A stretch of 64,000 bases of DNA, taken from assembly GCA_000503835.1 (NCBI GenBank), contig CP006914.1, positions 657,680 to 721,679 on the forward strand. The letters run 5' to 3'. Of this stretch, positions 1 to 64,000 are shown one piece after another. The DNA comes from a candidate division WWE3 bacterium RAAC2_WWE3_1. Its GTDB lineage: Bacteria > Patescibacteriota > WWE3 > UBA101185 > UBA10185. The position numbers and the translations under genes were made by a program. The stretch's first letter is position 1. Each line of letters begins with the position of its first letter. The notes under the pieces were generated by a model. It saw only the letters and a list, made by a program, of their open reading frames with translations, ran no database searches and was not told the origin of the DNA.

Positions 1-248
1 CAACAAAAGAGGAGGTCAACAAGGTTTTTCTTGAAGCCAAGAATAATCCGTTCTACAAGGGTGTTCTGGACGCTACTTATGCCCCTCTAGTCTCATCCGA
101 TATTATAAAAAGCAATTATTCGGCCATTGTTGATCTGGAGATGACGCGTGTGGTCGACGGCGATCTGATAAAGATCCTGGCTTGGTACGATAATGAGTGG
201 GGTTACAGCAACAGGCTTGTCGAGCTGGCTCTTTTGACGATTTCCTAA
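1..248 (+). CDS. gap: glyceraldehyde-3-phosphate dehydrogenase, C-terminal fragment (5' end outside window)
   Basis: In-frame translation ends ...LAWYDNEWGYSNRLVELALLTIS*, the classic GAPDH C-terminal motif. Stop at 246-248. Confidence 0.85.
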   Translation, partial: TKEEVNKVFLEAKNNPFYKGVLDATYAPLVSSDIIKSNYSAIVDLEMTRVVDGDLIKILAWYDNEWGYSNRLVELALLTIS

Positions 249-272
249 TATTATCCCTATACAAATGATAAA

Positions 273-1259
273 ATGGTTCCAATGAAATCAGTGTTGGAAG
301 CTAATATAACCGCCGGGCAAAAAGTCCTTGTAAGATGCGATCTGGATGTGCCGGTGGCACACAGGGAAGTTCAAGAAAAATACCGCTTGGAGGCTTCTTT
401 AGAAACTCTGAAATATATTATTTCCCGAGGCGCCTTGCCTATAATAATGGGGCATATGGGAAATCCCGGGGGTAAAACCGATGAGAGACTTTCAACCAAA
501 ACACTTTCATTCTTTTTCGATAATGAGCTGGGCGCGGGAAAGTACGAACTTATGGAAAACCTTCGTTTTAACCGCGGTGAAGAAGAAAATAATCTCCAAT
601 ATGCCAGGCAGTTGGCCGGCAACGGTAACATCTACGTAAACGAAAGCTTCGCCACCTCACACAGAAAACACGCGTCTATCGTAGGTATCCCCGAATGGTT
701 GCCTTCGTACGCAGGAATACGTTTTCTAAAAGAGATAGAAAATCTAAACGTCCTGCAGGGAGATGTGAAAAGACTTTTCGTAATAGTTATTGGCGGGGCG
801 AAGCTGGAAAGTAAGCTTCCCGTAGTGAAAAAATTCCTGAAAAGAGCTGATTTCATTTTATTGGGGGGCAAGCTGGGAACGGAATGGAAAGAGGAAATTC
901 CGTTCAATCTTGTGTTACCCGAGGACTATGCTCCTGAAAATAAAGATATCGGTAAACAAACAATTGCAAAATACACGGAAATTATTAACAGGGCGGGAAC
1001 GGTGCTTTGGGCAGGTCCTATGGGAGCCTATGAACAGCCGGAATATTCCCTGGGAACTATAGAAATCGCTTCAGCAATTGCTAAAAAAACGAAGGAAGGC
1101 GCTTTTACAGTTGTCGGCGGAGGGGATACAATAACGGCCGTCAGCAGTTATTCTCTGCTCGATAAATTTAGTTTTGTCTCTACCGGGGGCGGAGCGATGT
1201 TACAGTATTTAGCCGAGAGAACCTTACCCGGAATAGAAGCCTTAAATAAAAGAAAATAA
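273..1259 (+). CDS. pgk: phosphoglycerate kinase
   Basis: 328-aa ORF. N-terminal VLVRCDLDVP substrate-binding motif and C-terminal GGGDT...STGGGA motifs typical of PGK. Directly follows gap. Confidence 0.9.
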   Translation: MVPMKSVLEANITAGQKVLVRCDLDVPVAHREVQEKYRLEASLETLKYIISRGALPIIMGHMGNPGGKTDERLSTKTLSFFFDNELGAGKYELMENLRFNRGEEENNLQYARQLAGNGNIYVNESFATSHRKHASIVGIPEWLPSYAGIRFLKEIENLNVLQGDVKRLFVIVIGGAKLESKLPVVKKFLKRADFILLGGKLGTEWKEEIPFNLVLPEDYAPENKDIGKQTIAKYTEIINRAGTVLWAGPMGAYEQPEYSLGTIEIASAIAKKTKEGAFTVVGGGDTITAVSSYSLLDKFSFVSTGGGAMLQYLAERTLPGIEALNKRK

Positions 1260-1510
1260 TGCCAAAAATATTAAAAATAAGTTTTCCTGAGAAATGCGTA
1301 GGTTGCGAGATGTGCGCCATAGAAGCTCAACGACAGCTTAGAAAAATCGGGCTCGAGGGGGCGTTAATACGCGTCTTTAGGAACACAAACTCAAAGCTCG
1401 GAAACATAGAATACGCCTTAGAAATAGATCCGAGAATCAGCAGTCTTAACGTGGATAAAATACAAAAAATATGTCCGAAAGGCGTATTTGAAGTTGAGGA
1501 GACAGACTAA
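1259..1510 (+). CDS. small 4Fe-4S ferredoxin-like protein
   Basis: 83 aa with C-x2-C-x2-C (CVGCEMC) plus a distal CP (KICPKG), the single-cluster ferredoxin pattern. Start overlaps the pgk stop. Confidence 0.4.
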   Translation: MPKILKISFPEKCVGCEMCAIEAQRQLRKIGLEGALIRVFRNTNSKLGNIEYALEIDPRISSLNVDKIQKICPKGVFEVEETD

Positions 1511-2353
1511 ATGGAAACAAGACCGAGAAAGGTACTATCCATAGATCTGACAAAAAAGGAATACGAGGTAAAAAGTTTCGAAGATCTCAACAGTTACATC
1601 GGGGGTGTAGGGCTGGGATTCAAATTAATGGAGATGTATTACGATAAAAATCCTCTGATATTCGCAGTGGGCCCTCTGAATGGTCTTTTTCCCTTCGCAT
1701 CAAAAACGGCAGTCGTTATAAATAATGACGGGGTAATTGAAGATGTTTATCTTGGAGGAAGTATATCTTTACGCATAAGGTATGCCGGTCTGGATGCACT
1801 TGTCATACACGGGACTGCACAGGAACAAACTGTTCTGGATATCACAAATGCCGGTGTAAGTTTTAAAAATCAATCCGAAGATCCTGACACTTTGGGACTT
1901 CCCGGAAAAAGAAGCGTTATAAAAATGGACGGTTCAAAAATATTACTGGGCGGTTACTTTACGACCCCCGAACATTTCCTCGAAAAAGAATTCACGGATA
2001 AAAACATCTCCGGAATAGTAGTAACCGGTACAGAACTGATAAACATAAAGGACTTCGATAAATATGAAGAACTATACAAAAAGATCCTAAATAGAAAAAA
2101 CGAACTCAGCGTTATGGAGGGAACGTATCCGTCATGCTCTAACTGTCCGATGGGGTGCGGAAAATCAAAGACCGGAGAGATGGGCGGGAACGTCCTTCTG
2201 CACAGCCTGGTAGCCTGCCAATATGCGGATAGAATATATACTGACGTCGGTGTGGTCTTTTCCTGCCTCAATGTACTGGGGTACAATTACACTCATGAAG
2301 ATATCGAGGCTTTGCCGAAATTGATAGAACAAACACTAAGGAGGATCTCGTGA
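1511..2353 (+). CDS. truncated aldehyde:ferredoxin oxidoreductase (AOR) family protein, N-terminal domain only
   Basis: 280 aa. N-terminus (KVLSIDLTKKEYEVKSF..GGVGLGFKL...PLIFAVGPLNG...YAGLDALVIHG) aligns by eye to the AOR N-terminal domain. Retains a C-x2-C-P-x-G-C-G Fe-S motif (CSNCPMGCG). Lacks the ~320-aa tungstopterin-binding domains. Confidence 0.5.
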   Translation: METRPRKVLSIDLTKKEYEVKSFEDLNSYIGGVGLGFKLMEMYYDKNPLIFAVGPLNGLFPFASKTAVVINNDGVIEDVYLGGSISLRIRYAGLDALVIHGTAQEQTVLDITNAGVSFKNQSEDPDTLGLPGKRSVIKMDGSKILLGGYFTTPEHFLEKEFTDKNISGIVVTGTELINIKDFDKYEELYKKILNRKNELSVMEGTYPSCSNCPMGCGKSKTGEMGGNVLLHSLVACQYADRIYTDVGVVFSCLNVLGYNYTHEDIEALPKLIEQTLRRIS

Positions 2354-3000
2354 AATATATCGTAGCCAACTGGAAAATGAATATGAGCTTACAGGACGTG
2401 ATCGGGTGGACGGCCGGATTCGACACATCGGTGTTGAATGCAGATATTGAAGCAATTGTCGCCCCCTCCTCCTTGCACATTTTTCCTGTTGCGGAGATTC
2501 TGAAAAAAACCGGGGTAAGTGTAGCCGCACAGGATGTTTCGGTGGAAGAAAAGGGGGCTCATACAGGTGAAACGGGAGCTTTTCAGATCAAAGAGTTATG
2601 TAAATATGCGGTTATTGGACACAGCGAAAGGAAAGAAACTCCCGAAATTGTTGCCAAAAAAATAGACATTTGTCTGACCAACGGAATAATTCCTATCGTA
2701 TGTTTTGTCGAGCCGAAGAAAATAAGTCTGTATAAACGCCCCGGTATTATGTATGCATGGGAAGACCCGGCAAATATTTCGAAAAACGGCAGGTACAAAG
2801 AAAAAAGTGAGGAGGAAATAAAAGAAGGGGTGAATAAGATAAGGGAAATTTTAGATGATAAAGAACCTCTGCTCTATGGAGGATCAGTTAATGGACAAAA
2901 TATCTCCGGTTTGGTTAATATAGAAAAATTGGACGGTGTTTTAGTAGGCCACGCCAGCCTTGACCCAAGACACTTCTCCGGAATAATTGCCAGTTATTAA
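2350..3000 (+). CDS. tpiA: triosephosphate isomerase
   Basis: GTG start. MKYIVANWKMN N-terminus and an AIGHSERK-like catalytic motif (VIGHSERKE). 4-bp overlap with the upstream gene. Confidence 0.9.
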   Translation: MKYIVANWKMNMSLQDVIGWTAGFDTSVLNADIEAIVAPSSLHIFPVAEILKKTGVSVAAQDVSVEEKGAHTGETGAFQIKELCKYAVIGHSERKETPEIVAKKIDICLTNGIIPIVCFVEPKKISLYKRPGIMYAWEDPANISKNGRYKEKSEEEIKEGVNKIREILDDKEPLLYGGSVNGQNISGLVNIEKLDGVLVGHASLDPRHFSGIIASY

Positions 3001-3009
3001 TAGCATTCT

Positions 3010-4158
3010 ATGAAGTACATGGACATGTGCAAAAAAACTAACGGAACCGTTAGTACCATAAGAAACGAGCGCGGGGGCTCTCAGACAAAAACTCTCAAAT
3101 TTATTGGGGTTATAGGTTTGGTTGCCGCCGTGGCTGTGGCTTTTGTTTTTAAAGATAAGATACTCGCAGCCTTTAACCCCATTTCCGTGGTCGCCACAAT
3201 TGCAGGAACAAATCTCAAAGAAACCGACGGTAGAACGAATGTTTTAATATTGGGATCGGACAGAAGAGTAGCCGGAGCAGAGTCCGGAAGACCTGTGCTG
3301 ACAGACACCATCCTCGTTGCCTCTATAGGAAAAGTTGATAAAGATGTTGTTTTAATCTCTCTCCCCAGAGATTTGTGGGTAAAAGATCTCAACGGTTCAC
3401 ACAAAATTAACTCAGTTTATGCTTTCTCAAAGGGAGGGGAGGGGGCCGACAACCTGAGAGCAGTACTGCAGGATGTTTTGGGAATTCCGATTCACTATCA
3501 CGTTATGGTCTCTTTCGATCTTTTCCAAGAGATAATAGACATTCTCGGAGGAGTCGAAGTTACCGTAGACACATCTTTCACCGACTACGCGTATCCTATC
3601 GAAAACATGGAGGATAACAAATGCGGAAGAACAGACGAAGAAATTAAAAAGATGGGCGAAGAAGGTAAATCCGAACTTGAAATCTACTTTTGCAGATACG
3701 AAAAAATCGTGTTCAATCAGGGAGTGCAAAGCATGAACGGCGATACAGCCCTGAAATTTGTCAGGTCACGCCACGGAACCAACAACGAAAACACGGATTT
3801 TGCGAGATCCAGAAGACAGCAAAAAATTATCACGGCAATTAAAAATAAGTCGCTGTCGATCCAAACGCTGGTCAATCCCACGAAGCTTAAAAATTTGTAC
3901 GACGCTTACGCACAAAATACCGACACCGACATAGATTTCGGAGCCGTTAATTCTTTCTACCTGCTGTCGCAACAGATTAACTTTGACCGTGTGGTGTCCG
4001 TAGTACTCGATGACAGGAGCCCTGCAGATCAGGGAGGACTTCTGTACGCTCCCGGCGATAAAACCTTGTATAACGGACAGTACGTGCTGATACCCCAAAC
4101 CGGGGATTACGTTCAGATCCACGCATTTGTCCAAAGATACCTTTTCGGAGGAAAGTAA
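3010..4158 (+). CDS. LytR-CpsA-Psr (LCP) family cell-envelope protein
   Basis: N-terminal TM helix. NVLILGSDRR...DTILVASI and R..VNSVYAF motifs of the LCP domain. Confidence 0.75.
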   Translation: MKYMDMCKKTNGTVSTIRNERGGSQTKTLKFIGVIGLVAAVAVAFVFKDKILAAFNPISVVATIAGTNLKETDGRTNVLILGSDRRVAGAESGRPVLTDTILVASIGKVDKDVVLISLPRDLWVKDLNGSHKINSVYAFSKGGEGADNLRAVLQDVLGIPIHYHVMVSFDLFQEIIDILGGVEVTVDTSFTDYAYPIENMEDNKCGRTDEEIKKMGEEGKSELEIYFCRYEKIVFNQGVQSMNGDTALKFVRSRHGTNNENTDFARSRRQQKIITAIKNKSLSIQTLVNPTKLKNLYDAYAQNTDTDIDFGAVNSFYLLSQQINFDRVVSVVLDDRSPADQGGLLYAPGDKTLYNGQYVLIPQTGDYVQIHAFVQRYLFGGK

Positions 4159-4862
4159 TGATATACATAGTACACGGAGAAAATCTCTCCAAGTCTAGAG
4201 CTCTTATCCTAAACCAACAAAAGAAACTGATGGTCAGATACAAACAGGAGTTCTCGATACAGGACACAACCCCAACCGACCTTACCAGTAAAATAAGAAG
4301 TATCGATATTTTCGGGGAACCTCAGTTCTTTGTTGTGAACATCTCGGGTGCGGGACGTACTAATCTCGAGGATTACATAGACGTTATAGCGCAAACTCCC
4401 CCTCACACAACCCTCGTCATACTTTCAGAAAAAAAACTAACTGCCTCTAATATTTTTATTAAAAATGCCGGAATAATGAAAGCTCAAATCCTTGAAAACG
4501 AAAGTTTGGTTACCGGAACTTCGTTTGATTTTGTGGATGCCGTTATGAGAAAAGACAGAATTAACTCCTACAAACTCATGCACAGGGAACTGGATAGAGA
4601 TAAAGATCCGTTTGAACTCTTCGCTCTTCTTATGTATGGGCTTAGGTCACTGGCTCAGATTAAACTTGAAAGTCCGTCCTCTTCGGGGATGAATCCTTAT
4701 GTACGTTCCAAACAAAAAAATTTGATCGGAAAATACACCGAAGATGGAGTAAAGGATATGTTCAAAGAATTCTACGAACTGGATTTAAAAACTAAGGTAG
4801 GGGAGATAAACCCCGAGGTTATGCTAACTTTGGCCGTTGAAAAAGTGTTAAACTCTAAATAA
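4158..4862 (+). CDS. hypothetical protein, possibly DNA polymerase III delta (HolA)-like
   Basis: 234 aa. N-terminus MIYIVHGENLSKSRAL resembles the HolA N-terminus. Weak call; the protein is short. Confidence 0.3.
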   Translation: MIYIVHGENLSKSRALILNQQKKLMVRYKQEFSIQDTTPTDLTSKIRSIDIFGEPQFFVVNISGAGRTNLEDYIDVIAQTPPHTTLVILSEKKLTASNIFIKNAGIMKAQILENESLVTGTSFDFVDAVMRKDRINSYKLMHRELDRDKDPFELFALLMYGLRSLAQIKLESPSSSGMNPYVRSKQKNLIGKYTEDGVKDMFKEFYELDLKTKVGEINPEVMLTLAVEKVLNSK

Positions 4863-5593
4863 TGCCGATCCCGATTGAGCCCAGAAAATACGTCAAAGAT
4901 CATTCGAACGACCCCATTTATAAGACGGTAAATTATAGATTTTATTTCAGGTCCAGAATTCTGTCGGGACTGTTGTTGTCCTTGGGGTTTCTGGTACTTG
5001 GAACCCAGGTTGTGCTCCCCCTCGTCTTTTTCAAAACACAGGATGAGATTTCTAAACCTATGCGAAGCAGTATTCTCGGCCTTGCGACAGGATTTGATGA
5101 TTTTGAGTTTGTGGAGCTGGATGAAAAGAACGCAGGGGAGCCCAAAAAACCCGCGGAAACACCAAAATTCTTTACCATTTCGATACCGAAACTCGGGATA
5201 AAGGATGCACTGGTGGAAACCAATTCCCCCAGCCTGCGCCCTGACACAGCACTGGGGCATTATAACGGTTCCGCACTGCCCGGAAGTGTAGGCAACGCCT
5301 TCATTTACGGTCATTCCGTCCTACCCTGGTTCTACAATCCCAGGAACTACAGAACGATATTTTCAACTTTGGGTGATCTGGAGACAGGGGATGAAATCCA
5401 GATTAAATATATGGGAAGGGATTTGAATTATGTTGTAGAGTCCAAAGAACTCCTTCAGCCTGAGAAAGTAGACCCGCTGGCAAATTTTAAACCCGCGTAC
5501 CTCAACGAATCCACACTAATCCTCATGACGTGCTGGCCGCCGGGAACCAAAACAAACAGGTTGTTGGTGAAGGCTGTTCTGACGGAAAAGTGA
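4862..5593 (+). CDS. sortase family transpeptidase
   Basis: N-terminal TM anchor, conserved His (FIYGHSVLPWF) and the TLxTC catalytic motif (LILMTCWPPG). Confidence 0.8.
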   Translation: MPIPIEPRKYVKDHSNDPIYKTVNYRFYFRSRILSGLLLSLGFLVLGTQVVLPLVFFKTQDEISKPMRSSILGLATGFDDFEFVELDEKNAGEPKKPAETPKFFTISIPKLGIKDALVETNSPSLRPDTALGHYNGSALPGSVGNAFIYGHSVLPWFYNPRNYRTIFSTLGDLETGDEIQIKYMGRDLNYVVESKELLQPEKVDPLANFKPAYLNESTLILMTCWPPGTKTNRLLVKAVLTEK

Positions 5594-5595
5594 TA

Positions 5596-6096
5596 TCAAT
5601 TGTCTTTGAGGATTTTTTTCTCGAAACCGCCGAGCGCTGATTTTCTGGGGTTGCTGGCGATGTAGTACATTCCTGTCAGGAAAAATACCAGAGAGACTAA
5701 TAACCCCGCGGTAATTTCAACTGTACCGGTTTCCGGAACAGCACTTCCGCTCCCCGTCGTCTGAGAAGCCGTCGGCGAAGACGTGGCTCCTGCCAGTACT
5801 ACTCCCTCATTAACAGGAACAGCATCAACGGGCTTATCAGCAATCTCTCCGAAAATCGAAGAATCGGATGAAGTGTCAGAAATCCCTTCTACCTGTCCTG
5901 TGTCAACTTCCAGCGCCAATGCATCCGAAGGAAGCGGTTCTGTCGTCACGGGAGCTGTGGAAGCCTGGTATGGCGCGGATGAATTATCTGCACTGCTGTT
6001 CGTCACAAGGTAATAGACAACACTAAACACAATAAGGGAAATGGACAATGTCAATATAAAGGTTTTAAATCCGTTTTTTGCGCTATCGCTGTTCAT
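5596..6096 (-). CDS. hypothetical membrane protein with Ser/Thr-rich region
   Basis: 166 aa with N- and C-terminal hydrophobic helices flanking an S/T/A-rich low-complexity segment. Confidence 0.4.
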   Translation of the reverse strand: MNSDSAKNGFKTFILTLSISLIVFSVVYYLVTNSSADNSSAPYQASTAPVTTEPLPSDALALEVDTGQVEGISDTSSDSSIFGEIADKPVDAVPVNEGVVLAGATSSPTASQTTGSGSAVPETGTVEITAGLLVSLVFFLTGMYYIASNPRKSALGGFEKKILKDN

Positions 6097-6271
6097 AGGC
6101 AGGTTTCAAACTTCGTAGAAACTCTATGTCAATAGTAACATCTATCGGACGGGACATGTCAAGTATATTCTGAGTAATATATTTATCCCTATTTACGTTC
6201 TGGTCTCCGAAGAAAATCCAGAAACCCCCGGCTACGACAAAAAACGCGGTAGTAATAAGTAGTCTTTTCAT
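6083..6271 (-). CDS. small hypothetical membrane protein
   Basis: 62-aa ORF with one hydrophobic helix. In an operon position with the pilN/pilO-like genes. Confidence 0.25.
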   Translation of the reverse strand: MKRLLITTAFFVVAGGFWIFFGDQNVNRDKYITQNILDMSRPIDVTIDIEFLRSLKPAYEQR

Positions 6272-6275
6272 AATT

Positions 6276-6818
6276 TTACAGATTAAATATCCTTAAATTA
6301 ACGGTGGCCTCGGCACTGTCAGTGAGTTTTTCATATTTCACAGAATCTACGACCGTGACCCGCTGCATTCCTTCTAAGGCCGAGATGAAGCCGGAGAGAT
6401 CCCCGGTCCCCTCCAGAATAACCACAATGGGTACCTCTCCCCCCTCGCTCTCAGCAGAAGACACAAAATTCTTCACACTGAATCCTGACGCCGCCGCCTG
6501 CTGCATAAACAGAACCATGTAACTGTGCGTATTCAATTCTTTGGGTACGGTAGCTTCAAGTATAGGTCCGAATCTTTCTGCCACCGAAACGTCCGCCGAC
6601 AGTTCACTTAAACTCTGTAATTTTACGTTCAAACCGTAATTTAGCGCTCTCATTTCCTTGTATAAGGTAACCTTCTTACCCATGCTGAACGCCAACGGGC
6701 CTATGGCGAAAAATCCGAACAAAACCATACATACCAAAGCCCAAACGGTATATATCCTGGAAAGGAACAGTTCGTTCGAAAAAAATAGTTTGGCCGAATT
6801 CTGCACTTCGTCTCTCAT
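6276..6818 (-). CDS. PilO-like type IV pilus assembly protein (bitopic)
   Basis: 180 aa. Short cytoplasmic N-terminus, one TM, periplasmic domain. Size, topology and adjacency to a PilN-like gene. Confidence 0.35.
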   Translation of the reverse strand: MRDEVQNSAKLFFSNELFLSRIYTVWALVCMVLFGFFAIGPLAFSMGKKVTLYKEMRALNYGLNVKLQSLSELSADVSVAERFGPILEATVPKELNTHSYMVLFMQQAAASGFSVKNFVSSAESEGGEVPIVVILEGTGDLSGFISALEGMQRVTVVDSVKYEKLTDSAEATVNLRIFNL

Positions 6819-7411
6819 CTATAAACTCCTTCCAGTTTGACCGCATATACATTCTCGGAGGAGGAAAAAACCGCTTCCTTGATAACCACTTCCGATACTC
6901 CGCCGTCCTTCAGCCAGCTGAGAAACATGCCGGTAATACCGGCGGGTGAACTGCCTTTTACAACAATCTCAAATTTTTCGGGATTAAAATCGACTTTGCT
7001 TAGGCTAAGATCCTGAGAAAGCCTGGACATAATAAAGGAAATCCTGGTGGTCAGCGGCTTTCTGGCGCCGATGGTATTTTTGCTGTAGTTGATCTTACCG
7101 GCGATTTGCCTGGCTTTTTCTTCCACACCTGCGTATTCGTTTATTTTAAATTCCAGGTTTTTCTGCTCGCTGAGAAGGCTGTTGAGAAGGAAAGTCACCA
7201 CCATGTGTGCGGCCAAAAGTCCGGCAAGAGCGACACTAAAAAAAACAATCAACGAGGAGGAAATTTTTACGGTGCTGCCCGCAGTAAACGCTTCGGCACG
7301 TAAAGATTCGGGATTGAAAAATAAAGTGTCGTCCGGTGTATAAATTTCGCCCTTAAGCGTTTTTTCTTCGTTTTCCCGGGGCTTTAGAAAGGGCAGATAT
7401 TTTTCTAGCAT
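6815..7411 (-). CDS. PilN-like type IV pilus assembly protein (bitopic)
   Basis: 198 aa. About 50-aa cytoplasmic N-terminus, one TM, coiled-coil plus periplasmic domain. The 5' 59 nt overlap the rpsT 3' end, so the start is uncertain. Confidence 0.35.
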   Translation of the reverse strand: MLEKYLPFLKPRENEEKTLKGEIYTPDDTLFFNPESLRAEAFTAGSTVKISSSLIVFFSVALAGLLAAHMVVTFLLNSLLSEQKNLEFKINEYAGVEEKARQIAGKINYSKNTIGARKPLTTRISFIMSRLSQDLSLSKVDFNPEKFEIVVKGSSPAGITGMFLSWLKDGGVSEVVIKEAVFSSSENVYAVKLEGVYR

Positions 7412-7649
7412 ACCTAGATTTTAACCTATTTGCCTTGTTTTTATGAATGACTTTTTCCTTTGATGCTTTATCGAGCACTTGCTGAAGAACCTGCATCTGG
7501 TCCTTGACCACTTCCGCACCGTTAGAGGAGGCCAATGAAGCCTTTATACTTTTGATGGAAGACTTGTATTTGTCCTTCCAAAAAATATTGTGTTTTCTTT
7601 TCTTCGCAGAGCCCCTCAGAGCCTTTTTTGCTGATTTAGTATTTGGCAT
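7353..7649 (-). CDS. rpsT: 30S ribosomal protein S20
   Basis: MPNTKSAKKALRGSAKKRKHN... N-terminus and overall K/R-rich helical composition match S20. The ORF track extends to an upstream Met at 7670. Confidence 0.85.
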   Translation of the reverse strand: MPNTKSAKKALRGSAKKRKHNIFWKDKYKSSIKSIKASLASSNGAEVVKDQMQVLQQVLDKASKEKVIHKNKANRLKSRYARKISALSKAPGKRRKNA

Positions 7650-7711
7650 AAGCGCTACGTATGATAACATACTTACGTACTAATTCAACGTTTTTTGCCC
7701 CATGGAAAAGC

Positions 7712-9361
7712 ATGGTTCTGGATATTAACAAAACACAACTTAATGGGGTTCTTCTTAAAACTCAGAACACAATATTGTCCGCGGCCTTTATCATAGCGGC
7801 TTCTAATGGCCTAAACGCCATTTTCGGTTTCCTCAAGGGAAGACTTCTTGCGCACTACTTTGGGGTTTCGAACGAGTTAGCCGTTTTTTACACTGCCGAC
7901 AGAATACCTAATATGGTGTATTCCGTACTTATAGTCGGCGCGGTATCAACCGTTTTTATACCTATTTTCGCGGAAGGACTCAGGAAAGATAAAGAGGAAG
8001 CCAATAAAATGGGGAGCTCCATGATTACGGTGACCCTCGTGTTTTTCTTATTTTTGACCGCTCTGGTATTGTTTCTTGCCAAGCCACTTTTTAATCTTGT
8101 GTCTCTCGGTAAATTCACTCCTGAGGAAGCTTCCCTCGGAGTTACCTTAATGAGAATAATGATGCTTTCCCAGATAATGCTGGTTTTGGGAAGTCTGGCC
8201 ACAAGCATTTTACAAACATTTAAATACTTTTTGGTATCGGCCTTAGCACCTCTGGCCTACAGCACAGGCATGGTTCTGGGAATAATCCTATTTTCGGAGA
8301 AATACGGTATTTACGCCCCGGCTTTTGGTGTGGCCGCCGGCGCAACTTTTCATTTCGCCCTTCAAATACCGGCCCTGCTAAAAACAGGGTTTAATTTCGT
8401 GCCCAAGATTAGCTTCTCAGACAAAGGTCTACGTAGTATGACCGGGCTCGTACCCCCGCGCATTCTCAGCGTGCTCCTGGCCAATCTGATCCAGGTCATA
8501 AACAACAGTTTGGCAATACTCGTATCCACATCGTCCGTTATTTACCTTAAATTTGCGCTTCAGCTCCAATCCTTTCCGGTAAGTTTGTTCGGAATATCCC
8601 TGGGCGCAGCAAGTTTACCGACGCTGGCGACCCAAAGTCGAAAAGAAGATCTGGGAAAGTTTAAAGAAACGTTTACCACATCTCTGATGCAAATGCTTTA
8701 TCTCGTTTTACCACTCAGCATGCTCCTCCTTGTACTAAGAGGGCCGGTCGTACGTATCGTATACGGAGTTTCTAATTTCCCCTGGGAAGCAACTTTAAAA
8801 ACTTCGTATACTTTGGCCTTTTTCAGTATCTCAATATTTGCCCAGAGCACGAACTACCTACTTACCCGGGCATTTTATGCACTCAAGGACACCAAAACTC
8901 CTGTTATAGTAAGCTTGTTTACCACAGCTTTGAACGTACTTCTTTCCCTGTTCTTCGTTACAGAGCTAAAGTTCGGGGTTTGGGCGGTAGCACTTTCTTT
9001 CTCGATAACTTCTCTCATAGACACAATCCTTCTTTTTTATCTTTTGCACAAACAAATCGGGGGTTTTGAGATCGAAAAAATACTCATTCCTTTTACGAAG
9101 ATTTCGTATGCTACTTTATTTATGGGACTCGCGCTTTATATCCCGGTAAAGCTTCTGGACAGGTATATATTCGACACCACAAGAACAATCAACCTGTTAG
9201 GTCTGGTGGGCGTTGCCGGAATATTCAGCACCGCCGCCTATTTCTTTATTACCACACGTATGCACGTCAAAGAAGTTGATTTGTTCTACAAACTAATCAA
9301 AAAACTTACACCCATAAAGAAAGGCGTCCCCTACCTTCCTGAAGAAGAACAGGTTGTTTGA
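7712..9361 (+). CDS. murJ: lipid II flippase MurJ (MviN)
   Basis: Polytopic. N-terminus ...ILSAAFIIAASNGLNAIFGFLKGRLLAHYFGVSNELAVFYTADRIPN is the canonical MurJ start. An in-frame upstream Met at 7661 is also possible. Confidence 0.85.
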   Translation: MVLDINKTQLNGVLLKTQNTILSAAFIIAASNGLNAIFGFLKGRLLAHYFGVSNELAVFYTADRIPNMVYSVLIVGAVSTVFIPIFAEGLRKDKEEANKMGSSMITVTLVFFLFLTALVLFLAKPLFNLVSLGKFTPEEASLGVTLMRIMMLSQIMLVLGSLATSILQTFKYFLVSALAPLAYSTGMVLGIILFSEKYGIYAPAFGVAAGATFHFALQIPALLKTGFNFVPKISFSDKGLRSMTGLVPPRILSVLLANLIQVINNSLAILVSTSSVIYLKFALQLQSFPVSLFGISLGAASLPTLATQSRKEDLGKFKETFTTSLMQMLYLVLPLSMLLLVLRGPVVRIVYGVSNFPWEATLKTSYTLAFFSISIFAQSTNYLLTRAFYALKDTKTPVIVSLFTTALNVLLSLFFVTELKFGVWAVALSFSITSLIDTILLFYLLHKQIGGFEIEKILIPFTKISYATLFMGLALYIPVKLLDRYIFDTTRTINLLGLVGVAGIFSTAAYFFITTRMHVKEVDLFYKLIKKLTPIKKGVPYLPEEEQVV

Positions 9362-9387
9362 TCCGTTCAATAAGGTAAAATCTCCCC

Positions 9388-11181
9388 ATGGAACAGAAAA
9401 AGATACGGAATTTTTGCATAATAGCCCATATCGACCACGGCAAATCCACGCTGGCTGACCGTTTTCTCGAGATAACCGGAACCGTCGATAAAAGACACCT
9501 TCAGGAACAAACGCTGGACAGCATGGAGCTGGAGAAGGAAAAGGGCATAACGATTAAGCTCAAAGCCGTGAGGATGAGTTACAAGGGTTACCAAATGAAT
9601 CTCATCGACACACCCGGGCACGTTGATTTTTCCTACGAAGTTTCCAGGTCCCTGGCCGCCTGCGAGGGCGCCGTCCTTGTCGTGGATGCTACACAGGGAA
9701 TACAGGCACAAACCGTTTCAAACGTATACAAGGCCCTCGAATCCAACCTGGTGATAATTCCTGTAATTAACAAGATCGACCTGACAGCTGCCGACGTCGA
9801 GAGCACCGAGAACGATCTCATAGGTACTTTCGGATTTAAAAAGGAAAACATATTCAAAGTGTCGGCTAAGACCGGCGAGGGCGTGGATGCGCTACTTGAA
9901 GAGATAATTAACAAAGTACCGGCACCTTCGGGAAATAAAGAAGCGGCACCGCGCGGGTTGATATTCGACTCCTTTTATGATGAGTATCTCGGAGTTATCA
10001 CGATGGTAAAAGTGACTGACGGAGAGTTCCGGGAGTTTACCGGCGGGACCGGCAGAAAAATACGTTTTCTCGCTACGGGAGTCTCCACAAAACCGGAAGA
10101 GATGGGATATTTCAAGCCCGAAAGAATAAGGGAAGGCAACCTTTCCACGGGGGAGGTCGGTTACATAGCCACGGGGTTAAAAGATATTACCGCGGCAAAC
10201 GTCGGAGACACGGTCTCTTTGGAAGGACGGGAAACGGCACCACTGCCCGGGTACAAAGAAGTTAAACCTTTCGTATTCGTTTCTATTTACCCGATTGAGA
10301 ATGATAAGTTTCCGCAACTCAGAGAAGCCCTTCAAAAACTTTCGCTTTCGGACTCAGCTCTTATGTTCGAGCCTGAAACAAATTCGGCGCTTGGTTTCGG
10401 TTTCAGATGCGGGTTTTTGGGACTTCTGCACGCCGACATAATCCAGGAAAGGCTGGAAAGAGAATACGACCTCAGACTTATATCGACAACTCCCTCCGTC
10501 GAATACCATGTGGAACTTACAAGCGGAGTCACCGTTGAAGTAAGGGCTCCATCTGAAATGCCCGACAGGTCAAGGATTCTCCGGATTTTGGAACCGCGGA
10601 TAAACCTGACAATTATATCTCCCTCCGAATACGTGGGAGAGGTCATAAAACTGTGTGAAGAAAGACGCGGAGAAAACACCAGAATGGAATACCCCAGTGA
10701 AAAAACAGTTTACTTCAGCTATATACTCCCGCTGGCGGAACTTGTTTATAACTTCTTTGACGACTTAAAAAGGGTTTCGTCCGGGTTCGCCTCCCTCGAT
10801 TATGATTTTAGAGACTACGCCCCCGTTGACGCAGTAAAAATGGACATATTAGTTCATAACTCGATTGTCGACCCCCTCTCTCACATAGTCCTCAGGAACA
10901 GAGCCCATGATGTCGGTAAAAACCTTTTAAAGAAACTTAAAGAAATAATACCCAAACAGCAGTTCACTGTGTCATTACAAGCGGCCATCGGCGGAAAAAT
11001 AATCGCCAGGGAAGATATTCCTGCTTTCAGAAAAAACGTTCTGGCCAAGATGAGCGGCGGGCACAGGGAAAGAAAAGACAAACTTTTGGACATCCAGAAA
11101 AAAGGCAAGGAAAGGATGAAAAGAATAGGAAAGGTTGAAATACCGCAGGAAGCCTTTAGACAGATCCTTCAAACCAAGTAA
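9388..11181 (+). CDS. lepA: elongation factor 4 (LepA)
   Basis: IRNFCIIAHIDHGKSTLADR G1 motif, DTPGHVDF, NKID. 597 aa. Confidence 0.95.
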   Translation: MEQKKIRNFCIIAHIDHGKSTLADRFLEITGTVDKRHLQEQTLDSMELEKEKGITIKLKAVRMSYKGYQMNLIDTPGHVDFSYEVSRSLAACEGAVLVVDATQGIQAQTVSNVYKALESNLVIIPVINKIDLTAADVESTENDLIGTFGFKKENIFKVSAKTGEGVDALLEEIINKVPAPSGNKEAAPRGLIFDSFYDEYLGVITMVKVTDGEFREFTGGTGRKIRFLATGVSTKPEEMGYFKPERIREGNLSTGEVGYIATGLKDITAANVGDTVSLEGRETAPLPGYKEVKPFVFVSIYPIENDKFPQLREALQKLSLSDSALMFEPETNSALGFGFRCGFLGLLHADIIQERLEREYDLRLISTTPSVEYHVELTSGVTVEVRAPSEMPDRSRILRILEPRINLTIISPSEYVGEVIKLCEERRGENTRMEYPSEKTVYFSYILPLAELVYNFFDDLKRVSSGFASLDYDFRDYAPVDAVKMDILVHNSIVDPLSHIVLRNRAHDVGKNLLKKLKEIIPKQQFTVSLQAAIGGKIIAREDIPAFRKNVLAKMSGGHRERKDKLLDIQKKGKERMKRIGKVEIPQEAFRQILQTK

Positions 11182-11211
11182 TTCTTGTTATTACAAAAAC
11201 TTCCCGGGGTA

Positions 11212-11240
11212 TTGACACCCTTAGCACTCGTGATATATTA
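11212..11240 (+). promoter_or_regulatory. sigma70-like promoter (TTGACA-N16-TATATT) overlapping a CIRCE-like half-site TTAGCACTC
   Basis: TTGACA at 11212-11217, TATATT at 11234-11239. TTAGCACTC (CIRCE left arm) at 11221-11229, with a degenerate right arm TACTGATAA (6/9 to GAGTGCTAA) 9 nt downstream. Sits just upstream of hrcA. Confidence 0.5.
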
Positions 11241-11248
11241 CTGATAAT

Positions 11249-11971
11249 ATGTTAAGTGACAGACAGCTCCAACTCATACATGCCGTAATAGATGAGTATA
11301 TAAAAAACGCTGAGCCTGTCGGTTCAGTCGAGATAGTGGCTAAGTATAATTTGAGATGCTCCCCCGCAACAATAAGAAATGAAATGGCTAAGCTCATCGA
11401 CCTGGGTTTTCTGGAGATGATGCATACTTCTTCCGGCCGTGTTCCCACAAAAATGGCGTACCGGCTCTATCTGGACCAAATGATGGAAGAAAGAGAACTC
11501 CCTGTCCTTCAGGAAGTTGCTTTAAAACAGCGTCTTTGGACGAACAGATTTGAGTTTGAAAAACTTCTACGCGAATCCGTCTTAGCCTTATCCGAAATGA
11601 GCAGATCCTTGGCTTTCGCAACAACCGGAGATGGCTTTGTAACTTACGCGGGGGCGGCAAATATACTGGATCACAAAGAATTCTGGGATATCGACGTAGC
11701 AAAGCAGGCATTTTCTTTATTGGATGAGTATCACCTTCTGGAAAGGGTTCTTGATAATGCGTCGGCACAAGGCGACATTAAAACACTCATTGAAGAGGAG
11801 GTCGGAATTGAAAAACTAAACAAATGCGCCATGGTCTTCACCGACTACTCTGCCGGAAAAAGATCGGGTAAGATCGGCGTTTTCGGGCCTTCCAGGATAA
11901 GCTACCCGGAGATAATACCTTCGGTTAAATATACAAAGAGATTGATTGAAGAACTCGGCGGTTCCTGGTAA
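11249..11971 (+). CDS. hrcA: heat-inducible transcription repressor HrcA (short form)
   Basis: N-terminal winged-helix region LSDRQLQLIHAVIDEYIKNAEPVGSVEIVAKY... matches HrcA. Followed by grpE-dnaK. Confidence 0.8.
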   Translation: MLSDRQLQLIHAVIDEYIKNAEPVGSVEIVAKYNLRCSPATIRNEMAKLIDLGFLEMMHTSSGRVPTKMAYRLYLDQMMEERELPVLQEVALKQRLWTNRFEFEKLLRESVLALSEMSRSLAFATTGDGFVTYAGAANILDHKEFWDIDVAKQAFSLLDEYHLLERVLDNASAQGDIKTLIEEEVGIEKLNKCAMVFTDYSAGKRSGKIGVFGPSRISYPEIIPSVKYTKRLIEELGGSW

Positions 11972-11991
11972 CCCCAAACATACATTCAAAT

Positions 11992-12444
11992 ATGAAAGAG
12001 GATAAATTACAAAAAGATAAGATTGAGACCCTTGAGAAAAAAGTTGAGGAATTAGAAGAATGCTGGAAAAGGGCTCTCGCGGACTATAAAAACCTCGAGA
12101 AAAGAGTTGAAGAAGAAAAGGGCAGCTGGAGATTTTTCGCAAACGAAGGTTTGATCAGAAGAATACTCCCCGTAATTGACAACCTCGAGCGTCTGAAAAA
12201 ACACATTAACGATAAAGGGCTGGATTTGATAATCAATGAAATGACGTCGGGATTGAAAGAGTTCGGGGTCGAGCAAATCCATTCCGAACAGGCAGAGTTT
12301 GACCCGATGAAAATGGAAGCCGTCGAAATGGTTGACGGAGAAAAAAATAAAGTGGTCGAGACAGTTTCAAAAGGATATTTACTAAATAAAAAGTTAGTTC
12401 GCCCGGCTATAGTTAAAGTCGGCAATGGCCAAAAGGAGGCTTAA
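11992..12444 (+). CDS. grpE: nucleotide exchange factor GrpE
   Basis: 150 aa. Coiled-coil N-terminus and C-terminal beta-domain (ADYKNLEKR..., EAVEMVDGE). Placed between hrcA and dnaK. Confidence 0.85.
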   Translation: MKEDKLQKDKIETLEKKVEELEECWKRALADYKNLEKRVEEEKGSWRFFANEGLIRRILPVIDNLERLKKHINDKGLDLIINEMTSGLKEFGVEQIHSEQAEFDPMKMEAVEMVDGEKNKVVETVSKGYLLNKKLVRPAIVKVGNGQKEA

Positions 12445-14352
12445 ATGTCAAAAATAATAGGGATAGATTTAGGTACAACAAATAGCGTAGTAGCAATTAT
12501 GGAGGCCGGGAGTCCGAAGGTCATTCACAACTCCGAGGGGGCAAATACGACTCCTTCCGTAGTGGTTCCCGACCAGAATCTTGTGGGCGTTCCCGCAAAA
12601 AGACAGCAAGTTGTAAACCCTAAAAATACTGTTTTCAGTATTAAGCGGTTAATGGGCAGAAAGTTTTCAGATACCGAAGTTCAGCAATTGAAAAAAGAGC
12701 TGCCTTACGATATAACACAAACCCCCGGTGGTTTAGCAGGTGTAGAAGTTGAAGGAAAGATCTACACTCCTCAGGAAATTTCCGCGAAAATTCTTGCGAA
12801 GTTAAAAACCGAAGCTGAAAAGTTTACCGGAACAACAATTACCGATGCAGTCATAACTGTCCCTGCCTATTTTAATGATTCCCAGAGAACCGCAACTAAA
12901 GAAGCGGGTCAGATAGCAGGATTAAATGTAAAAAGAATTATTAACGAGCCTACGGCCGCTGCGTTGGCATATGGACTCGATAAAAATATAACCGAAAAAA
13001 TTGTGGTCTTCGATTTGGGAGGCGGAACTTTCGATGTTTCCGTTCTCGATATTTCCGAAGGAGTTTTCGAAGTTAAATCAACGAACGGGGACACCCACCT
13101 TGGGGGTGACGACTTCGACCAGAAAATAATTGCGTGGCTTCTGGAAGAATTCAAAAAGGAAAACGGGATGGATCTTTCTTCGGACAGACAGGCAATGCAA
13201 AGGTTAAAGGACGCCGCTGAAAAAGCAAAAATTGAGCTTTCTTCAACTACAACAACAGAAATTAGTGTTCCCTTTATCACAGCGGACCAGACCGGACCTA
13301 AGCACCTTACCGCCACACTAACACGCGCTCATCTGGAACAACTGGTAGAAGATTTACTGAACAGAACAATCAAACCTATGGAATTGGCATTGAAGGACGC
13401 CGGAATTTCTGTATCTCAAATAAACGAAGTGGTGATGGTCGGCGGAATGACAAGAATGCCTAAAGTCAACGAGATTGTTAAAAACTTTTTCGGCAAAGAA
13501 CCCCACAAAGGTATAAATCCTGATGAAGTGGTTGCCGTCGGAGCTGCTATTCAGGGAGGAGTACTCGGAGGAGATGTTAAGGATGTAGTTTTGCTCGACG
13601 TGACCCCACTGACTCTTGGAATCGAAACTCTGGGCGGCGTCTCAACTCCTTTAATCAAAAGAAACACAACAATACCTACTAAAGCATCCGAAACATTTTC
13701 TACGGCAGCAGACAACCAGCCCGGTGTGGAAATCAATGTACTGCAAGGCGAAAGAAATATGGCCGCAGATAACAAATCTCTCGGAAGATTTATGCTGGAC
13801 GGAATTCCTCCGGCACCCCGCGGATTACCTCAAATTGAGGTGACCTTCGACATTGACGCCAACGGTATTTTGCATGTTACCGCAAAAGACAAAGCGACGG
13901 GAAAAGAACAAAGAATATCCATACAGGGCGGAACCGGATTAAACAAAGATGAAATAGACCGTATGGTTAAAGAAGCTGAAACCCACGCCGACGAAGATAA
14001 AAAGAGAAAAGATCTGGCGGAAAGCAGAAACGTCGCTGACGGATTAACTTACACAGCTGAAAAATCTTTGAAGGACGCCGAAGGAAAAATCCCTGAAGAA
14101 ATGAAAAAAGAAATTAACGATAAAATCGCCGAAATAAGAAACGTACTTCAAACGGCTACCGCGGAAGAACTGAAAAATAAAACTCAGGAACTTTCAACTT
14201 CGTTGCAAAAAATCGGACAGCACTTATACGGCCAACAGGGACAGCAGGGGCAACCTAATCCCGAACAAGGAGGACAGGGGCCTCAGTCCGGACCTGCAGA
14301 CGGACAAGAGCCGAATAACGAAGGGCCTGTCGAGGGCGAGGTTGTTGAATAA
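12445..14352 (+). CDS. dnaK: molecular chaperone DnaK (Hsp70)
   Basis: [18 protein letters not shown], and a GQ-rich C-terminal tail ending in acidic residues (EGEVVE). Confidence 0.95.
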
Positions 14353-14412
14353 GTACCCGGCACTTCAGGTAGAAAACTATTTACGGGTTATCAAAAATGC
14401 TATATTTACTCT

Positions 14413-15570
14413 ATGCCTGTTGAAACAGTGAATAGTATTGCATTCGAAGTTTCCCAAGATGAAAAAACCAGAGAAGAGACACCCCATGGAACAGACTCGT
14501 GGGCTATCCCTGAAACCAAAGAACTCACTACAAGCGGAGCAGAAGCACGCGCCGGTGAGGTGTTGATGGATGTTTATAAAGCAGTACCGGAAATAACCGG
14601 GTACCTGCTGGGCTCAAAGGAAAGTACCCCAACAGTTATTGGAGTCGACTCAAACGGAATGATTCTTTTTCCTGAAACCGGCACCGTAGTTATACCTTAC
14701 GATGTTTCCTCACAAGAACGCATCCGTATGTTGAAGCAACCTATAAAATCCGCACTCGATACGACAGACGATGGTTGGATTTTTACCGAAGTAATAAGAC
14801 CTGAAACTTCCGCTGGAAGGAACCGCATTGATACGGAAGAAGACCTTGCTAATCTTTCGGTAAGAAATATAACTGAAAGGGCGCCTCTCGAGGCAAAAGA
14901 CGTTAAAAAAATGACGGCACAAGTGATGAGACATATATCGGGAGCGCTTCCCACCGACGGGGAAACCAGCGCAGTCGAGCTATCCGGAGAAGGCGGAGTA
15001 AAAGTAAAGGTGCACACGGAAAAGGACGGAAAAGGAAAAACAATATTACTTGATGAAAACGGACAAAAAGTAAATCTTTCCGACTACCCTGACGATGTTA
15101 GGAACCTGTATGAAAGCTACTTTCACGGACCTGCTTCAGGGGAGGAACCTCTGGGAATAGAGGCGGCCTTTCCTTCAGCAAGAGGGCAAAAACTTCCAGA
15201 CGAACTTGAAACAAGAATCGGGGACTTTCCGGAAACAGAAGAGAAAGTGAAAAGGTACGCCGGGAAAAAACGCCACGGGATCTATATGGAACTGGAACAC
15301 CCTGCAGAGGCTGTAAACAAAATGCTTGCCGCTGAAAGAAAAGAAAGGCCGCTTCAACTGCCCGCAAATGAACCGGGAAGACTCCCGGAAGCATTTGAAA
15401 GAACAGGTATTGTTCCCATTATTATCGGAATAGAAGGAAAATTTACTGCCTTTTACGACGAAAAGAAAAATGACATCATTCTTTGTGTGAGAAACCGGGA
15501 GAACAACTGGACTGCCTCAAGGTTAGAAAAGATACCGCAGGAAAAAATCGAATCTCTTTGGGCTGAATAA
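14413..15570 (+). CDS. hypothetical protein (occupies the position where dnaJ is often found)
   Basis: 385-aa ORF with clean coding frame. No recognisable motif. Confidence 0.5.
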   Translation: MPVETVNSIAFEVSQDEKTREETPHGTDSWAIPETKELTTSGAEARAGEVLMDVYKAVPEITGYLLGSKESTPTVIGVDSNGMILFPETGTVVIPYDVSSQERIRMLKQPIKSALDTTDDGWIFTEVIRPETSAGRNRIDTEEDLANLSVRNITERAPLEAKDVKKMTAQVMRHISGALPTDGETSAVELSGEGGVKVKVHTEKDGKGKTILLDENGQKVNLSDYPDDVRNLYESYFHGPASGEEPLGIEAAFPSARGQKLPDELETRIGDFPETEEKVKRYAGKKRHGIYMELEHPAEAVNKMLAAERKERPLQLPANEPGRLPEAFERTGIVPIIIGIEGKFTAFYDEKKNDIILCVRNRENNWTASRLEKIPQEKIESLWAE

Positions 15571-15580
15571 CTCTTACCAA

Positions 15581-15607
15581 TTGAACAAATCCCCACGTTG
15601 ATATAAT
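15581..15607 (+). promoter_or_regulatory. candidate promoter with extended -10 (TTGAAC ... TGATATAAT)
   Basis: TGATATAAT at 15599-15607, TTGAAC at 15581-15586 (short 15-nt spacer). About 70 nt upstream of the 15675 ORF. Confidence 0.35.
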
Positions 15608-15674
15608 ATATTCTTATACACAAACTGCCCAAGTTGTTGCTATCCCTGCAATGACAGCGGCATAAGTAAAGACC

Positions 15675-15941
15675 ATGAATGCCGTACAAATAACCACAAT
15701 AATTGTTTTAGTAGTTTTCATTATTGATGTGACCGCCGTATCGGTTTTTCTCATCTTATTTCTGAGAGATTTGAGAACCGCGGCACAGGACGCCGACAAA
15801 ACCCTCAAAGACGTCAGGCATATTACAGGCGCAGTAGGAGGACCGATTGCCGTTGCAGCCGGACTTCTTGAGAACGTAGCCAGAGGAACAAAAGCATTCA
15901 AAGTAATAAGTAGTATTTTTAATAAAAACGAGGAGGACTAA
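15675..15941 (+). CDS. small membrane protein
   Basis: 88 aa. One N-terminal TM helix followed by an amphipathic region. Confidence 0.4.
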   Translation: MNAVQITTIIVLVVFIIDVTAVSVFLILFLRDLRTAAQDADKTLKDVRHITGAVGGPIAVAAGLLENVARGTKAFKVISSIFNKNEED

Positions 15942-15942
15942 T

Positions 15943-16254
15943 ATGTGTGACCATGACGACCCAAAATCTTTCGTGAAAGGGGCTTTTTGGGGAGCGCTGG
16001 CAGGGGCGGTTTTAGGTATTTTGTTCGCCCCGGAGTCAGGCGAGAAGACCAGAAAAAAGATAAAGGACAAATCTGAAGAGCTGGCGGAAAAAGGTATGGA
16101 AGCCGCAGAGCGAGTGACCGATAAAGTAGAAGAAGTAAAAAACCGGGTCGAGCCCTACAAGGAAAAAGCCGAAGAATTTATCCGCGACACGGAAGAGCGT
16201 GCCAAAGAAGAAGCGGACAACATCAAAAAACGATACTTTAAGGGAACTAAATAA
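15943..16254 (+). CDS. YtxH-like (DUF948) stress protein
   Basis: GAFWGALAGAVLGILFAPESGEKTRKKIKDK hallmark N-terminus, then a K/E-rich coiled coil. Confidence 0.6.
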   Translation: MCDHDDPKSFVKGAFWGALAGAVLGILFAPESGEKTRKKIKDKSEELAEKGMEAAERVTDKVEEVKNRVEPYKEKAEEFIRDTEERAKEEADNIKKRYFKGTK

Positions 16255-16274
16255 CCCGGGACCGCGCCTGATAC

Positions 16275-16610
16275 TTGTTAATATCCCCGTTTGTTAGTGT
16301 TAGAATATTTCTAATGCCGCGATCAATCACATCTTTGGGAAATTTCGAAGAGACCTCTCCGGAAGTACAAGAGCCCGGAATTGAAATTATTCCTCAAGTA
16401 ACTCCCGAAGTAGAAAAGGGGGGAGAAATGCCTTCTGTAGTCAATATACCGGAAACTGCCGCGCCTCCGATTGTTGATGTAAGCACGCACGAAACTCTAC
16501 CGGACCACCCCGTCACCCCGAAAGATTCCATAACATCTCTTGCGAACGAAGAGGAAAGCCGCTTCAGACAAGAAGTTCAGGAAGAAAAACTGCCCAATGG
16601 ATCAGCTTAA
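16275..16610 (+). CDS. hypothetical Pro/Glu-rich protein
   Basis: 111-aa low-complexity P/E/T-rich ORF. Its 3' end overlaps the VirB4-like gene start. Confidence 0.3.
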   Translation: MLISPFVSVRIFLMPRSITSLGNFEETSPEVQEPGIEIIPQVTPEVEKGGEMPSVVNIPETAAPPIVDVSTHETLPDHPVTPKDSITSLANEEESRFRQEVQEEKLPNGSA

Positions 16611-19041
16611 CAATCTAGATAGCATTAATACAACAGTCGAAAACACTGCGCACACAGCTGAATTTATTGCACCTATCCTTTTCGTCCTCTTCATAGCTCT
16701 TTATGTTTTTGTCGTGTGGAAGAAAAAACAGAACGAGAAAGTATCCCAATACAAGCTGACTTTTTTACAGGTTAAACTTCCCCCCGACAACGAAATAGAG
16801 GTAAAAGCCGCTGAACATATGTTTTCCAACCTGATGGGTTTTCAAAAAAGTTTCCTTCAATCCATATTTACAGAACCTTTTAGGATTTCGTTTGAGATAG
16901 TTTCAAAAGCCGACGGAATAGCATTTTACGTTGTCGCCCCAAATGAAATTGCAACTATAGTAGAAAAACAAATTAACGGAGCTTACCCTACGGCGGAAAT
17001 AGATATAATAAACCCCCATGAAATATGGGATAGGGGCTCTTACACACAGGTAGTGGAATTAAAACTACGCGGACCTTCATACTACCCACTCAAAATTTAT
17101 GAGGATCTGAAAAACGACTCTCTGAGCTCTATTACTTCTGCCATGAGTAAACTGAGCGATGACGAGGTCGTTGCGGTACAGTACGTTATTCAGCCTGCAG
17201 GGGATAACTGGAGACTGGCCGGTAGAAGATTTTGCTCCAGTATCAGACAACGGGCGGCTGATCCGGAAAAAAAGGTAAACATAGACACGTCATTCCTCGA
17301 AGGAATAGAAAAAAAGACCGCACTACCCGGGTTCTATACAAAGATCAGGATCGTCTCCGTGGCTAAAGACAAATTTGCCGCACAGTCCAACGTTCAGAAC
17401 ATGCTCAGCGCCTTCGAACAATTCACAAACATGAACTACAACAAACTTGTAAGGAAAACTATGATTTCGGCCAAAACTCTCATCAAAAATTTTATTTACA
17501 GAAAAATAAAAGTGAAGGATGTATACATACCTGTTGCCGGAATACAGATTTACTCCGATACGTCGGTCCTAAATATCGAAGAGCTTGCGACCGTGTTTCA
17601 CTTCCCGAATAAAAATATTGAGACGCCGAACATTATTTGGCTCACCGCGAGAAAATCTTCGGCCCCGGTCAACCTGCCGACAACCGGCCTTTACCTTGGA
17701 AAGAGTAACTTCAGGGGCGTAGAGAAGCAGATCTTTATGAGCCAGGAAGACAGGGCGCGGCACTTTTACATCATCGGACAAACGGGTACCGGTAAGTCTC
17801 AATTTTTAATGTCGCTTGCATTGCAGGATATCCAAAATGGCGAGGGTGTGGCAATAATAGACCCCCACGGAACTGATGTGGAGGAATTGTTAAAAAAGAT
17901 ACCGCCTTCAAGAAAAGATGATGTTATTCTTTTCGACGCGTCAGACACAGAAAGACCGATGGGTATAAACATGCTGGAAGCAAGGTCGGAAGAAGAGAAA
18001 CATCTGATAATCAACTCTTTCATAGCCCTTCTTTATAAACTTTACGACCCTAACCACCAGGGAATAATGGGGCCTGTTTTGGAGCGAACCGTAAGAAACG
18101 TTATGCTGACCGCGATGTCTGACCCGGACAGCACAATGATTGACGTTATGAGGCTCCTCACGGACTCCAACTACAGCAAAGTATTTATCGAAAGACTCAC
18201 CGACCCGCTGGTGAAAAGGTACTGGATAGACGAGGTCGCCAGCGTTCCGCAGGGAAAAAGGGGTGAAAATATGCAATATTTCACCGCTAAGTTCGACCGT
18301 TTCGTTACTGACAGAACTATGCGAAATATTTTAGGCCAGAAGAAATCCGCGTTTAATTTTGATGATGTTATGGCACAGAAAAAAGTACTTCTCGTCGATC
18401 TGTCAAAAGGAAAAATAGGCGAGGAAAATTCCAACTTTATTGGGTTATTATTGGTACCGAGAATATTATCAGCTGCCCTGAGAAGACATTCTCTATTAAC
18501 CAAGGGGGTCGCTTATCCGGACTTTTATCTCTACGTCGATGAATTTCAAAACTTCGCTACCCCTGACTTCGCGACAATCCTTTCGGAGGCCAGAAAGTAT
18601 AAATTGAACCTTACCGTTGCGCACCAGTTTATTTCCCAGCTCGATGACCAGATCAAAGAAGCCGTGTTCGGCAACGTCGGTACGATGTGTGCTTTCAGGG
18701 TGGGAGCGGAAGATTCGGAATTTCTGGAAAATCAATTTGCCCCTAAATTCACAAAGACCGATCTTATAAACCTATCGATAGGCAACTGCTACGCAAGAAT
18801 GCTTGTGAAAGGACAACCGACCCCTCCTTTCTCTCTGGCTGTAGACTGGAACAAGATAACTTCAACTCCAAAGGACGAGATACTGGCAAGGAACATCAAA
18901 GAAACATGCCGCCTCAAATACGGAGTTCCGGCAGAAGAAGTCGAAGAGTACATAAAACTCCGTGCCGGTTACGAAGAGAGAAAAGAACCGGAAGAGGCGC
19001 CCCTGCCTAAGATTCCTCCTCCCGGCAGAATTCCCTTTTAA
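16597..19041 (+). CDS. VirB4/TrbE-like type IV secretion ATPase (DUF87-type P-loop NTPase)
   Basis: About 815 aa. N-terminal TM helix. Walker A GQTGTGKS near residue 415. Walker B ...LYVDEFQNF and an ...EARKYKLNLTVAHQ motif about 240 aa downstream. This spacing is VirB4-like rather than VirD4-like. Confidence 0.5.
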   Translation: MDQLNNLDSINTTVENTAHTAEFIAPILFVLFIALYVFVVWKKKQNEKVSQYKLTFLQVKLPPDNEIEVKAAEHMFSNLMGFQKSFLQSIFTEPFRISFEIVSKADGIAFYVVAPNEIATIVEKQINGAYPTAEIDIINPHEIWDRGSYTQVVELKLRGPSYYPLKIYEDLKNDSLSSITSAMSKLSDDEVVAVQYVIQPAGDNWRLAGRRFCSSIRQRAADPEKKVNIDTSFLEGIEKKTALPGFYTKIRIVSVAKDKFAAQSNVQNMLSAFEQFTNMNYNKLVRKTMISAKTLIKNFIYRKIKVKDVYIPVAGIQIYSDTSVLNIEELATVFHFPNKNIETPNIIWLTARKSSAPVNLPTTGLYLGKSNFRGVEKQIFMSQEDRARHFYIIGQTGTGKSQFLMSLALQDIQNGEGVAIIDPHGTDVEELLKKIPPSRKDDVILFDASDTERPMGINMLEARSEEEKHLIINSFIALLYKLYDPNHQGIMGPVLERTVRNVMLTAMSDPDSTMIDVMRLLTDSNYSKVFIERLTDPLVKRYWIDEVASVPQGKRGENMQYFTAKFDRFVTDRTMRNILGQKKSAFNFDDVMAQKKVLLVDLSKGKIGEENSNFIGLLLVPRILSAALRRHSLLTKGVAYPDFYLYVDEFQNFATPDFATILSEARKYKLNLTVAHQFISQLDDQIKEAVFGNVGTMCAFRVGAEDSEFLENQFAPKFTKTDLINLSIGNCYARMLVKGQPTPPFSLAVDWNKITSTPKDEILARNIKETCRLKYGVPAEEVEEYIKLRAGYEERKEPEEAPLPKIPPPGRIPF

Positions 19042-19059
19042 TCCCGTTGCTGTATAATC

Positions 19060-20274
19060 ATGATAATGATAACGCTGCCGTTCCTCCAGAAAAGTACAAA
19101 GCGCCCCAGCAAATTTTTGACACTTTCCATAAATTCCGAAGATGTAAAATGCGCTGTTTTTTATGACGACCCGGCAGAAGCAAAACTTAAAATATTGGGG
19201 GCGGGAAGACAGATTTTATCAAAAGACAGTTCAAGAGCCGGAATAATCGTCGATAAAGATGATGTAGAAGGCGCCGCCGAAGAGGCTATAAGACGTGCGC
19301 TGGAAAATACCGAGGGTGACGTTCCTCATCTTATTATCGCTGCAGGAAATGCTACAGTGCTCGGAATTACAACAACGGTAAGGTACAGAAGAAAGGAGCC
19401 CCACACGGCCATAAATGATAAAGAGGTCACCCGTCTTTACGAACGCATCTCGGAGGCCGCTTATATTGAAGCCCAGAACGAATACTTGAGCACCACGGGT
19501 AACGCCGACGAAAATCTCGAGATTATAACAACATCCGACGTTTCGCTAAAAATTGACGGGCACTCGGTAAAAGGTTTGGAAGGAAACGCCGGGTTGGTTA
19601 TAGAAGCGGCCGTCTACCATGCTTTTTGCCCCGAGTATCACATAAAAGCTCTTCAGGCACTGGCAAAAAAGCTCGGTCTGAGCATACTGGCGGTAGGCTC
19701 CGGAATGTATTGCGCAGCTCAATGGGTCAAGAAAATAACCCCCGAGATAACCGATTACATCCTGGTAGATGTTGCGGAGGATACTACCAATGTTTCAATC
19801 GTTTTCGGCGGAGGTATTGTAGCCACTAAATTTTTAAGTCTGGGGCACAGACATTTTGTGGAACAAATTGCCGAGCGTATGGGAGTCACCATGGAAGAGG
19901 CCGGAAAATTACTCAAATCTTATATCAGTGAGGTACTGTCCGACCCCGAAATGGAAGTGGTCGGAGGCTGTATAAAAGAGGCTATAAAAATATGGGTGAT
20001 GGGGATTGAAATACTATTCGGAGAGTTCACCGGGGTTAAAACCTTTCCTTCCAAAATATTTTTACTGGGGGCGGGAGCGGAGATACCCGAAGTTGTAAAG
20101 GCGCTGATGACGGATTCGTGGGCAAAGAACATACCCTTCAGGGAGACGCGGGAAGTATCTCTCATGGAAATCGAAGGTCTTCCTGTCACCGACGCAACAG
20201 GGGTCGTGAAAAGTAAAGACTGGTTTAGCAACGCAGTTCTATCTATAATCTATAAGGAAATTTTTGATAAATAA
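19060..20274 (+). CDS. actin-like ATPase, PilM/FtsA family
   Basis: 404 aa. N-terminal FLTLSINSEDVKCAVF resembles the PilM/FtsA phosphate-1 region. No ftsZ follows. Confidence 0.4.
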   Translation: MIMITLPFLQKSTKRPSKFLTLSINSEDVKCAVFYDDPAEAKLKILGAGRQILSKDSSRAGIIVDKDDVEGAAEEAIRRALENTEGDVPHLIIAAGNATVLGITTTVRYRRKEPHTAINDKEVTRLYERISEAAYIEAQNEYLSTTGNADENLEIITTSDVSLKIDGHSVKGLEGNAGLVIEAAVYHAFCPEYHIKALQALAKKLGLSILAVGSGMYCAAQWVKKITPEITDYILVDVAEDTTNVSIVFGGGIVATKFLSLGHRHFVEQIAERMGVTMEEAGKLLKSYISEVLSDPEMEVVGGCIKEAIKIWVMGIEILFGEFTGVKTFPSKIFLLGAGAEIPEVVKALMTDSWAKNIPFRETREVSLMEIEGLPVTDATGVVKSKDWFSNAVLSIIYKEIFDK

Positions 20275-20291
20275 TTTTTAGAAAGTTTTAA

Positions 20292-21803
20292 ATGACAAAA
20301 CTTGAACTGGAAATACATGACGACGCCCTTTCGACGATAAATAAAATCAGAAACCTGAATGATTCAGGGATTGAACTGATTGTTCCCGAAGGTTCTATTC
20401 TCTTCGACAATATAATCAGTCTTAAACTTATCTCTCAGGCCGCCGACAAGAATCAAAAGATAATCCAGTTCACAACAACCGATGAAACCGGAGCCTCTCT
20501 CATCGCAATGCTGGAAGAGCCGGCGGGTCAGTCCGGACAGGACTACCGACCCGGGGAGATTGAACAGTTCGTAAACACTGCTCCGGAAAAGAGCCGCTTT
20601 ATTTTTAAAAAAGATATGCTTCCGAAGATAAAACTTCCGAAATTTAAAAGTGGCTTGATGCTGCCTGCAATAATTCTTGCGATACTGGCCGGAACAGTGT
20701 TTTTTCTTTCAAAAAAACCCGTGGCTTACGCAAGAGTTTTACTCAACTCCCAGCCTCTGACGAGAAGTACCACCGTAAAAGTGAAGCACGGAGGAACTAC
20801 AGACGCCGCAAAAATGGAATTGAAAGGACAGACACTGGACACCAATGTCGAAATTACGGATGAAATACCCGCAACGGGTGAGAAACTTGTGGGAAAAAAA
20901 GCGGAAGGGGAGGCGCTGCTTTATAACAAAACGGTTGAAGAAGTCGAACTTAAGAAAGGCAGCAAGTTAAATTATGATGAAAAAGACCTTGTCTATATCC
21001 TTGATGACGATGTTACTATTCCGGCACGCGTAGATGACCCGGTAGATCCTACAATAATAAAGCTCGGGGAAGCCACCGTAAAAATTACGGCAGCGGACAT
21101 AGGAAGTGACTACAACATCGACGCAAACGAAAACCTTGAAGTAGACGACCACAAATCAAGCGAAGTTGTGGCAAAAACGAAGGATGACCTGGAAGGGGGA
21201 GAGAGTAAAAAAGTAAAGGTGGTGGCAGAAGCGGACAAAGCGGCGCTTCAGAAAAAAGTTATAGAAGCCGCAAAGGAAAAGGCAGCCTCAGACCTGAAAT
21301 TTAAACTTGGAAAAACGCAACGTCTTATCGAAGGCTCCGTAATACCCACAATAACAAAAGAGGTTTATAGTGCAAAGCCGGGAGACGAAGCAGAAAAACT
21401 TATCCTTACAGGATACGCGAGCGCTTCGGGACTTACCTATCTGGACTCAGAGCTTAATTCCCTGCTCGATAAGATAGTCCAAAACCTGGTTCCTCAGGGG
21501 CACGTTCTCTCAGAAAAACAGCGCGAGGTCAGCGCAATACCTTTAGGTAACTCCAGTGCCAGCATACTTAATTCAGCCGAAGCCGACATGCAGATAACTT
21601 TAAAGACCTTTACCGTAACGGCAGTTGACAAAGAAGAGCTTAAAAAGACTCTGGCCGGAAAATCGGTGGCGGAAGCCGAAAAGGTCCTGGGAAGCATCGG
21701 CAGTCTTAGCACCTATTCCATCGAAATCAAGCCCGTGATACCCCTGTTTAACAAAGTTCCCAAGGATCTGAACAGGATCAATCTGGAAGTAGAGAATGAG
21801 TAA
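20292..21803 (+). CDS. hypothetical bitopic membrane protein (about 120-aa cytoplasmic domain, one TM, large K/E-rich extracytoplasmic domain)
   Basis: 503 aa. TM at about residues 122-140 (LPAIILAILAGTVFFL). May partner the upstream PilM-like ATPase. Confidence 0.45.
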   Translation: MTKLELEIHDDALSTINKIRNLNDSGIELIVPEGSILFDNIISLKLISQAADKNQKIIQFTTTDETGASLIAMLEEPAGQSGQDYRPGEIEQFVNTAPEKSRFIFKKDMLPKIKLPKFKSGLMLPAIILAILAGTVFFLSKKPVAYARVLLNSQPLTRSTTVKVKHGGTTDAAKMELKGQTLDTNVEITDEIPATGEKLVGKKAEGEALLYNKTVEEVELKKGSKLNYDEKDLVYILDDDVTIPARVDDPVDPTIIKLGEATVKITAADIGSDYNIDANENLEVDDHKSSEVVAKTKDDLEGGESKKVKVVAEADKAALQKKVIEAAKEKAASDLKFKLGKTQRLIEGSVIPTITKEVYSAKPGDEAEKLILTGYASASGLTYLDSELNSLLDKIVQNLVPQGHVLSEKQREVSAIPLGNSSASILNSAEADMQITLKTFTVTAVDKEELKKTLAGKSVAEAEKVLGSIGSLSTYSIEIKPVIPLFNKVPKDLNRINLEVENE

Positions 21804-22236
21804 GAAAAAGGTTGTAGAAACAAACAAAAGCTATATCGGCATAGATTACGGCAGGAGTAACATCGGGGTCGCATTGGGAAAAAACGGATTCGTAACTCCT
21901 CTCAAAATAGTCAGCGGAAAAAGCCAAAACGGCGCGATAAGTGAGCTTATAAGGGCAGCGTTGGAGAACAAGGCCGCAGCATATGTAATGGGACTTCCCT
22001 TAACGGTAGATGGTAAGGAGACAGCGCAGTCTTTAGCAAACAGAAAGTTCGCTAAACTCCTAAGGATAATATCCAGAAAGCCTGTGATATTTACGAACGA
22101 AGCAGAATCAACACAGGAAGCACTTGAAAGCATGACTATTCAAAAAAGTACCGGAAGAAGGAAAGCTTACTCCGATGACATTGCGGCTGCGATAATACTC
22201 AGGCGTTTTTTTCAGGAAACCCCTGGAGGAGTTTAA
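21796..22236 (+). CDS. ruvX: Holliday junction resolvase-like RuvX/YqgF
   Basis: IGIDYGRSNIGVALG ... GLPLTVDGKE motifs of YqgF/RuvX. Confidence 0.8.
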   Translation: MSKKKVVETNKSYIGIDYGRSNIGVALGKNGFVTPLKIVSGKSQNGAISELIRAALENKAAAYVMGLPLTVDGKETAQSLANRKFAKLLRIISRKPVIFTNEAESTQEALESMTIQKSTGRRKAYSDDIAAAIILRRFFQETPGGV

Positions 22237-22438
22237 CCTCTGTCGACCCGCACTGACAACATTCAAAATTTTCTCCCGGCGTCAAGCACGACGGGCATAT
22301 AAAAACGCCCTCTTTTTCAACCAAATCTTCCTGCTTACAGGTGTTGCACAAGAACATAACCTGGTCCTGCGGTATTTTCCCGCATTTCGGGCACTGGAAT
22401 TTTAGGGAGGCTCTTTCCTGTTTATTAATTTCCGACAT
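22199..22438 (-). CDS. zinc-ribbon protein (multiple CxxC pairs)
   Basis: 79 aa with CPKCG, CNTCK, CPSC and CCQCG pairs. Convergent 38-nt overlap with ruvX. Confidence 0.4.
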   Translation of the reverse strand: MSEINKQERASLKFQCPKCGKIPQDQVMFLCNTCKQEDLVEKEGVFICPSCLTPGENFECCQCGSTEVKLLQGFPEKNA

Positions 22439-22501
22439 AACAATACGCTAGCAAAAATCACGATGATTGTCACCATCGGGCGCATAGTCTAGAATGCATA
22501 C

Positions 22502-23464
22502 ATGAGCCTTCTACAAATATTCCTGATAGTATATTTAGCGGCCGGCGTGGTGTATGTCGGGTTCGTTCTATCACAAAGGTCTTTCAGTATTTTTATGCTG
22601 CCTATAAATATCCTCGGCGGTCCGCTCCTGGCGCTTCATTACTTCATAAAATATTTTTTAAAAAAGGACGCCGGTCCCGCGAAGATAAGACACAAGGACA
22701 TTCTGAAAGGGAAGAAGGCAGTGTTCTTTGATCTAGACGGCACAATATGGGACTCGGACATGCTGTGGGTAGAGGCAATAGAAAAAGTTGCCGTTGATAA
22801 CGGCCTCGGAAAAATAGATATAAGGAGTACGTATATGCCGGGAACGGAACTTGTGAAAATATGGAAAGTCCTGCGGGCTTACAACGGATTTAAATTTCCC
22901 GATAAGAAAGATCCCCGTACACTTGCCCGGGAGACTGAGGCCAGAATGGTAGAGCGTATAAATAGCTCGGAAAACATAGAGCTTATCGAAGGTTTCCGCG
23001 ATATCGCCTTTTTCTTAAAAGAAGAGAAGGGTTTAAAGCTCGGGCTGGTCACAAACTCAAGCAAAGAAGTAGCCGGGGCCCTGACACAGAAAGCAGGAAT
23101 ATCCTACATGTTCGACCTGATCCTTACCGGAAGCGAGATATCAAAAAAGAAACCGTCCCCGAAAATGTTTTTTAAGGCAGCAAGAAAACTTCGTGTCCCT
23201 CCAAAAAACGTGCTTGTGTTTGAGGACTCCTTGTCGGGCTCAAAAGCCGCCTGGAGGGCCGGGATGGACCAGATAATCATATGGAGAACGGATATTCCTC
23301 AGGTAGATTACCACGGTAATATATACGGATTCTATCCCGACTTTGAGAGCCTGGATAAAATAATAAGCGCGTCGTCCCACCAAAGAGTTCTTGAAGGGAT
23401 AAAACACTTTAGAGAATCAAAGGGAATTTTGGATACGCCCGAAGAACCGCAGGTTAATCAATAA
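22502..23464 (+). CDS. membrane-anchored HAD-family hydrolase
   Basis: Two N-terminal TM helices, then HAD motif I FFDLDGTIWDS and motif IV-like VFEDSLSG. Confidence 0.7.
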   Translation: MSLLQIFLIVYLAAGVVYVGFVLSQRSFSIFMLPINILGGPLLALHYFIKYFLKKDAGPAKIRHKDILKGKKAVFFDLDGTIWDSDMLWVEAIEKVAVDNGLGKIDIRSTYMPGTELVKIWKVLRAYNGFKFPDKKDPRTLARETEARMVERINSSENIELIEGFRDIAFFLKEEKGLKLGLVTNSSKEVAGALTQKAGISYMFDLILTGSEISKKKPSPKMFFKAARKLRVPPKNVLVFEDSLSGSKAAWRAGMDQIIIWRTDIPQVDYHGNIYGFYPDFESLDKIISASSHQRVLEGIKHFRESKGILDTPEEPQVNQ

Positions 23465-23765
23465 ACGTAAAAATAATCTTGTCCAGCTTTACAAAAAACA
23501 TCGGGTTTTTCAAAGATTTTATAAACTTCCATAAATTACCGGAGTCCCCGGAAACTACCAACTCACTGTGATCGGACGAGTAGTGCTCAACCCCGTGCAG
23601 ATGGAGTTTAAATGTACGGATTTTGGTCCGGAGAAACAACTGCGTCCATATCTTTTCGTGTTTACCAAGTATATTCATTTGTAGTTTTCTTTTCTTTGTT
23701 TCTTTCATATCTACCAAAGAACCGTATATTATAACACACAGAATCGGAGATGCGAAACGGACAAA

Positions 23766-23774
23766 AGTGGATAA
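23766..23774 (-). promoter_or_regulatory. DnaA box (TTATCCACT, 8/9)
   Basis: AGTGGATAA on the + strand. Lies in the dnaA upstream region. Confidence 0.5.
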
Positions 23775-23861
23775 AAAACAACAAAGATTAGACAGAATTC
23801 ACAAAATGGCCAAGACACCAAACAAAAAGCTTCCAACAAGCAACACAAGTTGCTTTATCAT

Positions 23862-23870
23862 TGTGGATAA
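23862..23870 (-). promoter_or_regulatory. DnaA box (TTATCCACA, perfect)
   Basis: TGTGGATAA on the + strand, about 50 nt upstream of the dnaA start. Confidence 0.6.
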
Positions 23871-23920
23871 CTTTTGATATATTTGACAAATCCCGCCTAA
23901 AAAGAAATTTTTTGCACCCT

Positions 23921-25330
23921 ATGATGGAGAACTTTAAAGAAAAACCAATAGAGTTCTGGAAGGCTGTCCTCGGAGAAGTAGAACTTAAACTATCACCCAT
24001 GGTGTTTAAATCTTTAGTTTCCAGAACCACCGCAGAAATTGATAACGACGGAAACTTAAAGGTTCTGTGCGAGGACGATTTTGTTAAAAACAACGTAGAA
24101 AAAAGGTATAACGGGGTAATCGAGGAGGCAGCCATGAAACTTGCCAACCGCAGGGTGTTGCTTAAAGTAGTAGTAAAAAAAGCGGGTGTAGAAGAAAAAT
24201 CCGCCGCGGCAGCTGCTAATACAAACTTGGGGCCCCTTTTTATCCAACCAAGATCTCCCGCGGACACAATGAGGGAAAAACAGAAAAAATCCAACCTGTC
24301 TCCCAAGTTCACGTTCGAAAGTTACGTTATGGGAAAAAACAACAACCTCGCATATGCCATAGCCACGGCTGTGGCCCAAAGACCGGGAGAGTTATACAAC
24401 CCTGTTTTCGTATATTCCGGGGTAGGTTTAGGAAAAACACACTTGATCCAGGCAATAGGCAATGAAATAGTAAAAAACAAGCCGGGAATGAATGTTGTAT
24501 ACACGACCGGGGAAGCCTTTACGAACGAGCTCATAGATGCAATCAAGAACGGTAAGGGAGGTCCGGGTAAATATACTACCAACGATTTTAGAAATAAGTT
24601 CAGAAAAGCCGATGTGCTCCTGATAGACGATATCCAGTTCGTGATAGGAAAAGAGGCCACGCAGGAAGAGTTTTTCCACACATTCAACGCGCTTTACATG
24701 GCGCAAAAACAGATAGTGATTACTTCTGACCGCCCCCCAAAGGACTTCAACAGTTTTGAAGAAAGAATAACGTCAAGATTCAGCAGTGGAATAATCGCGG
24801 ACATACAAGCCCCGGACATGGAGGTCAGGGCGGCTATTCTGAGAACAAAGAGGGATATGCTGGGACACAACATTTCGAACGAAGTTCTTAATTTTATTGC
24901 CGAAAGCGTCACAACAAATATCAGAGAGTTGGAGGGTGCCTACGTGCAGGTATTAAGCGGCGCTATGGCCTCAAAGATAGAGCCTACCAAAGAATCCGCC
25001 GCGGCCGCTCTAGGACAAAACCTCAGAAACAACCAAAAAAGGAATGTCAGTGTAAACGAAATATTAAAGGCAGTATGTACTTACTACGCTGTAAAAGTTC
25101 CGGACATAAAAGGAAAACGAAGAACAAAAGACCTGGTAATACCGCGCCAGGTGGCAATGTTTCTTATGAAAGAAATGACCGACACACCTTACATGACAAT
25201 CGGAGATTTTTTAGGAGGGAGGGACCACACCACCATAATGCACGGGGTAAGAACCATTGAGGGAGAAGTTTCAAAGGCCGGAAAGATAAAACAAGATATC
25301 GTTAACGTGCGGCTTACGTTGGCAGAATAA
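23921..25330 (+). CDS. dnaA: chromosomal replication initiator DnaA
   Basis: MMENFKEKPIEFWKAVL... N-terminus. AAA+ Walker A GVGLGKTHL, Walker B LLIDDIQF. C-terminal DNA-binding domain (...VAMFLMKEMTDTPY...IGDFLGGRDHTTIMHG). An upstream in-frame Met at 23861 is also possible. Confidence 0.9.
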   Translation: MMENFKEKPIEFWKAVLGEVELKLSPMVFKSLVSRTTAEIDNDGNLKVLCEDDFVKNNVEKRYNGVIEEAAMKLANRRVLLKVVVKKAGVEEKSAAAAANTNLGPLFIQPRSPADTMREKQKKSNLSPKFTFESYVMGKNNNLAYAIATAVAQRPGELYNPVFVYSGVGLGKTHLIQAIGNEIVKNKPGMNVVYTTGEAFTNELIDAIKNGKGGPGKYTTNDFRNKFRKADVLLIDDIQFVIGKEATQEEFFHTFNALYMAQKQIVITSDRPPKDFNSFEERITSRFSSGIIADIQAPDMEVRAAILRTKRDMLGHNISNEVLNFIAESVTTNIRELEGAYVQVLSGAMASKIEPTKESAAAALGQNLRNNQKRNVSVNEILKAVCTYYAVKVPDIKGKRRTKDLVIPRQVAMFLMKEMTDTPYMTIGDFLGGRDHTTIMHGVRTIEGEVSKAGKIKQDIVNVRLTLAE

Positions 25331-25361
25331 TGTGCATAAAATAGTATAATACTACAAGCCC

Positions 25362-25557
25362 TGTGGACAAGTGCCCTGAGTTATACACAAGAGTATCCCC
25401 AGGAATATAGGACTTTTCAACAAACACAGTTGCCAGCAATTCAACTTTTATATTTTAACAAGAGTGCTTAAGGCCGAAGGAATCACTTTTTCTGCCTGTC
25501 CACAAAACCGGTGGAGGCCAAACGCCCGAGCAAAGCCAAACAGAGAGATTGTCCACA
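25362..25557. other. probable oriC region (DnaA-box cluster plus AT-rich tract) between dnaA and murT
   Basis: Three TTGTCCACA-type boxes at 25362-25370 (reverse orientation), 25497-25504 and 25549-25557. AT-rich stretch at 25585-25620 (TGAATATGTATATATAAAACTTAATGAAATATAAT). Additional boxes lie upstream of dnaA. Confidence 0.5.
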
Positions 25558-25630
25558 AATACACAGCACTAATGAAACTAAGACTGAATATGTATATATA
25601 AAACTTAATGAAATATAATGGGGATAACAA

Positions 25631-26776
25631 ATGTTGTTTTTAACAATACTGACTACAAAACTTCTTGCATTCCTTATAAAACTTTTCGGTCTTGGTTCAG
25701 GAGGTACCTGGCCCGGGCATGTTGCCTTAAGGTTATATCCGAACGTCTTGTCCGATTCCGGTATTTCTCCCTCTCTCGGTACGATTCTGGTATCAGGTAC
25801 TAACGGAAAGACCACTACAACTAAAATGCTCTGCCATGTTTTGCGCGGAAAAGGTCTTGTCGTCACCACTAACGCTTCGGGGGCAAACCTGACTAACGGT
25901 ATAGCTTCCGCCTTGCTTTTAGGCAACTCTCTGTTTAGTAAACGCCGCGCCGACTATGCCGTTCTGGAGGTAGACGAGTTCGCCCTGCCTTCCGTCTTAA
26001 CGCAAATGAAAGTTGAAGGAGTTGTACTGCTGAATCTTTCCCGCGATCAGCTGGACCGCTATGGGGAAACCGACCTCATTCTCGAAAGGTGGGAAAAATC
26101 CGTAAATGAAAGCGACATTAATTGCGTGGTTTTGGACAAATCTTTTAAGTACTTTAGTGAAATGAGGTTTACGTCGGGTGTGCAGGTTGTCGACACTCAG
26201 GACATTCCGGAAGGAGCCTTACCGGCAGAGCTGAAGGAAAGGTTTCACGCCAAGAATATAAAAGCGGTCTTAGCAACGTTGTCCTTTTTAGGGATTCCGT
26301 TCGAGGAGGCCGCCTTATTGCTGGCCGATTTTCAGGCGGCTTATGGTAGGGGAGAGGTGATTGGCTCCGGAGGTATTAATTTTCATTTGTTTCTGGCAAA
26401 GAATCCGGCAAGCCTTGCTGCTAATCTGAAAGTTTTTGAAGAAAAGAAAAATGATTTTGATGCCGTACTTTTTATTCTGAATGACAACATCCCTGATGGG
26501 CGGGATGTCTCATGGATTTATGATGTTGAACCTTCGCTCGTTCTTTCGGCGTGCACCGGGAAAGAAGTTTATGTTTCCGGTGTGAGGGGTTTTGATATGG
26601 CCGTGAGACTTGATTACGCGGGCGTGTCTTTCCCCCAAAAGAACGTATCTGTATCAGTGCCTGAAATCATCGAGCACATAAAAAATAAAAGTTCTGTGAA
26701 AAATGTCGCTGTGTTTCCCAATTACTCTGCAATGCTGGATTTCAGGAAAATGCTGGTGGGAAGGAAAATATTATGA
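25631..26776 (+). CDS. murT: lipid II isoglutaminyl synthase subunit MurT (Mur-ligase family)
   Basis: ILVSGTNGKTTTTKMLCHVL P-loop. C-terminal AKNPASLAANL...NDNIPDGRDVSWIYDVE matches the MurT DUF1727 region. Confidence 0.85.
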   Translation: MLFLTILTTKLLAFLIKLFGLGSGGTWPGHVALRLYPNVLSDSGISPSLGTILVSGTNGKTTTTKMLCHVLRGKGLVVTTNASGANLTNGIASALLLGNSLFSKRRADYAVLEVDEFALPSVLTQMKVEGVVLLNLSRDQLDRYGETDLILERWEKSVNESDINCVVLDKSFKYFSEMRFTSGVQVVDTQDIPEGALPAELKERFHAKNIKAVLATLSFLGIPFEEAALLLADFQAAYGRGEVIGSGGINFHLFLAKNPASLAANLKVFEEKKNDFDAVLFILNDNIPDGRDVSWIYDVEPSLVLSACTGKEVYVSGVRGFDMAVRLDYAGVSFPQKNVSVSVPEIIEHIKNKSSVKNVAVFPNYSAMLDFRKMLVGRKIL

Positions 26777-27540
26777 ACAAACTTTCGATAGGGTACCTGT
26801 ACAAAGACGAACTCAATTTATACGGAGACAACGGAAACATCGAAGTGTTAGCCGCAAGATGCTTGCGCAGGGATATTGAATGCGAGATTGTTTTAATAAA
26901 TAAAGGGAAACTTTCCGCCTACGATCGATTGTCAGGGGTCAACTTATTGTTTATGGGAGGAGGGCCCGACTCATCCCAAAAATCAATTTACAGGGATTTT
27001 TTGGAAGAAAAAGAACCCTTCGTTCGGGACTACGTGGCCTCCGGAAAAACAGGACTGTTCGTGTGCGGCTCCTACCAGCTGATGGGTGATTACTACAGGT
27101 CGGCGGATGGAACTGAGCTGAAAGGGCTGGGTATATTTAAAGCTCACACCGTTCATTTCGGGAAAAACAAACCCCGTTGTATAGGTAACGTCAGGGCTAG
27201 GCTCAACAACCAAATTTCCTCCGATTCGGTCTTTAAAAGCACGGATTTCTTAGGAGAAGAAGTGCTCGGGTTCGAGAACCATGGTGGCAGGACCTATCTT
27301 GACGCCGGGGTAAAGCCTTTTGCGCACGTAACGTACGGGCACGGAAACAATTCCGAAGACGCTACTGAAGGAATTGTCGAAGGAAATTGTATAGGCACTT
27401 ATTTTCACGGCCCCGTACTTGCAAAAAACCCTCATTTAGCGGATTATCTAATTGCAAAAGCTTTGGATGTTAATGAGTTGCCAAAGCTGAACGACGCGCT
27501 CACAACCGCTTCTTACACTGCCTCAAAGAAGCTGAGGTAA
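26773..27540 (+). CDS. gatD: lipid II isoglutaminyl synthase glutaminase subunit GatD (CobB/CobQ-like GATase)
   Basis: LNLYGDNGNI, FMGGGPD, catalytic Cys in FVCGSYQLMG, GFENHGGRTY, YFHGPVLAKNP. 4-bp overlap with murT. Confidence 0.9.
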   Translation: MNKLSIGYLYKDELNLYGDNGNIEVLAARCLRRDIECEIVLINKGKLSAYDRLSGVNLLFMGGGPDSSQKSIYRDFLEEKEPFVRDYVASGKTGLFVCGSYQLMGDYYRSADGTELKGLGIFKAHTVHFGKNKPRCIGNVRARLNNQISSDSVFKSTDFLGEEVLGFENHGGRTYLDAGVKPFAHVTYGHGNNSEDATEGIVEGNCIGTYFHGPVLAKNPHLADYLIAKALDVNELPKLNDALTTASYTASKKLR

Positions 27541-28758
27541 ATGAAGAAGATACAAATCTCAAAAATATTATTTTTTGTCCTCATCGCAGTTTTACCTGTC
27601 AATCTCGGTAAGCATTTTGAATTTTCAGGAGCTTATGTTTACGGAAATCTTGTTGATTACCTCGTTCCTGCTTTATATCCCCAGGACATTTTGGCACTTG
27701 TTCTTCTACTTGCGATTATTTTCGAAAAAAAGAAGATTGTATTACAGGGGCCTGTCAGGAAGTTGGGCGTCTTTTTAGGGCTCTTATTTCTCTCTTCCAT
27801 ATTCGCTTCGAGAGTTCTTCCGTCACTGTGGTTTTCTTTCAGAATATTTCTTTACTCTATGACGGCGGTATATGTTTATTTTTGGGTTGATCTGGAAAAG
27901 GACGCCGCGCTGTTACGGAAAATCCTGACCATACAATTTTTATTTATCAGTACTCTGGCCATTCTGCAGTTTTTTATGAGGGGAGCCGTCTTTGATAACT
28001 ACCTTTTTCTGGGCGAACAGCCCTATTCGGTTAGCACTCCCTTTATCACTAAGGAATTTTTCTTCGGCTCCGCAATACTTCCGCCTATGGGGTTATTCCG
28101 GCACCCTAACGTACTGGCGGGATATTTAGCTCTCCTGTTAATAATGACTATTTTCCGCTTCCCGAGAAACAACCTGGGAGTTGTCTCTTTTTGTCTTGGG
28201 CTGTTGGCACTTCTTATGACATTTAGTGTGTTTACGTGGGCGGTAGTTTTCTTAACTTTGGTTCTGTATAAAATACTCCCCGACAAAAAACACATAATGT
28301 ACCTGTATCTTTTCGGGGCGTCGCTAATAATGCTGGTCCCGTTCTTTCCTTTCTCTTCTGACAGTGCCTCTTTTTACAGAAGGGACAGTCTTCTGGGGGC
28401 AAGCTATAGAATTGCGGGAGAATTTCCTTTACTTGGGGTCGGGGCGAACAACTTTACTTCTTACGTGGATGATTATCAGGTCACTGACGACATTAGATTC
28501 ACCCAGCCCGTGCATAACGTGTTTGCTTTGGTACTTGCGGAGTCAGGTGTTTTTGCTTTCCTGCTTTTTTTGCTCATCTTTTTTGAAGCGTACGCCGGAG
28601 TGTTCCGGGAAGGATCGACCCCCCTGTTTATTTCCATGTCCGTACTGCTTTTACTCATGAGTTTTGATCATTATTTTTGGACAATGCACCAGACATCACT
28701 TCTGTTTTTCCTTGTTCTGGGGTTGTCCTGGAAGTATGCCTATGGACAAAGAAATTGA
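27541..28758 (+). CDS. O-antigen ligase-like (Wzy/WaaL family) polytopic membrane protein
   Basis: About 10 TM helices with an extracytoplasmic loop containing HNVFALVLAESGVFAFLLFL, typical of the O-antigen ligase family. Confidence 0.55.
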   Translation: MKKIQISKILFFVLIAVLPVNLGKHFEFSGAYVYGNLVDYLVPALYPQDILALVLLLAIIFEKKKIVLQGPVRKLGVFLGLLFLSSIFASRVLPSLWFSFRIFLYSMTAVYVYFWVDLEKDAALLRKILTIQFLFISTLAILQFFMRGAVFDNYLFLGEQPYSVSTPFITKEFFFGSAILPPMGLFRHPNVLAGYLALLLIMTIFRFPRNNLGVVSFCLGLLALLMTFSVFTWAVVFLTLVLYKILPDKKHIMYLYLFGASLIMLVPFFPFSSDSASFYRRDSLLGASYRIAGEFPLLGVGANNFTSYVDDYQVTDDIRFTQPVHNVFALVLAESGVFAFLLFLLIFFEAYAGVFREGSTPLFISMSVLLLLMSFDHYFWTMHQTSLLFFLVLGLSWKYAYGQRN

Positions 28759-28779
28759 TATTTATATATAATTCTTTTA

Positions 28780-30093
28780 ATGCGCAACAAGCTCCTATTA
28801 ACTGCTCTTATACTGGTGATTCCTTTCCTTCTTACAGCGTGCACCCTTAAAGATTTGCCGGTTGTCGGTAGATTTTTCGGCGGAGGCGGCGGACTGCCCG
28901 GAGGACCGGTAACTCTGAATGTCTGGGGTCTGTGGGAAAATCCGGAAGTGATGCAGGAATTAATAGCTAAATACAAGGAAACCCATCCCAATGTTGATAT
29001 AAGGTATGACGATAGGAGTATTATGAAAGCTTCCCAGTACAAGGAAACTTTAGTCGGAAGGATCGGACAGCCCGACGTCGCCGACGTATTTTTAGTGCAC
29101 AACACCTGGGTGCCGGAGCTAAGGGGATCTCTCGCACCGGCTCCGTCGAAGACCGTAAACGAAGCGCAGTTTGTTGAAAGATATTATCCGGTAGCGAAAG
29201 ACAGTGCCGTCTTTGAGGGCAACGTGTATGCACTTCCCATGTATTACGACGGAATCGCGCTTGTTTATAATAAAAAACATTTTGAGGAGGAAGGGCAATT
29301 GTCTCCTCCTACCTCCTGGGAGGAATTTAGAAGACTCGCTTTTAACTTAACTAAGAGAGACGAGGACGGGAATGTTACGAGAGCTGGAGCTGCTATGGGT
29401 ACCGCGGACAACATCGATTTCTTTTCCGACATACTTGGAACTTTTTTTGCTCAAGCCGGAGTGGAAGTTCCGAGCGGCCTGGACAGCAAACCTGCAAGAG
29501 ACGCACTGGCCTTCTACGTCCTTTTCAGCAAATCAGACAAGGGGTGGGACAACAGCTTTCCGGAAGCATCTGCGGCGTTCGGACAGGAAAGAGTATCTAT
29601 GATTTTTGTCCCCAGCTGGAACTTGCTGGATATTTTAAAAGCACGTCCCGATCTGCAGATCGGCGTCGCCCCGATTCCTCAGGCGACTCTGGACAGCCCT
29701 GTTTCCTGGGCAAGTTTTTGGATGTATGCGGTTCCGGCGGCCAGCCCGAATAAAGAGGCTGCCTGGGAGTTTATAAACTTTTTAGCCCAGGAAGAGTCTC
29801 AGTCGGCACTTTTTAATGCCGCCGTAAGGTACAGAACCTACGGTGCCCCCTTTAGCTTAGTTTCCCTGAAAGACCAAGTTTCCGCAGGTCCTTACGGAAC
29901 TTATCTCAAACCAATATTAGAAACCGCGACTTACGCGAAGTCCACGCCGTTTGCGTCACGTGCAGGTAATGATATTTATGTTAATGCTCTTAAGGAGGCG
30001 GTGAATTCGGTCCTTACCTCCACCGAGGACATAAAAATTGCCAGTGAGGCCGCGCTTAAAGTAGCAAAATCCAAAATAGTTTCTCCCAAATAG
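28780..30093 (+). CDS. ABC transporter substrate-binding lipoprotein (sugar/solute-binding family 1)
   Basis: Lipobox LLTAC after the signal peptide. VTLNVWGLWENPEV...IAKYKETHPNVDI pattern of family-1 SBPs. Confidence 0.7.
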   Translation: MRNKLLLTALILVIPFLLTACTLKDLPVVGRFFGGGGGLPGGPVTLNVWGLWENPEVMQELIAKYKETHPNVDIRYDDRSIMKASQYKETLVGRIGQPDVADVFLVHNTWVPELRGSLAPAPSKTVNEAQFVERYYPVAKDSAVFEGNVYALPMYYDGIALVYNKKHFEEEGQLSPPTSWEEFRRLAFNLTKRDEDGNVTRAGAAMGTADNIDFFSDILGTFFAQAGVEVPSGLDSKPARDALAFYVLFSKSDKGWDNSFPEASAAFGQERVSMIFVPSWNLLDILKARPDLQIGVAPIPQATLDSPVSWASFWMYAVPAASPNKEAAWEFINFLAQEESQSALFNAAVRYRTYGAPFSLVSLKDQVSAGPYGTYLKPILETATYAKSTPFASRAGNDIYVNALKEAVNSVLTSTEDIKIASEAALKVAKSKIVSPK

Positions 30094-30140
30094 ATTTGGA
30101 GCAGGTTTGAATAAGAGAAGTTTTGAGGTATTCTTTCCCC

Positions 30141-31172
30141 ATGAAAATATTGGCCATTGAGACTTCCTGTGACGAGACGGCATGCGCTATCGTTGAGGAC
30201 GGTACAAAAGAACTGGTCTCCGTCGTGGCATCGTCAAAAGATTTCCATGAAAAAACGGGCGGGGTTGTACCCGAAGTGGCTTCAAGAAAGCAACTGGAGT
30301 TCATTTTTCCTGTATTAGAAAGGACGATTGAAGATTATTGTGAAAAGACCGGCATTTCCGGTAAAGATGAGGCTATTGCCTCAATAGACGTTTTGGCAGT
30401 GACTGTAGGCCCCGGATTGATCGGTTCTCTGGTAGTAGGTGTTACTGCAGCCAAGGCTCTCTCTATGGCCTGGAAAAAGCCTCTTATTCCGGTCAACCAC
30501 TTGGTAGGCCACATTTACGCTAATTTCTTAGGGGAGCCCTCCGATATAGCTTTTCCGGCCGTGTGTTTGCTGGTAAGCGGAGGACACACCGACCTTGTTC
30601 TTATGAAAGGGCACGGAGATCTTGTGTATCTTGGCGGAACGCTGGATGATGCGGCAGGGGAGTCTTTTGATAAAGTCGCACGCATGCTGGGGATATCACG
30701 CTACCTGGGAGGTGCCGTTCTTTCGCAAAAAGCCCTGGACTGCGGAAACCGCGGTCCCGCAAAATTATTTCCCCGCCCAATGCTTGATCAGGATAATTAC
30801 GATTTTTCTTTTTCAGGTTTGAAAACAGCCGTAAAAAGGTATCTGGACGGAGGAGAAAGAGATATTTCATGCACGGCAAGGGAATTCGAAGAGGCGGCGG
30901 TGGAGGTGCTCACGGCAAAAACTATGAAGGCGGTAAACAACTTTGGTATAAAAAGCTTATTGGTAGGCGGAGGAGTTTCAGCGAACAACAGACTCCGCGA
31001 AAACTTGAAAAGCGAGACAGAAAAAGCCGGAGTAAAATTATTCATTCCGGAGCCGAGATTGTGTACCGACAACGCTGTCTACATCGCTGCTGCCGCATAT
31101 TTCAATAACACAACGAAAGTGTCGGAAGAGATAAGAGCCGAACCGTCCTTAAATATAATGGGATTAGTTTAG
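30141..31172 (+). CDS. tsaD: tRNA N6-adenosine threonylcarbamoyltransferase TsaD
   Basis: MKILAIETSCDETACAIV N-terminus. Metal-binding HxxGH (VNHLVGHIYANF). GGVSANNRLRE. Confidence 0.85.
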   Translation: MKILAIETSCDETACAIVEDGTKELVSVVASSKDFHEKTGGVVPEVASRKQLEFIFPVLERTIEDYCEKTGISGKDEAIASIDVLAVTVGPGLIGSLVVGVTAAKALSMAWKKPLIPVNHLVGHIYANFLGEPSDIAFPAVCLLVSGGHTDLVLMKGHGDLVYLGGTLDDAAGESFDKVARMLGISRYLGGAVLSQKALDCGNRGPAKLFPRPMLDQDNYDFSFSGLKTAVKRYLDGGERDISCTAREFEEAAVEVLTAKTMKAVNNFGIKSLLVGGGVSANNRLRENLKSETEKAGVKLFIPEPRLCTDNAVYIAAAAYFNNTTKVSEEIRAEPSLNIMGLV

Positions 31173-31173
31173 G

Positions 31174-32421
31174 TTAAGCCAGTTTTTGCACTAATTCTTC
31201 AAGTGTCAGCAGGGAAGTTGCTTCTTCCGTTCTTTTTTTAAGCTCTATTTTTGTACCATTCTTTCTGGACACAACGGCTCTGTAGGGGATGCCTATAAGG
31301 TCGGCGTCGGAAAATTTGATTCCGGCCGTAACCTCTTCACGGTCGTCGAAAAGGACGTCAGTCTTGTTATGAAGCAGCGTGTCATAGACTTTTTCGGCAA
31401 TCTCGGCAGTCCCCTCGTCCTCGAGGTTTAACCCGATAAGATGGAGTTTGGCCGGGGCAACACTTTCGGGCCACACAATACCTTTATCATCCCCAAAAAG
31501 TTCCACGATGGTCGCCATAAGTCTTGCGGGCCCTATTCCGTATGCCCCCATGATCACGGGCTTTCGTTTTCCTTCCTCGTCGGTAAAGAATAAACCTAAG
31601 GGTTCGGAAAATCTGGTTTTTTGTTTGAAAATATTACCTACCTCGATTGCCCTGACTTCTTCAAGTTCTTCCCTTTTTACACCTAAGTCGGTTAGGACTT
31701 CCTCAGTTAAAACCTCCTTGTTTATTCCTATTTTCTTTTTGCGGTCAATGTAGATTGTATCCTCCCCTGACTCACACACTGTCTGAAATTCGTGGCTATA
31801 TTTGCTGAACGTACCTCCGCTGGCGAAAGTAAGATAAGTTTGGCCGCCGATTCCCGCGCGGGAAAATATTTTGAAATATGCTTCGGTGGCTTTCCCGTAA
31901 AAGGTATCCAGGTCCTCTTCGTTCTTGTTGAAGGAGTAAAGATCTTTCATTAAAAACTCACGTGTACGTAATAGCCCGTTTTTTGCTCTTATTTCGTTCC
32001 TGAACTTTGTCTGAAACTGAAACGGGTAGGATGGAAGGTCTTTGTACGAATTTATTTGTCGGGACATTAAGGTCGCTAAGGGCTCTTCGTGTGTGGTGGC
32101 AAGACCTACCTCGGTGTCGTTCTTGAGCTTAGTTTTGAACCAGATGTCCACAACGTCATCGCCCCATCTTCCTGATTTTTTCCAGGAGTCGGGATTTTGT
32201 AAAGCGGTCATTTGAATTTCCTGTCCTCCGATGGCGACTATTTCTTCTCTGATTATTTCTACAATTTTATTCAGAGTTTTTAATCCCAGTGGAAGAAAGG
32301 TATAGACGCCGGCCATTTCTTTGTTGATATAGCCCGCCCTCGTCAGGAGTTGAGCGTTTTTACTTGTCTCATCTTTTGGAGCTTCTTTTAAGGTTTTACC
32401 GAGCATCTGACTGTAACGCAT
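31174..32421 (-). CDS. proS: proline--tRNA ligase (short form lacking the INS editing domain)
   Basis: MRYSQMLGKTLKEAPKDE...LLTRAGYI...GVYTFLPLGLKTLNKI aligns with bacterial ProRS. At 415 aa the insertion domain is absent. Confidence 0.85.
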   Translation of the reverse strand: MRYSQMLGKTLKEAPKDETSKNAQLLTRAGYINKEMAGVYTFLPLGLKTLNKIVEIIREEIVAIGGQEIQMTALQNPDSWKKSGRWGDDVVDIWFKTKLKNDTEVGLATTHEEPLATLMSRQINSYKDLPSYPFQFQTKFRNEIRAKNGLLRTREFLMKDLYSFNKNEEDLDTFYGKATEAYFKIFSRAGIGGQTYLTFASGGTFSKYSHEFQTVCESGEDTIYIDRKKKIGINKEVLTEEVLTDLGVKREELEEVRAIEVGNIFKQKTRFSEPLGLFFTDEEGKRKPVIMGAYGIGPARLMATIVELFGDDKGIVWPESVAPAKLHLIGLNLEDEGTAEIAEKVYDTLLHNKTDVLFDDREEVTAGIKFSDADLIGIPYRAVVSRKNGTKIELKKRTEEATSLLTLEELVQKLA

Positions 32422-32488
32422 TGACCTATTATATACCATTTTTTGATTGAGCTGGCAGGTTTTTTGTGATAATCTCAGTCAATAACCC

Positions 32489-34738
32489 ATGGATAAGAGG
32501 TACGAACATAAAATAAAAGAGCCCGAAGTACTTAAAAAGTGGGCAGATGCCGAAGCCTTTAAAGCAGATATAGACTCAGGTAAAAAACCCTACACCATAA
32601 TCCTTCCTCCTCCGAACGCTTCAGGAAAGATGCACGTCGGCAACGCCTTGATGATAGCTATCGAGGATTTATTAATACGCTGGAAAAGGATGAAGGGATA
32701 CGAGGCTCTTTGGGTTCCCGGCACGGATCACGCCGGTTTTGAATCCCAGACCACTTTCGAAAGAGAGCTTAAGAAGCAGGGAAAATCCCGTTTTGACTAT
32801 GACCGCGACACTTTCTACAAAATGATGATGGAGTTTGTTTTAAACAACAAAAATCTTATCGAGGAGCAATTCAAAAGTATGGGCGCGAGCGTTGATTGGT
32901 CCCGTTACACGTTTACGCTGGAAGAAAGATCTATAAACACGGTCATTAGCACTTTTGAGAAAATGGTAAAGGACGGCCTCATCTATCGTTCCGACTACGT
33001 TGTTAATTACTCGTTTAAGTACGGTACTACTTTCTCAGACGCCGAAATTGTAATGAAAGAAAGAACCGACCCACTCTATTATATTAAATACGGACCTTTA
33101 ACCGTCGCTACGGTAAGACCGGAAACCAAGCTGGGCGACACGGCTTTGGCGGTTAATCCTGCGGACCTCCGTTATAAGGACTATATAGGGAAGGAGATTT
33201 CTTTTGATGATGTTACGGGGAAAAATAAATTAAAAGTTATAGGGGACTCTTATGTCGACCCCGCATTCGGTACCGGGGTTTTGAAAGTTACCCCCGCGCA
33301 CGACAAAAATGATTATGAGATAGGGATAAGACATGGGCTTGAAGTGAAACAGGTGATTGGGATTGACGGAAAAATGACCTCTTTGGCGGGAAAATATGAG
33401 GGAATGAAGGTTTTGGATGCAAGAAAACAGGTGGTTGAGGATTTAGAAAAGATGGGGGTGATGGAAAAAATAGACACCACTTACGTACATCCTGTGCCGG
33501 TCGACTATAGAAGTGAGGATTACATCGAGCAGTTAGTGTTGCCCAACTGGTTCATAAAAGTGGACAGCCTGAAAAAAGCGGGATTGGAAGCTGTGCAAAA
33601 AGGGCACGTAAAGATTTTCCCCAAATGGCAGGAGATAACTTACACAAGGTGGATGGAGAATATGAGGGATTGGGCTATTTCCCGTCAGATAGTTTGGGGG
33701 ATAAGAGTTCCCGCGTGGTACAGCGTTGATGAGAACCCCAATCTTTTTGTGACTTTTATTAAGGGCGGCAAAGCTGTGTCAGGAAAGGTTTCCCACCTGC
33801 TGAGCAAGTATGAACTCGGCGAAATCTCTTCCGGGTTGCAGTCCTTGTTCGCCCCCAATAAAGCTAAATATGTTGTACAGAAAGATTCCCCCGGAGCCGG
33901 ATTTTTACCTGAAACCGACACCTTCGATACGTGGTTTTCAAGCGGCCAGTGGCCTTTGATTACTTTAGGCTACCCCGATTCAAGAGATTATAAACATTTC
34001 TACCCCACGGATGTTCTGGAAACGGGTTGGGAGATAATCACGAGGTGGGTATCCAGGATGATAATGTTCGGAATTTACCTTACCGGCAAACCGCCCTTCA
34101 AAGAAGTCTATCTTCACGGCAGGGTAATGGCTTTGGACGGTAAGAAAATGAGCAAAAGCCTCGGCAATGTTATCAATCCCGAAGAGTACCAGACTGAGTT
34201 CGGCACCGACGCTTTGAGAATGGGATTAATAAGCGGTACCGCCAACGGCAAAGATTTTGCGTTTCCCAAGGACAAGGTTCTGGCCTACAGGAATTTCTCG
34301 AACAAAATATGGAACATGGTCAGATTCTTATTTTTATTGGCTGAGGAAGAGAACTTAAGCTCGGAGGAGATGAAAAGTTATAGACCGGGTGATTCGGAGA
34401 AAGACTCTACTGACCTTGAAATGTACGATGACTTTAAAGAGCTGGTAAAGTCCGTTGATAAATCTCTGAGCAAATACAGGTTTTCGGATGCCGGTGACGC
34501 TATTTACCACTACATGTGGGACAAGCTGGCTTCCACTTACATCGAAGATGTTAAGTCGCGGGAAAACCCTGAGTTGAAGAAAGTCGGGTTGAAGAACCTT
34601 TCTTATTTGCTCATAAATTGCCTGAAGGTTTTGCACCCGTTCATGCCGTTCGTGACAGAAACAATTTGGGGGGAGTTTTTGGAGAAGGGTTTGGTGGAAA
34701 AACCGTTATTGGCAAAAACAGAGTGGCCGGGGGTTTGA
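32489..34738 (+). CDS. valS: valine--tRNA ligase
   Basis: PPPNASGKMHVGNAL (HIGH), ATVRPETKLGDTALAVNP, KVTPAHDKNDYEIG, KMSKSLGNVINP (KMSKS). 749 aa; the C-terminal coiled coil is absent. Confidence 0.85.
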   Translation: MDKRYEHKIKEPEVLKKWADAEAFKADIDSGKKPYTIILPPPNASGKMHVGNALMIAIEDLLIRWKRMKGYEALWVPGTDHAGFESQTTFERELKKQGKSRFDYDRDTFYKMMMEFVLNNKNLIEEQFKSMGASVDWSRYTFTLEERSINTVISTFEKMVKDGLIYRSDYVVNYSFKYGTTFSDAEIVMKERTDPLYYIKYGPLTVATVRPETKLGDTALAVNPADLRYKDYIGKEISFDDVTGKNKLKVIGDSYVDPAFGTGVLKVTPAHDKNDYEIGIRHGLEVKQVIGIDGKMTSLAGKYEGMKVLDARKQVVEDLEKMGVMEKIDTTYVHPVPVDYRSEDYIEQLVLPNWFIKVDSLKKAGLEAVQKGHVKIFPKWQEITYTRWMENMRDWAISRQIVWGIRVPAWYSVDENPNLFVTFIKGGKAVSGKVSHLLSKYELGEISSGLQSLFAPNKAKYVVQKDSPGAGFLPETDTFDTWFSSGQWPLITLGYPDSRDYKHFYPTDVLETGWEIITRWVSRMIMFGIYLTGKPPFKEVYLHGRVMALDGKKMSKSLGNVINPEEYQTEFGTDALRMGLISGTANGKDFAFPKDKVLAYRNFSNKIWNMVRFLFLLAEEENLSSEEMKSYRPGDSEKDSTDLEMYDDFKELVKSVDKSLSKYRFSDAGDAIYHYMWDKLASTYIEDVKSRENPELKKVGLKNLSYLLINCLKVLHPFMPFVTETIWGEFLEKGLVEKPLLAKTEWPGV

Positions 34739-34771
34739 CGGAGCTTTTGTGGAAAAGGGTTGTCAGAAATC

Positions 34772-35452
34772 TTACTTTTCTTCTTTCTTTTCCTTCTTTT
34801 CCTCGCCGCCTTCTTCTTCCTCTACGGCAGTCTCTTCGGTGGCCTCTATCTTTTCGAGGGCTTCTTCTTCGCTTACAACAACCTCTTCCTCGACCTGTTC
34901 TTCAATCTTGTCGAGTTTGATAACCATATCTCCGGGTTCGAGGTCAACCAGGCCTACTTTGGAGGTATCGTAGCTAAGTTGTGAAGCAAGAACAACGTCT
35001 CCGACCTGCATGTTCGATACATCGATTTCAAATGCATGGGGGAGGTCCATAGGCAAAGCTTCCACAGCGATTTCGTTGGTAAGTATTAAAACTATAGCCT
35101 CGCCGTTCTTTAGAAATTCGTTGTTCTCTTCGCCGATTACCTCAACAGGTACCTGAGCCTCTGTCTTTTCTTTGAGGTTAGGCTTATAAAATCCGGCATG
35201 AATTATTTTGCCGGTAAGAGGATCTTCCTGCATTTCCTTAAAGAGTACTTTTTCAGTGTCTTTACCTATCTTTATGTCTATGAGGGTCGTTTCACCACCT
35301 TCATTGTAGGCTTTTTCAACCTCTGTCTGGGAAACCGTTATAGCTTGGGACTTCAAGCCTTTTCCGAATATAACGGCAGGCATAAAGCCGCTTTTCTTTA
35401 GGCTTTTCGAGGCTTTGCCAAGTTTTTCTCTTTTTTCTGCAATAAGTTCCAT
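34772..35452 (-). CDS. rplY: 50S ribosomal protein L25/general stress protein Ctc
   Basis: MELIAEKREKLGKASKSLKKSGFMPAVIFG N-terminus. Long acidic/Lys-rich C-terminal tail. Confidence 0.8.
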   Translation of the reverse strand: MELIAEKREKLGKASKSLKKSGFMPAVIFGKGLKSQAITVSQTEVEKAYNEGGETTLIDIKIGKDTEKVLFKEMQEDPLTGKIIHAGFYKPNLKEKTEAQVPVEVIGEENNEFLKNGEAIVLILTNEIAVEALPMDLPHAFEIDVSNMQVGDVVLASQLSYDTSKVGLVDLEPGDMVIKLDKIEEQVEEEVVVSEEEALEKIEATEETAVEEEEGGEEKKEKKEEK

Positions 35453-35757
35453 ATGCGTTCTTTTTTTAGGGCAAGGTGGAGGTCCAAGACCTCATCATAG
35501 CTTACTGACTTAATTCCGACAAATTTTTTAAACTCCGTACCTTTTAGGTCGGATTGTACCGGCACTATTCCGTTGCCTGTTGGTGTAATGGTTACCATGC
35601 TTTCCGCTTTACATTTCGGGCAGACGGCGTGCGCGACCCACGCTATGCTAGCTTCGCTTGAAATGGGCACGATCTCGGCTCTCTCTAAACTCGTTCCACA
35701 TTTGTAGCAGAGGGTCTTCCGTAGGTTGTCCAGAATATACTTTTCTTTGGTCATCAT
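35398..35757 (-). CDS. zinc-ribbon domain protein
   Basis: 119 aa with CYKCG...CPKCK pairs. The 3' end overlaps the rplY start by 55 nt. Confidence 0.35.
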   Translation of the reverse strand: MMTKEKYILDNLRKTLCYKCGTSLERAEIVPISSEASIAWVAHAVCPKCKAESMVTITPTGNGIVPVQSDLKGTEFKKFVGIKSVSYDEVLDLHLALKKERIWNLLQKKEKNLAKPRKA

Positions 35758-35875
35758 CCTACTTAAGCAACTGGTATTCTACTGACTCTCCCCAATAAGG
35801 TCAATGACTTAATTGAGGCAGTAGGGGGCTGTTGCGGCAAACACTTTAAATACTACAGGTCTCTATGGCAGCAGG

Positions 35876-37684
35876 TTAATTCTGAGACTCCATGCTAATA
35901 GTCATGACCTTACTGCCGTTGAGAAGGTAAATAGTGCTCTCGTCTGAGGTCACGGTCATATCTCTAAGGGAATCCCACGATGCTTGAGGTTCGTGCGTAT
36001 ATTGTTTGACAAGATTTCCCTCGGTGTCCAACACAATAACCCTTTGATTAGCAGGATCGAGAACATAAATATTATCGAAATCTATGTCGGTAATTACTTT
36101 CGTAGCTCCCCCAAGATCCTTATTTAGTCCTTTTACTTCGAACGTATTTTTATTTCCGCTGGTGTGTTTTGTCAGCTCGCCGTTAGACGTGAGCAGGTAA
36201 ATACTGTAAGCGACCGAGAGCGAACGGGCGTTTTGAAATTCCGCACTCTGCCCCCAAAGAGTTTCGGAATATTGTGTTCCGTCTTTTTCATATCTATTGA
36301 GCTTATCTGCCGTTATTCCGTAAAGATAATCCGAATATGTATTTATAATCTCAACGCCGGGCATATCAAAAGATGTAAGATCCGCCGGGTTGGACGGGGT
36401 ATAGGAGTGGAACTTATTGTTTTGCAGGAAGCCGACACGGCCGTTAAGGGCTATGAGGGAGCTGAGTCCCGGGTAGGTTGTTGCCTCAGCCTCAAATTTA
36501 GCGGGATCCGTAGCGGATTTGTAGATCTTTCCCGATACTGGGTCGCCTGCGATTAAATATCCGGCGACCGAAACGATTTCTTTAGGTTCCGCGGCCTGGT
36601 CGGTAATTTTGATATCGTAAAAAATCTCGGGGGTTACGCGTAATACTTTATATTGGCCGTCGTCTTTGGTAATTTCGGCTACGTCTACCGGCTGTTCCCG
36701 GGGAGGTGTTGTCTCTACGGAAACTTCGTTCTGAACCTGTGGCGCGGGTACCTCCGGCGACGATTTTTTTCCGGCAAGCTGCCAGACCAGAGCCGTCACC
36801 AATACAAGTCCGAGTACAGGCAGGAGGAACACAACTTTTTTAGTCAGTTTTATTCCCTCTTTTTTATTCACGCCCGAAGTGTCTATCCTGGTAGTTGTCT
36901 GCTTCTTTTTTGCGAACAGCCCCGTAACCTTTTTTGCTAACGGTGCCGCTTTTTCGACACTTTTCCTCGCTCCCAGGATTATTTTTTCGACCTGTTCCCT
37001 TTTTCGATTCCTGCTCGCTTGTTTTTCGAGACCGAAATCGATAACCTCATCTTCCGTAAAGGAAGTGTCAATAATAAATTTCAAAAGTACACAGGCTTCG
37101 TTCTCTTTTAAATTCTGTTCTGCGATTCTCGTCGACAAAAGTCTTTGAGGAGGATAGTTTTTTGTAAATTGTCTTGAACAAAGAATTACAACATCTTCGT
37201 CTTTAACAATTCCTGACGCTGCAGCGAACGTACCCTCGCTTACGGCCTCTATGGGTTTTACTGTTCCGTCGCGCATAAGGTAACTATCGGCGTCTCCCAC
37301 TCCTACTGCATAAAAAACATTACCCCACAAAACTCCTGCGGTGACGTTCAACTGTACCCCGGTCGGTTCGGCGCTCAGGGCATCGTTTGAAAGTTGTAAT
37401 ATTTTCTCTTTAGCCTCAACAATTGCTTTTTCCAGAGATTGAATGGGCGAAATATTATCTGATTGGTAGTAACTATTGTGAAGAATGTCGCGCAGAACAC
37501 GGTCGGTAAGCGCGGTATCAAAGTTGGCGGCCCCGGTTATTTCGTACACTGCATATATACCGCCCTTTTTTAGTAGAAGCTCTTTTGACTCGGGCTCGAT
37601 TACCAGACATTTTGCAAAAGAAGTAGCAAACTGCTGAAGGGGCGGGTTGATTTCCTGGATTTTGGCAGTAAGTTTCTTTTTCAT
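35876..37684 (-). CDS. membrane protein with N-terminal PP2C-like (PPM) domain and extracytoplasmic repeat (beta-propeller-like) domain
   Basis: 602 aa. N-terminal region with GDADSYLMRDG and VVILCS motifs reminiscent of PPM phosphatases. One TM (VVFLLPVLGLVLVTALVW). C-terminal repeats such as IYVLDPANQRVIVLDTEGNLV. Confidence 0.45.
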   Translation of the reverse strand: MKKKLTAKIQEINPPLQQFATSFAKCLVIEPESKELLLKKGGIYAVYEITGAANFDTALTDRVLRDILHNSYYQSDNISPIQSLEKAIVEAKEKILQLSNDALSAEPTGVQLNVTAGVLWGNVFYAVGVGDADSYLMRDGTVKPIEAVSEGTFAAASGIVKDEDVVILCSRQFTKNYPPQRLLSTRIAEQNLKENEACVLLKFIIDTSFTEDEVIDFGLEKQASRNRKREQVEKIILGARKSVEKAAPLAKKVTGLFAKKKQTTTRIDTSGVNKKEGIKLTKKVVFLLPVLGLVLVTALVWQLAGKKSSPEVPAPQVQNEVSVETTPPREQPVDVAEITKDDGQYKVLRVTPEIFYDIKITDQAAEPKEIVSVAGYLIAGDPVSGKIYKSATDPAKFEAEATTYPGLSSLIALNGRVGFLQNNKFHSYTPSNPADLTSFDMPGVEIINTYSDYLYGITADKLNRYEKDGTQYSETLWGQSAEFQNARSLSVAYSIYLLTSNGELTKHTSGNKNTFEVKGLNKDLGGATKVITDIDFDNIYVLDPANQRVIVLDTEGNLVKQYTHEPQASWDSLRDMTVTSDESTIYLLNGSKVMTISMESQN

Positions 37685-37687
37685 CTT

Positions 37688-37927
37688 TTATAAATTTACA
37701 AGGGCGGCGAGCAAAAGTATTAACGCCACGAAAAAATGTAATCTTCCGAAAAATGAAAACACCGAGCCGAGCGGCGTTGAAAAACTTTTATTCATTAGCC
37801 TTATTTGTCTCATAAGAAGAAACGCGAAAATTAAATATCCTGCAACGAAGAATAGAACTACAAAGTCCGTTACGGTAATTACTCCCGCGGCAGGTATTAA
37901 ATTTTCTAAGCTAGGCGTTGTGTTCAT
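37688..37927 (-). CDS. small membrane protein
   Basis: 79 aa with two hydrophobic helices. Confidence 0.3.
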   Translation of the reverse strand: MNTTPSLENLIPAAGVITVTDFVVLFFVAGYLIFAFLLMRQIRLMNKSFSTPLGSVFSFFGRLHFFVALILLLAALVNL

Positions 37928-38471
37928 GATTTTTCACCCTTGCGACCAGGTCAGACAAAACGTCCCTTATTTTTGAAGGGTCGTCTACACCCCCGAACTC
38001 GAACTCTCTTTTTTCTGCTGCTGTTTGTATGTAAAGGGCGCCGATGTTAAATGTAACTCCGATGGCTCCCGCAACATTTGAAGTTACGTCTTCGATATTG
38101 TCCAGAGTGGTTTCGGAAATATTCTTGTAAAGAATCCCCACAAAGTCCACGTCCACGATTTTTTTATTTGTGATAATGAGTACGTTAAAAAACCAGTTCA
38201 AAACATTTTGAAGAAAAAATCCGAAAACAAAAAGATACCAAAGAACCGTTAGTATTAAAACAGAACCACCATCGAGTATAGCGGGGGCTCCTTTCGGAAC
38301 TTGACTGACAATAAGCGGTACCAATATGGGGACAACGAAGAGGAACGCCGTCGCAAGTATCCACGGGAATGTTAGTAGTACGGATTTCCTTATTACGTAT
38401 TTTATTCTCTCGTCGTCATCTCTTCCATCATAAGAGGTGGATTTAGGGTTTTCCTGGAGTGATCCGAGCAT
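37911..38471 (-). CDS. bacterial PH-domain (YdbS/YdbT-like) membrane protein
   Basis: Two TM helices followed by about 90 aa resembling the bPH_2 fold (..VDFVGILYKNISETTLDNIEDV...). Confidence 0.4.
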   Translation of the reverse strand: MLGSLQENPKSTSYDGRDDDERIKYVIRKSVLLTFPWILATAFLFVVPILVPLIVSQVPKGAPAILDGGSVLILTVLWYLFVFGFFLQNVLNWFFNVLIITNKKIVDVDFVGILYKNISETTLDNIEDVTSNVAGAIGVTFNIGALYIQTAAEKREFEFGGVDDPSKIRDVLSDLVARVKNHEHNA

Positions 38472-38513
38472 GCTGCAATTATAGCATTACGGTAGGTGAC
38501 CGGGGCAAAAAAG

Positions 38514-40415
38514 TTATTTTTTTAGAATGTTAAACAACGCCTTACTGTCGGGGGTATGTTTTATAGCTATGTATCCGGGCGCTCTTATGTTGAACGCTTC
38601 TGCGAATATTTGACCATCCACCTGTTTTTCCCCTTTATCTGTGATAAAAGTTAGAGTGGTGGTTCTACCGTCGTTGAATTTAATATTTTTTACTCCGGTG
38701 ACATTTTCGTAACCCGCGTTGCTATCAACGGATTTGGCTTTACCCCTAAGCTCTTCTTTGTCGTAAGGATCCCCGCTCATTCCGGCAATCGGGCATTTGT
38801 TTATGGTTTCAGGCAGAATTCTGCTGGTATTTTTGTTCGCTTTTAACAAAACGTATGCATTTAGGATGTCCGCCATTTCTTCTCCATTAAGCCAGGGGTG
38901 TTTTCTGCCGCAGGTAGAAGAATCCCTTTTGTATGTTTGTGTAAACCAAGCTTTATAGAACCAAGGTGACTCCGCCTTTTTTTCATACGCATCGTTTGGC
39001 CACGAACCTCCGTCTGTAATGTCCCACCCCACACCATTTATCCATCCACCGGTAGTAGAGGAGTATTGGGCTGACACGCCTCCTTTGAGAATTCTGTCTT
39101 TGGTGTCGTCGGCCTTTATTGCCTCGTACCACCTTTTTCTGTCATCTCTATTCATTAGAGAGCTGCTGAAATACTGACAGCTAGTAGAGGTACAAATGCA
39201 GCCCCCATCTTTGGTCTTATTGTAGGCGTAGGTTCTAGCTGCTATGGCCTGGGCTTTTAGGGCGTCTGTGTCCCATGATGGGGGCATTTCGCCCAACCCT
39301 CTCAGATACTCTCCCATTTTCATATCCCCCACGCCCTGCACACATATAGTTTTTCCGTCAAGACCGTCTTTTTTTTCTATCCCCGTCTCGTAATAGTATT
39401 CAAGAATTTCTTCAAAGCTTTGGCCATCCTCAGCGCGCCCTTTCGCCCCGTATTGGCTCATTCCATTTCGGTGTGTGTATGCTCCGTAGCTGAAGGATCC
39501 GAATGCCGGGCTGAAGCCGGGGTTATAGCCAGGGTCAGTTCTCGAGTCATCTGTTTCCACTCCCTCACTCAAGGAAGCACTAAAATCACCGGATTTTGCC
39601 TGCAAAACTGCCTGTTGTTTTGATGTGAGGTCTGCGAGATCCTCTTCTATTTCTCCCAACTTCCCCTCAACTTCTTTCTCGTCGCCGGTGACATTACTCA
39701 ACTCTCCCTGTGCGGAATTCTTTCGCGCGTCAAGTTCAGCTTTGGCGGCTAAAAACTCTTTTTGCGTATCTTCAAGTTCCCCCTTTAATTTTTCTCCCTC
39801 AGCTTTATCTTTTTCGTAGCTGTCTATTTCCGAATTCAATCCTGTGATTATTTTTATCGTTTCGTCGGTTACTGCGGTATTAAAAGCCTGGGATAGGGTA
39901 GCGAATTGAAAACCGTTCAATCCCGTTGAAGCATTTGTTACCAAAAAAGTTTCAATGTCGTTGAGCAGGTGTCTTTTGGAATATGTACGTACTACTTTGT
40001 TTCTTAGGGATATTTTTTCGGCAAGAGAAGTTTTTCTGTCTGCAAGTATCGCATTTATTTCATCGAGCTGTTTTTTTATTTTTGTGATTTCATTTTGAAG
40101 GTCATCGATCTCTGCTTGTGTCACGCTGATCTGGCTAAGAAGCCCGGAGATTTTTTGTGTTATCTGGTTTTTTGTTTCTCGGATTTGGGAAAGTTTGCTG
40201 CTTGTGGATTGGTATTCATCTTCTTTTTTTTCTATTTGTTCTTCGTAGCATTTTGCTTTGTCATCCAGGTCTGAGATGTTTTTGCAGGGGTCGTCTGCGA
40301 AGGTGTGGGTGGCCAGCAGCACTGCCAGGAGTGTAAACAAAAAGATAGTCCATACGCTGGAGTTTAGATGTTTAACGGATACAGATGTAGGCAGATGTAT
40401 GTTGGGCTCGAACAT
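38514..40415 (-). CDS. SpoIID/LytB-domain peptidoglycan-remodelling protein with long N-terminal coiled coil
   Basis: Signal/TM, then about 250 aa of coiled coil (SMC/CwlO-like). GMSQYGAKGRAEDGQSFEEILEYYY matches the SpoIID/LytB signature. Confidence 0.6.
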   Translation of the reverse strand: MFEPNIHLPTSVSVKHLNSSVWTIFLFTLLAVLLATHTFADDPCKNISDLDDKAKCYEEQIEKKEDEYQSTSSKLSQIRETKNQITQKISGLLSQISVTQAEIDDLQNEITKIKKQLDEINAILADRKTSLAEKISLRNKVVRTYSKRHLLNDIETFLVTNASTGLNGFQFATLSQAFNTAVTDETIKIITGLNSEIDSYEKDKAEGEKLKGELEDTQKEFLAAKAELDARKNSAQGELSNVTGDEKEVEGKLGEIEEDLADLTSKQQAVLQAKSGDFSASLSEGVETDDSRTDPGYNPGFSPAFGSFSYGAYTHRNGMSQYGAKGRAEDGQSFEEILEYYYETGIEKKDGLDGKTICVQGVGDMKMGEYLRGLGEMPPSWDTDALKAQAIAARTYAYNKTKDGGCICTSTSCQYFSSSLMNRDDRKRWYEAIKADDTKDRILKGGVSAQYSSTTGGWINGVGWDITDGGSWPNDAYEKKAESPWFYKAWFTQTYKRDSSTCGRKHPWLNGEEMADILNAYVLLKANKNTSRILPETINKCPIAGMSGDPYDKEELRGKAKSVDSNAGYENVTGVKNIKFNDGRTTTLTFITDKGEKQVDGQIFAEAFNIRAPGYIAIKHTPDSKALFNILKK

Positions 40416-40546
40416 GTGGGTTTATTATATCAGGTAACGTTTCGGATGCAGTAACGCATTAGGTAAAGAATAAGGCACTAAGCACCCTAAAAGCCGTGTC
40501 AATCTGTAGATTTTTTCCAAAATAACTGGTAGATTTTAATGTAGTT

Positions 40547-41350
40547 ATGTTCTTTGTGAAAAATAATTTCTTAAAAGTGTTGGGCATAGTATTTGTGCTT
40601 TCTCTTTCTATGACAACCACGACCGCCCCCTCTGTGTTTGCTGCTGAGGGTGGGGTGTGCTCGGGGTACACCTTACACAATACATGTGGCGGACAGAAAA
40701 CAGCGGATGGGCTCGAGTGCACTTGTGCGGTGGGGTACCGTTGTTTGGCCCCAAGCCTGTCTTGTTACTGCCAGAAAGATGATACGTGCGGTGTTGCCAC
40801 GGATATTTGTGATGCTGCCCACGAGGGTCAGTGCGGGGTTGCAGGGGGTTGTGGTAAAACAACAACAGTTTGTAAGAAGACGGTTGCAACCGTAAGCGGA
40901 GGCTCTCCGGTATATAACTACGACTGCGTATACGATTACTCTTCTCCGTGTGCATGCGTGTTGGGGCAAACATGCCCTGACGATGGTATCCACCAGTGTC
41001 TTCCTACCGGAGGTTGCTGGGCACCAACACCGACAAGTACAGGAGACTACACTTCAGGAGAATGGGTGTATAACGAACCTGAGTACAAAGGTCCTATAAT
41101 CACGGATATTGCCGGCCTTCTCGCCCCTGTTTTTAAAATCCTTTTCTACGCCGGCATTTTCATTGGAATATTAGGCATTATTTACTCAGGCTATCTGTTA
41201 ATCGCAAGCGAAGGCGACCCCGGAAGGGCAAAAGAAGGCAAAGATCAATTTACCGCAGCCATTTTAGGCACCCTTTTCGTGCTGTTGTCAGTATTAATAC
41301 TGCGGGTTATAATTAACAACATCCTGGGTGTTACCAACTCAGTATTGTAA
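40547..41350 (+). CDS. Cys-rich secreted domain fused to a VirB2/TrbC-like two-helix pilin module
   Basis: Signal peptide, about 130 aa with at least 20 Cys, then a C-terminal module (TM, SEGDPGRAKEGKDQ loop, TM, ...INNILG) that is paralogous to the three downstream small proteins. Confidence 0.5.
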   Translation: MFFVKNNFLKVLGIVFVLSLSMTTTTAPSVFAAEGGVCSGYTLHNTCGGQKTADGLECTCAVGYRCLAPSLSCYCQKDDTCGVATDICDAAHEGQCGVAGGCGKTTTVCKKTVATVSGGSPVYNYDCVYDYSSPCACVLGQTCPDDGIHQCLPTGGCWAPTPTSTGDYTSGEWVYNEPEYKGPIITDIAGLLAPVFKILFYAGIFIGILGIIYSGYLLIASEGDPGRAKEGKDQFTAAILGTLFVLLSVLILRVIINNILGVTNSVL

Positions 41351-41390
41351 CTGGTTTTTTTGAGGGAGGTGTAGAAACTAAATAATTAAT

Positions 41391-41717
41391 ATGAACTTAT
41401 TATCTTTGTTAGAATCAAAGGTTTACGCGGCTGCTGCTCCTGTCGATAAAATAGAAGGTATTCCGGTTAGTAGCGTTAACGAACTCGTTACAGTTATAAC
41501 AAACATCCTTATTATTGTTGGAGTAGCTGTTGTCGTAATCTTTTTGGCCATGGGGTTTATTAAGTACATTACTTCAGGAGGAGACAAGAACGCTGTAGAT
41601 TCCGCGCAGAAGACACTTACCTACGCGGTCATCGGAGGAGTCGGGCTGCTTATAGTTTATGGGTTAAGAACGCTGCTATTGAACTTGCTGAATGCCCAGT
41701 CTCTTGAGGGCTATTAA
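41391..41717 (+). CDS. VirB2/TrbC-like pilin paralog
   Basis: 108 aa. TM, TSGGDKNAVDSAQKT, TM, LLLNLLN. Confidence 0.5.
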   Translation: MNLLSLLESKVYAAAAPVDKIEGIPVSSVNELVTVITNILIIVGVAVVVIFLAMGFIKYITSGGDKNAVDSAQKTLTYAVIGGVGLLIVYGLRTLLLNLLNAQSLEGY

Positions 41718-41750
41718 CCACGGGGCCGCCGCTTTAGTTTGCTATTAAGT

Positions 41751-41771
41751 GGGCCCGGTAGGCCCGGGCCC
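41751..41771 (+). other. GC-rich perfect hairpin (GGGCCCGG-N-CCGGGCCC) between pilin paralogs
   Basis: GGGCCCGGTAGGCCCGGGCCC. No U-run follows. Possible intra-operon attenuator or RNA-processing/stability element. Confidence 0.35.
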
Positions 41772-41797
41772 CCGTTATAATTTAGGAGTTTATTCAT

Positions 41798-42109
41798 ATG
41801 AGACCTTTCGAGTGGCTGGAAAGTGCTGTATCCAGCGTACCTATAGCTGTAGAGACAAATAAAGGAACGAATTTAACCGGGCTGGCGGTTATGTTTGCGA
41901 ATGTTGCCGTAATCATAGGGTTTGGCGTATCTCTTATAGGGCTTGCCTACTCCTTTATCATTTATATTACAAGTGGGGGGGATCCTAAATCAGTACAGAG
42001 AGCTCAAAGGTCTGCGACATGGTCAATCCTAGGTCTACTAGTGAGCTTGGCTGCATGGGGTATAAAAACTGTGCTACTTAACCTCTTGAATGTTACTGAT
42101 ATTTATTAA
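41798..42109 (+). CDS. VirB2/TrbC-like pilin paralog
   Basis: 103 aa. TM, TSGGDPKSVQRAQRS, TM, VLLNLLN. Confidence 0.5.
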   Translation: MRPFEWLESAVSSVPIAVETNKGTNLTGLAVMFANVAVIIGFGVSLIGLAYSFIIYITSGGDPKSVQRAQRSATWSILGLLVSLAAWGIKTVLLNLLNVTDIY

Positions 42110-42121
42110 TATCTAATTTTT

Positions 42122-42601
42122 ATGCTAAATCTACTTATATTAAAAATCATTAAATTTACAAAAATATTTTTCGTTCCTGTTTTTTATATTTTTCTTTCCT
42201 ATATTTTTTCACCGGTATTGTTTGCGGCGAATTTTGATGAACCTACATTAGGCCAGGCAAGGCCACTTCTTGTCAGCATCATGAACTGGCTGGTGTTTCT
42301 TGTCGGAATAGTATTTGTTATTGTCGTGGTTTACGGTGCCTGGAAAGCTTCGACAGCAACAGGGGACCCCCGTGGCCTCGACTCTGCGAAGAGCACCTGG
42401 AGCTACGCCATTTTCGGGCTGTTAGTTGTAGCAGGGTTTTTTGCTCTCTACACAATCATTTCCGGGCTTTTTGGTTTCAAGATAGGCTTTACAGAAATTT
42501 TTGACGGAATTTTTGACGGTATTTCGGAGCTTACTCAGATAGCAATTCCCAGTCCTGCGCCGTTACCTCCCCCAAGTGAACCTCCGCAGCAACCGCAGTA
42601 A
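42122..42601 (+). CDS. VirB2/TrbC-like pilin paralog with Pro-rich C-terminal tail
   Basis: 159 aa. TM, TGDPRGLDSAKST, TM, then a PSPAPLPPPSEPPQQPQ tail. Confidence 0.45.
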   Translation: MLNLLILKIIKFTKIFFVPVFYIFLSYIFSPVLFAANFDEPTLGQARPLLVSIMNWLVFLVGIVFVIVVVYGAWKASTATGDPRGLDSAKSTWSYAIFGLLVVAGFFALYTIISGLFGFKIGFTEIFDGIFDGISELTQIAIPSPAPLPPPSEPPQQPQ

Positions 42602-42645
42602 AAAGCCTTGGAAGCCGTACTCGACGTTTTCCCGGTTCTGTGAGA

Positions 42646-43245
42646 TCAATAGAAAGATCTGTCCGGTGAATCCTGAAAGACTGAAGAAAAAACCTGTTTG
42701 AACTGACTGAGCGGCATTGGGTCGAAAGTTGCCACATAGTAAACTTGCCCGGAATATTCCTCGAATACCACAGCCACACCCTGTTGGGTATAAACGTGAA
42801 CGGTTCCCACACTGGAGTTTGAGAGATACATTACAGCGTCCGGTGTCCCTAACTTGTAATATTCTTTTAAACTGGTTACGTTTTTTTCCTGGTCAGTTGC
42901 CGCCGGTCTCATTACTCCCACCACTTTTGTTTCTTCATTAGTTATGACATCGACGGAACGGTAGGTGTCTTTATCCGTGTACCTGTTTATGGTAAATCCC
43001 TTCCCAATATTTTCCTGGCCAACTTTTTCGAGATTTTGGTGGGTTTCTTCTACGCTTGATATTGTGTCGCCGGGTGTTTGATCCAGGGGGTATGTCGTAA
43101 CGACGCTCTGCTCTCCGGTCGAAGTGGTAAATCCTGCCGGGGGAGTGCCTTCCTTTGGTTTTTCTGTGTTTGTAACTGCAAGCAATATAATCAGTGCGAC
43201 AGCCAAAATAATGTAGGGAGTGTATTTTTTAATCCGGTTTAACAT
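42646..43245 (-). CDS. membrane-anchored extracytoplasmic protein (immediately downstream of the giant zincin protein)
   Basis: Start chosen at MLNRIKKYTPYIILAVALIILLAV (signal-anchor). The ORF track's longer version overlaps the upstream gene. Confidence 0.45.
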   Translation of the reverse strand: MLNRIKKYTPYIILAVALIILLAVTNTEKPKEGTPPAGFTTSTGEQSVVTTYPLDQTPGDTISSVEETHQNLEKVGQENIGKGFTINRYTDKDTYRSVDVITNEETKVVGVMRPAATDQEKNVTSLKEYYKLGTPDAVMYLSNSSVGTVHVYTQQGVAVVFEEYSGQVYYVATFDPMPLSQFKQVFSSVFQDSPDRSFY

Positions 43246-43252
43246 ATTTTTA

Positions 43253-46200
43253 TTATCGTACAAATAATACTTCCTGAGCAAACCTTTGATGCACCGGGAA
43301 TTTATCCCAAAAGGCGTTGTAGTCGCCAAGAGGGTAAGTAAGTTTTGCTGTTGCCGAGCAGGAACCGAAAGTATTTATTGCTACCATGTCGCCGATAGTT
43401 TCGGCGAAATCCTCGCCGGTGCTGTTATTCGTGGTGCAGTTTCCGTCATACGTAGGTAATGTTTTTCCGCCCTCAAGTCCCTTTACGGAGTCAAATCCTC
43501 CAGGGAACCCCGGTACGGCGGTACTTGTGTTTAACCGCCAAAAATTATAAATGTGTCCCAATTCGTGAGCCAGGAGATAGCTTGTGGCATTTAACCTTGT
43601 GTAGTAGCTGGTGCATGTGTCGTTAAAAGTTATTATTCCGCTCCCCGAAGCGAATCCGCAGTACCCGCCTCCGCCGCTTACTCTGCTAAGCGTTATCTTT
43701 TTGTCATCCGAACAAAGAGTGCCCAAAAAAGTTCCTGTAATTCCCGAGATGTTCCACAAAGCGGCCTCAAAGTTTGCTCTTTCACCTCCGGGGAAGCCTT
43801 GAAATACAAAGCAATCCATGGGAACCGGAGGAGTCCCTATCCTTAAATATCTGGCGAAGGTAACCGTTTCTGCGGCGGTTCCCTGAAAGCTTGGGGTTTC
43901 CACCGAAAGCGTGTTTTTTAATAACGAGTTTTCAAAAGCGGTGCCTAGTGAAACCCCGTTAAGGGTTAGCGTGTAAGTTTCCCCCGCCGTGAACGCCCCA
44001 AGATTTTGATTGTCTGCGAGAGTCGCAACCGTCGTTTCCCCGTTCTTAGTTAGCTGAGTGACCACATCGGAAAACACGACTGAGGCTCCTTCGATGTCGA
44101 CCTTGGGAGTAATCCTTATCGTGTACGTTGCCGTTATTCCGGGTACGAGTTCGCCGTTATCCAGACTCTCCGTAGGGTTGAGTTTATTTGGTGTTCCACT
44201 GGCAAACGAAACCTCCACGTCCTTTTCAATTTTAATCAGTGCGTTTTCTCCTTGGGGAAGTCCGGCCCCCGTTCCTCCATACCCGCTATTGTCCCTGGTT
44301 GGGTCGATTGGAGATATAGAACTGAGGACAGTTCCGAACAATCCGTATACCAGAATATAGATTAGTATTAGCGGAATTCCTATAACATACATTGAAAACT
44401 TAACGACTTGCCCAATCTCTTTGTCTATTTGCGCTATTGCTTTGTTTATATCTCCCTGAGCCAATGCGCCCACAAAGTTTTGTCCGAATTCAACAACTTT
44501 TCTTGTTATGAAACGTACGAGGGGTTTTAAAACTTTTTCTATCAAATAATCCAAGACAACGGTGGCACCGCCGGTTGCTGCATGAAGGAATTTGGTCGCA
44601 AGTTCGGTTATTATAGTAGCAACTACTTCTGAGATTTTTTCTGCAACGATCGTTTTTATTTGTAGAACGGGACGGATAGCTTTTTGAAACAGGGCAAAGC
44701 CGAAGATTTTGTTTTGGAGTTTGTTCAGTCCTACCCCCAATCTCTGAATTGCACCGGAGAACTCCTTGGTTATCTTTAGAGACCCATAGAATTGGTTTTC
44801 TTTATTCAGACCATTGAAAAGTGCAAGGACGCGTTTTTGGGTGTCTGCGTCCATTGCCTGGAAATCGTCCCAAGAAATTCCAACAGATGCTCCGTTTGTT
44901 TTTAGCCATTCCTTAAAATCGTCGATTTGCTTTTGTACGATTTCTAGAAAATGATCGTCTTTGCTCCAAAAACCCGGTAGTTTTTCACCATAAATCTTTA
45001 CAAGCTTTCCATTTTTGTCCAGGACAGTGTCTGTGATTTTTCTTGCTGTTCCATCCGCTGTTTTCCCTCTAATCAAGTCCAGCAAATCGTCATCACTGAG
45101 GTGACTAACGTTTGATAGTGTGTTCCCTAAAGTTTCAACCGCTGCTAATTTTTTATCTCCAAGAAAGGTCGCTCCTATTTTATTACCGCCCTGAAATACT
45201 CCATCTTTATTGTCAAGTTCTACAGTAAATTTATGACGGAAGACATCATTAAAGCGTTTACTGTTTCTCAGTCCATCGGAAATGTAGTTATCGTCGATAA
45301 CTAGTCCAAAATATCCGACTTTGTTGAGAGTTTGTGTCGCAATCTCCCCCGGGGTATACCCGACCAGTTTCTTAGATAGCTTGTTCCAAACGTACCTCTC
45401 CATAAACTTTCCTTCTGTTACAGCGTCGTAAAATTCCTGTATAGCGTAAGAACCTCTATCTATCTCCAACCTGGAGGCCACCATTCGTGCTTTGTTCGCA
45501 AAAAACCCTTTGTAAACTTGTCCGTCCTTTTGGAAAAGCTGTTCCAAAGTTTCTCCGTTTAGATTTGGTTGTTTTGACAACTGCTCTAGCTCACTGAGAT
45601 AGGTGCCTATTTGAAACCTTTTATCAACACTTGTTAGTTTTCCGGGCAGTATGATGTCGCTTTCCATCTGTCTCAACAGACCGCGGTGAATACTCGTGTC
45701 GAACAAACCACCTCCGGTTAGTTCTTTTCCGTTCACAGTGATGTTCGCTATTTTGTTATATAACTGGCGGTCGTCTCCTGTGTACGTATTAAGAGCGTCT
45801 TGTACTTTACGTAGATACTCTTTATACATGTCAGTATGTTTCTGAAGTGCTGTTGCGGATGCCAGATCAATTTTCTTTACACGCTCAATAGTCTGGTCAA
45901 TCGAGTCGTCCCCGGTTGCTGCCAACCTATTAGAGATGTTTGTTTTTAAAGACGCCATTTTTGCTTCAAATCGCGTCTGAGTTCCTGTCGGACTTTCTTT
46001 GGAGTCCCAACGGGCTTCTTCGTCCGTGCTTCCGGAAATTCTCGCTTTGAGGGCACTTTTAAGTCCGAACCTACCTGATATAGCTCCGTCCATAACTATA
46101 TCCATATCGTTGGCCAGTTTGTTTTTTTCGGCTAATATTTTTACGGCATTTTGGAAGTTTTCCGCTTGTTTGGGGTCGGAATAGAGTTGCGAAAAGAGCT

Positions 46201-47074
46201 CTACACGGCTTTTGGATTTGGTCAGTGGATTTCCCTTGCTGTCGACTTTCTGGACTCCTGCCTCGTCGAGGTCGGGCACATTGTATTTTCCATTAAGCTC
46301 TGCTCCAATTCCTTTGGATAGAGATGATACAAAGCTGTCGAACTTGCCGTCCCTTTTCTGACCGGCCTGCATAACTTTTTGGACATCCACAACATTCTTA
46401 GCCATCGTTTCATAAATTTTTCCCACCCCGTCGACGTAGTCGGCTTCAGGAAAGTTGAAAAGTGCTCCACTGCTGTCCGGAGAACCTGCCATTGCCTTAG
46501 TTGCGGAGGTAATTGACACTCCTCCCTCTCTTCCCAGGGGGCTAACATCCTCTTGCAATCCCATCGCAACTCGCCACATACCCGATTTAACACGGGTGTC
46601 GTAGTCAGTTAAATCTACCGGCCACGCTTCAAGCCCCCAGCCTTTTTTCTGGAACCGTAGACCGGTGCCGGCCTTTATCCAGCTTTTCGCCGTTTTTTCC
46701 AACACCTTGCCGGGATCCTGCCATTCTGCCGGGTCGAGGGTCAGGCTGATGCTAGATACGCCCGGCATAACGTCTTGGTCGTAATCATCCATCTGCTCTA
46801 CCGGTATATCGCCAGGATTGTAAGTTGCTTTCAGATTGCTCTTAAAGTCATCAACATATCTATCTAAAAACCACTTAGGAAGATTTCCCGCGTCAAAAGA
46901 CATCTGATCCAACTGCTCCAGCCAGTAGTCGGCATTGTATTCATATTTTCCTAGGGGAACTCCGGGGGGCGGTCTATAAGCCCTTTGTCCTTGAGAATAC
47001 CCCGGAAAAAGCGGGTTGGTAGAGTCCCCCTCTTTTTGTGGTATGTACCCCGGAAATAGGGGATTGTTTGCCAT
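43253..47074 (-). CDS. giant (1273 aa) membrane-anchored protein with C-terminal HEXXH zincin-like domain
   Basis: No N-terminal signal peptide. NPLFPGY x2 at the N-terminus. Single TM about 870 aa in (YVIGIPLILIYILVYGLFGTVL). C-terminal about 370 aa with Ig-like segment and LLAHELGHIYNF...EDFAE (HEXXH plus downstream Glu). Confidence 0.6.
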   Translation of the reverse strand: MANNPLFPGYIPQKEGDSTNPLFPGYSQGQRAYRPPPGVPLGKYEYNADYWLEQLDQMSFDAGNLPKWFLDRYVDDFKSNLKATYNPGDIPVEQMDDYDQDVMPGVSSISLTLDPAEWQDPGKVLEKTAKSWIKAGTGLRFQKKGWGLEAWPVDLTDYDTRVKSGMWRVAMGLQEDVSPLGREGGVSITSATKAMAGSPDSSGALFNFPEADYVDGVGKIYETMAKNVVDVQKVMQAGQKRDGKFDSFVSSLSKGIGAELNGKYNVPDLDEAGVQKVDSKGNPLTKSKSRVELFSQLYSDPKQAENFQNAVKILAEKNKLANDMDIVMDGAISGRFGLKSALKARISGSTDEEARWDSKESPTGTQTRFEAKMASLKTNISNRLAATGDDSIDQTIERVKKIDLASATALQKHTDMYKEYLRKVQDALNTYTGDDRQLYNKIANITVNGKELTGGGLFDTSIHRGLLRQMESDIILPGKLTSVDKRFQIGTYLSELEQLSKQPNLNGETLEQLFQKDGQVYKGFFANKARMVASRLEIDRGSYAIQEFYDAVTEGKFMERYVWNKLSKKLVGYTPGEIATQTLNKVGYFGLVIDDNYISDGLRNSKRFNDVFRHKFTVELDNKDGVFQGGNKIGATFLGDKKLAAVETLGNTLSNVSHLSDDDLLDLIRGKTADGTARKITDTVLDKNGKLVKIYGEKLPGFWSKDDHFLEIVQKQIDDFKEWLKTNGASVGISWDDFQAMDADTQKRVLALFNGLNKENQFYGSLKITKEFSGAIQRLGVGLNKLQNKIFGFALFQKAIRPVLQIKTIVAEKISEVVATIITELATKFLHAATGGATVVLDYLIEKVLKPLVRFITRKVVEFGQNFVGALAQGDINKAIAQIDKEIGQVVKFSMYVIGIPLILIYILVYGLFGTVLSSISPIDPTRDNSGYGGTGAGLPQGENALIKIEKDVEVSFASGTPNKLNPTESLDNGELVPGITATYTIRITPKVDIEGASVVFSDVVTQLTKNGETTVATLADNQNLGAFTAGETYTLTLNGVSLGTAFENSLLKNTLSVETPSFQGTAAETVTFARYLRIGTPPVPMDCFVFQGFPGGERANFEAALWNISGITGTFLGTLCSDDKKITLSRVSGGGGYCGFASGSGIITFNDTCTSYYTRLNATSYLLAHELGHIYNFWRLNTSTAVPGFPGGFDSVKGLEGGKTLPTYDGNCTTNNSTGEDFAETIGDMVAINTFGSCSATAKLTYPLGDYNAFWDKFPVHQRFAQEVLFVR

Positions 47075-47131
47075 ATGATAGTATTCTATAATTAGGGGGA
47101 CAAAAAGGAAACCATCTATTTAAAGGAATTT

Positions 47132-48472
47132 ATGAGTAAAACAACGAAATTTTTATTACCCGTCGTCATTTTTTCAATCATATTTTCTCTTGTACAGGGA
47201 TCTGTTTTTGCCGCCGACCCGAAGTGCGAGGTTGAAAAAAGAATGTTCGATAAAAACCTTTTCAGCGACTTATTAGGAATTCCTCTAACTACAAAAGATT
47301 TTGTTACATCCGTGGCCACTTCGGCATATAGCACCGTCTCAGGATTTGGAATAACCGAGACCGTAAATTGCGGTAGCTATGTGGCCACCAAACTGAGTTT
47401 ACCTACAACAGGAGGCATCGGATACTTTTACGATTGCTCGGGGACCGACACAGCGGTGTGTGATCAAATGTTGAATTCCCAACCTTCCGGGGGTTCGGCA
47501 GGAACAACCAATTGGTTAGCTTCCTACTCACAAAGTCGGGTTGCAGGAACGTTGCTGGGCGCGGCTTACTTAACTGAAAATTTCACAATGAACGAACCTT
47601 TGCCCGCCAACCTTGCTTTTTATGTCAACGATACTTTATCAAGGGTTCCGATAGTTAACAAAACGTTTGCGGCAACACAGGACTACGGTCACGCTCTGCT
47701 TAATTCGATTTTGGGTACCTGGAAAGTATTCCGAAATCTTGCATATGCTTTGATGGCTATCATCCTTCTTTACACAGGAATAATTATTATCTTGAGAAGA
47801 AAAATCAGTTCTCAGCTGGTGGTCAGCGTTCAGTACGCTTTGCCCAGAATAATAATAGCCATAATACTAATCACATTCAGTTATCCGATTGGAGCTACCA
47901 TCGGAAGTTTGGGTTGGACTTTATTTAAAAGTAATTGGGCAATCGCAGAAAGCATTTTCAGGGACAGTTTTGCAGGAACCGCTATAGCAGGCACTATTGC
48001 GCAGGGAGGGGCTCTCAGACTTTGGGCAACCATGATTCCCTTGATTTCTTTAACAGGTACCGGACCTATATTTTTATTGGCGATAGTTGCGATTGTAATT
48101 ATATATTTGGTCGCCGGTCTGATATTTAACTTCAAAGCAATAATCATTTATATCAAGATAATACTTTCAATACTAACTGCCCCGCTGGAATTTGCACTGG
48201 GTGCCGTGCCCGGAAACGACGAAAAGATAAAAGGGTGGTTTATGAGAATGGCCAAATATACGCTCACGTTGTTCGCGATGGGTATTATTCTGCCTCTGGG
48301 AACGATCATCGCTATGTTCGTTGCTCTGGATTACGCTGTTGAAACTGCAGGTGTCGGAGTACTTTTATCGATGGCAATGCCGATTTTCATAATTCTCTAC
48401 TGTTTCGGAATAGGAATAGGAATGGAAAAGAGAATTGAAGAGTTTATGGGTACGGGTCAGAAGAAAAGATAA
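47132..48472 (+). CDS. VirB6/TrbL-like polytopic membrane protein
   Basis: Signal peptide, about 190-aa extracytoplasmic N-domain, then 5-6 TM helices. This topology is typical of VirB6. Embedded between two giant surface-protein genes. Confidence 0.45.
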   Translation: MSKTTKFLLPVVIFSIIFSLVQGSVFAADPKCEVEKRMFDKNLFSDLLGIPLTTKDFVTSVATSAYSTVSGFGITETVNCGSYVATKLSLPTTGGIGYFYDCSGTDTAVCDQMLNSQPSGGSAGTTNWLASYSQSRVAGTLLGAAYLTENFTMNEPLPANLAFYVNDTLSRVPIVNKTFAATQDYGHALLNSILGTWKVFRNLAYALMAIILLYTGIIIILRRKISSQLVVSVQYALPRIIIAIILITFSYPIGATIGSLGWTLFKSNWAIAESIFRDSFAGTAIAGTIAQGGALRLWATMIPLISLTGTGPIFLLAIVAIVIIYLVAGLIFNFKAIIIYIKIILSILTAPLEFALGAVPGNDEKIKGWFMRMAKYTLTLFAMGIILPLGTIIAMFVALDYAVETAGVGVLLSMAMPIFIILYCFGIGIGMEKRIEEFMGTGQKKR

Positions 48473-48487
48473 TCAGCGTTAGTTTGT

Positions 48488-51400
48488 TTAGTTCGGTAGT
48501 TGCGTTGCGCTGCCTCCTGCGTAGCACGAGCTCCACAGGATACCTTTTTCCGTCCAGTAACCTGCTAGTTCAGTATCAGCGTATGCCCCGACCCTATTTC
48601 CTCCAAATGCAAGATCCTTTATCGATTCGGAGGCTTGGGGCCATGTCAAATTTGCGCAACCTGAACCGGATAATTCTTTAGCCGCAGCGAACGTGGCATC
48701 AAGGAAGTTACATCTGGACGCGACAGCGCTTCTTCCGGCGGACAGGGCATCCAGTTCTGAGGAAATGTCCACTTTATCAAACCAAGTCTTTATCCAATCG
48801 TAAGGTCCTATAGCTGCAGTGTTTGTGTCGTCGCATTGGGACACCTTACCATACCAGGGAAAGCTGGCTTCAAAAAGAGCCTGTTCGCCTGCAGTTGAAA
48901 ACAGATATTGATACAAAGGTATGTCCGGTTTGTGCACAACTTTTAGATAGGTTATTATCGATGCTGCCGGTACCTGATATATACTTGCAGCCGCGTCCAC
49001 AATTAATCTGAAGGTGGGGGAGAGTGCTCCGATGCCGCTTCCAAAATTATTTGTGCACTCCTGTGTAGTGGAAAGTTGGCACGCGGGAACTAAGCTTTGC
49101 GCAAGCACATTTGGATCTATTATTTCAGGAATAGGCACCGGATTGAGGGGGCATAACCATCCTGTGCTGGAGCCTAGCTCGCTGTTAATACAGTGATAGT
49201 TTAAAGTATCTCCTCCGGAATAGGGATTAACGTATAGTGCGTGGGCAGATATCATTTTATATTCCGGAGCAGCCCCCCCGAATCCCATAATGTCTTTATT
49301 CTTATTCTCAGAAACATTGGTAGTGTCCTGACTTACCGATGTGTTAGCGGACATAAAAGCAAGATTTCCGTAAACTTTGTTTGTGAGGGGGTGAGAAAGC
49401 TTTTTCCACATTTCGTTATTTATTATTTTTGTGGAATCTAAGCCAACATCCGGAGTTGCTTCCCTGAAAGTTGATTGTGATGATCTAAAGTTGGAGTCTT
49501 TGGAAACGGAGGCGGCGCAGGTATACGGGCCTGCGTCCTGCAAGTTACATGCATGCCCCTTGTCGCTTTCATCCACCCTCTTTATTGCGCAGGAAGTATT
49601 TTCTTGGCCGACACAGTATTCCCTAGGTCCTATCTCACCGGGACAGTTGTAAACTACGCACCCTGAAGAAGGCATGGTGTTCAGACTTCCCCAATAGCTG
49701 TCGGAACTCTCAGCGGGGCAGGTGACGTTGGCGTCCAGATTGTAACCATAATTTTGACTCATACAGGAGAGATCCGGAGTTCCCCCACTCATGCAATCTA
49801 TGTTTTTTTCTATGCATTGTTGGATTAGTGTAGTGTCCCCTGTTGTCGGACATTGTTCTGTTTTAACTGATGGAGCGCAGCCATACTTTACGACGCTTCC
49901 ATTGACCACCTGGCAAGTGCAGGTTTCCACTTCCTGTACCGTCACACAGTTTTCAACCTTGCATGTTCTTGTAATTTCGCTCGGAGCTGGGGCATTCCAA
50001 CGTTCGTAACAGCTATCTCCGACACCTATCTCGTTCCAAGGGTAGCAGGCTGAATTTCCCCACTGGTCGCTGGATAAATTTGCTGTGGTAGGCAGTCCGA
50101 AAACATTCTCAAAATTCTCCTCGCTCAGGTCAAATCCTACCTGTATGTCGTCTCTTAAGTCTCCTGCGCCCGGGTCAAGGTTATAAGTACTGGTTCTGTC
50201 AAAATACGATTTGTTGTCCGACCCTAGACCGCTATTAATCGCCGCACCTATCCATGTGAGAAACAAGGTAATAGGATTATAGCTTCCCGAGCCGTGGGAT
50301 GACGTCAAAAGACTGTCGTATATATCCATTCTCTTTGTGACCTCGTTTGTAAGGTTCTCGTAGGCATACTCTCTGAATTTTGCGGCCGTTGTATAGAATA
50401 TGGTGGAGGTGGCTGTTCTTTTGCCTTTTGGGCTTAATTCTACGGTATCAAAATAATGGTCCTGGTTGCCTTTAAAATCATTATTCATATCCACAGTAGC
50501 TTCGTTTTGCGGTAAGAACACGTCGTTGTGGTTGTTAACATTGGAATTTTCGCAGAATGAGAGTAAGTTTGATCCCGCATCCTCTATTTTGATTGTTCCC
50601 TGGTCATAGAGCGCTTTATCTTCCAATGTTTCCCCCGGCCTTTGAAGGACGTAACTTAAACTATAGCTGGTTTTACTAAGCTCTGATGTAGCAATCCCCG
50701 CCATAATGGGTGTAAGTCCGTTGTTTCTGGATAGGGCGTAGTTATTATCCGAGTAGTATGTTCCTCCCTTTACGGGAACACCGCCCTTTTCTTGGTTTCT
50801 GGTAAACGTTTTTTGATTTACGCCGGCTCCGTAAAAAGTATCGTTTGTTCCTTCAAAGCTGTACCCAACCTTTGTTGATGTACCTTTATTTCCGAAAAAA
50901 TATGAAAATTCAGGATTCCAGTATGTTTTATCCAGAACAAACGTGCACCCTGCTTTACCGGGCGTGCAGTAGCTCCATGGGGGTTGTATGTCGCCTATTT
51001 TTATCTTTGTCCCGCCTTTTTGGCAAACGTATGTACCTTTTATACTGTCATCTAAAGTTGCTTCAGTCTCCGATAGTAAGATTGCAGGATTAGCCAAATT
51101 TCTGGCGGGCCCTGCGCTGTATTGTCTATTTCTATAATCTCCTTCAACTGTCGCACTTGCAGAATTGCATGATTTTAGTTCATCGCATTCGGGCAAAACA
51201 TCTTTGGTCGTATCGTTCCTTTCTCTTAGGTAAACGCTTCCTCTGCAGTTACTGAAAATTGTGTGCAGAAGCTGAGCAGGGGCGGTGGGGTTTTGCGAAT
51301 AATTTACGACATCCTGTCTGGCAGTAATGTCTTTAAAGAATAACAAGGAGTTTTTAATCGGAATATTAGGTAAAAAATTCATCCTGGTAAACAGGGCGTT

Positions 51401-52300
51401 GGTGTAAAGGTTGTTTTCGTAAGCATTTCGGGCTGTTCCCTGCTGTGCTATAGTTGAACCCGCAGGGGGGTTAAAACAAAGGGCGCTTACGGTATCCTGA
51501 CTGCCGTATATTCTCTGGCAATCTTCGTGATAAAAAGCTCCTTTATCCGGAGTGACGTCCGGATCATTTAGCCATCTGTCGAACTCTCCGATTACGCTTC
51601 CCCGCACTTTATATCTCGAATCCGCGTTAGTTATTTTCAGGAAAAAATTAAATTCGAGCTCAGGTTTGTAGGCCTGACTAAAAGTACCCTCGTATGAGGG
51701 AAGAAGAGAAGTGTCTGCCGGATTAGTTCTCGTTATATCGCAGCTCAACTTGTTAAAACTTACCGGATTTAATTGGGGCGGGGGTGGTGCATAGCTTGAG
51801 GCACCTGTACAGCTTAAGGGGGTGTTCAACGTAAAACTTGCGTAAGAAGGTATTCTAAATAGCCCTGCTAATTTCCCCCCGCAGGCAAATGCGAGGTACC
51901 TTATTTGGTTGTTTCCGACTTTCCTCATTGTTATGTAGTAGTAACCATTTTCATCGGAGGAGGTTGAGGAGAAGATGTTTGTTAGAGCCCCGTCGCTTTT
52001 GCAGGTAGGGGAAGTGGGGTCGCATTCGTACATATAAACAGAAACCCCTTCAATAGGGGGATTTGGACTGGCCGTAGTGGCACCTCCGACATCTACTTCC
52101 TGTGGGGTGGCACTTCTTACTACTCCGCAAACTACACCGAGTCTTGGATCTTCAGTTTTACGGCACGTTGTTCCGGGTTCGAAAACATCTGAGGGATCTG
52201 TTAAGTCCGCAGCGTGTGTAGTTGTTTTTCCAATACCCGCCGCAAAAATGAACAGCAATAATGAAAAAATATATTTTCCGCTCAGAAATTTGTACCTCAT
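48488..52300 (-). CDS. giant (1270 aa) secreted Cys-rich surface protein
   Basis: Cleavable signal peptide (MRYKFLSGKYIFSLLLFIFAAGIGKTTTHA). More than 60 Cys distributed throughout. No TM after the signal peptide. Confidence 0.6.
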   Translation of the reverse strand: MRYKFLSGKYIFSLLLFIFAAGIGKTTTHAADLTDPSDVFEPGTTCRKTEDPRLGVVCGVVRSATPQEVDVGGATTASPNPPIEGVSVYMYECDPTSPTCKSDGALTNIFSSTSSDENGYYYITMRKVGNNQIRYLAFACGGKLAGLFRIPSYASFTLNTPLSCTGASSYAPPPPQLNPVSFNKLSCDITRTNPADTSLLPSYEGTFSQAYKPELEFNFFLKITNADSRYKVRGSVIGEFDRWLNDPDVTPDKGAFYHEDCQRIYGSQDTVSALCFNPPAGSTIAQQGTARNAYENNLYTNALFTRMNFLPNIPIKNSLLFFKDITARQDVVNYSQNPTAPAQLLHTIFSNCRGSVYLRERNDTTKDVLPECDELKSCNSASATVEGDYRNRQYSAGPARNLANPAILLSETEATLDDSIKGTYVCQKGGTKIKIGDIQPPWSYCTPGKAGCTFVLDKTYWNPEFSYFFGNKGTSTKVGYSFEGTNDTFYGAGVNQKTFTRNQEKGGVPVKGGTYYSDNNYALSRNNGLTPIMAGIATSELSKTSYSLSYVLQRPGETLEDKALYDQGTIKIEDAGSNLLSFCENSNVNNHNDVFLPQNEATVDMNNDFKGNQDHYFDTVELSPKGKRTATSTIFYTTAAKFREYAYENLTNEVTKRMDIYDSLLTSSHGSGSYNPITLFLTWIGAAINSGLGSDNKSYFDRTSTYNLDPGAGDLRDDIQVGFDLSEENFENVFGLPTTANLSSDQWGNSACYPWNEIGVGDSCYERWNAPAPSEITRTCKVENCVTVQEVETCTCQVVNGSVVKYGCAPSVKTEQCPTTGDTTLIQQCIEKNIDCMSGGTPDLSCMSQNYGYNLDANVTCPAESSDSYWGSLNTMPSSGCVVYNCPGEIGPREYCVGQENTSCAIKRVDESDKGHACNLQDAGPYTCAASVSKDSNFRSSQSTFREATPDVGLDSTKIINNEMWKKLSHPLTNKVYGNLAFMSANTSVSQDTTNVSENKNKDIMGFGGAAPEYKMISAHALYVNPYSGGDTLNYHCINSELGSSTGWLCPLNPVPIPEIIDPNVLAQSLVPACQLSTTQECTNNFGSGIGALSPTFRLIVDAAASIYQVPAASIITYLKVVHKPDIPLYQYLFSTAGEQALFEASFPWYGKVSQCDDTNTAAIGPYDWIKTWFDKVDISSELDALSAGRSAVASRCNFLDATFAAAKELSGSGCANLTWPQASESIKDLAFGGNRVGAYADTELAGYWTEKGILWSSCYAGGSATQLPN

Positions 52301-52354
52301 AAAGTCCCCTAAATTATACCATCAACCGTTTCGAAAACCTGTTAAAATGGACCT

Positions 52355-52840
52355 ATGGGAGCCCATATTTTAGCTAAAAAAGATTACGTTCTGGCAAAGA
52401 ATAAAAAAGCCTTGCACAATTTTGCGGTCCTCGAGACTTATGTTGCAGGATTGGAATTAAAAGGCTATGAAGTCAAAGCAATCCGTGAGGGAAAAGTAAG
52501 TTTTGAGGGCTCTTATGTAGAAGGTGAGGACGGCGAGCTTTATGTAGTCAATTTATACATCGGCCGCTACTCTAAACAATCCAAAAACTTTGTCGAGGAG
52601 GATGCTAAGAGGAATAGAAGACTGCTTCTTAACAAAAATGAGGTATTAGGGGTCCTCCGTGACATTTCAGAAAAAGGGAAAACGGCCGTTCCTTTAGCTT
52701 TGGTTCTTAGGAACGGACGCATAAAGCTGGAAATTGCGGTTGCCAAGGGTAAGGGGGAATTTGAAAAAAAGGTAGTTACAAAAGAACGGCAGCTACAGCT
52801 CGACTTGGCGCGGGAAGCGAAAGAAATAATGTCCCGTTAA
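52355..52840 (+). CDS. smpB: SsrA-binding protein SmpB
   Basis: KKALHNFAVLETYVAGLELKGYEVKAIREGKVSFEGSYV matches the SmpB core. A tmRNA gene follows immediately. Confidence 0.85.
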   Translation: MGAHILAKKDYVLAKNKKALHNFAVLETYVAGLELKGYEVKAIREGKVSFEGSYVEGEDGELYVVNLYIGRYSKQSKNFVEEDAKRNRRLLLNKNEVLGVLRDISEKGKTAVPLALVLRNGRIKLEIAVAKGKGEFEKKVVTKERQLQLDLAREAKEIMSR

Positions 52841-52884
52841 CCGCATGGAATGACGACCTATAGTTATAATTAATCCTATTTTCG

Positions 52885-52893
52885 TGGTAAAAT
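52885..52893 (+). promoter_or_regulatory. extended -10 element (TGGTAAAAT) upstream of the tmRNA
   Basis: TGn-TAAAAT located 18 nt upstream of the predicted tmRNA 5' end. Confidence 0.35.
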
Positions 52894-52911
52894 ACGCGTG
52901 TACTTTAACAA

Positions 52912-53300
52912 GGGGATGCACAGGATTTGATTGAGTCCGATTTCGTGCAGTCGCAAGCAGGGGAGCTGAACCCTTATATTTAGCAAAACCATAAATGCCG
53001 ATAAAGACGCATTTGTAGGCGTACCAGCAATGGCCGCCGTAGCAGCTTAATTTATTAACGCTGCGGATCCCGTTTCTTTTGCCCGGAAGGGTTTACGGGG
53101 TCTAATAAATCCGGGAAGAGGTCATATCAGCAATAGCCCTGTTGATACACCGGGGATGAAAAATCCAAAGATCTTAGCTTGCGGTAGGGCAGAAAAGGTT
53201 CTTCAAGCACCCGGCTCTATCTAAGATAAGCTTGGATAAGTTTGTAGAAGCTGCATGAGAAGTTCTCAAGACGGGGGTTCGATTCCCCCCATCTCCACCA
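52912..53300 (+). ncRNA. ssrA: transfer-messenger RNA (tmRNA, SsrA)
   Basis: 5' GGGGATG pairs with 3' CATCTCC(A)CCA (G3-U wobble). Canonical T-arm GGGGGTTCGATTCCCCC. Internal tag ORF ending ...GCA GCT TAA (AMAAVAA*) at 52997-53050. Confidence 0.8.
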
Positions 53301-53465
53301 TGAAATTTTGAAAAGCAACAAGTATATTCGGGTATGCTTCGTATGTCGAAATCCGTTTGTGTTGCCTGGTACATAAGTCATAGGCTGTTATAAAAGCCAA
53401 AAGTCCTCCTATACACTATAATGCTGTATTTTCTCTGCATCACGATGTATCATAATCATTGCATT

Positions 53466-54953
53466 ATGATGCAGATAGAGTTAGATAACATTTTAGATAC
53501 TGTAAAGAAGCTAAACCCGTGGTTTAAGACTGCGGAAGTCCCTTCTAAATTCTTAAAACCATATGTTCGAGAAGAGTTGAGCATCCTAAAGGATACAATG
53601 CAAAACAATGAGCTAGCCACGCTTCTTATTGGTGGCAGAAGAGTTGGAAAAAGCGTGTTGATGTATCAACTTATTGATTCTTTAATTAGGTCGGGGGTAG
53701 ATCCTAAGAAAATACTTTTTGTCCAAGGCGATAACACCATTTTGAGAGAAAACATTTTGGATAAAAATATTTTAAGTGCGGTCATAAAGACTTATGAGAA
53801 GTATATTCTTGATGATGACTTATCTTCTGTTGAAGACACAGTCTATATTTTTCTTGACGAAGCACAGGCACTGCCTAATTGGGATGCCGAGGTTAAAAAT
53901 CACATAGACTTGAAGTACCCAATAAAATTTCTTATTTCTGGTTCCTCCAGTACTAAATTGAGGCAAGGAATTCAGAATCCATTAGTAGGTAGGGTTCACG
54001 TTACAATTTTGTCCCCTTTCAGTTTCCGTGACTTTATTGGATATGAGTCTAGTACCAATGCACTCGATATCCCTTTAAGGGAAATAGACGAGTTGCGAGA
54101 TGAATTCCATGAGTTACTTAAAGCACCGAATATGATTAAGATACAGGAAATTGTAAATAACTTAACACACGTTAAAAACTCATCAGCGTTAGTAAATTTG
54201 TTTAAAGATTATGCTTTATACGGTGGGTTTCCTTATGTAGTTGAGAATAAGGATAAAGAGGATGTTAATAAATACTTACGCGATATATTGCAAATGACTT
54301 TTTCAAAAGATGTTTTGCAGGAAGAGCAAATAAGGGAACCTTTAGCGTTTGAAAGGTTGATGGTAAATATATGTATGAATATAAGTGGTGTATTTAAGTT
54401 AAACTCACTTGCTGAAAAGATTGGTCTTAAAGATGAGAGGACGGTTAGAAGATACATAGATTACTATGTGGACTCACATTATGCTTTTGTCAGCTTGCCT
54501 TTTTCGTTTACAAATAAGCAGGAAACTATAAAGTCAAACAAAAAGATCTACTCTATAGATTCAGGTGTAGTCAATACTCTCTTGTTTAAAAACCAAAAGG
54601 ATTTAGAGAAGGATACAGCGTACATGGGTGTAATAGCTGAGAATATAGTTCATAACGCATTGTTAAGATTTAAACAATGCGCAAGTGGAAATATATATGA
54701 TAGCATTCCTCATTGGAATAATACAAAAACACATCGAGAGATAGATTTTGTTTTTGAAACAGACGGTCAGATTTATCCCGTTGAAGTTAAAAATAAGGAT
54801 ACAATCCGAGAGGAAGAGTTGTTAGAACTGGACTCGTTTTTAACAAGAAAAGAGCTGTCGGGAGTTGGTTTTGTAGTTACCAGTTCATTATTTGAGAAAC
54901 GTGGTACTAATATGTTATTAGTTCCCACACCCATTTTTTCCTTACTCCTGTAA
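53466..54953 (+). CDS. AAA+ ATPase with DUF4143-type C-terminal domain
   Basis: Walker A LLIGGRRVGKSVLM, Walker B IFLDEAQ. Architecture common to the archaeal-ATPase/DUF4143 family. Visibly AT-richer than its neighbours. Confidence 0.7.
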   Translation: MMQIELDNILDTVKKLNPWFKTAEVPSKFLKPYVREELSILKDTMQNNELATLLIGGRRVGKSVLMYQLIDSLIRSGVDPKKILFVQGDNTILRENILDKNILSAVIKTYEKYILDDDLSSVEDTVYIFLDEAQALPNWDAEVKNHIDLKYPIKFLISGSSSTKLRQGIQNPLVGRVHVTILSPFSFRDFIGYESSTNALDIPLREIDELRDEFHELLKAPNMIKIQEIVNNLTHVKNSSALVNLFKDYALYGGFPYVVENKDKEDVNKYLRDILQMTFSKDVLQEEQIREPLAFERLMVNICMNISGVFKLNSLAEKIGLKDERTVRRYIDYYVDSHYAFVSLPFSFTNKQETIKSNKKIYSIDSGVVNTLLFKNQKDLEKDTAYMGVIAENIVHNALLRFKQCASGNIYDSIPHWNNTKTHREIDFVFETDGQIYPVEVKNKDTIREEELLELDSFLTRKELSGVGFVVTSSLFEKRGTNMLLVPTPIFSLLL

Positions 54954-55378
54954 CTACATGTACCTAATTCTAATATATGGTTTTGCAGGAAGCTGCTTAA
55001 CAAGTTACGATTATGCGGCTAGATAAGCTAGTGTCCCATTTTAATACTCATTCTAAGGTTGGGCTCTAGCAGTATAGTTAATGCTGTCTTAAAAAATTTA
55101 ATCCCGTTTGTAGAGGGGCATATTTTTTCTCCGTAAAAAAAACAGAGCCTTCCGGCCCCGCTTTTATATCCGTCTCTCTTTTCTTATTTATCGCAAACCG
55201 AAATGTTACCAGACATTTCATCAGGATGTCTACAAAATTCTAATTTGGTTAGAGGGCTGCTCCTTTTAACAGGTGCCTCCAAGCGTATTATTACTACAGG
55301 ACACCAACTGTCCCATACTATGAGTCCCCATGTATTTAATCCTTGTAATAACAATATAAAATGCGTTGTGGATAACCT

Positions 55379-56107
55379 ATGGAGAACTTACTAAAATATT
55401 TATTTCCGCCCAAATGTGTGTTTTGCGGTAGCGAGGGAGAGATTTTTTGCGGCACGTGCCTGGCTGAATGTTCGTTACTTCCTACACAGTATTGTTTACT
55501 CTGCGACTTACCCTCAGAAAGCGGTTATACCCACAAGCATTGCGCGGAAAAGGCTAAAGTTCCGGTGCCCTCGCGCCTTTTATGCGTGTACAGCTACTCG
55601 GGAAAAGTTAGAGATTGCATAAAATTTTCCAAATATGGAGCAAAACAGTTTTTGAGCTTACGCCAGTTATGCAGAGAGGCCGCCGGTGTTTACGATGAAA
55701 TGTGGGGCGTCCCTACAACGGATTTATGCCTGCCGATTCCTTCCAGTCCTAAGAAACTTGCGTCCCGCGGTTTTAATCAGGCAAATATGATAGCGGAGGA
55801 ATTTTCCAAGAAATTTCATTTGTCCCTGAACAAAAATTTGTTAATTAGAGTGAGAAATACCGAAGCGCAGCACACGCAGGATAGAGAAGGCAGGCGAGAG
55901 AATGTAAGAGGATCGTTTGCCGTAACTAACCCATCTGAAATAAAAGAAAAAAAGATTCTACTCGTGGATGACATAAGTACGACCGGCGCCACCTTTATAG
56001 AATCAACTAAAGTTTTATACGCGGCGGGAGCGGCGGAAGTTCAGTGTCTCGCCCTAAGTAAACGCGAAAAAGTTTGCTATAATGGTGCGGCATATAACCC
56101 CGCTTAA
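55379..56107 (+). CDS. comF: ComF-family protein (double zinc ribbon plus phosphoribosyltransferase domain)
   Basis: N-terminal CVFCG...CGTC and CLLC...HKHC zinc ribbons. PRTase motif ILLVDDISTTGATF. Confidence 0.75.
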   Translation: MENLLKYLFPPKCVFCGSEGEIFCGTCLAECSLLPTQYCLLCDLPSESGYTHKHCAEKAKVPVPSRLLCVYSYSGKVRDCIKFSKYGAKQFLSLRQLCREAAGVYDEMWGVPTTDLCLPIPSSPKKLASRGFNQANMIAEEFSKKFHLSLNKNLLIRVRNTEAQHTQDREGRRENVRGSFAVTNPSEIKEKKILLVDDISTTGATFIESTKVLYAAGAAEVQCLALSKREKVCYNGAAYNPA

Positions 56108-56126
56108 TGTGGCCGTATATATCCCT

Positions 56127-56214
56127 GGAGGGTTGGCAGAGCGGTAATGCAGCGGCTTGCTAAGCCGTGACGGTTAATTGCCGTCCACAGGTTCGAATCC
56201 TGTACCCTCCGCCA
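56127..56214 (+). tRNA. tRNA-Ser (anticodon GCT)
   Basis: Acceptor GGAGGGT/ACCCTCC, anticodon loop TTGCTAA, long variable arm GACGGTTAATTGCCGTC, T-arm ACAGGTTCGAATCCTGT, G73, CCA encoded. Confidence 0.85.
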
Positions 56215-56231
56215 AGAAACAACAACTTATA

Positions 56232-57320
56232 ATGACTGCTAAGCGACACAGAACAAAGATCGGAATAATACTGGGAACCCGCCCCGAAATAATAAAGTTA
56301 TCATCTATAATTCAAATATGCCGGGAAGAGAAGGCAAACTTTTTTATTCTTCACACTAACCAACACTACTCGGAAAACATGGACAAGATTTTTTTTAAAG
56401 ACCTGGAGTTACCCGAACCCAAATACAACCTTAATGTTCAGGAGAGGCTTCACGGGAAAATGATAGGCAGAATGATCGTCGGAATCGAAGAGGTACTTAT
56501 TAAAGAGAAACCGGATTGGATTTTAGTTCAGGGAGACACTAATACGGTTTTGTCAGGGGCGTTGGCCTCCTCGAAATTAAATGTAAGGATAGGCCACGTT
56601 GAATCGGGACTGCGAAGCTACGACCGCACCATGCCCGAGGAGATAAACAGGATCGTGGCCGACCACATCTCGGATGCATTGTTTTGTCCCACGGAAAAAC
56701 AGGCAAACATAGCCCGGGGCGAAGGAATATCGGCGTCGAAGATATTTGTCACGGGAAACACCGTTGTGGACGCCGTGTATAGGGGTAAAAAAATACTGAG
56801 AAAAGGTCGTCTAGCCGATAAATACAAAAGCGAACGTTTCGCTCTCTTAACGCTTCACCGTCCGTCAAACGTAGATGACCGCGGAACACTTTACCGTATT
56901 CTTGAAGCAGTTCATTCCGCAGCCGTCGAAAACAACCTAACGGTTTATTTTCCCGTACACCCGCGGACCATGAAAAACTTGGAAACATTTAATATTAATC
57001 TTGACCCGAGCACCTTTAAGCTGATTGAGCCCGTTGGGTTTTTGGAAATGCTGACGCTGGAGCAATCGGCAAAAGTAATTCTGACCGATTCCGGAGGAGT
57101 GCAGGAAGAGGCTTGTATATTAGGTATTCCCTGTGTAACTATCAGGGATAATACCGAACGACCCGAAACTATTGAGGTCGGAGCGAACGTATTGGTCGGG
57201 AGTGACCCTAAAAAGATCCGAAAAGGAATAACAGACTCTTTGTTGCAGAAACGACATTGGAAAAACCCCTTCGGTGATGGTCTTGCGGGGAAGAGGATAT
57301 TTAAGCACATTACGAAATAA
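56232..57320 (+). CDS. wecB: UDP-N-acetylglucosamine 2-epimerase (non-hydrolysing)
   Basis: KIGIILGTRPEIIKLSSII, VQGDTNTVLSGALAS, HVESGLRSYDRTMPEE, CPTEKQANI are all hallmark WecB/MnaA motifs. Confidence 0.85.
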   Translation: MTAKRHRTKIGIILGTRPEIIKLSSIIQICREEKANFFILHTNQHYSENMDKIFFKDLELPEPKYNLNVQERLHGKMIGRMIVGIEEVLIKEKPDWILVQGDTNTVLSGALASSKLNVRIGHVESGLRSYDRTMPEEINRIVADHISDALFCPTEKQANIARGEGISASKIFVTGNTVVDAVYRGKKILRKGRLADKYKSERFALLTLHRPSNVDDRGTLYRILEAVHSAAVENNLTVYFPVHPRTMKNLETFNINLDPSTFKLIEPVGFLEMLTLEQSAKVILTDSGGVQEEACILGIPCVTIRDNTERPETIEVGANVLVGSDPKKIRKGITDSLLQKRHWKNPFGDGLAGKRIFKHITK

Positions 57321-57392
57321 TTCCGGAGCGGAAAACTCTAAGTATGTTTCGCATTTATTGCGTTCTATCGGTAAAAAAACTATTATTGGACT

Positions 57393-57974
57393 ATGCAAAT
57401 ACCATACTCAAAGATTTTGAACTTTGTAGGTTTGACCAACCAAAAACCGTCCGATAATAAACGACCTGATGGTTTTGACCCCCAAACTCTTGCACCGAAA
57501 GAAATATACGTTGAATGGGAGTCGGTAGTTAAGGCTGAGGTCAAAGAGATGAACAAAAGATTCTCAAGGACCTTTATTATTATAGCTGTTGTTATCGCAC
57601 TTTTGCTCGTGGTAATGAAGGAGTTCGGGTTGATCTTTGTTGTGGCGAGTTTGATTTTTTTCCTGGTGTCGCTTAACAGGCTGCCCGAGCACTCTGTTCA
57701 TGTGGAAGCATCGAGCCACGGAATTAAGTACGGTGACTCCATGTATTATTGGCACGACCTCAGGCAATTCTTTTTTAAACAAATCGCAGGGGCGGAGATT
57801 ATGATTGTAGATACCTACACCTACCTTCCCGGGCGTTTATTTTTTAGTTTCAATCCCGCCGACAAGGCTAAAATAAAAGAGTCGTTGGATAAGCACATAA
57901 CTTATCTTTCAGTGGAGCCGATGTCCTTTCTCGATAAGCTTTTCGAGAACGTCAAAAGCAAATTTAATATATAA
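57393..57974 (+). CDS. hypothetical membrane protein
   Basis: 193 aa. Two TM helices in the middle (FIIIAVVIALLLVVM / VVASLIFFLVSL). Confidence 0.4.
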   Translation: MQIPYSKILNFVGLTNQKPSDNKRPDGFDPQTLAPKEIYVEWESVVKAEVKEMNKRFSRTFIIIAVVIALLLVVMKEFGLIFVVASLIFFLVSLNRLPEHSVHVEASSHGIKYGDSMYYWHDLRQFFFKQIAGAEIMIVDTYTYLPGRLFFSFNPADKAKIKESLDKHITYLSVEPMSFLDKLFENVKSKFNI

Positions 57975-57989
57975 TCACCCTGTAAATAG

Positions 57990-58065
57990 GCACCCGTAGT
58001 TCAGAGGATAGAACGCAGCGTTGCGGACGCTGAAGTCGGGGGTTCGAGTCCCTCCGGGTGCGCCA
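57990..58065 (+). tRNA. tRNA-Arg (anticodon GCG)
   Basis: Acceptor GCACCCG/CGGGTGC, D-arm GTTC..GAAC, anticodon stem CAGCG/CGCTG with loop TTGCGGA, T-arm GGGGGTTCGAGTCCCTC, CCA encoded. Confidence 0.8.
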
Positions 58066-58222
58066 TGAAATTTCGTAAGTACCCAAAGGATGCTTACGAA
58101 ATTTTATTGTTGTACTTGAAGACTCGAATGGCGCAGGCACGGCGGTGCCGAGCCGGGGCCGGGCGGATTGCCAGCAGGCGAGAACGCGTGGCCGAGTCCC
58201 TCCGGGTGCGCCATGGAATTTC
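58046..58222. repeat. 29-bp direct repeat of the tRNA-Arg 3' end (28/29 identical), copies at 58046-58074 and 58194-58222
   Basis: GAGTCCCTCCGGGTGCGCCATGAAATTTC versus GAGTCCCTCCGGGTGCGCCATGGAATTTC. att-site-like duplication flanking about 120 bp. Confidence 0.8.
58068..58108 (+). terminator. intrinsic terminator-like hairpin after tRNA-Arg
   Basis: Perfect 12-bp inverted repeat AAATTTCGTAAG / CTTACGAAATTT with 13-nt loop, followed by a TTTTATTGTTG tract. Confidence 0.5.
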
Positions 58223-58241
58223 AGCATGCTACTATAGAGGT

Positions 58242-59057
58242 ATGAAGCATATTCTTTATCATGAGAACAATCTAAAGCACCCGTATGCTCCTCAGGAAGA
58301 TTCCTATCTCCATTCTACAAAAGAAGGTATTTTTGTAGTTGCAGATGGTGTAACGCACGACCCCACAGACCCAACTCTATATCCAATGCCTTCAGATTCT
58401 TATGAGGTTGCACGAATTGTATGTAATGAAGTAATTAAATACCTTGAAGGAAAAGAATTTACAACCGACTCAATAAAGTCGGCTTATTCGGAAGCAAACA
58501 AAAAAGTTGCCGAATATAATTTACATTCTCCTTTATATGCAGAAAGAAAAAATAATGGATTTACTATTGGAGCAGCTGCTGCATCGGTAGTTTGGATAAA
58601 AGAAAATAAACTACTTTATGGAGTTTTAGATGATTGTTTTATTTCTGTATTTGGAGACGATCTTGTTGACCACCCGATGTTGAAATCCTACGTTGAGATG
58701 TCGGCTAAATACCTCGATGGTAATTTTGATTGGGGAAAAATAGGAACCAGAAGACATTGGCGGGAGAATATCAGAAATCACAAAGTAGTTATTGAAGGTA
58801 AGGAGTATGGTTATGGTGTCATTGATGGTAGGGAAGGTTTTGACCAATATCTCCAAACAGGTGAGGTAGCCCTCAACAAAGGAGATTTAGTTTGTGTTTA
58901 TACTGACGGGTTTATTAAAATGTTTCAAGACAGGGAATTCGCCAAAGAGTTGAAGGAAAAGCCGTTTACAGCTGAAACATATAAATTTATCTCTGAAACA
59001 GCAATAAAACTGGAACAATATAAAGAAAAGACCGGTTACTTTATAAAAAATGATTAA
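58242..59057 (+). CDS. hypothetical protein (weak PP2C/SpoIIE-like features)
   Basis: Start chosen at MKHILYHE, downstream of the second repeat copy. GIFVVADGVTHD and GVLDDCFISVFGDD segments are loosely phosphatase-like. Confidence 0.4.
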   Translation: MKHILYHENNLKHPYAPQEDSYLHSTKEGIFVVADGVTHDPTDPTLYPMPSDSYEVARIVCNEVIKYLEGKEFTTDSIKSAYSEANKKVAEYNLHSPLYAERKNNGFTIGAAAASVVWIKENKLLYGVLDDCFISVFGDDLVDHPMLKSYVEMSAKYLDGNFDWGKIGTRRHWRENIRNHKVVIEGKEYGYGVIDGREGFDQYLQTGEVALNKGDLVCVYTDGFIKMFQDREFAKELKEKPFTAETYKFISETAIKLEQYKEKTGYFIKND

Positions 59058-59183
59058 CACACCGAGCTTTTGTGTAGAGATTTAATTTCTGAACTGATGT
59101 GCTGCGGTGCGTTAGAAATTTCGGGGGTATTTCCAACGCTGTTTATTCCCAAACCAACCCAATTGCCTTAAACTAATAAATAC

Positions 59184-60890
59184 ATGAACCTGTTCACTGA
59201 ACTTAGTGTGATCATTGTTGTAGCGGCTGCCCTCGCCGGTGTAATGCGCGTTCTCAAACAGCCCATCGTCATCGGGTACGTTCTTACAGGCATAATCCTC
59301 GGTCCGCACGTTTTGGGTTTGTTGAGCTCGAATGAATCCATGTCGGCCTTTTCCCAGATGGGTATCGCAATCCTGCTTTTCATTGTCGGACTAAACCTTA
59401 ACCCAAAAGAACTTAAAAGTTTCGGTACCACTTCTTTCTTAATCGGATTCCTTCAGGTTTTATTCACATCATTTTTCGGATTTTTGATTTCGCGGCTTTT
59501 AAATTTTCCGGTTATAGAAAGTTTGTATATCGGAATAGCGCTATCTTTTAGTAGTACGATTGTCGTTTTAAAATTTCTCTCAGACAAAAAGGATCTCGAA
59601 AAACTGTACGGCCGTCTTACAATCGGCGTCTTGCTCCTTCAGGACATTTTAGCCGCCGTAGCTTTAATCGCGGTTTCGGGAATAGCGGGAGGCAGCGAAG
59701 GACTCTCCTCGTTTTTACTGCTAATAGTTAAGGGTCTCGCAGTGATTCTGGTAATCTCACTCGTAAGCTACTACGCAATGCCGGCGCTAGGTGCGTTTTT
59801 TGCCCGCTCCCAAGAGTATCTCTTCATTTTTTCACTGGCCTGGGGATTCGGATTAGCTACCCTTTTTGGGATACTCGGATTTTCGGTTGAAATCGGCGCC
59901 CTAATTGCCGGAGTTTCTTTATCAATCTTGCCGTACAGCTCGGAAATAAGTTCGCGTCTAAAACCTTTGCGTGACTTTTTCATCGTTATGTTTTTCATCT
60001 CCCTCGGATATCAGATTTCCTTTGATACTTTGTCGGGAATGTTTGTGCCCCTTTCAATTTTGGCGGCTTTTGTTCTATTCGGGAAACCGTTAATTCTTGG
60101 AATTTTGGTAGAAGTTTTCGGCTATTCCAAAAAGACAGCCTTCCTAACCGGAGTGAGTCTAGCCCAAATCAGCGAATTTTCGATGATATTTGCCCTCCTG
60201 GGTTTAAAGGTCGGGCACGTCTCCGGAGAGGTCGTAAGTGTAATTACAATTCTGGGATTTTTAAGCATAGCCCTGTCGTCCTACCTAATTGTGCATGCTG
60301 AGAAAATTTACCCGCTTTTTGTGCCGATCTTAAAAATATTTGAAAGCAGGGCGCCCGCCGTTGAAGATGCCCCCGACCGTGTCTACGACACCGTATTGTT
60401 CGGTTGCAACAGGGCAGGTTACGATTTCGTGAAAATATTTAAGGAATTTGGGACGCAGTTTTTGGCGATCGATTTTGATCCCGACATTATTAAGGAATTA
60501 ACAGGCAAGGGAATAAATTGCATTTACGGCGATGCCGAGGACAGCGAATTTCTGGAGGAAATTTCTATTGGAAGGGCAAAGATAGTTATTTCTACCGTTC
60601 CCGAGTACGAAACAAACCACTTTCTATTATCAAAAATTCGCTCAGAGAATGCGGATTCTCTTGTGCTGCTCCTTTCATACAATATCGACGACGCAATAAA
60701 ACTTTATGAAAATGGTGCTACTTATGTTATTTTGCCCCACTTTATAGGCGGAGAATTTGCAGTCAAAATAATTAGTGATGCCGGATTTGACGTTGCAAAA
60801 TTAAACGCCAAGCGCGAAGAGCACGTGAATTATCTTAAGGAAAGAAAAGCTCTAGGACACGCGCACCCGGTGTGGAATCACAATAAGTAG
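59184..60890 (+). CDS. Kef-type (CPA2) cation:proton antiporter with C-terminal RCK/TrkA-N domain
   Basis: N-terminus VLKQPIVIGYVLTGIILGPHVLG typical of KefB/KefC. 12 TM helices. C-terminal Rossmann VLFGCNRAGYDFVK. Confidence 0.8.
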   Translation: MNLFTELSVIIVVAAALAGVMRVLKQPIVIGYVLTGIILGPHVLGLLSSNESMSAFSQMGIAILLFIVGLNLNPKELKSFGTTSFLIGFLQVLFTSFFGFLISRLLNFPVIESLYIGIALSFSSTIVVLKFLSDKKDLEKLYGRLTIGVLLLQDILAAVALIAVSGIAGGSEGLSSFLLLIVKGLAVILVISLVSYYAMPALGAFFARSQEYLFIFSLAWGFGLATLFGILGFSVEIGALIAGVSLSILPYSSEISSRLKPLRDFFIVMFFISLGYQISFDTLSGMFVPLSILAAFVLFGKPLILGILVEVFGYSKKTAFLTGVSLAQISEFSMIFALLGLKVGHVSGEVVSVITILGFLSIALSSYLIVHAEKIYPLFVPILKIFESRAPAVEDAPDRVYDTVLFGCNRAGYDFVKIFKEFGTQFLAIDFDPDIIKELTGKGINCIYGDAEDSEFLEEISIGRAKIVISTVPEYETNHFLLSKIRSENADSLVLLLSYNIDDAIKLYENGATYVILPHFIGGEFAVKIISDAGFDVAKLNAKREEHVNYLKERKALGHAHPVWNHNK

Positions 60891-60920
60891 AGTTGGATTT
60901 TTCGGCGGTATAAGGTACTA

Positions 60921-60948
60921 TTGGCACGTTGCCTCAGTTGTTTATGCT
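60921..60948 (+). promoter_or_regulatory. candidate promoter TTGGCA-N16-TATGCT for tRNA-Ala
   Basis: -10 ends 6 nt before the mature tRNA 5' end. Confidence 0.35.
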
Positions 60949-60954
60949 GTATGG

Positions 60955-61030
60955 GGGCCGTTAGCTCAGTTGGTAGAGCGCCGCATTCGCATTGCGGAGA
61001 TCAGCGGTTCGACTCCGCTACGGTCCACCA
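60955..61030 (+). tRNA. tRNA-Ala (anticodon CGC)
   Basis: Acceptor GGGCCGT/ACGGTCC with the G3:U70 Ala identity pair. Anticodon loop TTCGCAT. T-arm AGCGGTTCGACTCCGCT. CCA encoded. Confidence 0.85.
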
Positions 61031-61178
61031 GAAAAAGTAGCGGTAGCCTGGCTACCGATAGTTTTTCTGTGAATCTAAAGCGAAGAACTACGAAGTGGTT
61101 CGTCATTGCGGAGCAATGTATGAGGAAGCGCAGCGAACGAAGTGAGTGAGCAAGCTCTTACTCCGCTACGGTCCACCA
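61012..61178. repeat. 19-bp perfect direct repeat of the tRNA-Ala 3' end at 61012-61030 and 61160-61178
   Basis: ACTCCGCTACGGTCCACCA occurs twice, 148 bp apart. The second copy lies 26 nt upstream of the 61205 NUDIX gene ATG. Confidence 0.85.
61036..61067 (+). terminator. terminator-like hairpin plus T-run after tRNA-Ala
   Basis: TAGCGGTAGC-CTG-GCTACCGATA followed by GTTTTTCTG. Confidence 0.45.
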
Positions 61179-61204
61179 AAAACTTTTAGTACTAGAAAAA
61201 TATT

Positions 61205-61645
61205 ATGAAAATCGGCGAAGATTTTATAGGTATTGCAACACCCTTCTACTGTAACGATGGAAAAGGCAATTTCTTGCTTCATAAGAGGAGTAAAAAGTGT
61301 AGAGACGAAAATGGTAATTGGGACCCGGGTTCCGGAAAGTTAGATTTTGGAGTAAGTATCGAAGAGAACGTTTTGAAAGAGGTTGCCGAAGAATACGGAT
61401 GTAAGGGGGAGATTCAGGAGCGGCTTCCGGCGCACGATGTTTTTCGCGAGCACGGTGGGGTAAAAACCCATTGGATATCAATTCCATTTTTCATAAAAGT
61501 CAACCCAAAAGAGGTTAGGAATAACGAACCGGATAAAATAGATGAGATTGGTTGGTTCAGATTAGATAATCTGCCAAAACCGCTCCATACTGGTTTTCAA
61601 TTCAGCTTCTCTAAGTTTCGGGATTATTTTGAGAAATACAAGTAA
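61205..61645 (+). CDS. NUDIX hydrolase
   Basis: NUDIX box G-x5-E-x7-REVxEExG: PGSGKLDFGVSIEENVLKEVAEEYG. Confidence 0.6.
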   Translation: MKIGEDFIGIATPFYCNDGKGNFLLHKRSKKCRDENGNWDPGSGKLDFGVSIEENVLKEVAEEYGCKGEIQERLPAHDVFREHGGVKTHWISIPFFIKVNPKEVRNNEPDKIDEIGWFRLDNLPKPLHTGFQFSFSKFRDYFEKYK

Positions 61646-61662
61646 CTGGTTCCAAAAATAGG

Positions 61663-61971
61663 TTAGACGAAATAAGCTTTGGAGACACTAAAATCTTCCC
61701 CGACCTCAACCCCATCTTCTTCCAGAAGTCTTTTCTGTTCTAGCGCCGGAATTTCGTTGTGTTTTATACTTATATAACCTTTCGCGTTGATAATTCTCCA
61801 CCAGGGAGTATCTTTTTCATCGCCCCATCGGTTGAGTACCCACCCGACTTCTCTTGCCCCTCTGGGTTTTCCGGCAAAAAGGGCGATTTGACCGTAGCTT
61901 GCAACCCGGCCTTTTGGGATTCTCCGTACCTCTTCTAATACCTTATCTTTAAAGCTCGTTTGTGCCTCCAT
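61663..61971 (-). CDS. alkyltransferase-like (Atl) / MGMT-family DNA-binding protein lacking the active-site Cys
   Basis: RVASYGQIA...GKPRGAREVG...PWWRIIN. The MGMT C-terminal HTH-like domain is present but PCHR is replaced by PWWR. Confidence 0.55.
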   Translation of the reverse strand: MEAQTSFKDKVLEEVRRIPKGRVASYGQIALFAGKPRGAREVGWVLNRWGDEKDTPWWRIINAKGYISIKHNEIPALEQKRLLEEDGVEVGEDFSVSKAYFV

Positions 61972-62013
61972 GATGCCTTTATTCTACCAATGCTGTATAC
62001 TTTATTCGACTTT

Positions 62014-62104
62014 GGAGGGATACCGAAGTGGTCATACCGGGCTGGTCTCGAAAACCAAGCGTGGGGCAACTCACACGTGGGTTCGAATCCCACTCCCTCC
62101 GCCA
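62014..62104 (+). tRNA. tRNA-Ser (anticodon CGA)
   Basis: Acceptor GGAGGGA/TCCCTCC, anticodon loop CTCGAAA on a CTGGT/ACCAA stem (top pair mismatched), long variable arm, T-arm GTGGGTTCGAATCCCAC, G73, CCA encoded. Confidence 0.7.
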
Positions 62105-62241
62105 GCAAAAAGTGGCCGGCGTTCACCGCCGGATATTTTTTGCTTGAGGGAAGCTGATTGAACAGCGAAGCAGGTTCGAATAACACATTTCTGCGAACGA
62201 AGTGAGTGGAAATGCTTTACGAAGTAAAACTCCCTCCGCCA
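62092..62241. repeat. 13-bp direct repeat of the tRNA-Ser(CGA) 3' end at 62092-62104 and 62229-62241
   Basis: ACTCCCTCCGCCA occurs twice, 137 bp apart. First member of a downstream repeat series. Confidence 0.75.
62116..62141 (+). terminator. terminator-like GC hairpin plus T-run after tRNA-Ser(CGA)
   Basis: CCGGCG-TTCAC-CGCCGG followed by ATATTTTTTG. Confidence 0.45.
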
Positions 62242-62304
62242 TGTACGAATTCGTTACTACCACAACCAATTCCTAGTTCCAAAGTTAAGTAGTATTATTG
62301 TTTT

Positions 62305-62697
62305 ATGCGAAGGGCTGTTGCTGGTATTGTGTTATTCAAAAATAAAGTACTGATTGGCAAAAAGATTGTCAAAGAAGGCCATTTTGTTAGTGGTGGTTGG
62401 CACATACCGGGAGGACATGTAGAAGAAAATGAAAATGACACCGACGCTTTGATGAGGGAGTTTCAAGAGGAAACACAATTAAAAATAAGAATTATTAAAA
62501 AGTTATGTGATTTCATCATCGAAGAAACAGATACCAGTTTGGGCTGGTTTATTTGTTCTACCGATACGGATAAAGCTGTACCGGGAGATGACCTGACTCA
62601 AATAGATTTTGTAGATAAAACAGAGGTTGCTACAAAATGCGATTCTCGCGCAGTAAGATTATGGCCATCAGAGGTAATAGACTATTTATCTAGATAA
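62305..62697 (+). CDS. NUDIX hydrolase
   Basis: NUDIX box GGWHIPGGHVEENENDTDALMREFQEETQL. Confidence 0.65.
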   Translation: MRRAVAGIVLFKNKVLIGKKIVKEGHFVSGGWHIPGGHVEENENDTDALMREFQEETQLKIRIIKKLCDFIIEETDTSLGWFICSTDTDKAVPGDDLTQIDFVDKTEVATKCDSRAVRLWPSEVIDYLSR

Positions 62698-62720
62698 GTA
62701 TTAGGGAATTTAGCTATCGC

Positions 62721-62767
62721 GAAAAAAGTTCCAAGTACGTCCAACTCCCTCCGCCATGTTAGAATGT
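62721..62767. repeat. intergenic repeat unit R2 containing a tRNA-Ser 3'-end-like core (AACTCCCTCCGCCATGT)
   Basis: GAAAAAAGTTCCAAGTACGTCCAACTCCCTCCGCCATGTTAGAATGT. About 85% identical to R3 at 63328-63374. Confidence 0.7.
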
Positions 62768-62771
62768 CCTT

Positions 62772-63317
62772 ATGTCTATAAGAATTACCTATTTTGTTCA
62801 TGGAACAACCACTGATAATCTACAAGAAATTTCTTCTGGTTGGTCGGATGTAGAACTGTCGGATAAAGGAGTTCAACAATCTATAGATTTAAGGGATCAA
62901 ATAAAAGGTAAAAAGTTCGATGCGGTGTTTTGTTCGGATCTAAAAAGGGCAGTGAAGTCTGCTGAATTGACTTTCAAGGATGAAGCTCCTATTTTTCAGG
63001 ATAAGCGATTAAGAGAATGTAACTATGGAAAATATAATGCACAACCATCTTCAGTTGTTGAGCCCCTCCAAGAGAAATATATAACTGAGCAGTTTCCTGA
63101 TGGCGAAAGTTATGAAGATGTGAAGCTAAGAATACTCGAATTTTTACAGGATTTGAGACAGAATTACGAAGGAAAAAGTATCGCTATTGTTGCGCATAAA
63201 GCCCCACAACTCGCTTTGGATGTGTTACTAGTCGGGAAATCTTGGGAAGAAGCGTTTGCACAGGATTGGAGAAAAAGAAAAGCTTGGCAACCCGGTTGGG
63301 ATTACACCCTCGCGTAA
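62772..63317 (+). CDS. histidine phosphatase superfamily (phosphoglycerate-mutase-like) protein
   Basis: N-terminal ITYFVHGTTTDN (RHG-type catalytic motif variant), ...SDLKRA..., C-terminal IVAHKAP (His of the second motif). Confidence 0.6.
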   Translation: MSIRITYFVHGTTTDNLQEISSGWSDVELSDKGVQQSIDLRDQIKGKKFDAVFCSDLKRAVKSAELTFKDEAPIFQDKRLRECNYGKYNAQPSSVVEPLQEKYITEQFPDGESYEDVKLRILEFLQDLRQNYEGKSIAIVAHKAPQLALDVLLVGKSWEEAFAQDWRKRKAWQPGWDYTLA

Positions 63318-63327
63318 GCTAACTTGG

Positions 63328-63374
63328 AGAAAAAGCTCCAAGTACGTCCCATGCCCTCCGCCAAGGTAGAATGT
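63328..63374. repeat. intergenic repeat unit R3 (degenerate copy of R2)
   Basis: GAGAAAAAGCTCCAAGTACGTCCCATGCCCTCCGCCAAGGTAGAATGT. Confidence 0.65.
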
Positions 63375-63462
63375 TGCTAGCGCGCCTTTATTAGCTATCC
63401 AACCACTGTTGATCTGCATGCTATAATGCATCCAACTTAAAATCAAAAGGAAGGAGTTTGCA

Positions 63463-63729
63463 ATGACTGACCCGGCTTCAGATTGTAGTGGCGCATTTCT
63501 AAACATTCCTGAAATCATGTGTGATTGGTTTAATGTCAGCACCGAGGAGGAGGGACGCACAAACGCTCAGAAAATAGCCAATGAAATGGGTAAGGTAATA
63601 ATCCTCCTAAGAAACGCTGACGGGGTATTCTATTTTGCCCTAGCGGGTTCGGGAGGGTTTGAAAGGGCAAAAAAGCAGTTAATTGAGTTTAACTTTGTGC
63701 AAATAGCAACCTATGAACCCGTGAAGTAG
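63463..63729 (+). CDS. hypothetical small protein
   Basis: 88-aa ORF preceded by a GGAAGGAG ribosome-binding site 7 nt upstream of the ATG. Confidence 0.4.
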   Translation: MTDPASDCSGAFLNIPEIMCDWFNVSTEEEGRTNAQKIANEMGKVIILLRNADGVFYFALAGSGGFERAKKQLIEFNFVQIATYEPVK

Positions 63730-63846
63730 ATAGTACTACCAGCCTATGTTTTACCATCCTAAACATAGGCTTTCTTTTTAAAATTTTTCCCCCGGCCCAG
63801 TACTCATCGGACACATAGATAAATAATTTCCAATATTACCCAGTGT

Positions 63847-63873
63847 CCTCCGCAATGTATCAAATTCGTTACC
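63847..63873. repeat. repeat unit R4 (same subfamily as R1: CCTCCGC[C/A]ATGTA..AAATTCGTTAC)
   Basis: TCCTCCGCAATGTATCAAATTCGTTACCC versus R1 CCCTCCGCCATGTACGAATTCGTTACTACC at 62232-62261. Confidence 0.6.
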
Positions 63874-63924
63874 CTTGGATCATTGGCAAGTTCCAACCCT
63901 GAAAATTTTCTGTATTATAGTTTC

Positions 63925-64000
63925 ATGGACACTAAAGAACTTTCTCATACTAGAGTAAATCAACCACAGGAAACTGACCCCGTATTTTTCTATCCAAAAG
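63925..64000 (+). CDS. possible 5' end of a further cassette gene (runs off the window)
   Basis: An ATG 78 nt downstream of R4 opens a frame (MDTKELSHTRVNQPQE...) that continues to the window edge. Same spacing as the R1-to-NUDIX arrangement. Confidence 0.2.
   Translation, partial: MDTKELSHTRVNQPQETDPVFFYPK

Follow-up and report, generated by a model that had tools for sequence, protein, structure and literature searches.

Proteins of the aldehyde:ferredoxin oxidoreductase (AOR) family are normally read as tungsten/molybdenum-pterin catalysts. The tungsten enzymes, represented by AOR of P. furiosus (1AOR; PfAOR below), FOR (1B25), WOR5 (6X6U) and BamB (4Z3W), are the closest described systems to the pair of genes considered here, fd83 and ORF280, the product of the latter being referred to also as mini-AOR. 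They share with ORF280 the fold and sequence of domain 1, a C-x2-C-x3-C loop, a fourth cysteine within an ‘SLvxCxxA’ segment and a gene for a small Fe-S protein directly upstream; the difference is that about 305 residues, among them almost the whole of domains 2 and 3, are missing from ORF280. The small protein, too, has its counterpart. The polyferredoxin subunits of AORs (6X6U_B of WOR5, and the proteins of 133 aa and 153 aa encoded upstream of the AORs P0201 and P0212) occupy the same position directly upstream of the large subunit and have in common with fd83 the N-terminal ~40 residues, with C-x2-C-x2-C and ‘gl(d/e)xS.IRV’, and a C-terminal end of the form C-P...E(I/V)EE, whereas the cysteine that follows the first motif in the polyferredoxins is an alanine in fd83.

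Two further systems invite comparison. GAPOR (glyceraldehyde-3-phosphate:ferredoxin oxidoreductase) belongs to the same superfamily as ORF280 and is connected with it thematically, through glyceraldehyde-3-phosphate metabolism, by the position of the gene; ORF280, however, is without the catalytic domains. The ferredoxin:thioredoxin reductase (FTR) system resembles the present locus in its cast of components only: here, too, one operon combines a ferredoxin and a thioredoxin with a [4Fe-4S] protein and with GAPDH, which is among the target enzymes of the FTR system. ORF280 has no sequence or fold relationship to FTR and no extra cysteine pair, and the likeness is one of analogy, not of classification.

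The glycolytic gene string

The window, by which we mean the whole 64,000-nucleotide stretch of WWE3 DNA that was analysed, opens within a string of glycolytic genes, all on the + strand. Its edge cuts the first of these, gap, of which the 3' end occupies 1–248 with the stop codon at 246–248 in the sequence; the identity of this gene is given by orthologous position, where loci L001–L020 and L032 have a full GAPDH (Gp_dh_N/Gp_dh_C) with a thioredoxin before it. There follow pgk (273–1259), which encodes a compact phosphoglycerate kinase of 328 aa (Pfam PGK, E 2.7e-82; PDB PGKs down to E 3e-61), fd83 (1259–1510; 83 aa), ORF280 (1511–2353; 280 aa) and tpiA (2350–3000), which has a GTG start and encodes a protein of 216 aa (Pfam TIM, E 2.9e-42). 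The stop codon of pgk (TAA, 1257–1259) overlaps the ATG of fd83 at 1259, that of fd83 (TAA, 1508–1510) abuts the ATG of ORF280 at 1511, and that of ORF280 (TGA, 2351–2353) overlaps the GTG of tpiA at 2350. Shine-Dalgarno-like sequences lie ahead of the starts of ORF280 (GAGGAG, 1496–1501) and tpiA (AAGGAGGA, 2338–2345), and no promoter- or terminator-like signal inside the gene string rose above shuffle expectation. An earlier reading of the same DNA, made from the sequence only, had placed a ferredoxin and an AOR-type gene between pgk and tpiA of a glycolytic string, with starts and stops overlapping at 1259, 1510/1511 and 2350/2353; the gene order is as it was described, and the coordinates and junctions are exact.

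The triosephosphate isomerase (TIM) encoded in the window is 100% identical across 215 residues to the PDB chain 7r7m_A, and since that chain has 216 aa the match corroborates the GTG start of tpiA. The best non-self matches of the window TIM in PDB and NCBIfam are of bacterial type, which for this window does not support the idea that an archaeal-type TIM was acquired together with the AOR. An assembly or frameshift artefact can be dismissed, in that 20 genome loci and many metagenome contigs show the same length of ~280 aa and the same junction with tpiA. A search of the literature on AOR, GAPOR, AFOR_N or the pterin cofactor in CPR/WWE3, and on 7R7M, found no description of the fd83/ORF280 pair.

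Anatomy of the two proteins

Profile comparison bears out the earlier recognition of an AOR N-terminal domain in the 280-aa protein: Pfam AFOR_N (PF02730) matches residues 7–123 with E 5.6e-22 and 78.9 bits (cutoff 29.8), and AFOR_C (PF01314), which describes the pterin-binding domains 2 and 3, has no match in ORF280 at E<=1 in the Pfam scan. A profile of the short family reaches all of AOR domain 1 (PfAOR 9–223, E 1.9e-22), and ORF280 is collinear with 18 full-length AORs in three pieces, first domain 1, then the C-x2-C-x3-C loop, then part of domain 3. Domain 1, the beta-sandwich base, is made up of residues 1–199 (1511–2107) and is ~25–30 residues shorter than in canonical AORs; profile positions 9–193 align to PfAOR 9–223, and positions 1–199 to residues 1 to ~225 of the 18 long AORs. 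The loop, C209-x2-C212-P-x-G-C216 (2135–2158), is a short piece of domain 2. Its sequence, CSNCPMGCG, agrees with the C-x2-C-P-x-G-C-G motif that had been reported, and aligns both to PfAOR 284–299, which holds Cys288, Cys291 and Cys295, and, in the long AORs, to the motif CxxCPxGC.

The third piece, residues 224–280 (2180–2350), includes C236 (2216–2218), C252 (2264–2266) and H262 (2294–2296). Profile positions 224–285 align, with up to 37.9 bits, to 447–508 of forms of 550 aa and to 482–545 of canonical AORs. C236, the putative fourth cluster ligand, has its counterpart in Cys494 of P0193; this canonical AOR contains four cysteines in total, of which Cys494 is the only one remaining after the three of the loop. 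All four cluster cysteines of PfAOR (C288, C291, C295 and C494) have counterparts in ORF280 at what is a predicted cluster site, and the three-piece mapping, inclusive of the fourth cysteine, suggests that the [4Fe-4S] site has been kept complete. Domains 2 and 3 are otherwise reduced to these two short aligned segments, of about 17 and 57 residues. A simple C-terminal truncation of an AOR is rejected, because the last 57 residues align to domain 3 and not to the sequence that comes after the loop. Thus, the earlier description of the protein as ‘truncated’ holds in that the pterin domains are almost entirely gone, but the word is inexact for what is an internal deletion with a segment of domain 3 retained.

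We take Arg76, Asn93 and Arg182 of PfAOR to be contacts of the pterin, or of pterin and Mg in the cases of Asn93 and Arg182. In the profile alignment their places are taken in ORF280 by K65, Y80 and F150, respectively, Arg76/K65 being the sole basic-residue match of the three. The ‘YD-YE’ and ‘RHSH’ motif segments of full-length AORs, to which the catalytic Glu313 and His448 of PfAOR presumably belong, are deleted. With these domains and motifs missing, and with Phe and Tyr at the sites of Arg182 and Asn93, ORF280 is predicted to hold no pterin and to have no aldehyde-oxidising chemistry. An AF2 model of the protein (pLDDT 94.5, pTM 0.93) retrieves AOR-family structures only when it is used with Foldseek, with E about 1e-15 and TM-scores of 0.57–0.65 over the query.

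In fd83 the ligand codons are those of C13 (1295–1297), C16 (1304–1306), C19 (1313–1315) and C72 (1472–1474, followed by Pro). Eighteen fd83 homologues all have C13, C16, C19 and C72-P73, and the small ORFs that precede AOR genes of the short and of the long form, those of distant loci included, share a C-x2-C-x2-C...C-P pattern. The four invariant cysteines, a pattern of single-[4Fe-4S] type, favour the earlier view that the 83-aa partner is probably a single-cluster ferredoxin, with the Pfam Fer4 match sub-threshold at 17.3 bits (cutoff 21.1) and NCBIfam matches far under cutoff; AF2 modelled fd83 with low confidence (pLDDT 60.8). Over its first 42 residues the protein matches the N-terminal part of the polyferredoxins that precede canonical AORs, with 36.8 and 24.3 bits, in a targeted comparison with two sequences (133 aa and 153 aa, profile positions 2–42) whose E-values are not database-wide; the match to the PDB polyferredoxin 6X6U_B is not significant alone (E 0.14). 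This homology to the N-terminus of a subunit with 16–17 cysteines suggests that fd83 is a reduced form too, as the small Fe-S subunit of an AOR, and four cysteines against 16–17 would correspond to one cluster in fd83 against four in the polyferredoxin subunits.

Relatives, conservation and gene neighbourhood

At least 206 homologues of ORF280 have lengths of 255–330 aa, around 280 aa, with identities down to about 30%. In ungapped positions the cysteines are conserved in 193/194 (C209), 192/192 (C212), 191/194 (C216) and 194/195 (C236) cases, and C252 and H262 in 189/195 and 194/195 homologues, respectively. C252 is specific to the short forms, most long AORs and a few of the short ones having Ala at this position, whereas H262 is found also in long forms of group A (see below). 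The cluster ligands persist in P0189 and P0192, forms of ~215 aa in which domain 1 is much reduced; forms of 198–220 aa occur, and some members (P0199 and P0203) are without the cysteines. Because dS was saturated, omega is rough and the ranking of dN alone was used: dN was 0.005–0.042 for fd83 and 0.034–0.056 for ORF280, lower than for pgk, tpi and lytR and, in most comparisons, than for holA and a sortase gene. A homology search with the family profile gave mostly close relatives that had already been found.

The sequence-only reading had made its case depend on conserved Fe-S cysteines in homologues and on their linkage to glycolytic genes. All four cysteines are kept in about 200 homologues, and in the sampled loci the homologues are consistently linked to such genes: in nearly all of these the ferredoxin is upstream and tpiA downstream, and a thioredoxin is usually first in the operon. 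The ferredoxin gene lies directly upstream of the AOR-like gene, short forms and long forms alike, in all readable sampled loci except L024. TIM comes directly after mini-AOR in every sampled locus in which the short form retains the cluster cysteines and the downstream sequence is readable, often with overlapping starts and stops. A thioredoxin with the motif WCGPC is found directly upstream of gap in all 16 of the WWE3 genome loci that have enough upstream sequence. A Pfam scan of 30 larger ORFs of the window (14.4–63.3 kb) revealed no pterin-cofactor genes, thioredoxin reductase, PFOR or hydrogenase, and no electron donor or acceptor for the pair; it should be noted that these ORFs, as part of one 64-kb window, say little about the whole genome.

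In sister lineages the syntenic slot holds proteins of 538–554 aa with both AOR_N and AOR_C (P0182, P0187 and P0190), from which conserved AOR motifs are already missing. The long syntenic forms are, by score, the closest full-length relatives of ORF280; they differ from it in keeping the AFOR_C domains and in having no tpiA after them, but the same small ferredoxin is upstream. Those of group A (P0182, P0191, P0198 and P0205) have kept the four cysteines, the ‘RHSH’ segment being absent, whereas those of group B (P0187, P0190 and P0194) have lost all four, although the upstream ferredoxin still has its own. Gene contexts of the long forms, P0194, P0198 and P0205 being left out, are fd-AOR-lytR-holA in L026, where pgk lies upstream, and in L029/L030, where gap is near, and AOR-lytR in L031; in all four loci the next gene is lytR, and not TIM. 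A neighbour-joining tree, a crude one, places P0182/P0191 as sister to the short forms, the clade of which has 53% bootstrap; that the short forms are a single clade is moderately supported. With the ferredoxin intact beside a group B protein that has no cysteines, the ferredoxin has a role that is independent of the large-subunit cluster. Conversely, retention of the group B proteins without any cluster implies some cluster-independent role in the lineage of AOR-like proteins.

These comparisons bear also on GAPOR, to which the sequence-only reading had linked the module, and for a full-length version of which it had proposed a survey of the same operon position. AOR-family genes do occupy the slot (P0182, P0187 and P0190), but none of them reaches the GAPOR cutoff. 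ORF280 has no match at E<=1 to GAPOR_Arch of NCBIfam (NF040818, an equivalog), the long syntenic and canonical relatives score 18–44 bits against a cutoff of 1300, and no glycolytic genes adjoin P0201, which of the canonical AORs with readable neighbours is the nearest. The link is thus unsupported, and GAPOR ancestry finds no support in the NF040818 test or in the non-glycolytic context of P0201. Since only the electron-carrying clusters appear to have been kept, the pair itself would not be able to act as a GAPOR.

A probable redox relay or sensor and the alternatives

The explanation that we consider probable is that fd83 and ORF280 form a redox relay or sensor with two clusters and no catalytic activity, which is conserved and was derived in situ from an AOR. 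The ancestor would have been a ferredoxin-type W/Mo aldehyde oxidoreductase, consisting of a polyferredoxin small subunit and a catalytic subunit of roughly 590 aa, and both subunits would have been pared down in place, amongst the glycolytic genes of a lineage of Patescibacteria. From the large subunit roughly PfAOR 224–283, 300–481 and 540–605 would have been lost, and so the two pterin-binding domains almost in full, with their AOR motifs, whereas domain 1 would have stayed together with precisely those two short segments on which the four [4Fe-4S] cysteines lie; the small subunit would have gone from four clusters to one. Such a pair, with no pterin and presumably one cluster bound per protein, would not be expected to oxidise glyceraldehyde-3-phosphate or any other aldehyde by AOR chemistry. 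We infer that fd83 docks on mini-AOR as the small subunit does on a full AOR, and that electrons pass between the two clusters. The cluster of mini-AOR might then be an end point, sensing the ferredoxin pool or redox state, or it might relay electrons to a new partner. PFOR and a type-3b hydrogenase have been reported from WWE3 genomes (PMC3812714), and reduced ferredoxin therefore belongs to the metabolism of these organisms. Co-transcription with trx, gap, pgk and tpi would tie expression of the module to lower glycolysis. A repurposed Fe-S/ferredoxin-docking module wired to lower glycolysis was one of the two possibilities raised from the sequence, and the evidence favours its first element; the wiring is deduced from gene order only, and because gene order has been inherited as a block within WWE3, the linkage to glycolysis may be historical and not functional.

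It is much less likely, though the best of the alternatives, that the AOR-like protein serves TIM or another glycolytic enzyme as a partner, structural or regulatory, acting by protein–protein contacts with a cluster that is mainly structural. The constant neighbourhood of TIM and the cluster-bearing short forms, together with its replacement by lytR after the long forms of L026, L029, L030 and L031, is what such a partnership would lead one to expect, and so is the survival of the clusterless group B proteins. However, the adjacency may reflect one ancestral event, and the identical TIM (7r7m) was crystallised alone, so that mini-AOR is not needed for its folding. Moreover, the ligand cysteines are invariant even in the forms whose domain 1 is much reduced, an indication that the function centres on the cluster.

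Somewhat less likely again is a ferredoxin-dependent regulator of thiol redox state, in which fd83 would reduce the cluster of mini-AOR and this in turn would reduce, or sense the state of, the thioredoxin whose gene heads the operon. GAPDH or other enzymes of the operon would then be under ferredoxin control, in a functional analogue of FTR. The attraction of the scheme lies in the thioredoxin itself, which is so regular a neighbour of gap in WWE3 and which adjoins the module even in distant loci (trx-fd-mAOR-tpi in L023; trx-gap-fd-mAOR-tpi in L027/L028), whereas in L029 and L030, in which the cluster of the AOR-like protein has been lost, no thioredoxin lies upstream of gap. To this may be added the near-invariant C252, an extra cysteine, and near-invariant H262 of the short family, and the one short form without a cluster motif, that of L024, which is near a thioredoxin-like gene with the motif WCPDY. 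FTR chemistry needs a redox-active disulfide beside the cluster, i.e. two extra cysteines. ORF280 has one extra conserved cysteine only, with no pair for a disulfide, and the alanine found at the C252 site in other forms would suit a small buried residue. Neither Pfam nor NCBIfam gives an FTR match, and the association with thioredoxin is phylogenetically confounded; in L021/L022 the module is present with no trx directly upstream of pgk. It is doubtful, with about the same small likelihood, that the pair is a new ferredoxin-driven redox switch built from the electron-transfer leftovers of a tungsten enzyme, joining the ferredoxin pool (PFOR/hydrogenase) to the thioredoxin of the operon, trx-gap-pgk-fd-mAOR-tpi, and thence to the GAPDH-PGK-TIM core, which is universally conserved in Patescibacteria. 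If true, this switch would be a non-homologous counterpart of the ferredoxin:thioredoxin system.

An active GAPOR- or AOR-like oxidoreductase, oxidising glyceraldehyde-3-phosphate or another aldehyde to feed ferredoxin, is close to refuted, for against its AOR-family ancestry and its position amongst the enzymes that handle glyceraldehyde-3-phosphate stand the lack of AFOR_C, the deleted ‘YD-YE’ and ‘RHSH’ segments, the Phe and Tyr aligned with Arg182 and Asn93 of PfAOR, the lack of a GAPOR_Arch match and the normal GAPDH and PGK encoded alongside. The ‘degenerate remnant’ of the sequence-only reading or, more generally, a non-functional, pseudogene-like relic of an AOR operon that persists within a conserved gene string might be read from the progressive loss of AOR motifs in the long relatives and of cluster cysteines in group B, P0199 and P0203, and from the forms of 198–220 aa, but is contradicted by the conservation of length and of all four ligands in about 200 sequences with identities as low as 30%, by a dN below that of pgk and tpi of the same genomes, by an intact frame with coupled starts and by a very confidently predicted fold.

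If the relay or sensor reading is right, fd83 and ORF280 represent a catalytic enzyme stripped to its electron-transfer parts and held under very strong selection, stronger than that on the neighbouring PGK and TIM. The series is well preserved, from canonical AOR with its four-cluster subunit, by way of the motif-poor syntenic long forms, to the 280-aa form and the forms of about 215 aa. Many members of the mini-AOR family carry the automatic annotation ‘aldehyde:ferredoxin oxidoreductase’ (JGI names), and metabolic reconstructions of WWE3/Patescibacteria could therefore wrongly include the oxidation of aldehydes or of glyceraldehyde-3-phosphate. GAPDH, PGK and TIM are a near-universal metabolic core of the minimal-genome Patescibacteria (PMC7304191), and a conserved Fe-S pair inside that core is thus a specific lead on low-potential electron handling or redox sensing in these fermenters.

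The gene string around ORF280

ORF280, the 280-aa 'mini-AOR' (mAOR) encoded at 1511-2353 (+), and fd83, its 83-aa ferredoxin-like partner (1259-1510, +), lie between pgk (273-1259, +, 328 aa) and tpiA (2350-3000, +, GTG start, 216 aa). Upstream is the 3' end of gap (+, stop codon at 246-248), which is cut by the 5' edge of the window; downstream of tpiA, a lytR_cpsA_psr gene, a holA-like gene and a sortase gene follow without gaps. The start/stop junctions that the sequence-only reading placed at 1259, 1510/1511 and 2350/2353 are found in the sequence as it described them: the pgk stop and fd83 start overlap in TAATG (1257-1261), the fd83 stop TAA abuts the ORF280 ATG (1508-1513), and the ORF280 stop and tpiA start overlap in GTGA (2350-2353). 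Shine-Dalgarno-like sequences precede the starts of ORF280 (GAGGAG, 1496-1501) and tpiA (AAGGAGGA, 2338-2345). Promoter- and terminator-like matches over 1-7000 were no more frequent than in shuffled sequence, which is compatible with a single transcription unit. fd83 and ORF280 share one reading frame, with a single TAA (1508-1510) between them, as in loci L001 and L003; in most other loci the two genes overlap in different frames, so that fusion by read-through is not conserved.

A word-indexed search with ORF280 gave 361 homologues, among the matches listed nearly all of 276-287 aa; their sources are genomes and metagenomes labelled WWE3 or 'Patescibacteria group'. An exhaustive search gave 38 representatives at E<=1e-30, mostly ~270-300 aa long and as little as ~30% identical; the 538-554-aa proteins ranked after these short forms, followed by canonical aldehyde:ferredoxin oxidoreductases (AORs). 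The order pgk-fd-mAOR-tpi-lytR(-holA-srt) occurs in all 20 related genome loci, save at contig ends. In distant members the fd-mAOR-tpi core is constant and the surroundings vary: pgk-fd-mAOR-tpi-lytR for P0173 (30% identity), trx-fd-mAOR-tpi for P0166, trx-gap-fd-mAOR-tpi-lytR for P0164 and fd-mAOR-tpi for P0189 (217 aa). The case that homologues are never linked to glycolytic genes, which the sequence-only reading had allowed for, is contradicted by these 20 loci and by the distant members. At locus L021, which carries a family member of 30% identity, a four-gene [NiFe]-hydrogenase cluster (1-3622, -; NiFeSe_Hases, Oxidored_q6, an FAD/NAD-binding subunit with an Fe-S domain and a multi-Fer4 subunit) diverges from the adjoining pgk of pgk-fd-mAOR-tpi; it looks like group 3b.

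At a position that would lie beyond the 5' edge of the window, a thioredoxin gene (~87 aa, WCGPC) stands 14-70 nt 5' of gap in 16/16 WWE3 genome loci, among L001-L019, with enough upstream sequence, so that the conserved unit is trx-gap-pgk-fd-mAOR-tpi. Such a gene is also directly 5' of gap in L032/L033, and the distant loci L023 and L027 have thioredoxin beside the fd-mAOR module too. The gap-pgk interval is 25 bp in the window and 400-900 bp in several lineages (L001 3161-3763; L008, L009, L011, L016, L017, L020), where the inserts carry variable, unrelated opposite-strand ORFs of ~120-230 aa; they would separate trx-gap from pgk-fd-mAOR-tpi in the genomes carrying them.

When the window genes were compared with four close relatives, dN was 0.005-0.042 for fd83, 0.034-0.056 for ORF280, 0.060-0.076 for pgk and 0.117-0.159 for tpi; dS is saturated, so only the ranking of the genes is informative. 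By it, fd83 and ORF280 belong to the most constrained genes of the block, which rules out a decaying remnant, and the proposal of a degenerate GAPOR remnant (GAPOR being the glyceraldehyde-3-phosphate member of the AOR family) fails on this ranking.

Over 215 residues, the triosephosphate isomerase (TIM) of the window shows 100% identity to PDB chain 7r7m_A, which has 216 aa and is one of two chains in its entry; this independently corroborates the GTG start of tpiA. A crystal structure thus exists for exactly the TIM encoded at 2350-3000; a literature search for a paper on entry 7r7m found none. Both neighbouring enzymes are compact, PGK with 328 aa against ~390-420 aa in solved PGKs and TIM with 216 aa against ~250 aa in typical TIMs. 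The C-terminal half of TIM is divergent and reads 'WEDPANISKNG' at the place of the catalytic loop of typical TIMs.

Elsewhere, two regions of the window are type-IV-secretion-like: 16540-21803, where two ORFs without Pfam match come after the gene of an 833-aa HerA/TraG-like ATPase, and 40547-42601, with a T4SS-pilin-domain protein followed by small ORFs. Since dnaA is present (23861-25330), a replication origin may be close. Two very large ORFs of 1273 and 1270 aa (43253-47074 and 48488-52300, both -) enclose a 446-aa ORF without Pfam match. The SmpB gene is followed directly by the tmRNA gene (52912-53300, tag ADKDAFVGVPAMAAVAA; SmpB-tmRNA region 52355-53300), and four tRNA genes (Ser, Arg, Ala, Ser) lie at 56.1-62.1 kb.

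Anatomy of ORF280 and fd83

The Pfam scan of ORF280 returned AFOR_N (residues 7-123, E 5.6e-22) and no other domain, bearing out the expectation of AFOR_N without AFOR_C. A family profile of 34 diverse members covers the entire AOR domain 1 (residues 9-223 of PfAOR, the P. furiosus enzyme; E 1.9e-22), with a weak second stretch on PfAOR 284-299, the site of cluster ligands Cys288, Cys291 and Cys295. Against 18 full-length AORs the profile maps in three collinear pieces: 1-199 on AOR residues 1-~225 (domain 1), 205-221 on ~272-300 (the C-x2-C-x3-C loop) and 224-285 on 447-508 of 550-aa proteins or 482-545 of canonical 590-604-aa proteins (up to 37.9 bits). In this last piece 'sLvaC(236)eyA' of the family aligns with 'SLHAC(494)LFA' of the canonical AOR P0193 and, because P0193 has only four cysteines in total, C236 is the counterpart of the fourth cluster ligand. 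By this mapping, ORF280 is an AOR from which three stretches, roughly PfAOR 224-283, 300-481 and 540-605, have been deleted; domain 1 is kept together with all four Cys of the cluster site, and nearly all of the two pterin-binding domains is gone. The kept Fe-S motif and the lost pterin domains bear out the sequence-only reading, whose term 'truncated' is inexact for a protein with internal deletions and a retained piece of domain 3.

Conservation, counted over ungapped sequences among 206 family members of 255-330 aa, is 193/194 for C209, 192/192 for C212, 191/194 for C216, 194/195 for C236, 189/195 for C252 and 194/195 for H262. C252 is specific to the short forms: most of the long forms (the 538-554-aa syntenic AOR-like proteins, groups A and B) have Ala or Leu there, and among them only P0198 has Cys. 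H262 is common to the long forms of group A and absent from group B and canonical AORs. ORF280 lacks the regions bearing the canonical motifs 'YD-YE' and 'RHSH', which probably include catalytic Glu313 and His448 of the 1AOR structure. Within domain 1, the place of PfAOR Arg182 is taken by a near-invariant Phe (F150), that of Asn93 by Y80 and that of Arg76 by K65; in the same structure these PfAOR residues contact the pterin or Mg. A very confident AlphaFold2 model on the family alignment (pLDDT 94.5, pTM 0.93) matched only AOR-family structures (E ~1e-15, TM-score 0.57-0.65 over the query).

The Pfam Fer4 score of fd83 is 17.3 bits, under the 21.1 cutoff. Despite this, its description as a single-cluster ferredoxin is supported by a four-Cys pattern (C13-x2-C16-x2-C19 and C72-P73) that is invariant in 18 homologues and recurs in small ORFs 5' of distant short forms and of long forms. 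Among canonical AORs, the nearest are encoded immediately 3' of a polyferredoxin gene: for P0201 it specifies a 133-aa, 16-Cys Fer4_11 protein and stops 5 nt short of the AOR gene, and for P0212 it is an abutting ORF of 153 aa and 17 Cys. In a targeted two-sequence test, whose E-values are not database-wide, the fd83-family profile scored 36.8 and 24.3 bits on the N-terminal ~40 residues of the two polyferredoxins, and the match extends past the Cys motif into 'gl(d/e)xS.IRV'. The C-P...E(I/V)EE end of fd83 also resembles that of the polyferredoxins; their extra Cys after the first motif is Ala in fd83. Against the PDB the top match of the profile was the WOR5 Fe-S subunit (E 0.14, not significant), and the AF2 model of fd83 itself is poor (pLDDT 60.8). 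fd83 is best read as an AOR small subunit reduced from four clusters to one.

Origin of the mini-AOR

Proteins with both AFOR_N and AFOR_C fill the same slot in related lineages: pgk-fd79-AOR-lytR-holA for P0182 (538 aa), gap ... fd-AOR-lytR-holA-sortase for P0187 and P0190 (550 aa; 6001-7653 in both L029 and L030), and an fd gene fragment, AOR and lytR on a short contig for P0191 (554 aa). No tpiA lies 3' of the AOR gene at these four loci. A full-length GAPOR in this position had been envisaged; full-length proteins do occur there, but they score 18-44 bits against the NCBIfam archaeal GAPOR equivalog NF040818, whose cutoff is 1300 bits. ORF280, which has no match to NF040818, is not a GAPOR, and the link drawn in the sequence-only reading is not supported; normal GAPDH and PGK are encoded beside it.

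Alignment with canonical AORs shows stepwise decay of the long forms. In group A (P0182, P0191, P0198, P0205) the four Cys are kept and the 'RHSH' segment is missing; in group B (P0187, P0190, P0194) none of the four Fe-S Cys remains, the fourth position being Asp. The ferredoxin upstream of group B has its own four Cys intact, which shows that part of what the ferredoxin does is independent of the large subunit's cluster. Still smaller forms, of 198-220 aa and with a much reduced domain 1, also occur (P0189, at L025 466-1119; P0192; P0203; P0208). C-x2-C-x3-C and the fourth Cys are present in P0189 and P0192 (~215 aa) and not in P0203 and P0208; P0189 is flanked by a ferredoxin gene and tpiA. 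In a crude neighbour-joining tree of domain 1, of modest support, short forms and these four smaller forms make one clade (53% bootstrap), sister to P0182/P0191, all beside one canonical bacterial clade. The simplest history would be that a two-subunit AOR stood within the glycolytic string of an ancestor, that catalysis was then lost and that, in the WWE3 line, the enzyme was pared to the core that carries the cluster. Since the canonical AOR P0201 has no glycolytic neighbours, linkage to glycolysis is specific to this Patescibacteria clade.

Proposed working of the pair

The fd and mAOR genes are always adjacent, often with overlapping start and stop, and under strong constraint; the comparisons show that their products are small, that each has a complete and invariant set of [4Fe-4S]-type ligands, and that they descend from the two subunits of an AOR. 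The pair is probably a pterin-less Fe-S redox relay or sensor. Each protein would bind one cluster, fd83 would dock on the mini-AOR in the manner of the small subunit on a full AOR, and electrons would pass between the two clusters. As the pterin site is absent, no AOR chemistry would be expected; the mini-AOR cluster might be the end point, sensing ferredoxin or redox state, or might pass electrons on to a new partner. PFOR and a type-3b hydrogenase are reported for WWE3 genomes (PMC3812714), and 'a ferredoxin oxidoreductase-like protein' in the electron-carrier list of the same paper is the sole published mention that possibly means this gene (PMC3812714).

It is unlikely that the pair mainly acts on TIM or other glycolytic enzymes as a structural or regulatory partner, a reading that is weakened by this TIM having crystallised alone. 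Slightly less likely still is a regulatory link from ferredoxin to thioredoxin, for which the recurrent trx gene and the extra conserved Cys and His can be cited; there is, however, just one extra Cys, at a site that is Ala in related forms. Residual catalysis by ORF280 and a pair without function are both very improbable.

In the databases the relatives of ORF280 are named 'AFOR_N domain-containing protein', 'hypothetical protein' or 'aldehyde:ferredoxin oxidoreductase', and our search of a limited searchable literature found no description of the mini-AOR family. The last of these labels is wrong for the family, which, to judge from its sequences, is an AOR derivative pared to the electron-transfer parts.

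Follow-up and report, generated by a model that had tools for sequence, protein, structure and literature searches.

A VirB2-like pilin with a variable cysteine-rich ectodomain as a candidate host-recognition subunit of a type IV secretion-type pilus in WWE3 bacteria

Host recognition by CPR/Patescibacteria epibionts is largely unexplained, and the locus analyzed here raises the question of what a pilin might be doing with a large cysteine-rich domain set between its signal peptide and its pilin module. The locus lies in a 64-kb stretch of DNA (hereafter the window) from an uncultured, ultra-small bacterium whose closest relatives are MAGs of candidate division WWE3 (Patescibacteria/CPR). A first-pass annotation had placed the gene at the start of a pilin series and had read its product, in order, as signal peptide, cysteine-rich ectodomain, and a pilin module common to three paralogs; both the position and the order were borne out. 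Gene 1 (40547..41350, + strand) heads four consecutive genes on the + strand and consists of a single ORF of 267 aa, with a PF18895 match at aa 188–254. Its homologs P0001–P0004 and P0006 are full-length. That the cysteine-rich part might prove a separate gene was the annotation's own reservation; since the fused ORF recurs in >30 independent homologs and in all 16 distinct syntenic loci (counted from the set L001–L020, and including L019, where the gene is broken by a masked run of N), it is no separate gene.

The product begins with what reads from the sequence as a Sec-type signal peptide (aa 1–33; 40547..40645, +), which has a basic n-region (K5/K10), a hydrophobic core at aa 11–22, and a helix at residues 5–23 in the AF2 model; cleavage would probably fall between SVFA and AEGG. 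The cysteine-rich head follows (aa 34–160; 40646..41026, +), and a cysteine-free linker rich in Pro, Thr, and Tyr (aa 161–185; 41027..41101, +; pLDDT <50) connects it to the C-terminal two-helix module (aa 186–267; 41102..41347, +). The annotation had credited the head with at least 20 cysteines; the count is 18, at aa 38–157, and all of them fall between the signal peptide and the module, which itself has none. Their successive spacings (8, 10, 1, 5, 6, 1, 5, 6, 7, 5, 6, 17, 7, 1, 5, 7, 5) resolve into three groups of six with CxC motifs. Against a background of 0.84% cysteine in the other 51 ORFs of the window, the probability of at least 18 cysteines in 120 aa is ~2e-17, so that the enrichment is far above chance. 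Among close relatives carrying the window's head type, 17 of the 18 cysteine columns are invariant, and only 17% of the non-cysteine head positions are, versus 72% of positions in the module. Across 33 full-length proteins, the head ranges from 85 to ~500 aa with 6–56 cysteines, and 32 of these 33 proteins, not all of which are independent, have an even number of cysteines downstream of the signal peptide. Such parity typifies an extracellular domain that is fully disulfide-bonded, and the head cysteines are accordingly best pictured as probably paired in disulfides.

The annotation had described the head as disulfide-knot-like; no assignment to the knottins or to another known cysteine-rich family was obtained. 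Pfam searches with 30 heads at E<=1 returned no match to any family, an NCBIfam scan of the gene 1 protein recovered no known cysteine-rich domain, and Foldseek against the PDB gave no fold match for the head, whose model is of low confidence (pLDDT 25–70). Modeling of the whole protein with a 12-sequence alignment gave a pLDDT of 56.8, with only the C-terminal hairpin credible and the head part unusable. Knottin/ICK, hevein CBM18, CBM1, EGF-like, and similar families were rejected, as the head neither matched a profile nor had a fold that could be matched with confidence. In sequence it is nearly an orphan: a phmmer search against 1.84 billion representative proteins identified the P0003 cluster as its sole true relative. 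Three other matches, all weak and partial, were set aside, as P0032 and P0033 are junk repetitive translations and P0031 is a giant GLUG-repeat protein.

The C-terminal module determines what kind of pilin this is. Its two helices (aa 188–220 and 225–260) are joined by a basic loop, SEGDPGRAKEGKDQ, and AF2 models them as a helical hairpin (pLDDT 70–79). Against the curated gathering cut-off of 26.6 bits for PF18895 (T4SS_pilin), the four genes of the array score 27.1, 25.8, 27.5, and 25.4 bits, that is, right around the cut-off, with genes 2 and 4 just below it. The profile nevertheless matches 30 of 30 family members (best E 1.6e-8), and TrbC (PF04956) matches 13 of the 30 weakly. An HMM built solely from the gene 1 modules of the homologs also recovers the three neighbors. 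On the strength of these PF18895 matches, the recovery of the neighbors by the module profile, and the weak PF04956 matches, the four genes are classified, by sequence, as type IV secretion pilins of the VirB2/TrbC-like sort known from Patescibacteria. The predicted topology—signal peptide, outside, TM, short cytoplasmic loop, TM, outside—fits VirB2/TrbC and agrees with the (S)OMIMO definition of VirB2-like proteins (preprint 10.64898/2025.12.18.695078). A further trait of the VirB2/TrbC superfamily, a small single-domain protein of ~50–150 aa, describes genes 2–4 (103–159 aa) but not gene 1, which at 267 aa has ~150 aa of head and linker inserted.

Structural searches gave no significant VirB2 match. 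Foldseek of the gene 1 model against the PDB returned nothing at E<=0.001; the conjugative pilin of A. pernix (8dfu) ranked eighth (E 1.5, TMt 0.67), a match consistent with a conjugative pilin but proving nothing, and no VirB5 structure was among the matches. When the module profile was searched against PDB sequences, all matches were designed proteins or HtrII hairpins, with no pilin among them. In Pfam and NCBIfam, gene 1 had no match other than PF18895, including none to VirB5/TraC/TrwJ. The annotation's simple label of pilin holds for the module, and the kind is now specified as a VirB2/TrbC-like type IV secretion pilin rather than a type IV pilus pilin. The latter was rejected on three grounds: the signal peptide is of the Sec type, with no class III leader or prepilin-peptidase site; the hydrophobic helices are C-terminal and paired, matching PF18895, instead of forming an N-terminal alpha-1 helix; and no T4P family appeared in the Pfam or NCBIfam output. 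By profile, predicted topology, and array organization, gene 1 thus groups with the VirB2-like family, from which it departs by its large added ectodomain.

Downstream of gene 1 lie two short cysteine-free VirB2-like pilins, gene 2 (41391..41717, +; 108 aa; module HMM E 2.6e-9) and gene 3 (41798..42109, +; 103 aa; E 1.8e-9), followed by gene 4 (42122..42601, +; 159 aa; E 4.4e-7), also cysteine-free and VirB2-like, with a Pro-rich C-terminal tail. The C-terminal similarity proposed among the four genes survives proper alignment, the modules being 21–28% identical and each neighbor being recovered by the module HMM at E 4.4e-7 or better. All 16 distinct syntenic WWE3/Patescibacteria loci examined contain this array of four genes, and in each of them it opens with the head-bearing gene. 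Across these loci gene 1 varies from 223 to 620 aa, with 10–56 cysteines after the signal peptide; its modules have none, and genes 2–4 are cysteine-free in most loci, with no more than a few cysteines in the others. Among the four modules, that of gene 1 is the most conserved, which argues for a structurally central role of this subunit rather than that of a dispensable accessory. Among the matches examined, the head architecture is restricted to a WWE3-centered clade; the longer PF18895 proteins of other Patescibacteria consist of two or three pilin modules fused in tandem and have no cysteine-rich head. A scan for terminators found none on the + strand. A GC-rich palindrome between genes 2 and 3 folds no better than shuffled sequences (z −0.12) and was rejected as a terminator or attenuator.

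The array sits in a rigidly syntenic neighborhood. Upstream are TsaD, ProRS, a Val/Ile-type aaRS, L25, hyp119, hyp602, DUF5657, hyp186, and a SpoIID-like gene (−), and the array (+) is followed by hyp~205 (−), a ~1270-aa protein (−), a 446-aa polytopic protein (+), and another ~1270-aa protein (−). The SpoIID-like gene (38514..40415, −) encodes a 633-aa SpoIID/LytB-domain protein with an N-terminal coiled coil (PF08486 E 9.6e-15; TIGR02669 93 bits); it is divergently transcribed and adjoins the array in every locus with the upstream flank present. Its product is a possible cell-wall remodeling partner, perhaps in a VirB1-like role. The 446-aa protein (47132..48472, +), 4.5 kb downstream of the array and syntenic in most of the longer related loci, is a conserved polytopic membrane protein with 7–8 hydrophobic segments and a candidate VirB6-like platform. 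Its AF2 model (pLDDT 84.4) finds its best PDB fold in TrwI/VirB6 of the R388 stalk (7o3v_F; prob 0.99, E 0.19, TMt 0.45), a match that is suggestive of a VirB6-like protein and not statistically significant. A T4SS-family ATPase of the TraD/VirD4/CedB-like kind (16540..19041, +; 833 aa; Pfam DUF87, TraG-D_C, and TrwB_AAD_bind) lies 21.5 kb upstream of the array and 5 kb from dnaA; its NCBIfam matches (SXT_TraD, E 9.8e-15; CD1115 VirD4-like, E 1.1e-12) all fall short of the curated cut-offs. In Patescibacteria, T4SS genes have been observed to group close to the origin of replication (PMC12102498), a tendency that the location of this ATPase near dnaA echoes. VirB2-type pilins polymerize into a filament of pilin and phospholipid on a VirB6 platform, with VirB4 as the driver; of such machinery the window offers, as context, the VirB6-like candidate and the TraD/VirD4-like ATPase.

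A test proposed in the first-pass annotation, whether orthologs vary in the head but not in the pilin module, gave a positive answer, with great variation in the head and very little in the module. Compared with locus L020, the head retains 50% amino acid identity, versus 93% for the module and 92% for the linker; the signal peptide retains 19%, most neighboring genes are 77–97% identical at the protein level, and the SpoIID-like gene is 63% identical. In the same comparison, dN is 0.55 for the head versus 0.01–0.20 for the neighbors at 77–97% identity. A sliding DNA comparison delimits a sharp island of divergence at ~40500–41000, with 42–54% identity against a background of ~80%. In L003, L007, and L008 the module is 80–86% identical and the head has no BLASTP match at all, and modules remain 80–97% identical across loci whose heads are unalignable. 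Head similarity was detectable in 15 of 109 protein pairs with 75–90% module identity, and 35 heads fell into 13 similarity groups.

This divergence does not carry the mark of continuous positive selection, which is unsupported by a head dN/dS of 0.086 against the closest relative, L005, a value of ordinary purifying selection; at the next distance the ratio is not computable because dS is saturated. Synonymous divergence (pS) is 0.79 (saturated) in the head, 0.42 in the module, and 0.54–0.74 in most flanking genes, a pattern consistent with a mosaic gene. With its sharp island and purifying selection relative to L005, the pattern suggests that entire head alleles have been swapped from time to time by recombination while the module stayed constant, rather than that the head mutates continuously at a high rate. 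Within the 64-kb window, blastn (word size 7) and tblastn found no second head-like copy of the kind expected for silent pilS-like cassettes, DGR repeats, or a shufflon, and no reverse transcriptase or recombinase was found among its Pfam-scanned ORFs.

Taking these observations together, we consider it somewhat better than an even bet that the gene 1 product is a chimeric component of the T4SS-type (VirB2-like) pilus system of Patescibacteria, with the variable head as a determinant of host recognition or adhesion. Sec export and cleavage of the signal peptide would leave the module as a hairpin in the membrane, disposed out-TM-in-TM-out like VirB2/TraA. The product may then polymerize with the three short paralogs, or prime or cap them, on a VirB6-like platform, and with the N-terminus directed outward, as in VirB2-type filaments, the head would be exposed on the filament surface. 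Subunits of the F pilus turn their inter-helix loop toward the lumen and their N- and C-termini toward the outside (PMC5018250); for this reason, an insertion between the signal peptide and helix 1 would be placed for display outside a VirB2-type filament or at its distal end. The head, as a scaffold of conserved cysteines carrying hypervariable loops, with whole alleles apparently exchanged between lineages, could recognize or adhere to the host's cell surface, a task that falls to VirB5 or to separate adhesins in other T4SSs. We favor recognition or adhesion because VirB5, the usual tip protein, is not found in monoderm-type systems such as pCF10 (preprint 10.64898/2025.12.18.695078), because a survey detected no adhesin in Patescibacteria T4SS loci (PMC12102498), and because the one genetically tractable Saccharibacterium, Southlakia epibionticum, cannot grow as an epibiont without its VirB2-like pilin array (Wang et al. 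2023, PMC10633639).

Several points pull against this reading. Placing a ~15-kDa head on every subunit would make heavy steric demands on a five-start filament, and the VirB4/VirD4-like ATPase is 21 kb off, outside the cluster of the array. The conservation of the gene 1 module, moreover, does not obviously fit a low-copy accessory subunit, and the protein could be a major or structurally central component. The annotation's reading of gene 1 as a tip adhesin or minor pilin that sets binding specificity is thus one possibility beside that of a shaft subunit. A more specific version of the proposal, less likely than not, would make the gene 1 product a two-domain conjugative-type pilin, with a receptor-binding head on a VirB2 module, that caps or decorates the WWE3 T4SS pilus as a functional replacement of VirB5 and primarily decides which host cells the epibiont attaches to or injects, with host range shifting through recombinational exchange of entire head alleles on an unchanging module.

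The strongest alternative, although in our view a doubtful one, is that gene 1 encodes a membrane-anchored surface protein and not a filament subunit: the module would anchor the head in the cytoplasmic membrane of a monoderm, perhaps docked at the base of the T4SS, where the head could act at the cell surface as a receptor, a contact-zone adhesin, or a gatekeeper or nucleator of pilus assembly. No pilus is known to have been visualized in WWE3 bacteria; VirB2 pilins are membrane residents until they are assembled (PMC12624023), in a monoderm a ~25-aa linker on a membrane anchor would already expose the head, and the unusual conservation of the module is what would be expected of a part with fixed partners. 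Against an anchor speaks, first, the homology of the module to three adjacent short pilins and to PF18895, and second, the invariable position of gene 1 at the head of the array, which suggests co-assembly with the short pilins. In addition, MurJ, MurT, LytR, and sortase genes in the window imply a cell wall, beneath which a head tethered no more than ~25 residues away from the membrane would stay buried.

Even if the head is displayed on a pilus, its variation might be defensive and have no bearing on host specificity, the head serving as a decoy or shield against phages or predators whose receptor is the pilus, or in kin discrimination. We regard this as unlikely, while recognizing that phages classically attach to the termini of conjugative pilins (PMC5018250) and that a discrete island, whole-allele replacement, and purifying selection within alleles form a pattern typical of surface antigens under negative frequency-dependent selection. 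The data do not separate defense from adhesion, and both can hold together; however, a conserved cysteine scaffold kept in every lineage at a cost of 100–500 aa argues for a positive function and against camouflage alone. Less probable still, and in our estimate very unlikely, is a released effector, in which a defensin-, knottin-, or bacteriocin-like head would be cleaved in the linker and delivered to, or act on, the host, leaving the module as an export or targeting carrier. The heads are indeed small, modular, and disulfide-rich, with six-cysteine units and CC/CxC motifs reminiscent of toxins and antimicrobials; a conserved linker separates head from module, and the T4SS of Patescibacteria has been suggested to export proteins (PMC10633639). 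Yet the heads match no toxin or antimicrobial family, neither a protease site nor an immunity gene is evident, and Sec already carries the head across the membrane, which leaves the T4SS unneeded for export. An artifact or chance origin, whether a misassembled or frameshift-fused ORF or a fortuitous cysteine-rich stretch, has nothing in its favor and is negligible, already refuted by the recurrence of the fusion in >30 independent assemblies and 16 of 16 distinct syntenic loci, by the cysteine enrichment, and by the even parity in 32 of 33 proteins.

If the favored reading of a recognition head on a T4SS-type pilus is correct, the head becomes a concrete candidate for the missing specificity determinant of these epibionts, for which surveys offer neither an adhesin in Patescibacteria T4SS loci nor a VirB5-like tip protein in monoderm-type systems. 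Gene 1 would also, as far as we are aware, encode the first known member of the VirB2 family to bear a large extra ectodomain; our literature searches found no mention of a cysteine-rich or extended VirB2-like pilin. It would also bear on how much cargo the surface of a conjugative-type filament can be loaded with, and would suggest a natural scaffold for display or retargeting.

Among known systems, the head invites comparison with knottins/ICK, hevein-like CBM18 domains, and conotoxin-type frameworks, with which it has in common a conserved cysteine framework in six-cysteine units, hypervariable loops, even cysteine numbers, and modular repetition; canonical ICK and hevein loop lengths, in contrast, are not fitted by it, and neither Pfam nor the low-confidence AF2 model connects it to these families. 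The module, for its part, resembles the VirB2/TraA/TrbC pilins of the F pilus, the T-pilus, R388 (TrwL), and pCF10 (PrgF) in its signal peptide, two-helix hairpin, basic loop, and predicted outside N-terminus. Those canonical pilins, however, are ~60–120 aa when mature and carry no extra domain, and their sequence similarity to gene 1 is only at the level of the Pfam clan.

VirB2-like pilin arrays of Patescibacteria have already been published (PMC10633639; PMC12102498; review PMC12857230), and those described by Quinonero-Coronel et al. 2025 (PMC12102498) likewise consist of tandem divergent PF18895 genes on CPR chromosomes, with T4SS-family genes and dnaA nearby. Arrays were defined there as 2–11 tandem pilin genes with a mean identity of ~25% (PMC12102498), a range that includes the present one, with its four tandem genes and 21–28% identical modules in 16 of 16 loci. 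The published arrays are composed of small pilins, with no mention of a large N-terminal ectodomain or of a cysteine-rich or hypervariable head, whereas here the first gene always bears one.

The proposed role is that of the VirB5/TraC/TrwJ tip proteins and CagL, the recognition elements of T4SS pili, a role that appears to be left vacant by the absence of VirB5 from monoderm-type and Patescibacteria systems. The means would differ: VirB5 is an all-helical soluble pentamer on VirB6, whereas gene 1 encodes a predicted VirB2-fold subunit with an added domain, and the two have no relation in sequence or fold. The logic of joining a shaft-type polymerization domain to a variable receptor-binding domain that decides target specificity is common to the tip adhesins FimH/PapG, with their lectin and pilin domains, to type IV minor pilins that have large domains, such as CofB/TcpB, and to R64 PilV; their filament families and folds are unrelated to gene 1. 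PilV varies by a shufflon within the genome, whereas the gene 1 head, with no shufflon or cassettes in the window, appears to vary between genomes by allele replacement; in the R64 shufflon, as proposed here for gene 1, alternative variable parts are set on a constant part.

The gene directly adjoining the pilin-head gene encodes a SpoIID/LytB-domain protein (38514-40415, - strand), and its C-terminal two-thirds (window 38500-39700) form a second sharp island of divergence from L020, the syntenic relative used for the divergence comparison. Here, DNA identity drops to 42-64% against a background of ~80%, and the two proteins are 63% identical overall, with the N-terminal coiled-coil part (39700-40415) remaining conserved. 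The immediate neighbor of the pilin head is a second fast-evolving extracellular protein. In L019, a metagenome-assembled locus (region ~1150-1420), a stretch of masked Ns breaks the orthologous head-bearing gene; the gene at first seemed headless, but it has a Cys-rich head of ~330 aa upstream and in frame.

Within the pilin array, the spacer between the second and third genes contains a GC-rich palindrome, gggcccggtaggcccgggccc (41735-41790, +), whose fold energy is no better than that of shuffled controls (z -0.12) and which is not followed by a T-tract.

Downstream of the array lies a conserved polytopic membrane protein of 446 aa (47132-48472, +) with no match in Pfam or NCBIfam. Its AF2 model (pLDDT 84) recovered TrwI/VirB6 of R388 (7o3v) as the top PDB fold match with a probability of 0.99, yet an E-value of 0.19. 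The protein is a candidate for the array's VirB6-like platform. The gene is flanked on either side by genes for giant conserved proteins (48488-52300 and 43253-47074, both - strand), for neither of which family matches were found. One, of 1270 aa, combines a signal peptide with 42 cysteines; in the other, of 1273 aa, one TM lies around aa 890-913 and a HELGH zincin-like motif is found C-terminally.

A T4SS-family ATPase of 833 aa (16540-19041, +), with one N-terminal TM and sub-threshold matches to TraD, CD1115 VirD4-like, CedB/CedD, DUF87 and TraG-D_C, is encoded 5 kb from dnaA (23861-25330) and is followed by a gene for an FtsA/PilM-like actin-fold protein (19060-20274). Elsewhere in the window, a gene for a small membrane protein of 79 aa (37688-37927, - strand; DUF5657, assigned to PF18901 in orthologues) overlaps the beginning of a 186-aa two-TM gene and is conserved in the syntenic loci for which there are gene calls (L001-L004 and L020). 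Directly after smpB (52355-52840) comes the gene for tmRNA (52912-53300), which carries the tag ADKDAFVGVPAMAAVAA. For the UDP-GlcNAc 2-epimerase ORF (56178-57320), the TTG start assigned by mechanical calling overlaps tRNA-Ser(GCT) (56127-56214), and the true start probably lies downstream.

Beyond this locus, other PF18895 proteins of Patescibacteria (P0112, P0147, P0154, P0162-P0178, P0188 and P0213) are covalently fused pilins of ~200-260 aa, carrying two or three tandem pilin modules in a single polypeptide; such tandem-module fusion is a different route to elaborating the VirB2-like subunit.

Follow-up and report, generated by a model that had tools for sequence, protein, structure and literature searches.

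The window, a 64,000-nt stretch from a candidate division WWE3 bacterium, contains three intact tRNA genes (Arg, Ala and Ser) that are each followed by a duplicate of their own 3' end (Table 1). A repeat search over the whole window revealed only these three pairs of direct repeats of at least 13 nt within 300 nt. The same arrangement was found in seven independent assemblies of the species (L001-L004 and L006-L008), so the duplicates reported in the preliminary description are real and not the assembly artefact it had warned of. In the older assembly L005 (GCA_000999505.1), about 103-106 bp are deleted inside the tRNA-Arg and tRNA-Ser genes, and the tmRNA locus shows a similar shortfall with no tmRNA detected; these deletions look like local misassemblies. 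The earlier description had also placed a terminator-like hairpin between each tRNA and its copy and an ORF start soon after the copy. Both were confirmed, the hairpins by a terminator scan (Ala, Ser) and by folding (Arg), and the ORF starts at 58243, 61205 and 62305, which are 21, 23 and 64 nt past the Arg, Ala and Ser copies, respectively. The hairpin 3' of tRNA-Arg, GAAATTTCG...CGAAATTT, is also present in L013 and L014. The search it had proposed for more tRNA 3'-end duplicates yielded copies it had not mentioned, at 62744-62756, 63354-63363, about 59106-59122 and about 61646-61661, together with a fourth case just beyond the window end, where tRNA-Ser(GGA) (L001:20353-20442) has a copy at L001:20643-20655.

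Table 1. Features of the tRNA-linked loci, in window coordinates.
Feature	Position	Strand	Details	Evidence
tRNA-Arg(GCG)	57990..58065	+	intact, CCA encoded	ARAGORN; Rfam tRNA, 65.4 bits
Terminator-like hairpin	58067..58104	+	15 bp, then U-rich tract; between tRNA-Arg and element	folding
E_Arg, canonical three-way-junction element	58105..58217	+	P1a 58120-58125; P2/P3 58130-58155; long hairpin H2 58156-58193; P1b 58194-58199	covariance model R1, 78.9 bits, E = 4e-33
Arg direct repeat	58045-58074 and 58193-58222		30 nt, 1 mismatch, spacing 148	
Second tRNA-Arg 3' copy	58193..58222	+	T-loop C56/G57 to CCA, plus 8 nt of flank	repeat search, family D1
PP2C-like cassette	58223..59122	+	ORF 58243-59057; ends in degenerate third copy GGTGCGTTAGAAATTTC, 59106-59122	Pfam PP2C_2, weak match
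tRNA-Ala(CGC)	60955..61030	+	intact	ARAGORN and Rfam
Intrinsic-terminator-like hairpin	61041..61057	+	after tRNA-Ala	terminator scan
E_Ala, reduced element	61068..61159	+	P1a GCGGAG (61108-61113) pairs with CUCCGC (61161-61166)	
Ala direct repeat	61012-61034 and 61160-61182		19 nt exact or 23 nt with 1 mismatch, spacing 148	
Second tRNA-Ala 3' copy	61160..61182	+	19 nt exact	repeat search, family D2
NUDIX cassette, 146 aa	61205..61661	+	ends in degenerate copy CTGGTTCCAAAAATAG, 61646-61661	Pfam NUDIX
tRNA-Ser(CGA)	62014..62104	+	intact	ARAGORN and Rfam
Intrinsic-terminator-like hairpin	62116..62132	+	after tRNA-Ser	terminator scan
E_SerCGA, reduced cloverleaf-like element	62146..62241	+	closing helix GAGGGA (62146-62151) with UCCCUC in the copy	
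Ser direct repeat	62092-62104 and 62229-62241		13 nt exact, spacing 137	
NUDIX cassette, 130 aa	62305..62756	+	boundary site AAAAAAGTTCCAAGTACGTCC-A-ACTCCCTCCGCCA, 62722-62756	
His_Phos_1 cassette, 181 aa	62772..63363	+	second boundary site GCTCCAAGTACGTCC-CATG-CCCTCCGCCA, 63335-63363	

The spacer behind tRNA-Arg folds into a three-way junction of roughly 110 nt (z = -4.65 for the whole spacer), in which P1b is made by the first 6 nt of the tRNA 3' copy and an acceptor-like pairing joins 58112-58118 with 58204-58210. This element carries the search motif at 58130-58158 and is the sole strong match to covariance model R1 in the window, and its orthologues in L012, L013 and L014 show compensatory changes. 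Neither E_Ala nor E_SerCGA matched the model. E_Ala lacks the long hairpin H2 and retains the GCAG segment, a GA-rich hairpin CGAACGAAGUGAG (61134-61146) and the UGAG segment; its hairpin is nearly identical to the CGAAC-GAAG-GUGAG P3 hairpin of the canonical L012 tmRNA and L074 members, with one G fewer, and related variants occur in L048, L081 and L114. The closing helix of E_SerCGA, formed with the 13-nt tRNA-end copy, surrounds three hairpins including a GA-rich one (62186-62214), and the element is kept in L012 with 3 double-sided compensatory pairs. In addition, the Ala and Ser spacers have an exact 16-mer in common, GCGAACGAAGTGAGTG, which had gone unmentioned before. Judged by the common hairpin and the architecture, and not by the model, both appear to be reduced relatives of the canonical family.

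A motif scan of 185,579 species genomes revealed at least 119 loci, and among the matches listed all but 3 chance ones belong to Patescibacteria of many classes, placing the fold at 116 or more loci in this phylum, including Saccharibacteria, Paceibacteria, Berkelbacteria, Woesebacteria and WWE3. The covariance model gave 136 matches in 100 loci, often several per 8 kb. The fold consists of a closing helix P1, a P2-P3 stem with tandem G.A pairs, and the long hairpin H2, whose loop is CAGCAG and which has a conserved bulged A; positions fixed in the search pattern are invariant by ascertainment. One strand of P1 belongs to the element and is antisense to T-loop positions 54-62, the other consists of the six leading bases of the tRNA duplicate, and the helix covaries with T-loop positions 57, 59 and 60. 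The predicted helices are paired in 89.4% of cells. Shuffles give 70.2%, with none of 500 attaining the real figure, and slid controls give 35-45%. Changes on both sides of a pair occur in 668 cells, compared with 187 after shuffling; at the centre of P2, for example, the pair is CG in 72 copies, AU in 21, GC in 16 and UA in 7. G.U pairs outnumber A.C pairs five to one (256 versus 50), and therefore the fold lies on the tRNA-sense strand. P1b is retained in about 10 older copies in which the acceptor part has decayed. Copies inside one genome are diverged and not near-identical, giving no sign of the recent burst expected of an active MITE. Head-to-tail tandem copies occur in L054, L097 and L131, and in some variants the closing helix can pair with an upstream or a downstream partner. 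No Rfam 15 family matched the element, ribozyme families not even at E = 10 on short inputs, no match was found in 2.9 million viral contigs, and a literature search found no paper on these tRNA-linked structured elements.

The linkage to tRNA genes is strict and oriented. A same-strand tRNA or tmRNA gene ends within 130 nt upstream in 76 of 121 copies and starts within 130 nt downstream in 18, compared with 0 upstream and 1 downstream on the opposite strand. The tail is identical to the tRNA from position 57 through the 3' end in 33 of 72 cases, covering more than 15 tRNA types, and the duplicates often run 5-35 nt past the tRNA end into the flank. The distance from the tRNA end to the element clusters at 41-56 and 72-94 nt. 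In about a third of the copies, which sit in tRNA-tRNA spacers, the tRNA-end duplicate is missing and the trailer of the tRNA has just a short repeat such as CACAAA; spacer copies were found in L020, L046, L078, L083, L099, L104 and L113. Many copies have an intrinsic terminator between tRNA and module, which speaks against their being transcribed efficiently.

Comparison of syntenic tRNAs in related WWE3 genomes, which the preliminary description had proposed as a check, revealed both empty and occupied sites, modules having been gained and lost between species. The Arg module is present in four species and absent from one, the Ala and Ser-GGA modules are confined to the source species, and the tmRNA module is found in L012 only. 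The ancestral flank is the sequence that follows the second copy, and the genes directly downstream of each tRNA differ in every relative. Insertion at tRNA 3' ends, as originally suggested, is thus supported by the empty and occupied sites and by the ancestral flank. The same description had held that conserved intervening sequence at all tRNAs would speak for a structural role rather than integration; such conservation was found in part, so pure integration is insufficient and a function for the fold is likely.

Four single-gene cassettes, bounded by further degenerate tRNA-end copies and younger than the modules, lie behind the elements. The PP2C-like cassette sits directly behind the older Arg copy; in L012, which is free of it, the second copy joins directly to the sequence after 59122 of the window. 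Similarly, GAAAAAGTAG after tRNA-Ala in L012 abuts the sequence that follows 61661. The 130 aa NUDIX cassette, also missing from L012, ends in a third exact Ser copy, and its boundary motif repeats at the end of the His_Phos_1 cassette and three times in L015 beside two different tRNA-Ser genes; this conserved motif plus a tRNA-Ser end delimits cassettes in both the window and L015. The integrase search found no integrase or recombinase encoded in the modules, near the elements or anywhere in the window, and of about 120 loci only 5 have a large serine recombinase homologue in their neighbourhood. Kilobase-size cargo separates tRNA and element in L013, L033, L038, L076 and L103. In L013, L038 and L076 this cargo is delimited by an additional tRNA-end copy of its own ahead of the terminator and the element, indicating that the element pre-existed as a separate unit and that the recombinase carried in L076 need not be the module's.

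Based on these results, we propose, with a probability of roughly 55%, that each duplicate is the right-hand boundary of a non-autonomous module of about 90-150 bp that targets tRNAs, has a functional fold and is spread through the candidate phyla radiation (CPR), with cassettes docking later at the tRNA-end copies. The module would insert into a tRNA or tmRNA gene, with T-loop positions 56/57 as the commonest point of entry. Everything from the T-loop to the 3' end, in some cases together with flank, would end up in two copies, one completing the tRNA and the other coming to lie behind the module, so that the gene stays intact. A recombinase supplied in trans might place both modules and cassettes. 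Besides the absence of a recombinase from the modules and the window, the divergence of copies within a genome, the intervening terminators and the copies that have no tRNA-end duplicate, two points count against this proposal: as an intermediate, a DNA circle of 100-150 bp is implausible on physical grounds, and two of the three window elements (Ala and Ser-CGA) are tied to the family by hairpin and architecture only.

The element might instead be a resident of tRNA operons, a host-encoded small RNA or a processing or regulatory element of tRNA precursors, in which P1a can switch between two partners, the real tRNA (through 9 bp at the T-loop, or through the 3' end and trailer) and the downstream copy, and so influence how the tRNA folds, how its 3' end matures or whether read-through occurs. 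The tRNA-end copy would then be part of the RNA design and not an insertion footprint. The same-strand linkage fits this well, as do the G.U bias, tandem G.A pairs and tetraloops, the antisense match of P1a and the junction to 54-62, reaching beyond the duplicate start, and the empty viral search; the copies within a genome are diverged yet structure-preserving, like old functional genes, and the Arg element is kept in four species with compensatory changes. Copies in tRNA-tRNA spacers must be co-transcribed, and the duplicate-less ones there suit a resident RNA as well as they suit insertion. However, only a minority of tRNAs carry the element, and close relatives differ in whether a particular tRNA has it, so it is dispensable for any given tRNA. 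The extension of duplicates into the flank points to duplication at the DNA level, the acceptor part of the copy decays, and terminators often separate tRNA and element. We consider a resident RNA rather unlikely. A self-cleaving or self-ligating ribozyme that trims trailers or releases a fragment from tRNA transcripts is a still weaker candidate, and a poor one. The compact three-way junction with conserved junction nucleotides, the tandem copies and the two-sided closing-helix partner, read as permutations of one catalytic junction, would agree with it, and small ribozymes are known from similar variable regions; but the Rfam ribozyme families are unmatched, a cleavage site cannot be inferred, and a short direct repeat flanking P1a on both sides explains the apparent permutation equally.

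Improbable, too, is a folded single-stranded DNA attachment site similar to integron attC or the CTX-phage attP hairpin, where P1 would rebuild the duplex T-loop site and a recombinase would pair it with the chromosomal tRNA gene. Because P1a reads as the reverse complement of the T-loop that is targeted, P1 amounts to a duplex replica of the target; folding is strand-specific with G.T tolerated, and the inserted DNA has both arms at the same end, as in CTX prophages. The cassette arrays beside the elements resemble integron arrays, and the folded strand would be the lagging-strand template if the tRNAs are co-oriented with replication. On the other hand, the neighbourhood yielded no recombinase of the integron or Xer type, features such as the bulged A, the tandem G.A pairs and the strong conservation of the core sequence are more suggestive of RNA, duplicate-less spacer copies are hard to explain, and the window cassettes are bounded by a different, unstructured motif. 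Of the two alternatives in the preliminary description, scars of degraded elements and a recurring miniature element targeting tRNAs, the latter proved right. Integrase-mediated insertion classically leaves partial tRNA repeats behind, as in tycheposon islands, and the kilobase-size cargo at five loci would suit an attR remnant of a larger prophage or island whose interior was deleted. Nevertheless, the supposedly functionless DNA between tRNA and copy is a covarying family of regular size, conserved across the CPR, and the extra copies bounding the cargo mark the element as pre-existing. Covariation, the regular tRNA-element distance and the keeping of P1b while the acceptor part decays contradict plain scars, to which we give hardly any credence.

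Similar to tRNA-anchored islands (Prochlorococcus tycheposons and classic att sites in the T-loop or 3' end), the present system regenerates the tRNA or tmRNA gene, leaves a partial tRNA copy, stacks successive insertions with more degenerate copies and carries cargo that varies between close relatives. The present units, however, measure 0.1-0.9 kb and have no integrase or replication genes; the commonest has no protein gene but a conserved three-way-junction fold, and one sequence family uses more than 15 tRNA types. Integron cassettes with attC and the CTX-phage attP share the single-gene arrays and a strand-specific structured element whose stem rebuilds the recombination-site duplex and varies in sequence with pairing kept, whereas here neither IntI or Xer recombinases nor R'/R'' boxes were found, anchoring is to a tRNA gene, the core sequence, in contrast to attC, shows high conservation across phyla, and window cassettes end at a short unstructured motif plus a tRNA-Ser end. 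Correia/NEMIS, BOX, RUP, ERIC, REP and Rickettsia palindromic elements are likewise short, multi-copy and protein-less, with inverted-repeat-closed folds co-transcribed with neighbouring genes. In contrast to these, the present element lies strictly at tRNA/tmRNA genes in one orientation, its duplication is variable in length and restores the tRNA instead of being a fixed short target duplication, its copies are diverged with compensatory evolution, and half of its closing helix comes from the target. Guide-bearing RNAs (group II intron EBS-IBS, IS200/IS605 guide-target, TnpB omega RNA and IS110 bridge RNA) also combine a target-complementary segment spanning the insertion point with a structured scaffold followed by target-identical sequence, yet no reverse transcriptase, TnpA/TnpB or IS110 recombinase is associated here, none of their Rfam models matches, and the target gene is duplicated, not split.

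At least the tRNA-Arg duplicate marks a small conserved folded insertion module. Within the proposed insertion of modules into tRNA genes, the window would contain one canonical element (Arg) and two reduced relatives (Ala and Ser-CGA). Cassettes would use both the spare copy of the tRNA end and the tRNA's real end as attachment sites, the PP2C-like, two NUDIX and phosphatase cassettes having been added by site-specific-type recombination that left a degenerate tRNA-end copy each time. Selection would preserve the three-way junction and leave the acceptor part of the duplicate free to decay. The fold probably acts as RNA, as several copies lie inside tRNA-tRNA spacers, and it might keep the displaced tRNA fragment sequestered, tag transcripts or take part in their processing, or provide a recognition structure for the attachment site.

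The RNA genes called in the window are a tmRNA and four tRNA genes, and three of the four tRNAs have their own 3' end repeated 137-148 nt downstream (see the table of features). A hairpin is located downstream of each of the three, and an ORF starts 21-64 nt past each 3'-end copy. The duplicated ends, the intervening hairpin and the ORF start after the second copy, all reported in the preliminary description, were found again at the three tRNAs. These are the only direct repeats of at least 13 nt within 300 nt in the entire 64 kb; in this genome, no 3'-end copy stands near tRNA-Ser(GCT) or the tmRNA. CCATGAAATTT follows the tmRNA as well as tRNA-Arg. The host belongs to candidate division WWE3 (Katanobacteria, CPR), and an identical arrangement is present in seven independent assemblies of the same species (JGI, ENA, NCBI), so that an assembly artefact, the objection raised beforehand, is not the case. 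The oldest assembly, GCA_000999505.1 of 2015 (L005, LCGD01000004.1), lacks about 103-106 bp inside each of tRNA-Arg and tRNA-Ser(CGA), with breakpoints that do not lie at repeats, and its tmRNA locus displays a similar shortfall, no tmRNA being detected there by ARAGORN. Because the gaps would destroy these genes and seven other assemblies are intact, local misassembly of a public genome is the probable cause.

The Ala and Ser spacers have an exact 16-mer in common, GCGAACGAAGTGAGTG. A fourth case was found at tRNA-Ser(GGA), 5.8 kb past the window end, with the copy 213 nt downstream, and its spacer has both the GC-rich block found in the Arg spacer and the block common to Ala and Ser. Since it holds blocks of both kinds, we are dealing with one recurring element and not with three unrelated scars, as the suggestion of a recurring miniature element had anticipated. 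A coding role of the Ala/Ser motif was rejected on inspection, because a 1-nt indel in the Ser-GGA copy breaks the frames.

Loci of relatives were fetched around the orthologues of the Kef-type transporter located between tRNA-Arg and tRNA-Ala. The syntenic WWE3 loci L012, L013, L014 and L015, with Kef identities of 76, 77, 73 and 64%, respectively, contain the same six RNA genes as the window in conserved order. Across these genomes, the Arg element is present in the window species, L012, L013 and L014 and absent from L015; the Ser-CGA element occurs in the window species and L012, the Ala and Ser-GGA elements in the window species only, and a tmRNA element in L012 only. At the empty sites the sequence after the tRNA is the one that follows the second copy in the occupied genome (Ser-GGA and Ala versus L012); an empty-site allele at Ala would read GGTTCGACTCCGCTACGGTCCACCAAAAACTTTTAG. 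Relatives with empty sites lacking the second copy, the comparison proposed at the outset, were indeed seen for Ser-GGA and Ala (L012) and for Arg (L015). Compensatory changes distinguish the four Arg elements from one another: GGCAC/GUGCC, GUCAC/GUGAC and GGCGC/GCGCC are the variants of one hairpin. The protein gene directly downstream of each of these tRNAs is different in every relative. The gene after the tmRNA likewise changes from relative to relative without exception, encoding an AAA_14/DUF4143 ATPase in the window and GT87 or DCD elsewhere. The tmRNAs of L012 and of the motif-scan locus L133 carry a canonical three-way-junction element plus a 21-nt copy of the tmRNA 3' end. Two further inserts were observed in the relatives. 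In L013, a 2.2-kb insert between tRNA-Arg and the element has terminal inverted repeats of about 70 bp (GCAGAAGCGAAACTAAACGCTCGGGCGGGCAAAAAGGAAGGGGGTTGGGGGGAAGGAATTTTTGCCCGCCC) and contains an HTH gene and two ORFs, 317 and 154 aa long, that match nothing in Pfam; it could be a distinct mobile element. In L014, the 3' end of a large serine recombinase gene overlaps the tRNA-Ala 3' end; next come a rolling-circle replication gene (REP_ORF2-G2P) and other ORFs. This insert, which by its gene content looks like an integrated plasmid or phage-like element, occupies the tRNA-Ala site where the window has a mini-element.

A pattern that represents the conserved portion of the Arg, Ser-GGA and tmRNA elements, CGAGNNGGGGYCG-N9-11-CAGCAG-N9-11-GTGRCC, was scanned against one genome per species (185,579 species) and matched at least 119 loci. 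Among the matches listed, all but three are from Patescibacteria, the three being obvious chance matches in coding DNA, and the lineages include Saccharibacteria, many Paceibacteria/Parcubacteria, Minisyncoccia, Berkelbacteria, Woesebacteria and WWE3. The same pattern had zero matches in 2.9 million viral contigs of IMG/VR, where WWE3-specific and general core patterns also gave nothing or unrelated coding matches, and a viral origin was rejected. The covariance model R1, built from an alignment of 124 copies, detected 136 copies in 100 loci among the matches listed, about 35 more than the pattern, and the 8-kb blocks often hold several. Within the window R1 detects the Arg element alone; the Ser-GGA element outside it scores 86.5 bits. 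No earlier description of the element was found in full-text searches of the literature, where only the tycheposon turned up as an analogue.

The alignment of 124 copies, again among the matches listed, supports a three-way junction closed by the helix P1. P2-P3 consists of a short helix, a GGAG/CGA internal loop (CGAG in the family definition), in which tandem G.A pairs are possible, and a variable hairpin; it is followed by a GGGG junction and by the long hairpin H2, which has CAGCAG in its loop and a conserved bulged A. Among the matches listed, 89.4% of the cells of the 28-pair structure are paired versus 70.2% in column shuffles, none of 500 shuffles reaches the observed pairing, and sliding the partners by 1-3 columns leaves 35-45% paired. 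Double-sided changes occur in 668 cells of the matches listed versus 187 in shuffles; the middle P2 pair, for example, is CG in 72 copies, AU in 21, GC in 16 and UA in 7. Positions fixed by the pattern are invariant by ascertainment, and the covariation sits in the free positions. G.U pairs outnumber A.C pairs in the matches listed (256 versus 50), indicating that the fold belongs to one strand, the tRNA-sense strand. Directly 5' of the core stands a strand with the consensus GGAnUCGAA; it is antisense to T-loop positions 54-62 of the adjoining tRNA and covaries with tRNA positions 57, 59 and 60. Therefore, P1 is half element and half tRNA copy. In about ten copies of the matches listed, the six P1 bases persist although the acceptor portion of the duplicate has decayed; it is the fold, and not the tRNA-like tail, that is under selection. 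Acceptor-stem mimicry was rejected as a general feature: it is present in Arg and Ser-CGA, Ala has it out of register, and in compact members (L078 and L045, for example) it cannot form. Beside the core, a GCGAAUAC(U/G)UGGAGC hairpin loop recurs on the 5' side (L022, L024, L049, L077, L096, L134 and others), where it caps a helix between tRNA and core; the AGCGAAGC loops of the window Ala and Ser spacers are related to it, and it may be a separate conserved module. An optional insert, GAAAGUGUACUCAC, stands between the core and the tRNA-derived tail, directly after GTGACC, in L017, L027, L031, L033, L058 and L118, and L043, L067, L106 and the Ser-GGA element have a second, longer domain, in which a CGAGCGAAGCGAG-type hairpin lies within the duplicated tRNA piece.

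The association with tRNA genes is strand-specific. Among the matches listed, 76 of 121 copies have a same-strand tRNA or tmRNA ending at most 130 nt upstream and 18 have one starting at most 130 nt downstream; on the opposite strand there is none within that distance upstream and one downstream. Some copies have no visible partner since they are near the edges of the fixed 8-kb blocks. In 33 of the 72 listed copies with an upstream tRNA, the stretch past H2 matches that tRNA exactly from position 57 to the last base, and in 38 of the 72 the identity is at least 85%; the copied tails come from more than 15 tRNA types in the listed matches. The duplicate sometimes runs 5 to more than 30 nt into the downstream tRNA flank. 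The tRNA-end duplicate is missing from 24 copies in the listed matches: the element begins about 10 nt past the tRNA, its 5' strand pairs with the last tRNA bases plus trailer, and just a short repeat (such as CACAAA) follows H2. A few copies precede the tRNA, with a duplicate of its first 11-25 nt in front of them. When a tail completes a tRNA, a complete tRNA is always upstream as well; a tRNA intron without duplication was rejected because no split-only tRNA was found in the 121 listed copies. A decayed tandem tRNA copy was likewise rejected, as the spacers cannot be aligned to the tRNA body and the same core stands at different tRNAs. By hand tally of the listed matches (L016-L134), the long-variable-arm tRNAs (Leu, Ser, Tyr) make up about 40% of the element-adjoining tRNAs, roughly twice their share of a tRNA set as generally known, and Leu alone about a quarter.

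The Arg element, with its fold and same-strand tRNA, is a canonical member of the family. The Ala and Ser-CGA spacers gave no R1 match even with filters off at E = 10. In Ala, GCGGAG pairs with CUCCGC of the tRNA copy, and a GCAG / GA-rich hairpin / UGAG segment is retained without H2; the GA-rich hairpin is nearly identical to P3 of the canonical L012 tmRNA element and of L074, with related variants in L048, L081 and L114. In Ser-CGA, an acceptor-like helix of six pairs, closed by the copy, encloses three hairpins, one of them GA-rich and differing from L012 by three double-sided compensatory pairs. Because of the parts in common with the family (a GA-rich P3-type hairpin and a tRNA-derived closing helix) and their position, we infer that Ala and Ser-CGA are reduced relatives.

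Features of the window and of related loci (window positions unless a locus is named)
Feature	Position	Remark
tmRNA	52912-53300	
Region after tmRNA	53300-54953	with AAA_14/DUF4143 ATPase gene
tRNA-Arg(GCG)	57990-58065	3'-end copy 30 nt, one mismatch
tRNA-Ala(CGC)	60955-61030	3'-end copy 19 nt, exact
tRNA-Ser(CGA)	62014-62104	3'-end copy 13 nt, exact
Arg element, R1 match	58105-58217	78.9 bits, E = 4e-33
Ala element, GCGGAG strand	61108-61113	
PP2C-like cassette bounds	58205-58222; 59106-59122	GGTGCGCCATGGAATTTC; degenerate GGTGCGTTAGAAATTTC
End of NUDIX cassette after tRNA-Ala	61646-61661	degenerate CTGGTTCCAAAAATAG
Ser cassette ends	62722-62756; 63329-63363	AAAAAAG(T/C)TCCAAGTACGTCC, few bases, tRNA-Ser end CCCTCCGCCA
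Weaker boundary-motif match	29427-29441 (-)	
VirB4/TraG-like ATPase (DUF87, TraG-D_C) and three T4SS_pilin-like genes	16540-19041; 40547-41700	
dnaA	23861-25330	
Segments missing in L005	about 58064-58169; about 62044-62146	
Ser-GGA case	L001:20353-20655	same species
L015 boundary sites	6878-6906; 7475-7503; 17142-17170	beside two different tRNA-Ser genes
tmRNA element, L012	6576-6724	
tmRNA element, L133	346-456	
2.2-kb insert	L013:7090-9190	
Plasmid- or phage-like insert	L014:11841-18400	

Single-gene cassettes dock at the tRNA-end copies. Comparison of the window with L012 revealed a PP2C-like gene inserted directly behind the older Arg copy, and the flanks of the tRNA-Ala NUDIX cassette are joined in L012. 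Two cassettes, NUDIX (130 aa) and His_Phos_1, follow tRNA-Ser(CGA). Their boundary motif, AAAAAAGTTCCAAGTACGTCC plus 1-5 nt plus CCCTCCGCCA, is conserved between the window and L015 despite 64% Kef identity; at each window site, TGTNNGAAT or GGTAGAATGT comes next. The motif appears to be a conserved site of attachment for a family of cassettes. The kb-size cargo in L013, L038 and L076 is bounded by the tRNA end and an extra degenerate copy of its own, which lies in front of the terminator plus element; since the cargo has its own copy, the element was already present before it. The dnaA gene places the window near the replication origin; genes for a VirB4/TraG-like ATPase and T4SS-pilin-like proteins were also observed (see the table).

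None of the called genes in the window and flank encodes an integrase, the gene sought after the preliminary description, and none has a Pfam recombinase domain. Among the matches listed, 5 of about 120 loci have a large serine recombinase homologue nearby, which does not clearly belong to the module; these homologues were rejected as the element's own enzyme because they occur at five loci only and the cargo of L013, L038 and L076 has its separate tRNA-end copy. A consistently adjacent protein was rejected as well, all-against-all clustering of 1,050 neighbouring ORFs giving housekeeping families only. Like a classical integration into a tRNA gene (attL/attR), the element is flanked by a repeat of the tRNA 3' segment with the tRNA regenerated, and relatives have empty sites at which the flank beyond the distal copy directly adjoins the tRNA; unlike it, no tyrosine or serine recombinase was found encoded inside. 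The att-type insertion first proposed therefore stands in the repeat, the regenerated tRNA and the empty sites, but not in a recombinase within the element. The P1 arms are inverted repeats as in a MITE, but one arm is target-derived, the duplication varies in length between about 6 nt and more than 35 nt instead of being fixed, and stems within one genome differ where near-identical copies would be expected (L026/L036, L028/L040, L029/L076, L122); identical copies in one genome are tandem pairs only. In contrast to an integron with IntI and attC R''/R' boxes, no integrase was found in the window and flank, and the cassette boundary AAAAAAGTTCCAAGTACGTCC..CCCTCCGCCA is without an attC-like dyad.

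Taken together, the elements have a conserved, strand-specific fold that is tied to tRNAs, half built from the tRNA copy, and gained and lost between species. We propose, with a probability of about 0.55, that the elements are non-autonomous insertion modules with a functional fold, each regenerating the tRNA into which it inserts. The main rival would be a resident RNA of tRNA operons with the tRNA copy as part of its design. The copies inside tRNA-tRNA spacers (L020, L046, L078, L083, L099, L104, L113) must be transcribed together with those tRNAs, as such an RNA would be; the sites empty in relatives are those of an insertion, and we consider the resident RNA rather unlikely. A folded single-stranded DNA attachment site is less probable still. 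A ribozyme with putative self-cleavage appears distinctly improbable: on 12-48 kb inputs searched at E up to 1, no Rfam 15 family overlapped the elements, and on 170-200 nt inputs at E up to 10 the matches were only chance-level and far below the gathering score, the unmatched families including tRNA, group II intron domains V-VI, hammerhead, twister, twister-sister, hatchet, pistol, HDV-like, HEARO, IS605-orfB and T-box. A likeness to group II intron domains V/VI (P2/P3 plus H2, with the bulged A 9 nt from the 3' end) was dropped, as there is no Rfam group II match and the bulge is on the wrong strand. Plain scars of lost elements, the other early proposal, are contradicted by the conservation of the spacer DNA and are very improbable.

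A wider reading of the insertion module, which we hold only tentatively, is an undescribed CPR-wide functional fold in which the strand antisense to the T-loop sets the site. It would be a miniature mobile element guided by nucleic acid, retargeted to any tRNA by changing 6-9 bases, or alternatively a new tRNA-linked processing or ribozyme RNA, and the spare tRNA end would found an integron-like cassette platform without an adjacent integrase. CPR bacteria represent a large share of bacterial diversity, with tiny genomes and few recognised mobile elements, and to our knowledge their gene gain and loss and their non-coding RNAs are poorly understood. The element accounts for the partial tRNA copies that recur beside tRNA genes in CPR genomes, and model R1 can be used to flag such sites in metagenome bins. 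A folded, conserved element in many copies, tied to tRNAs across the whole radiation, would represent a new RNA or folded-DNA family for annotation, it would mark hot spots for the entry of small gene cassettes into CPR genomes, and it may point to a recombination or tRNA-processing mechanism without an adjacent protein gene.
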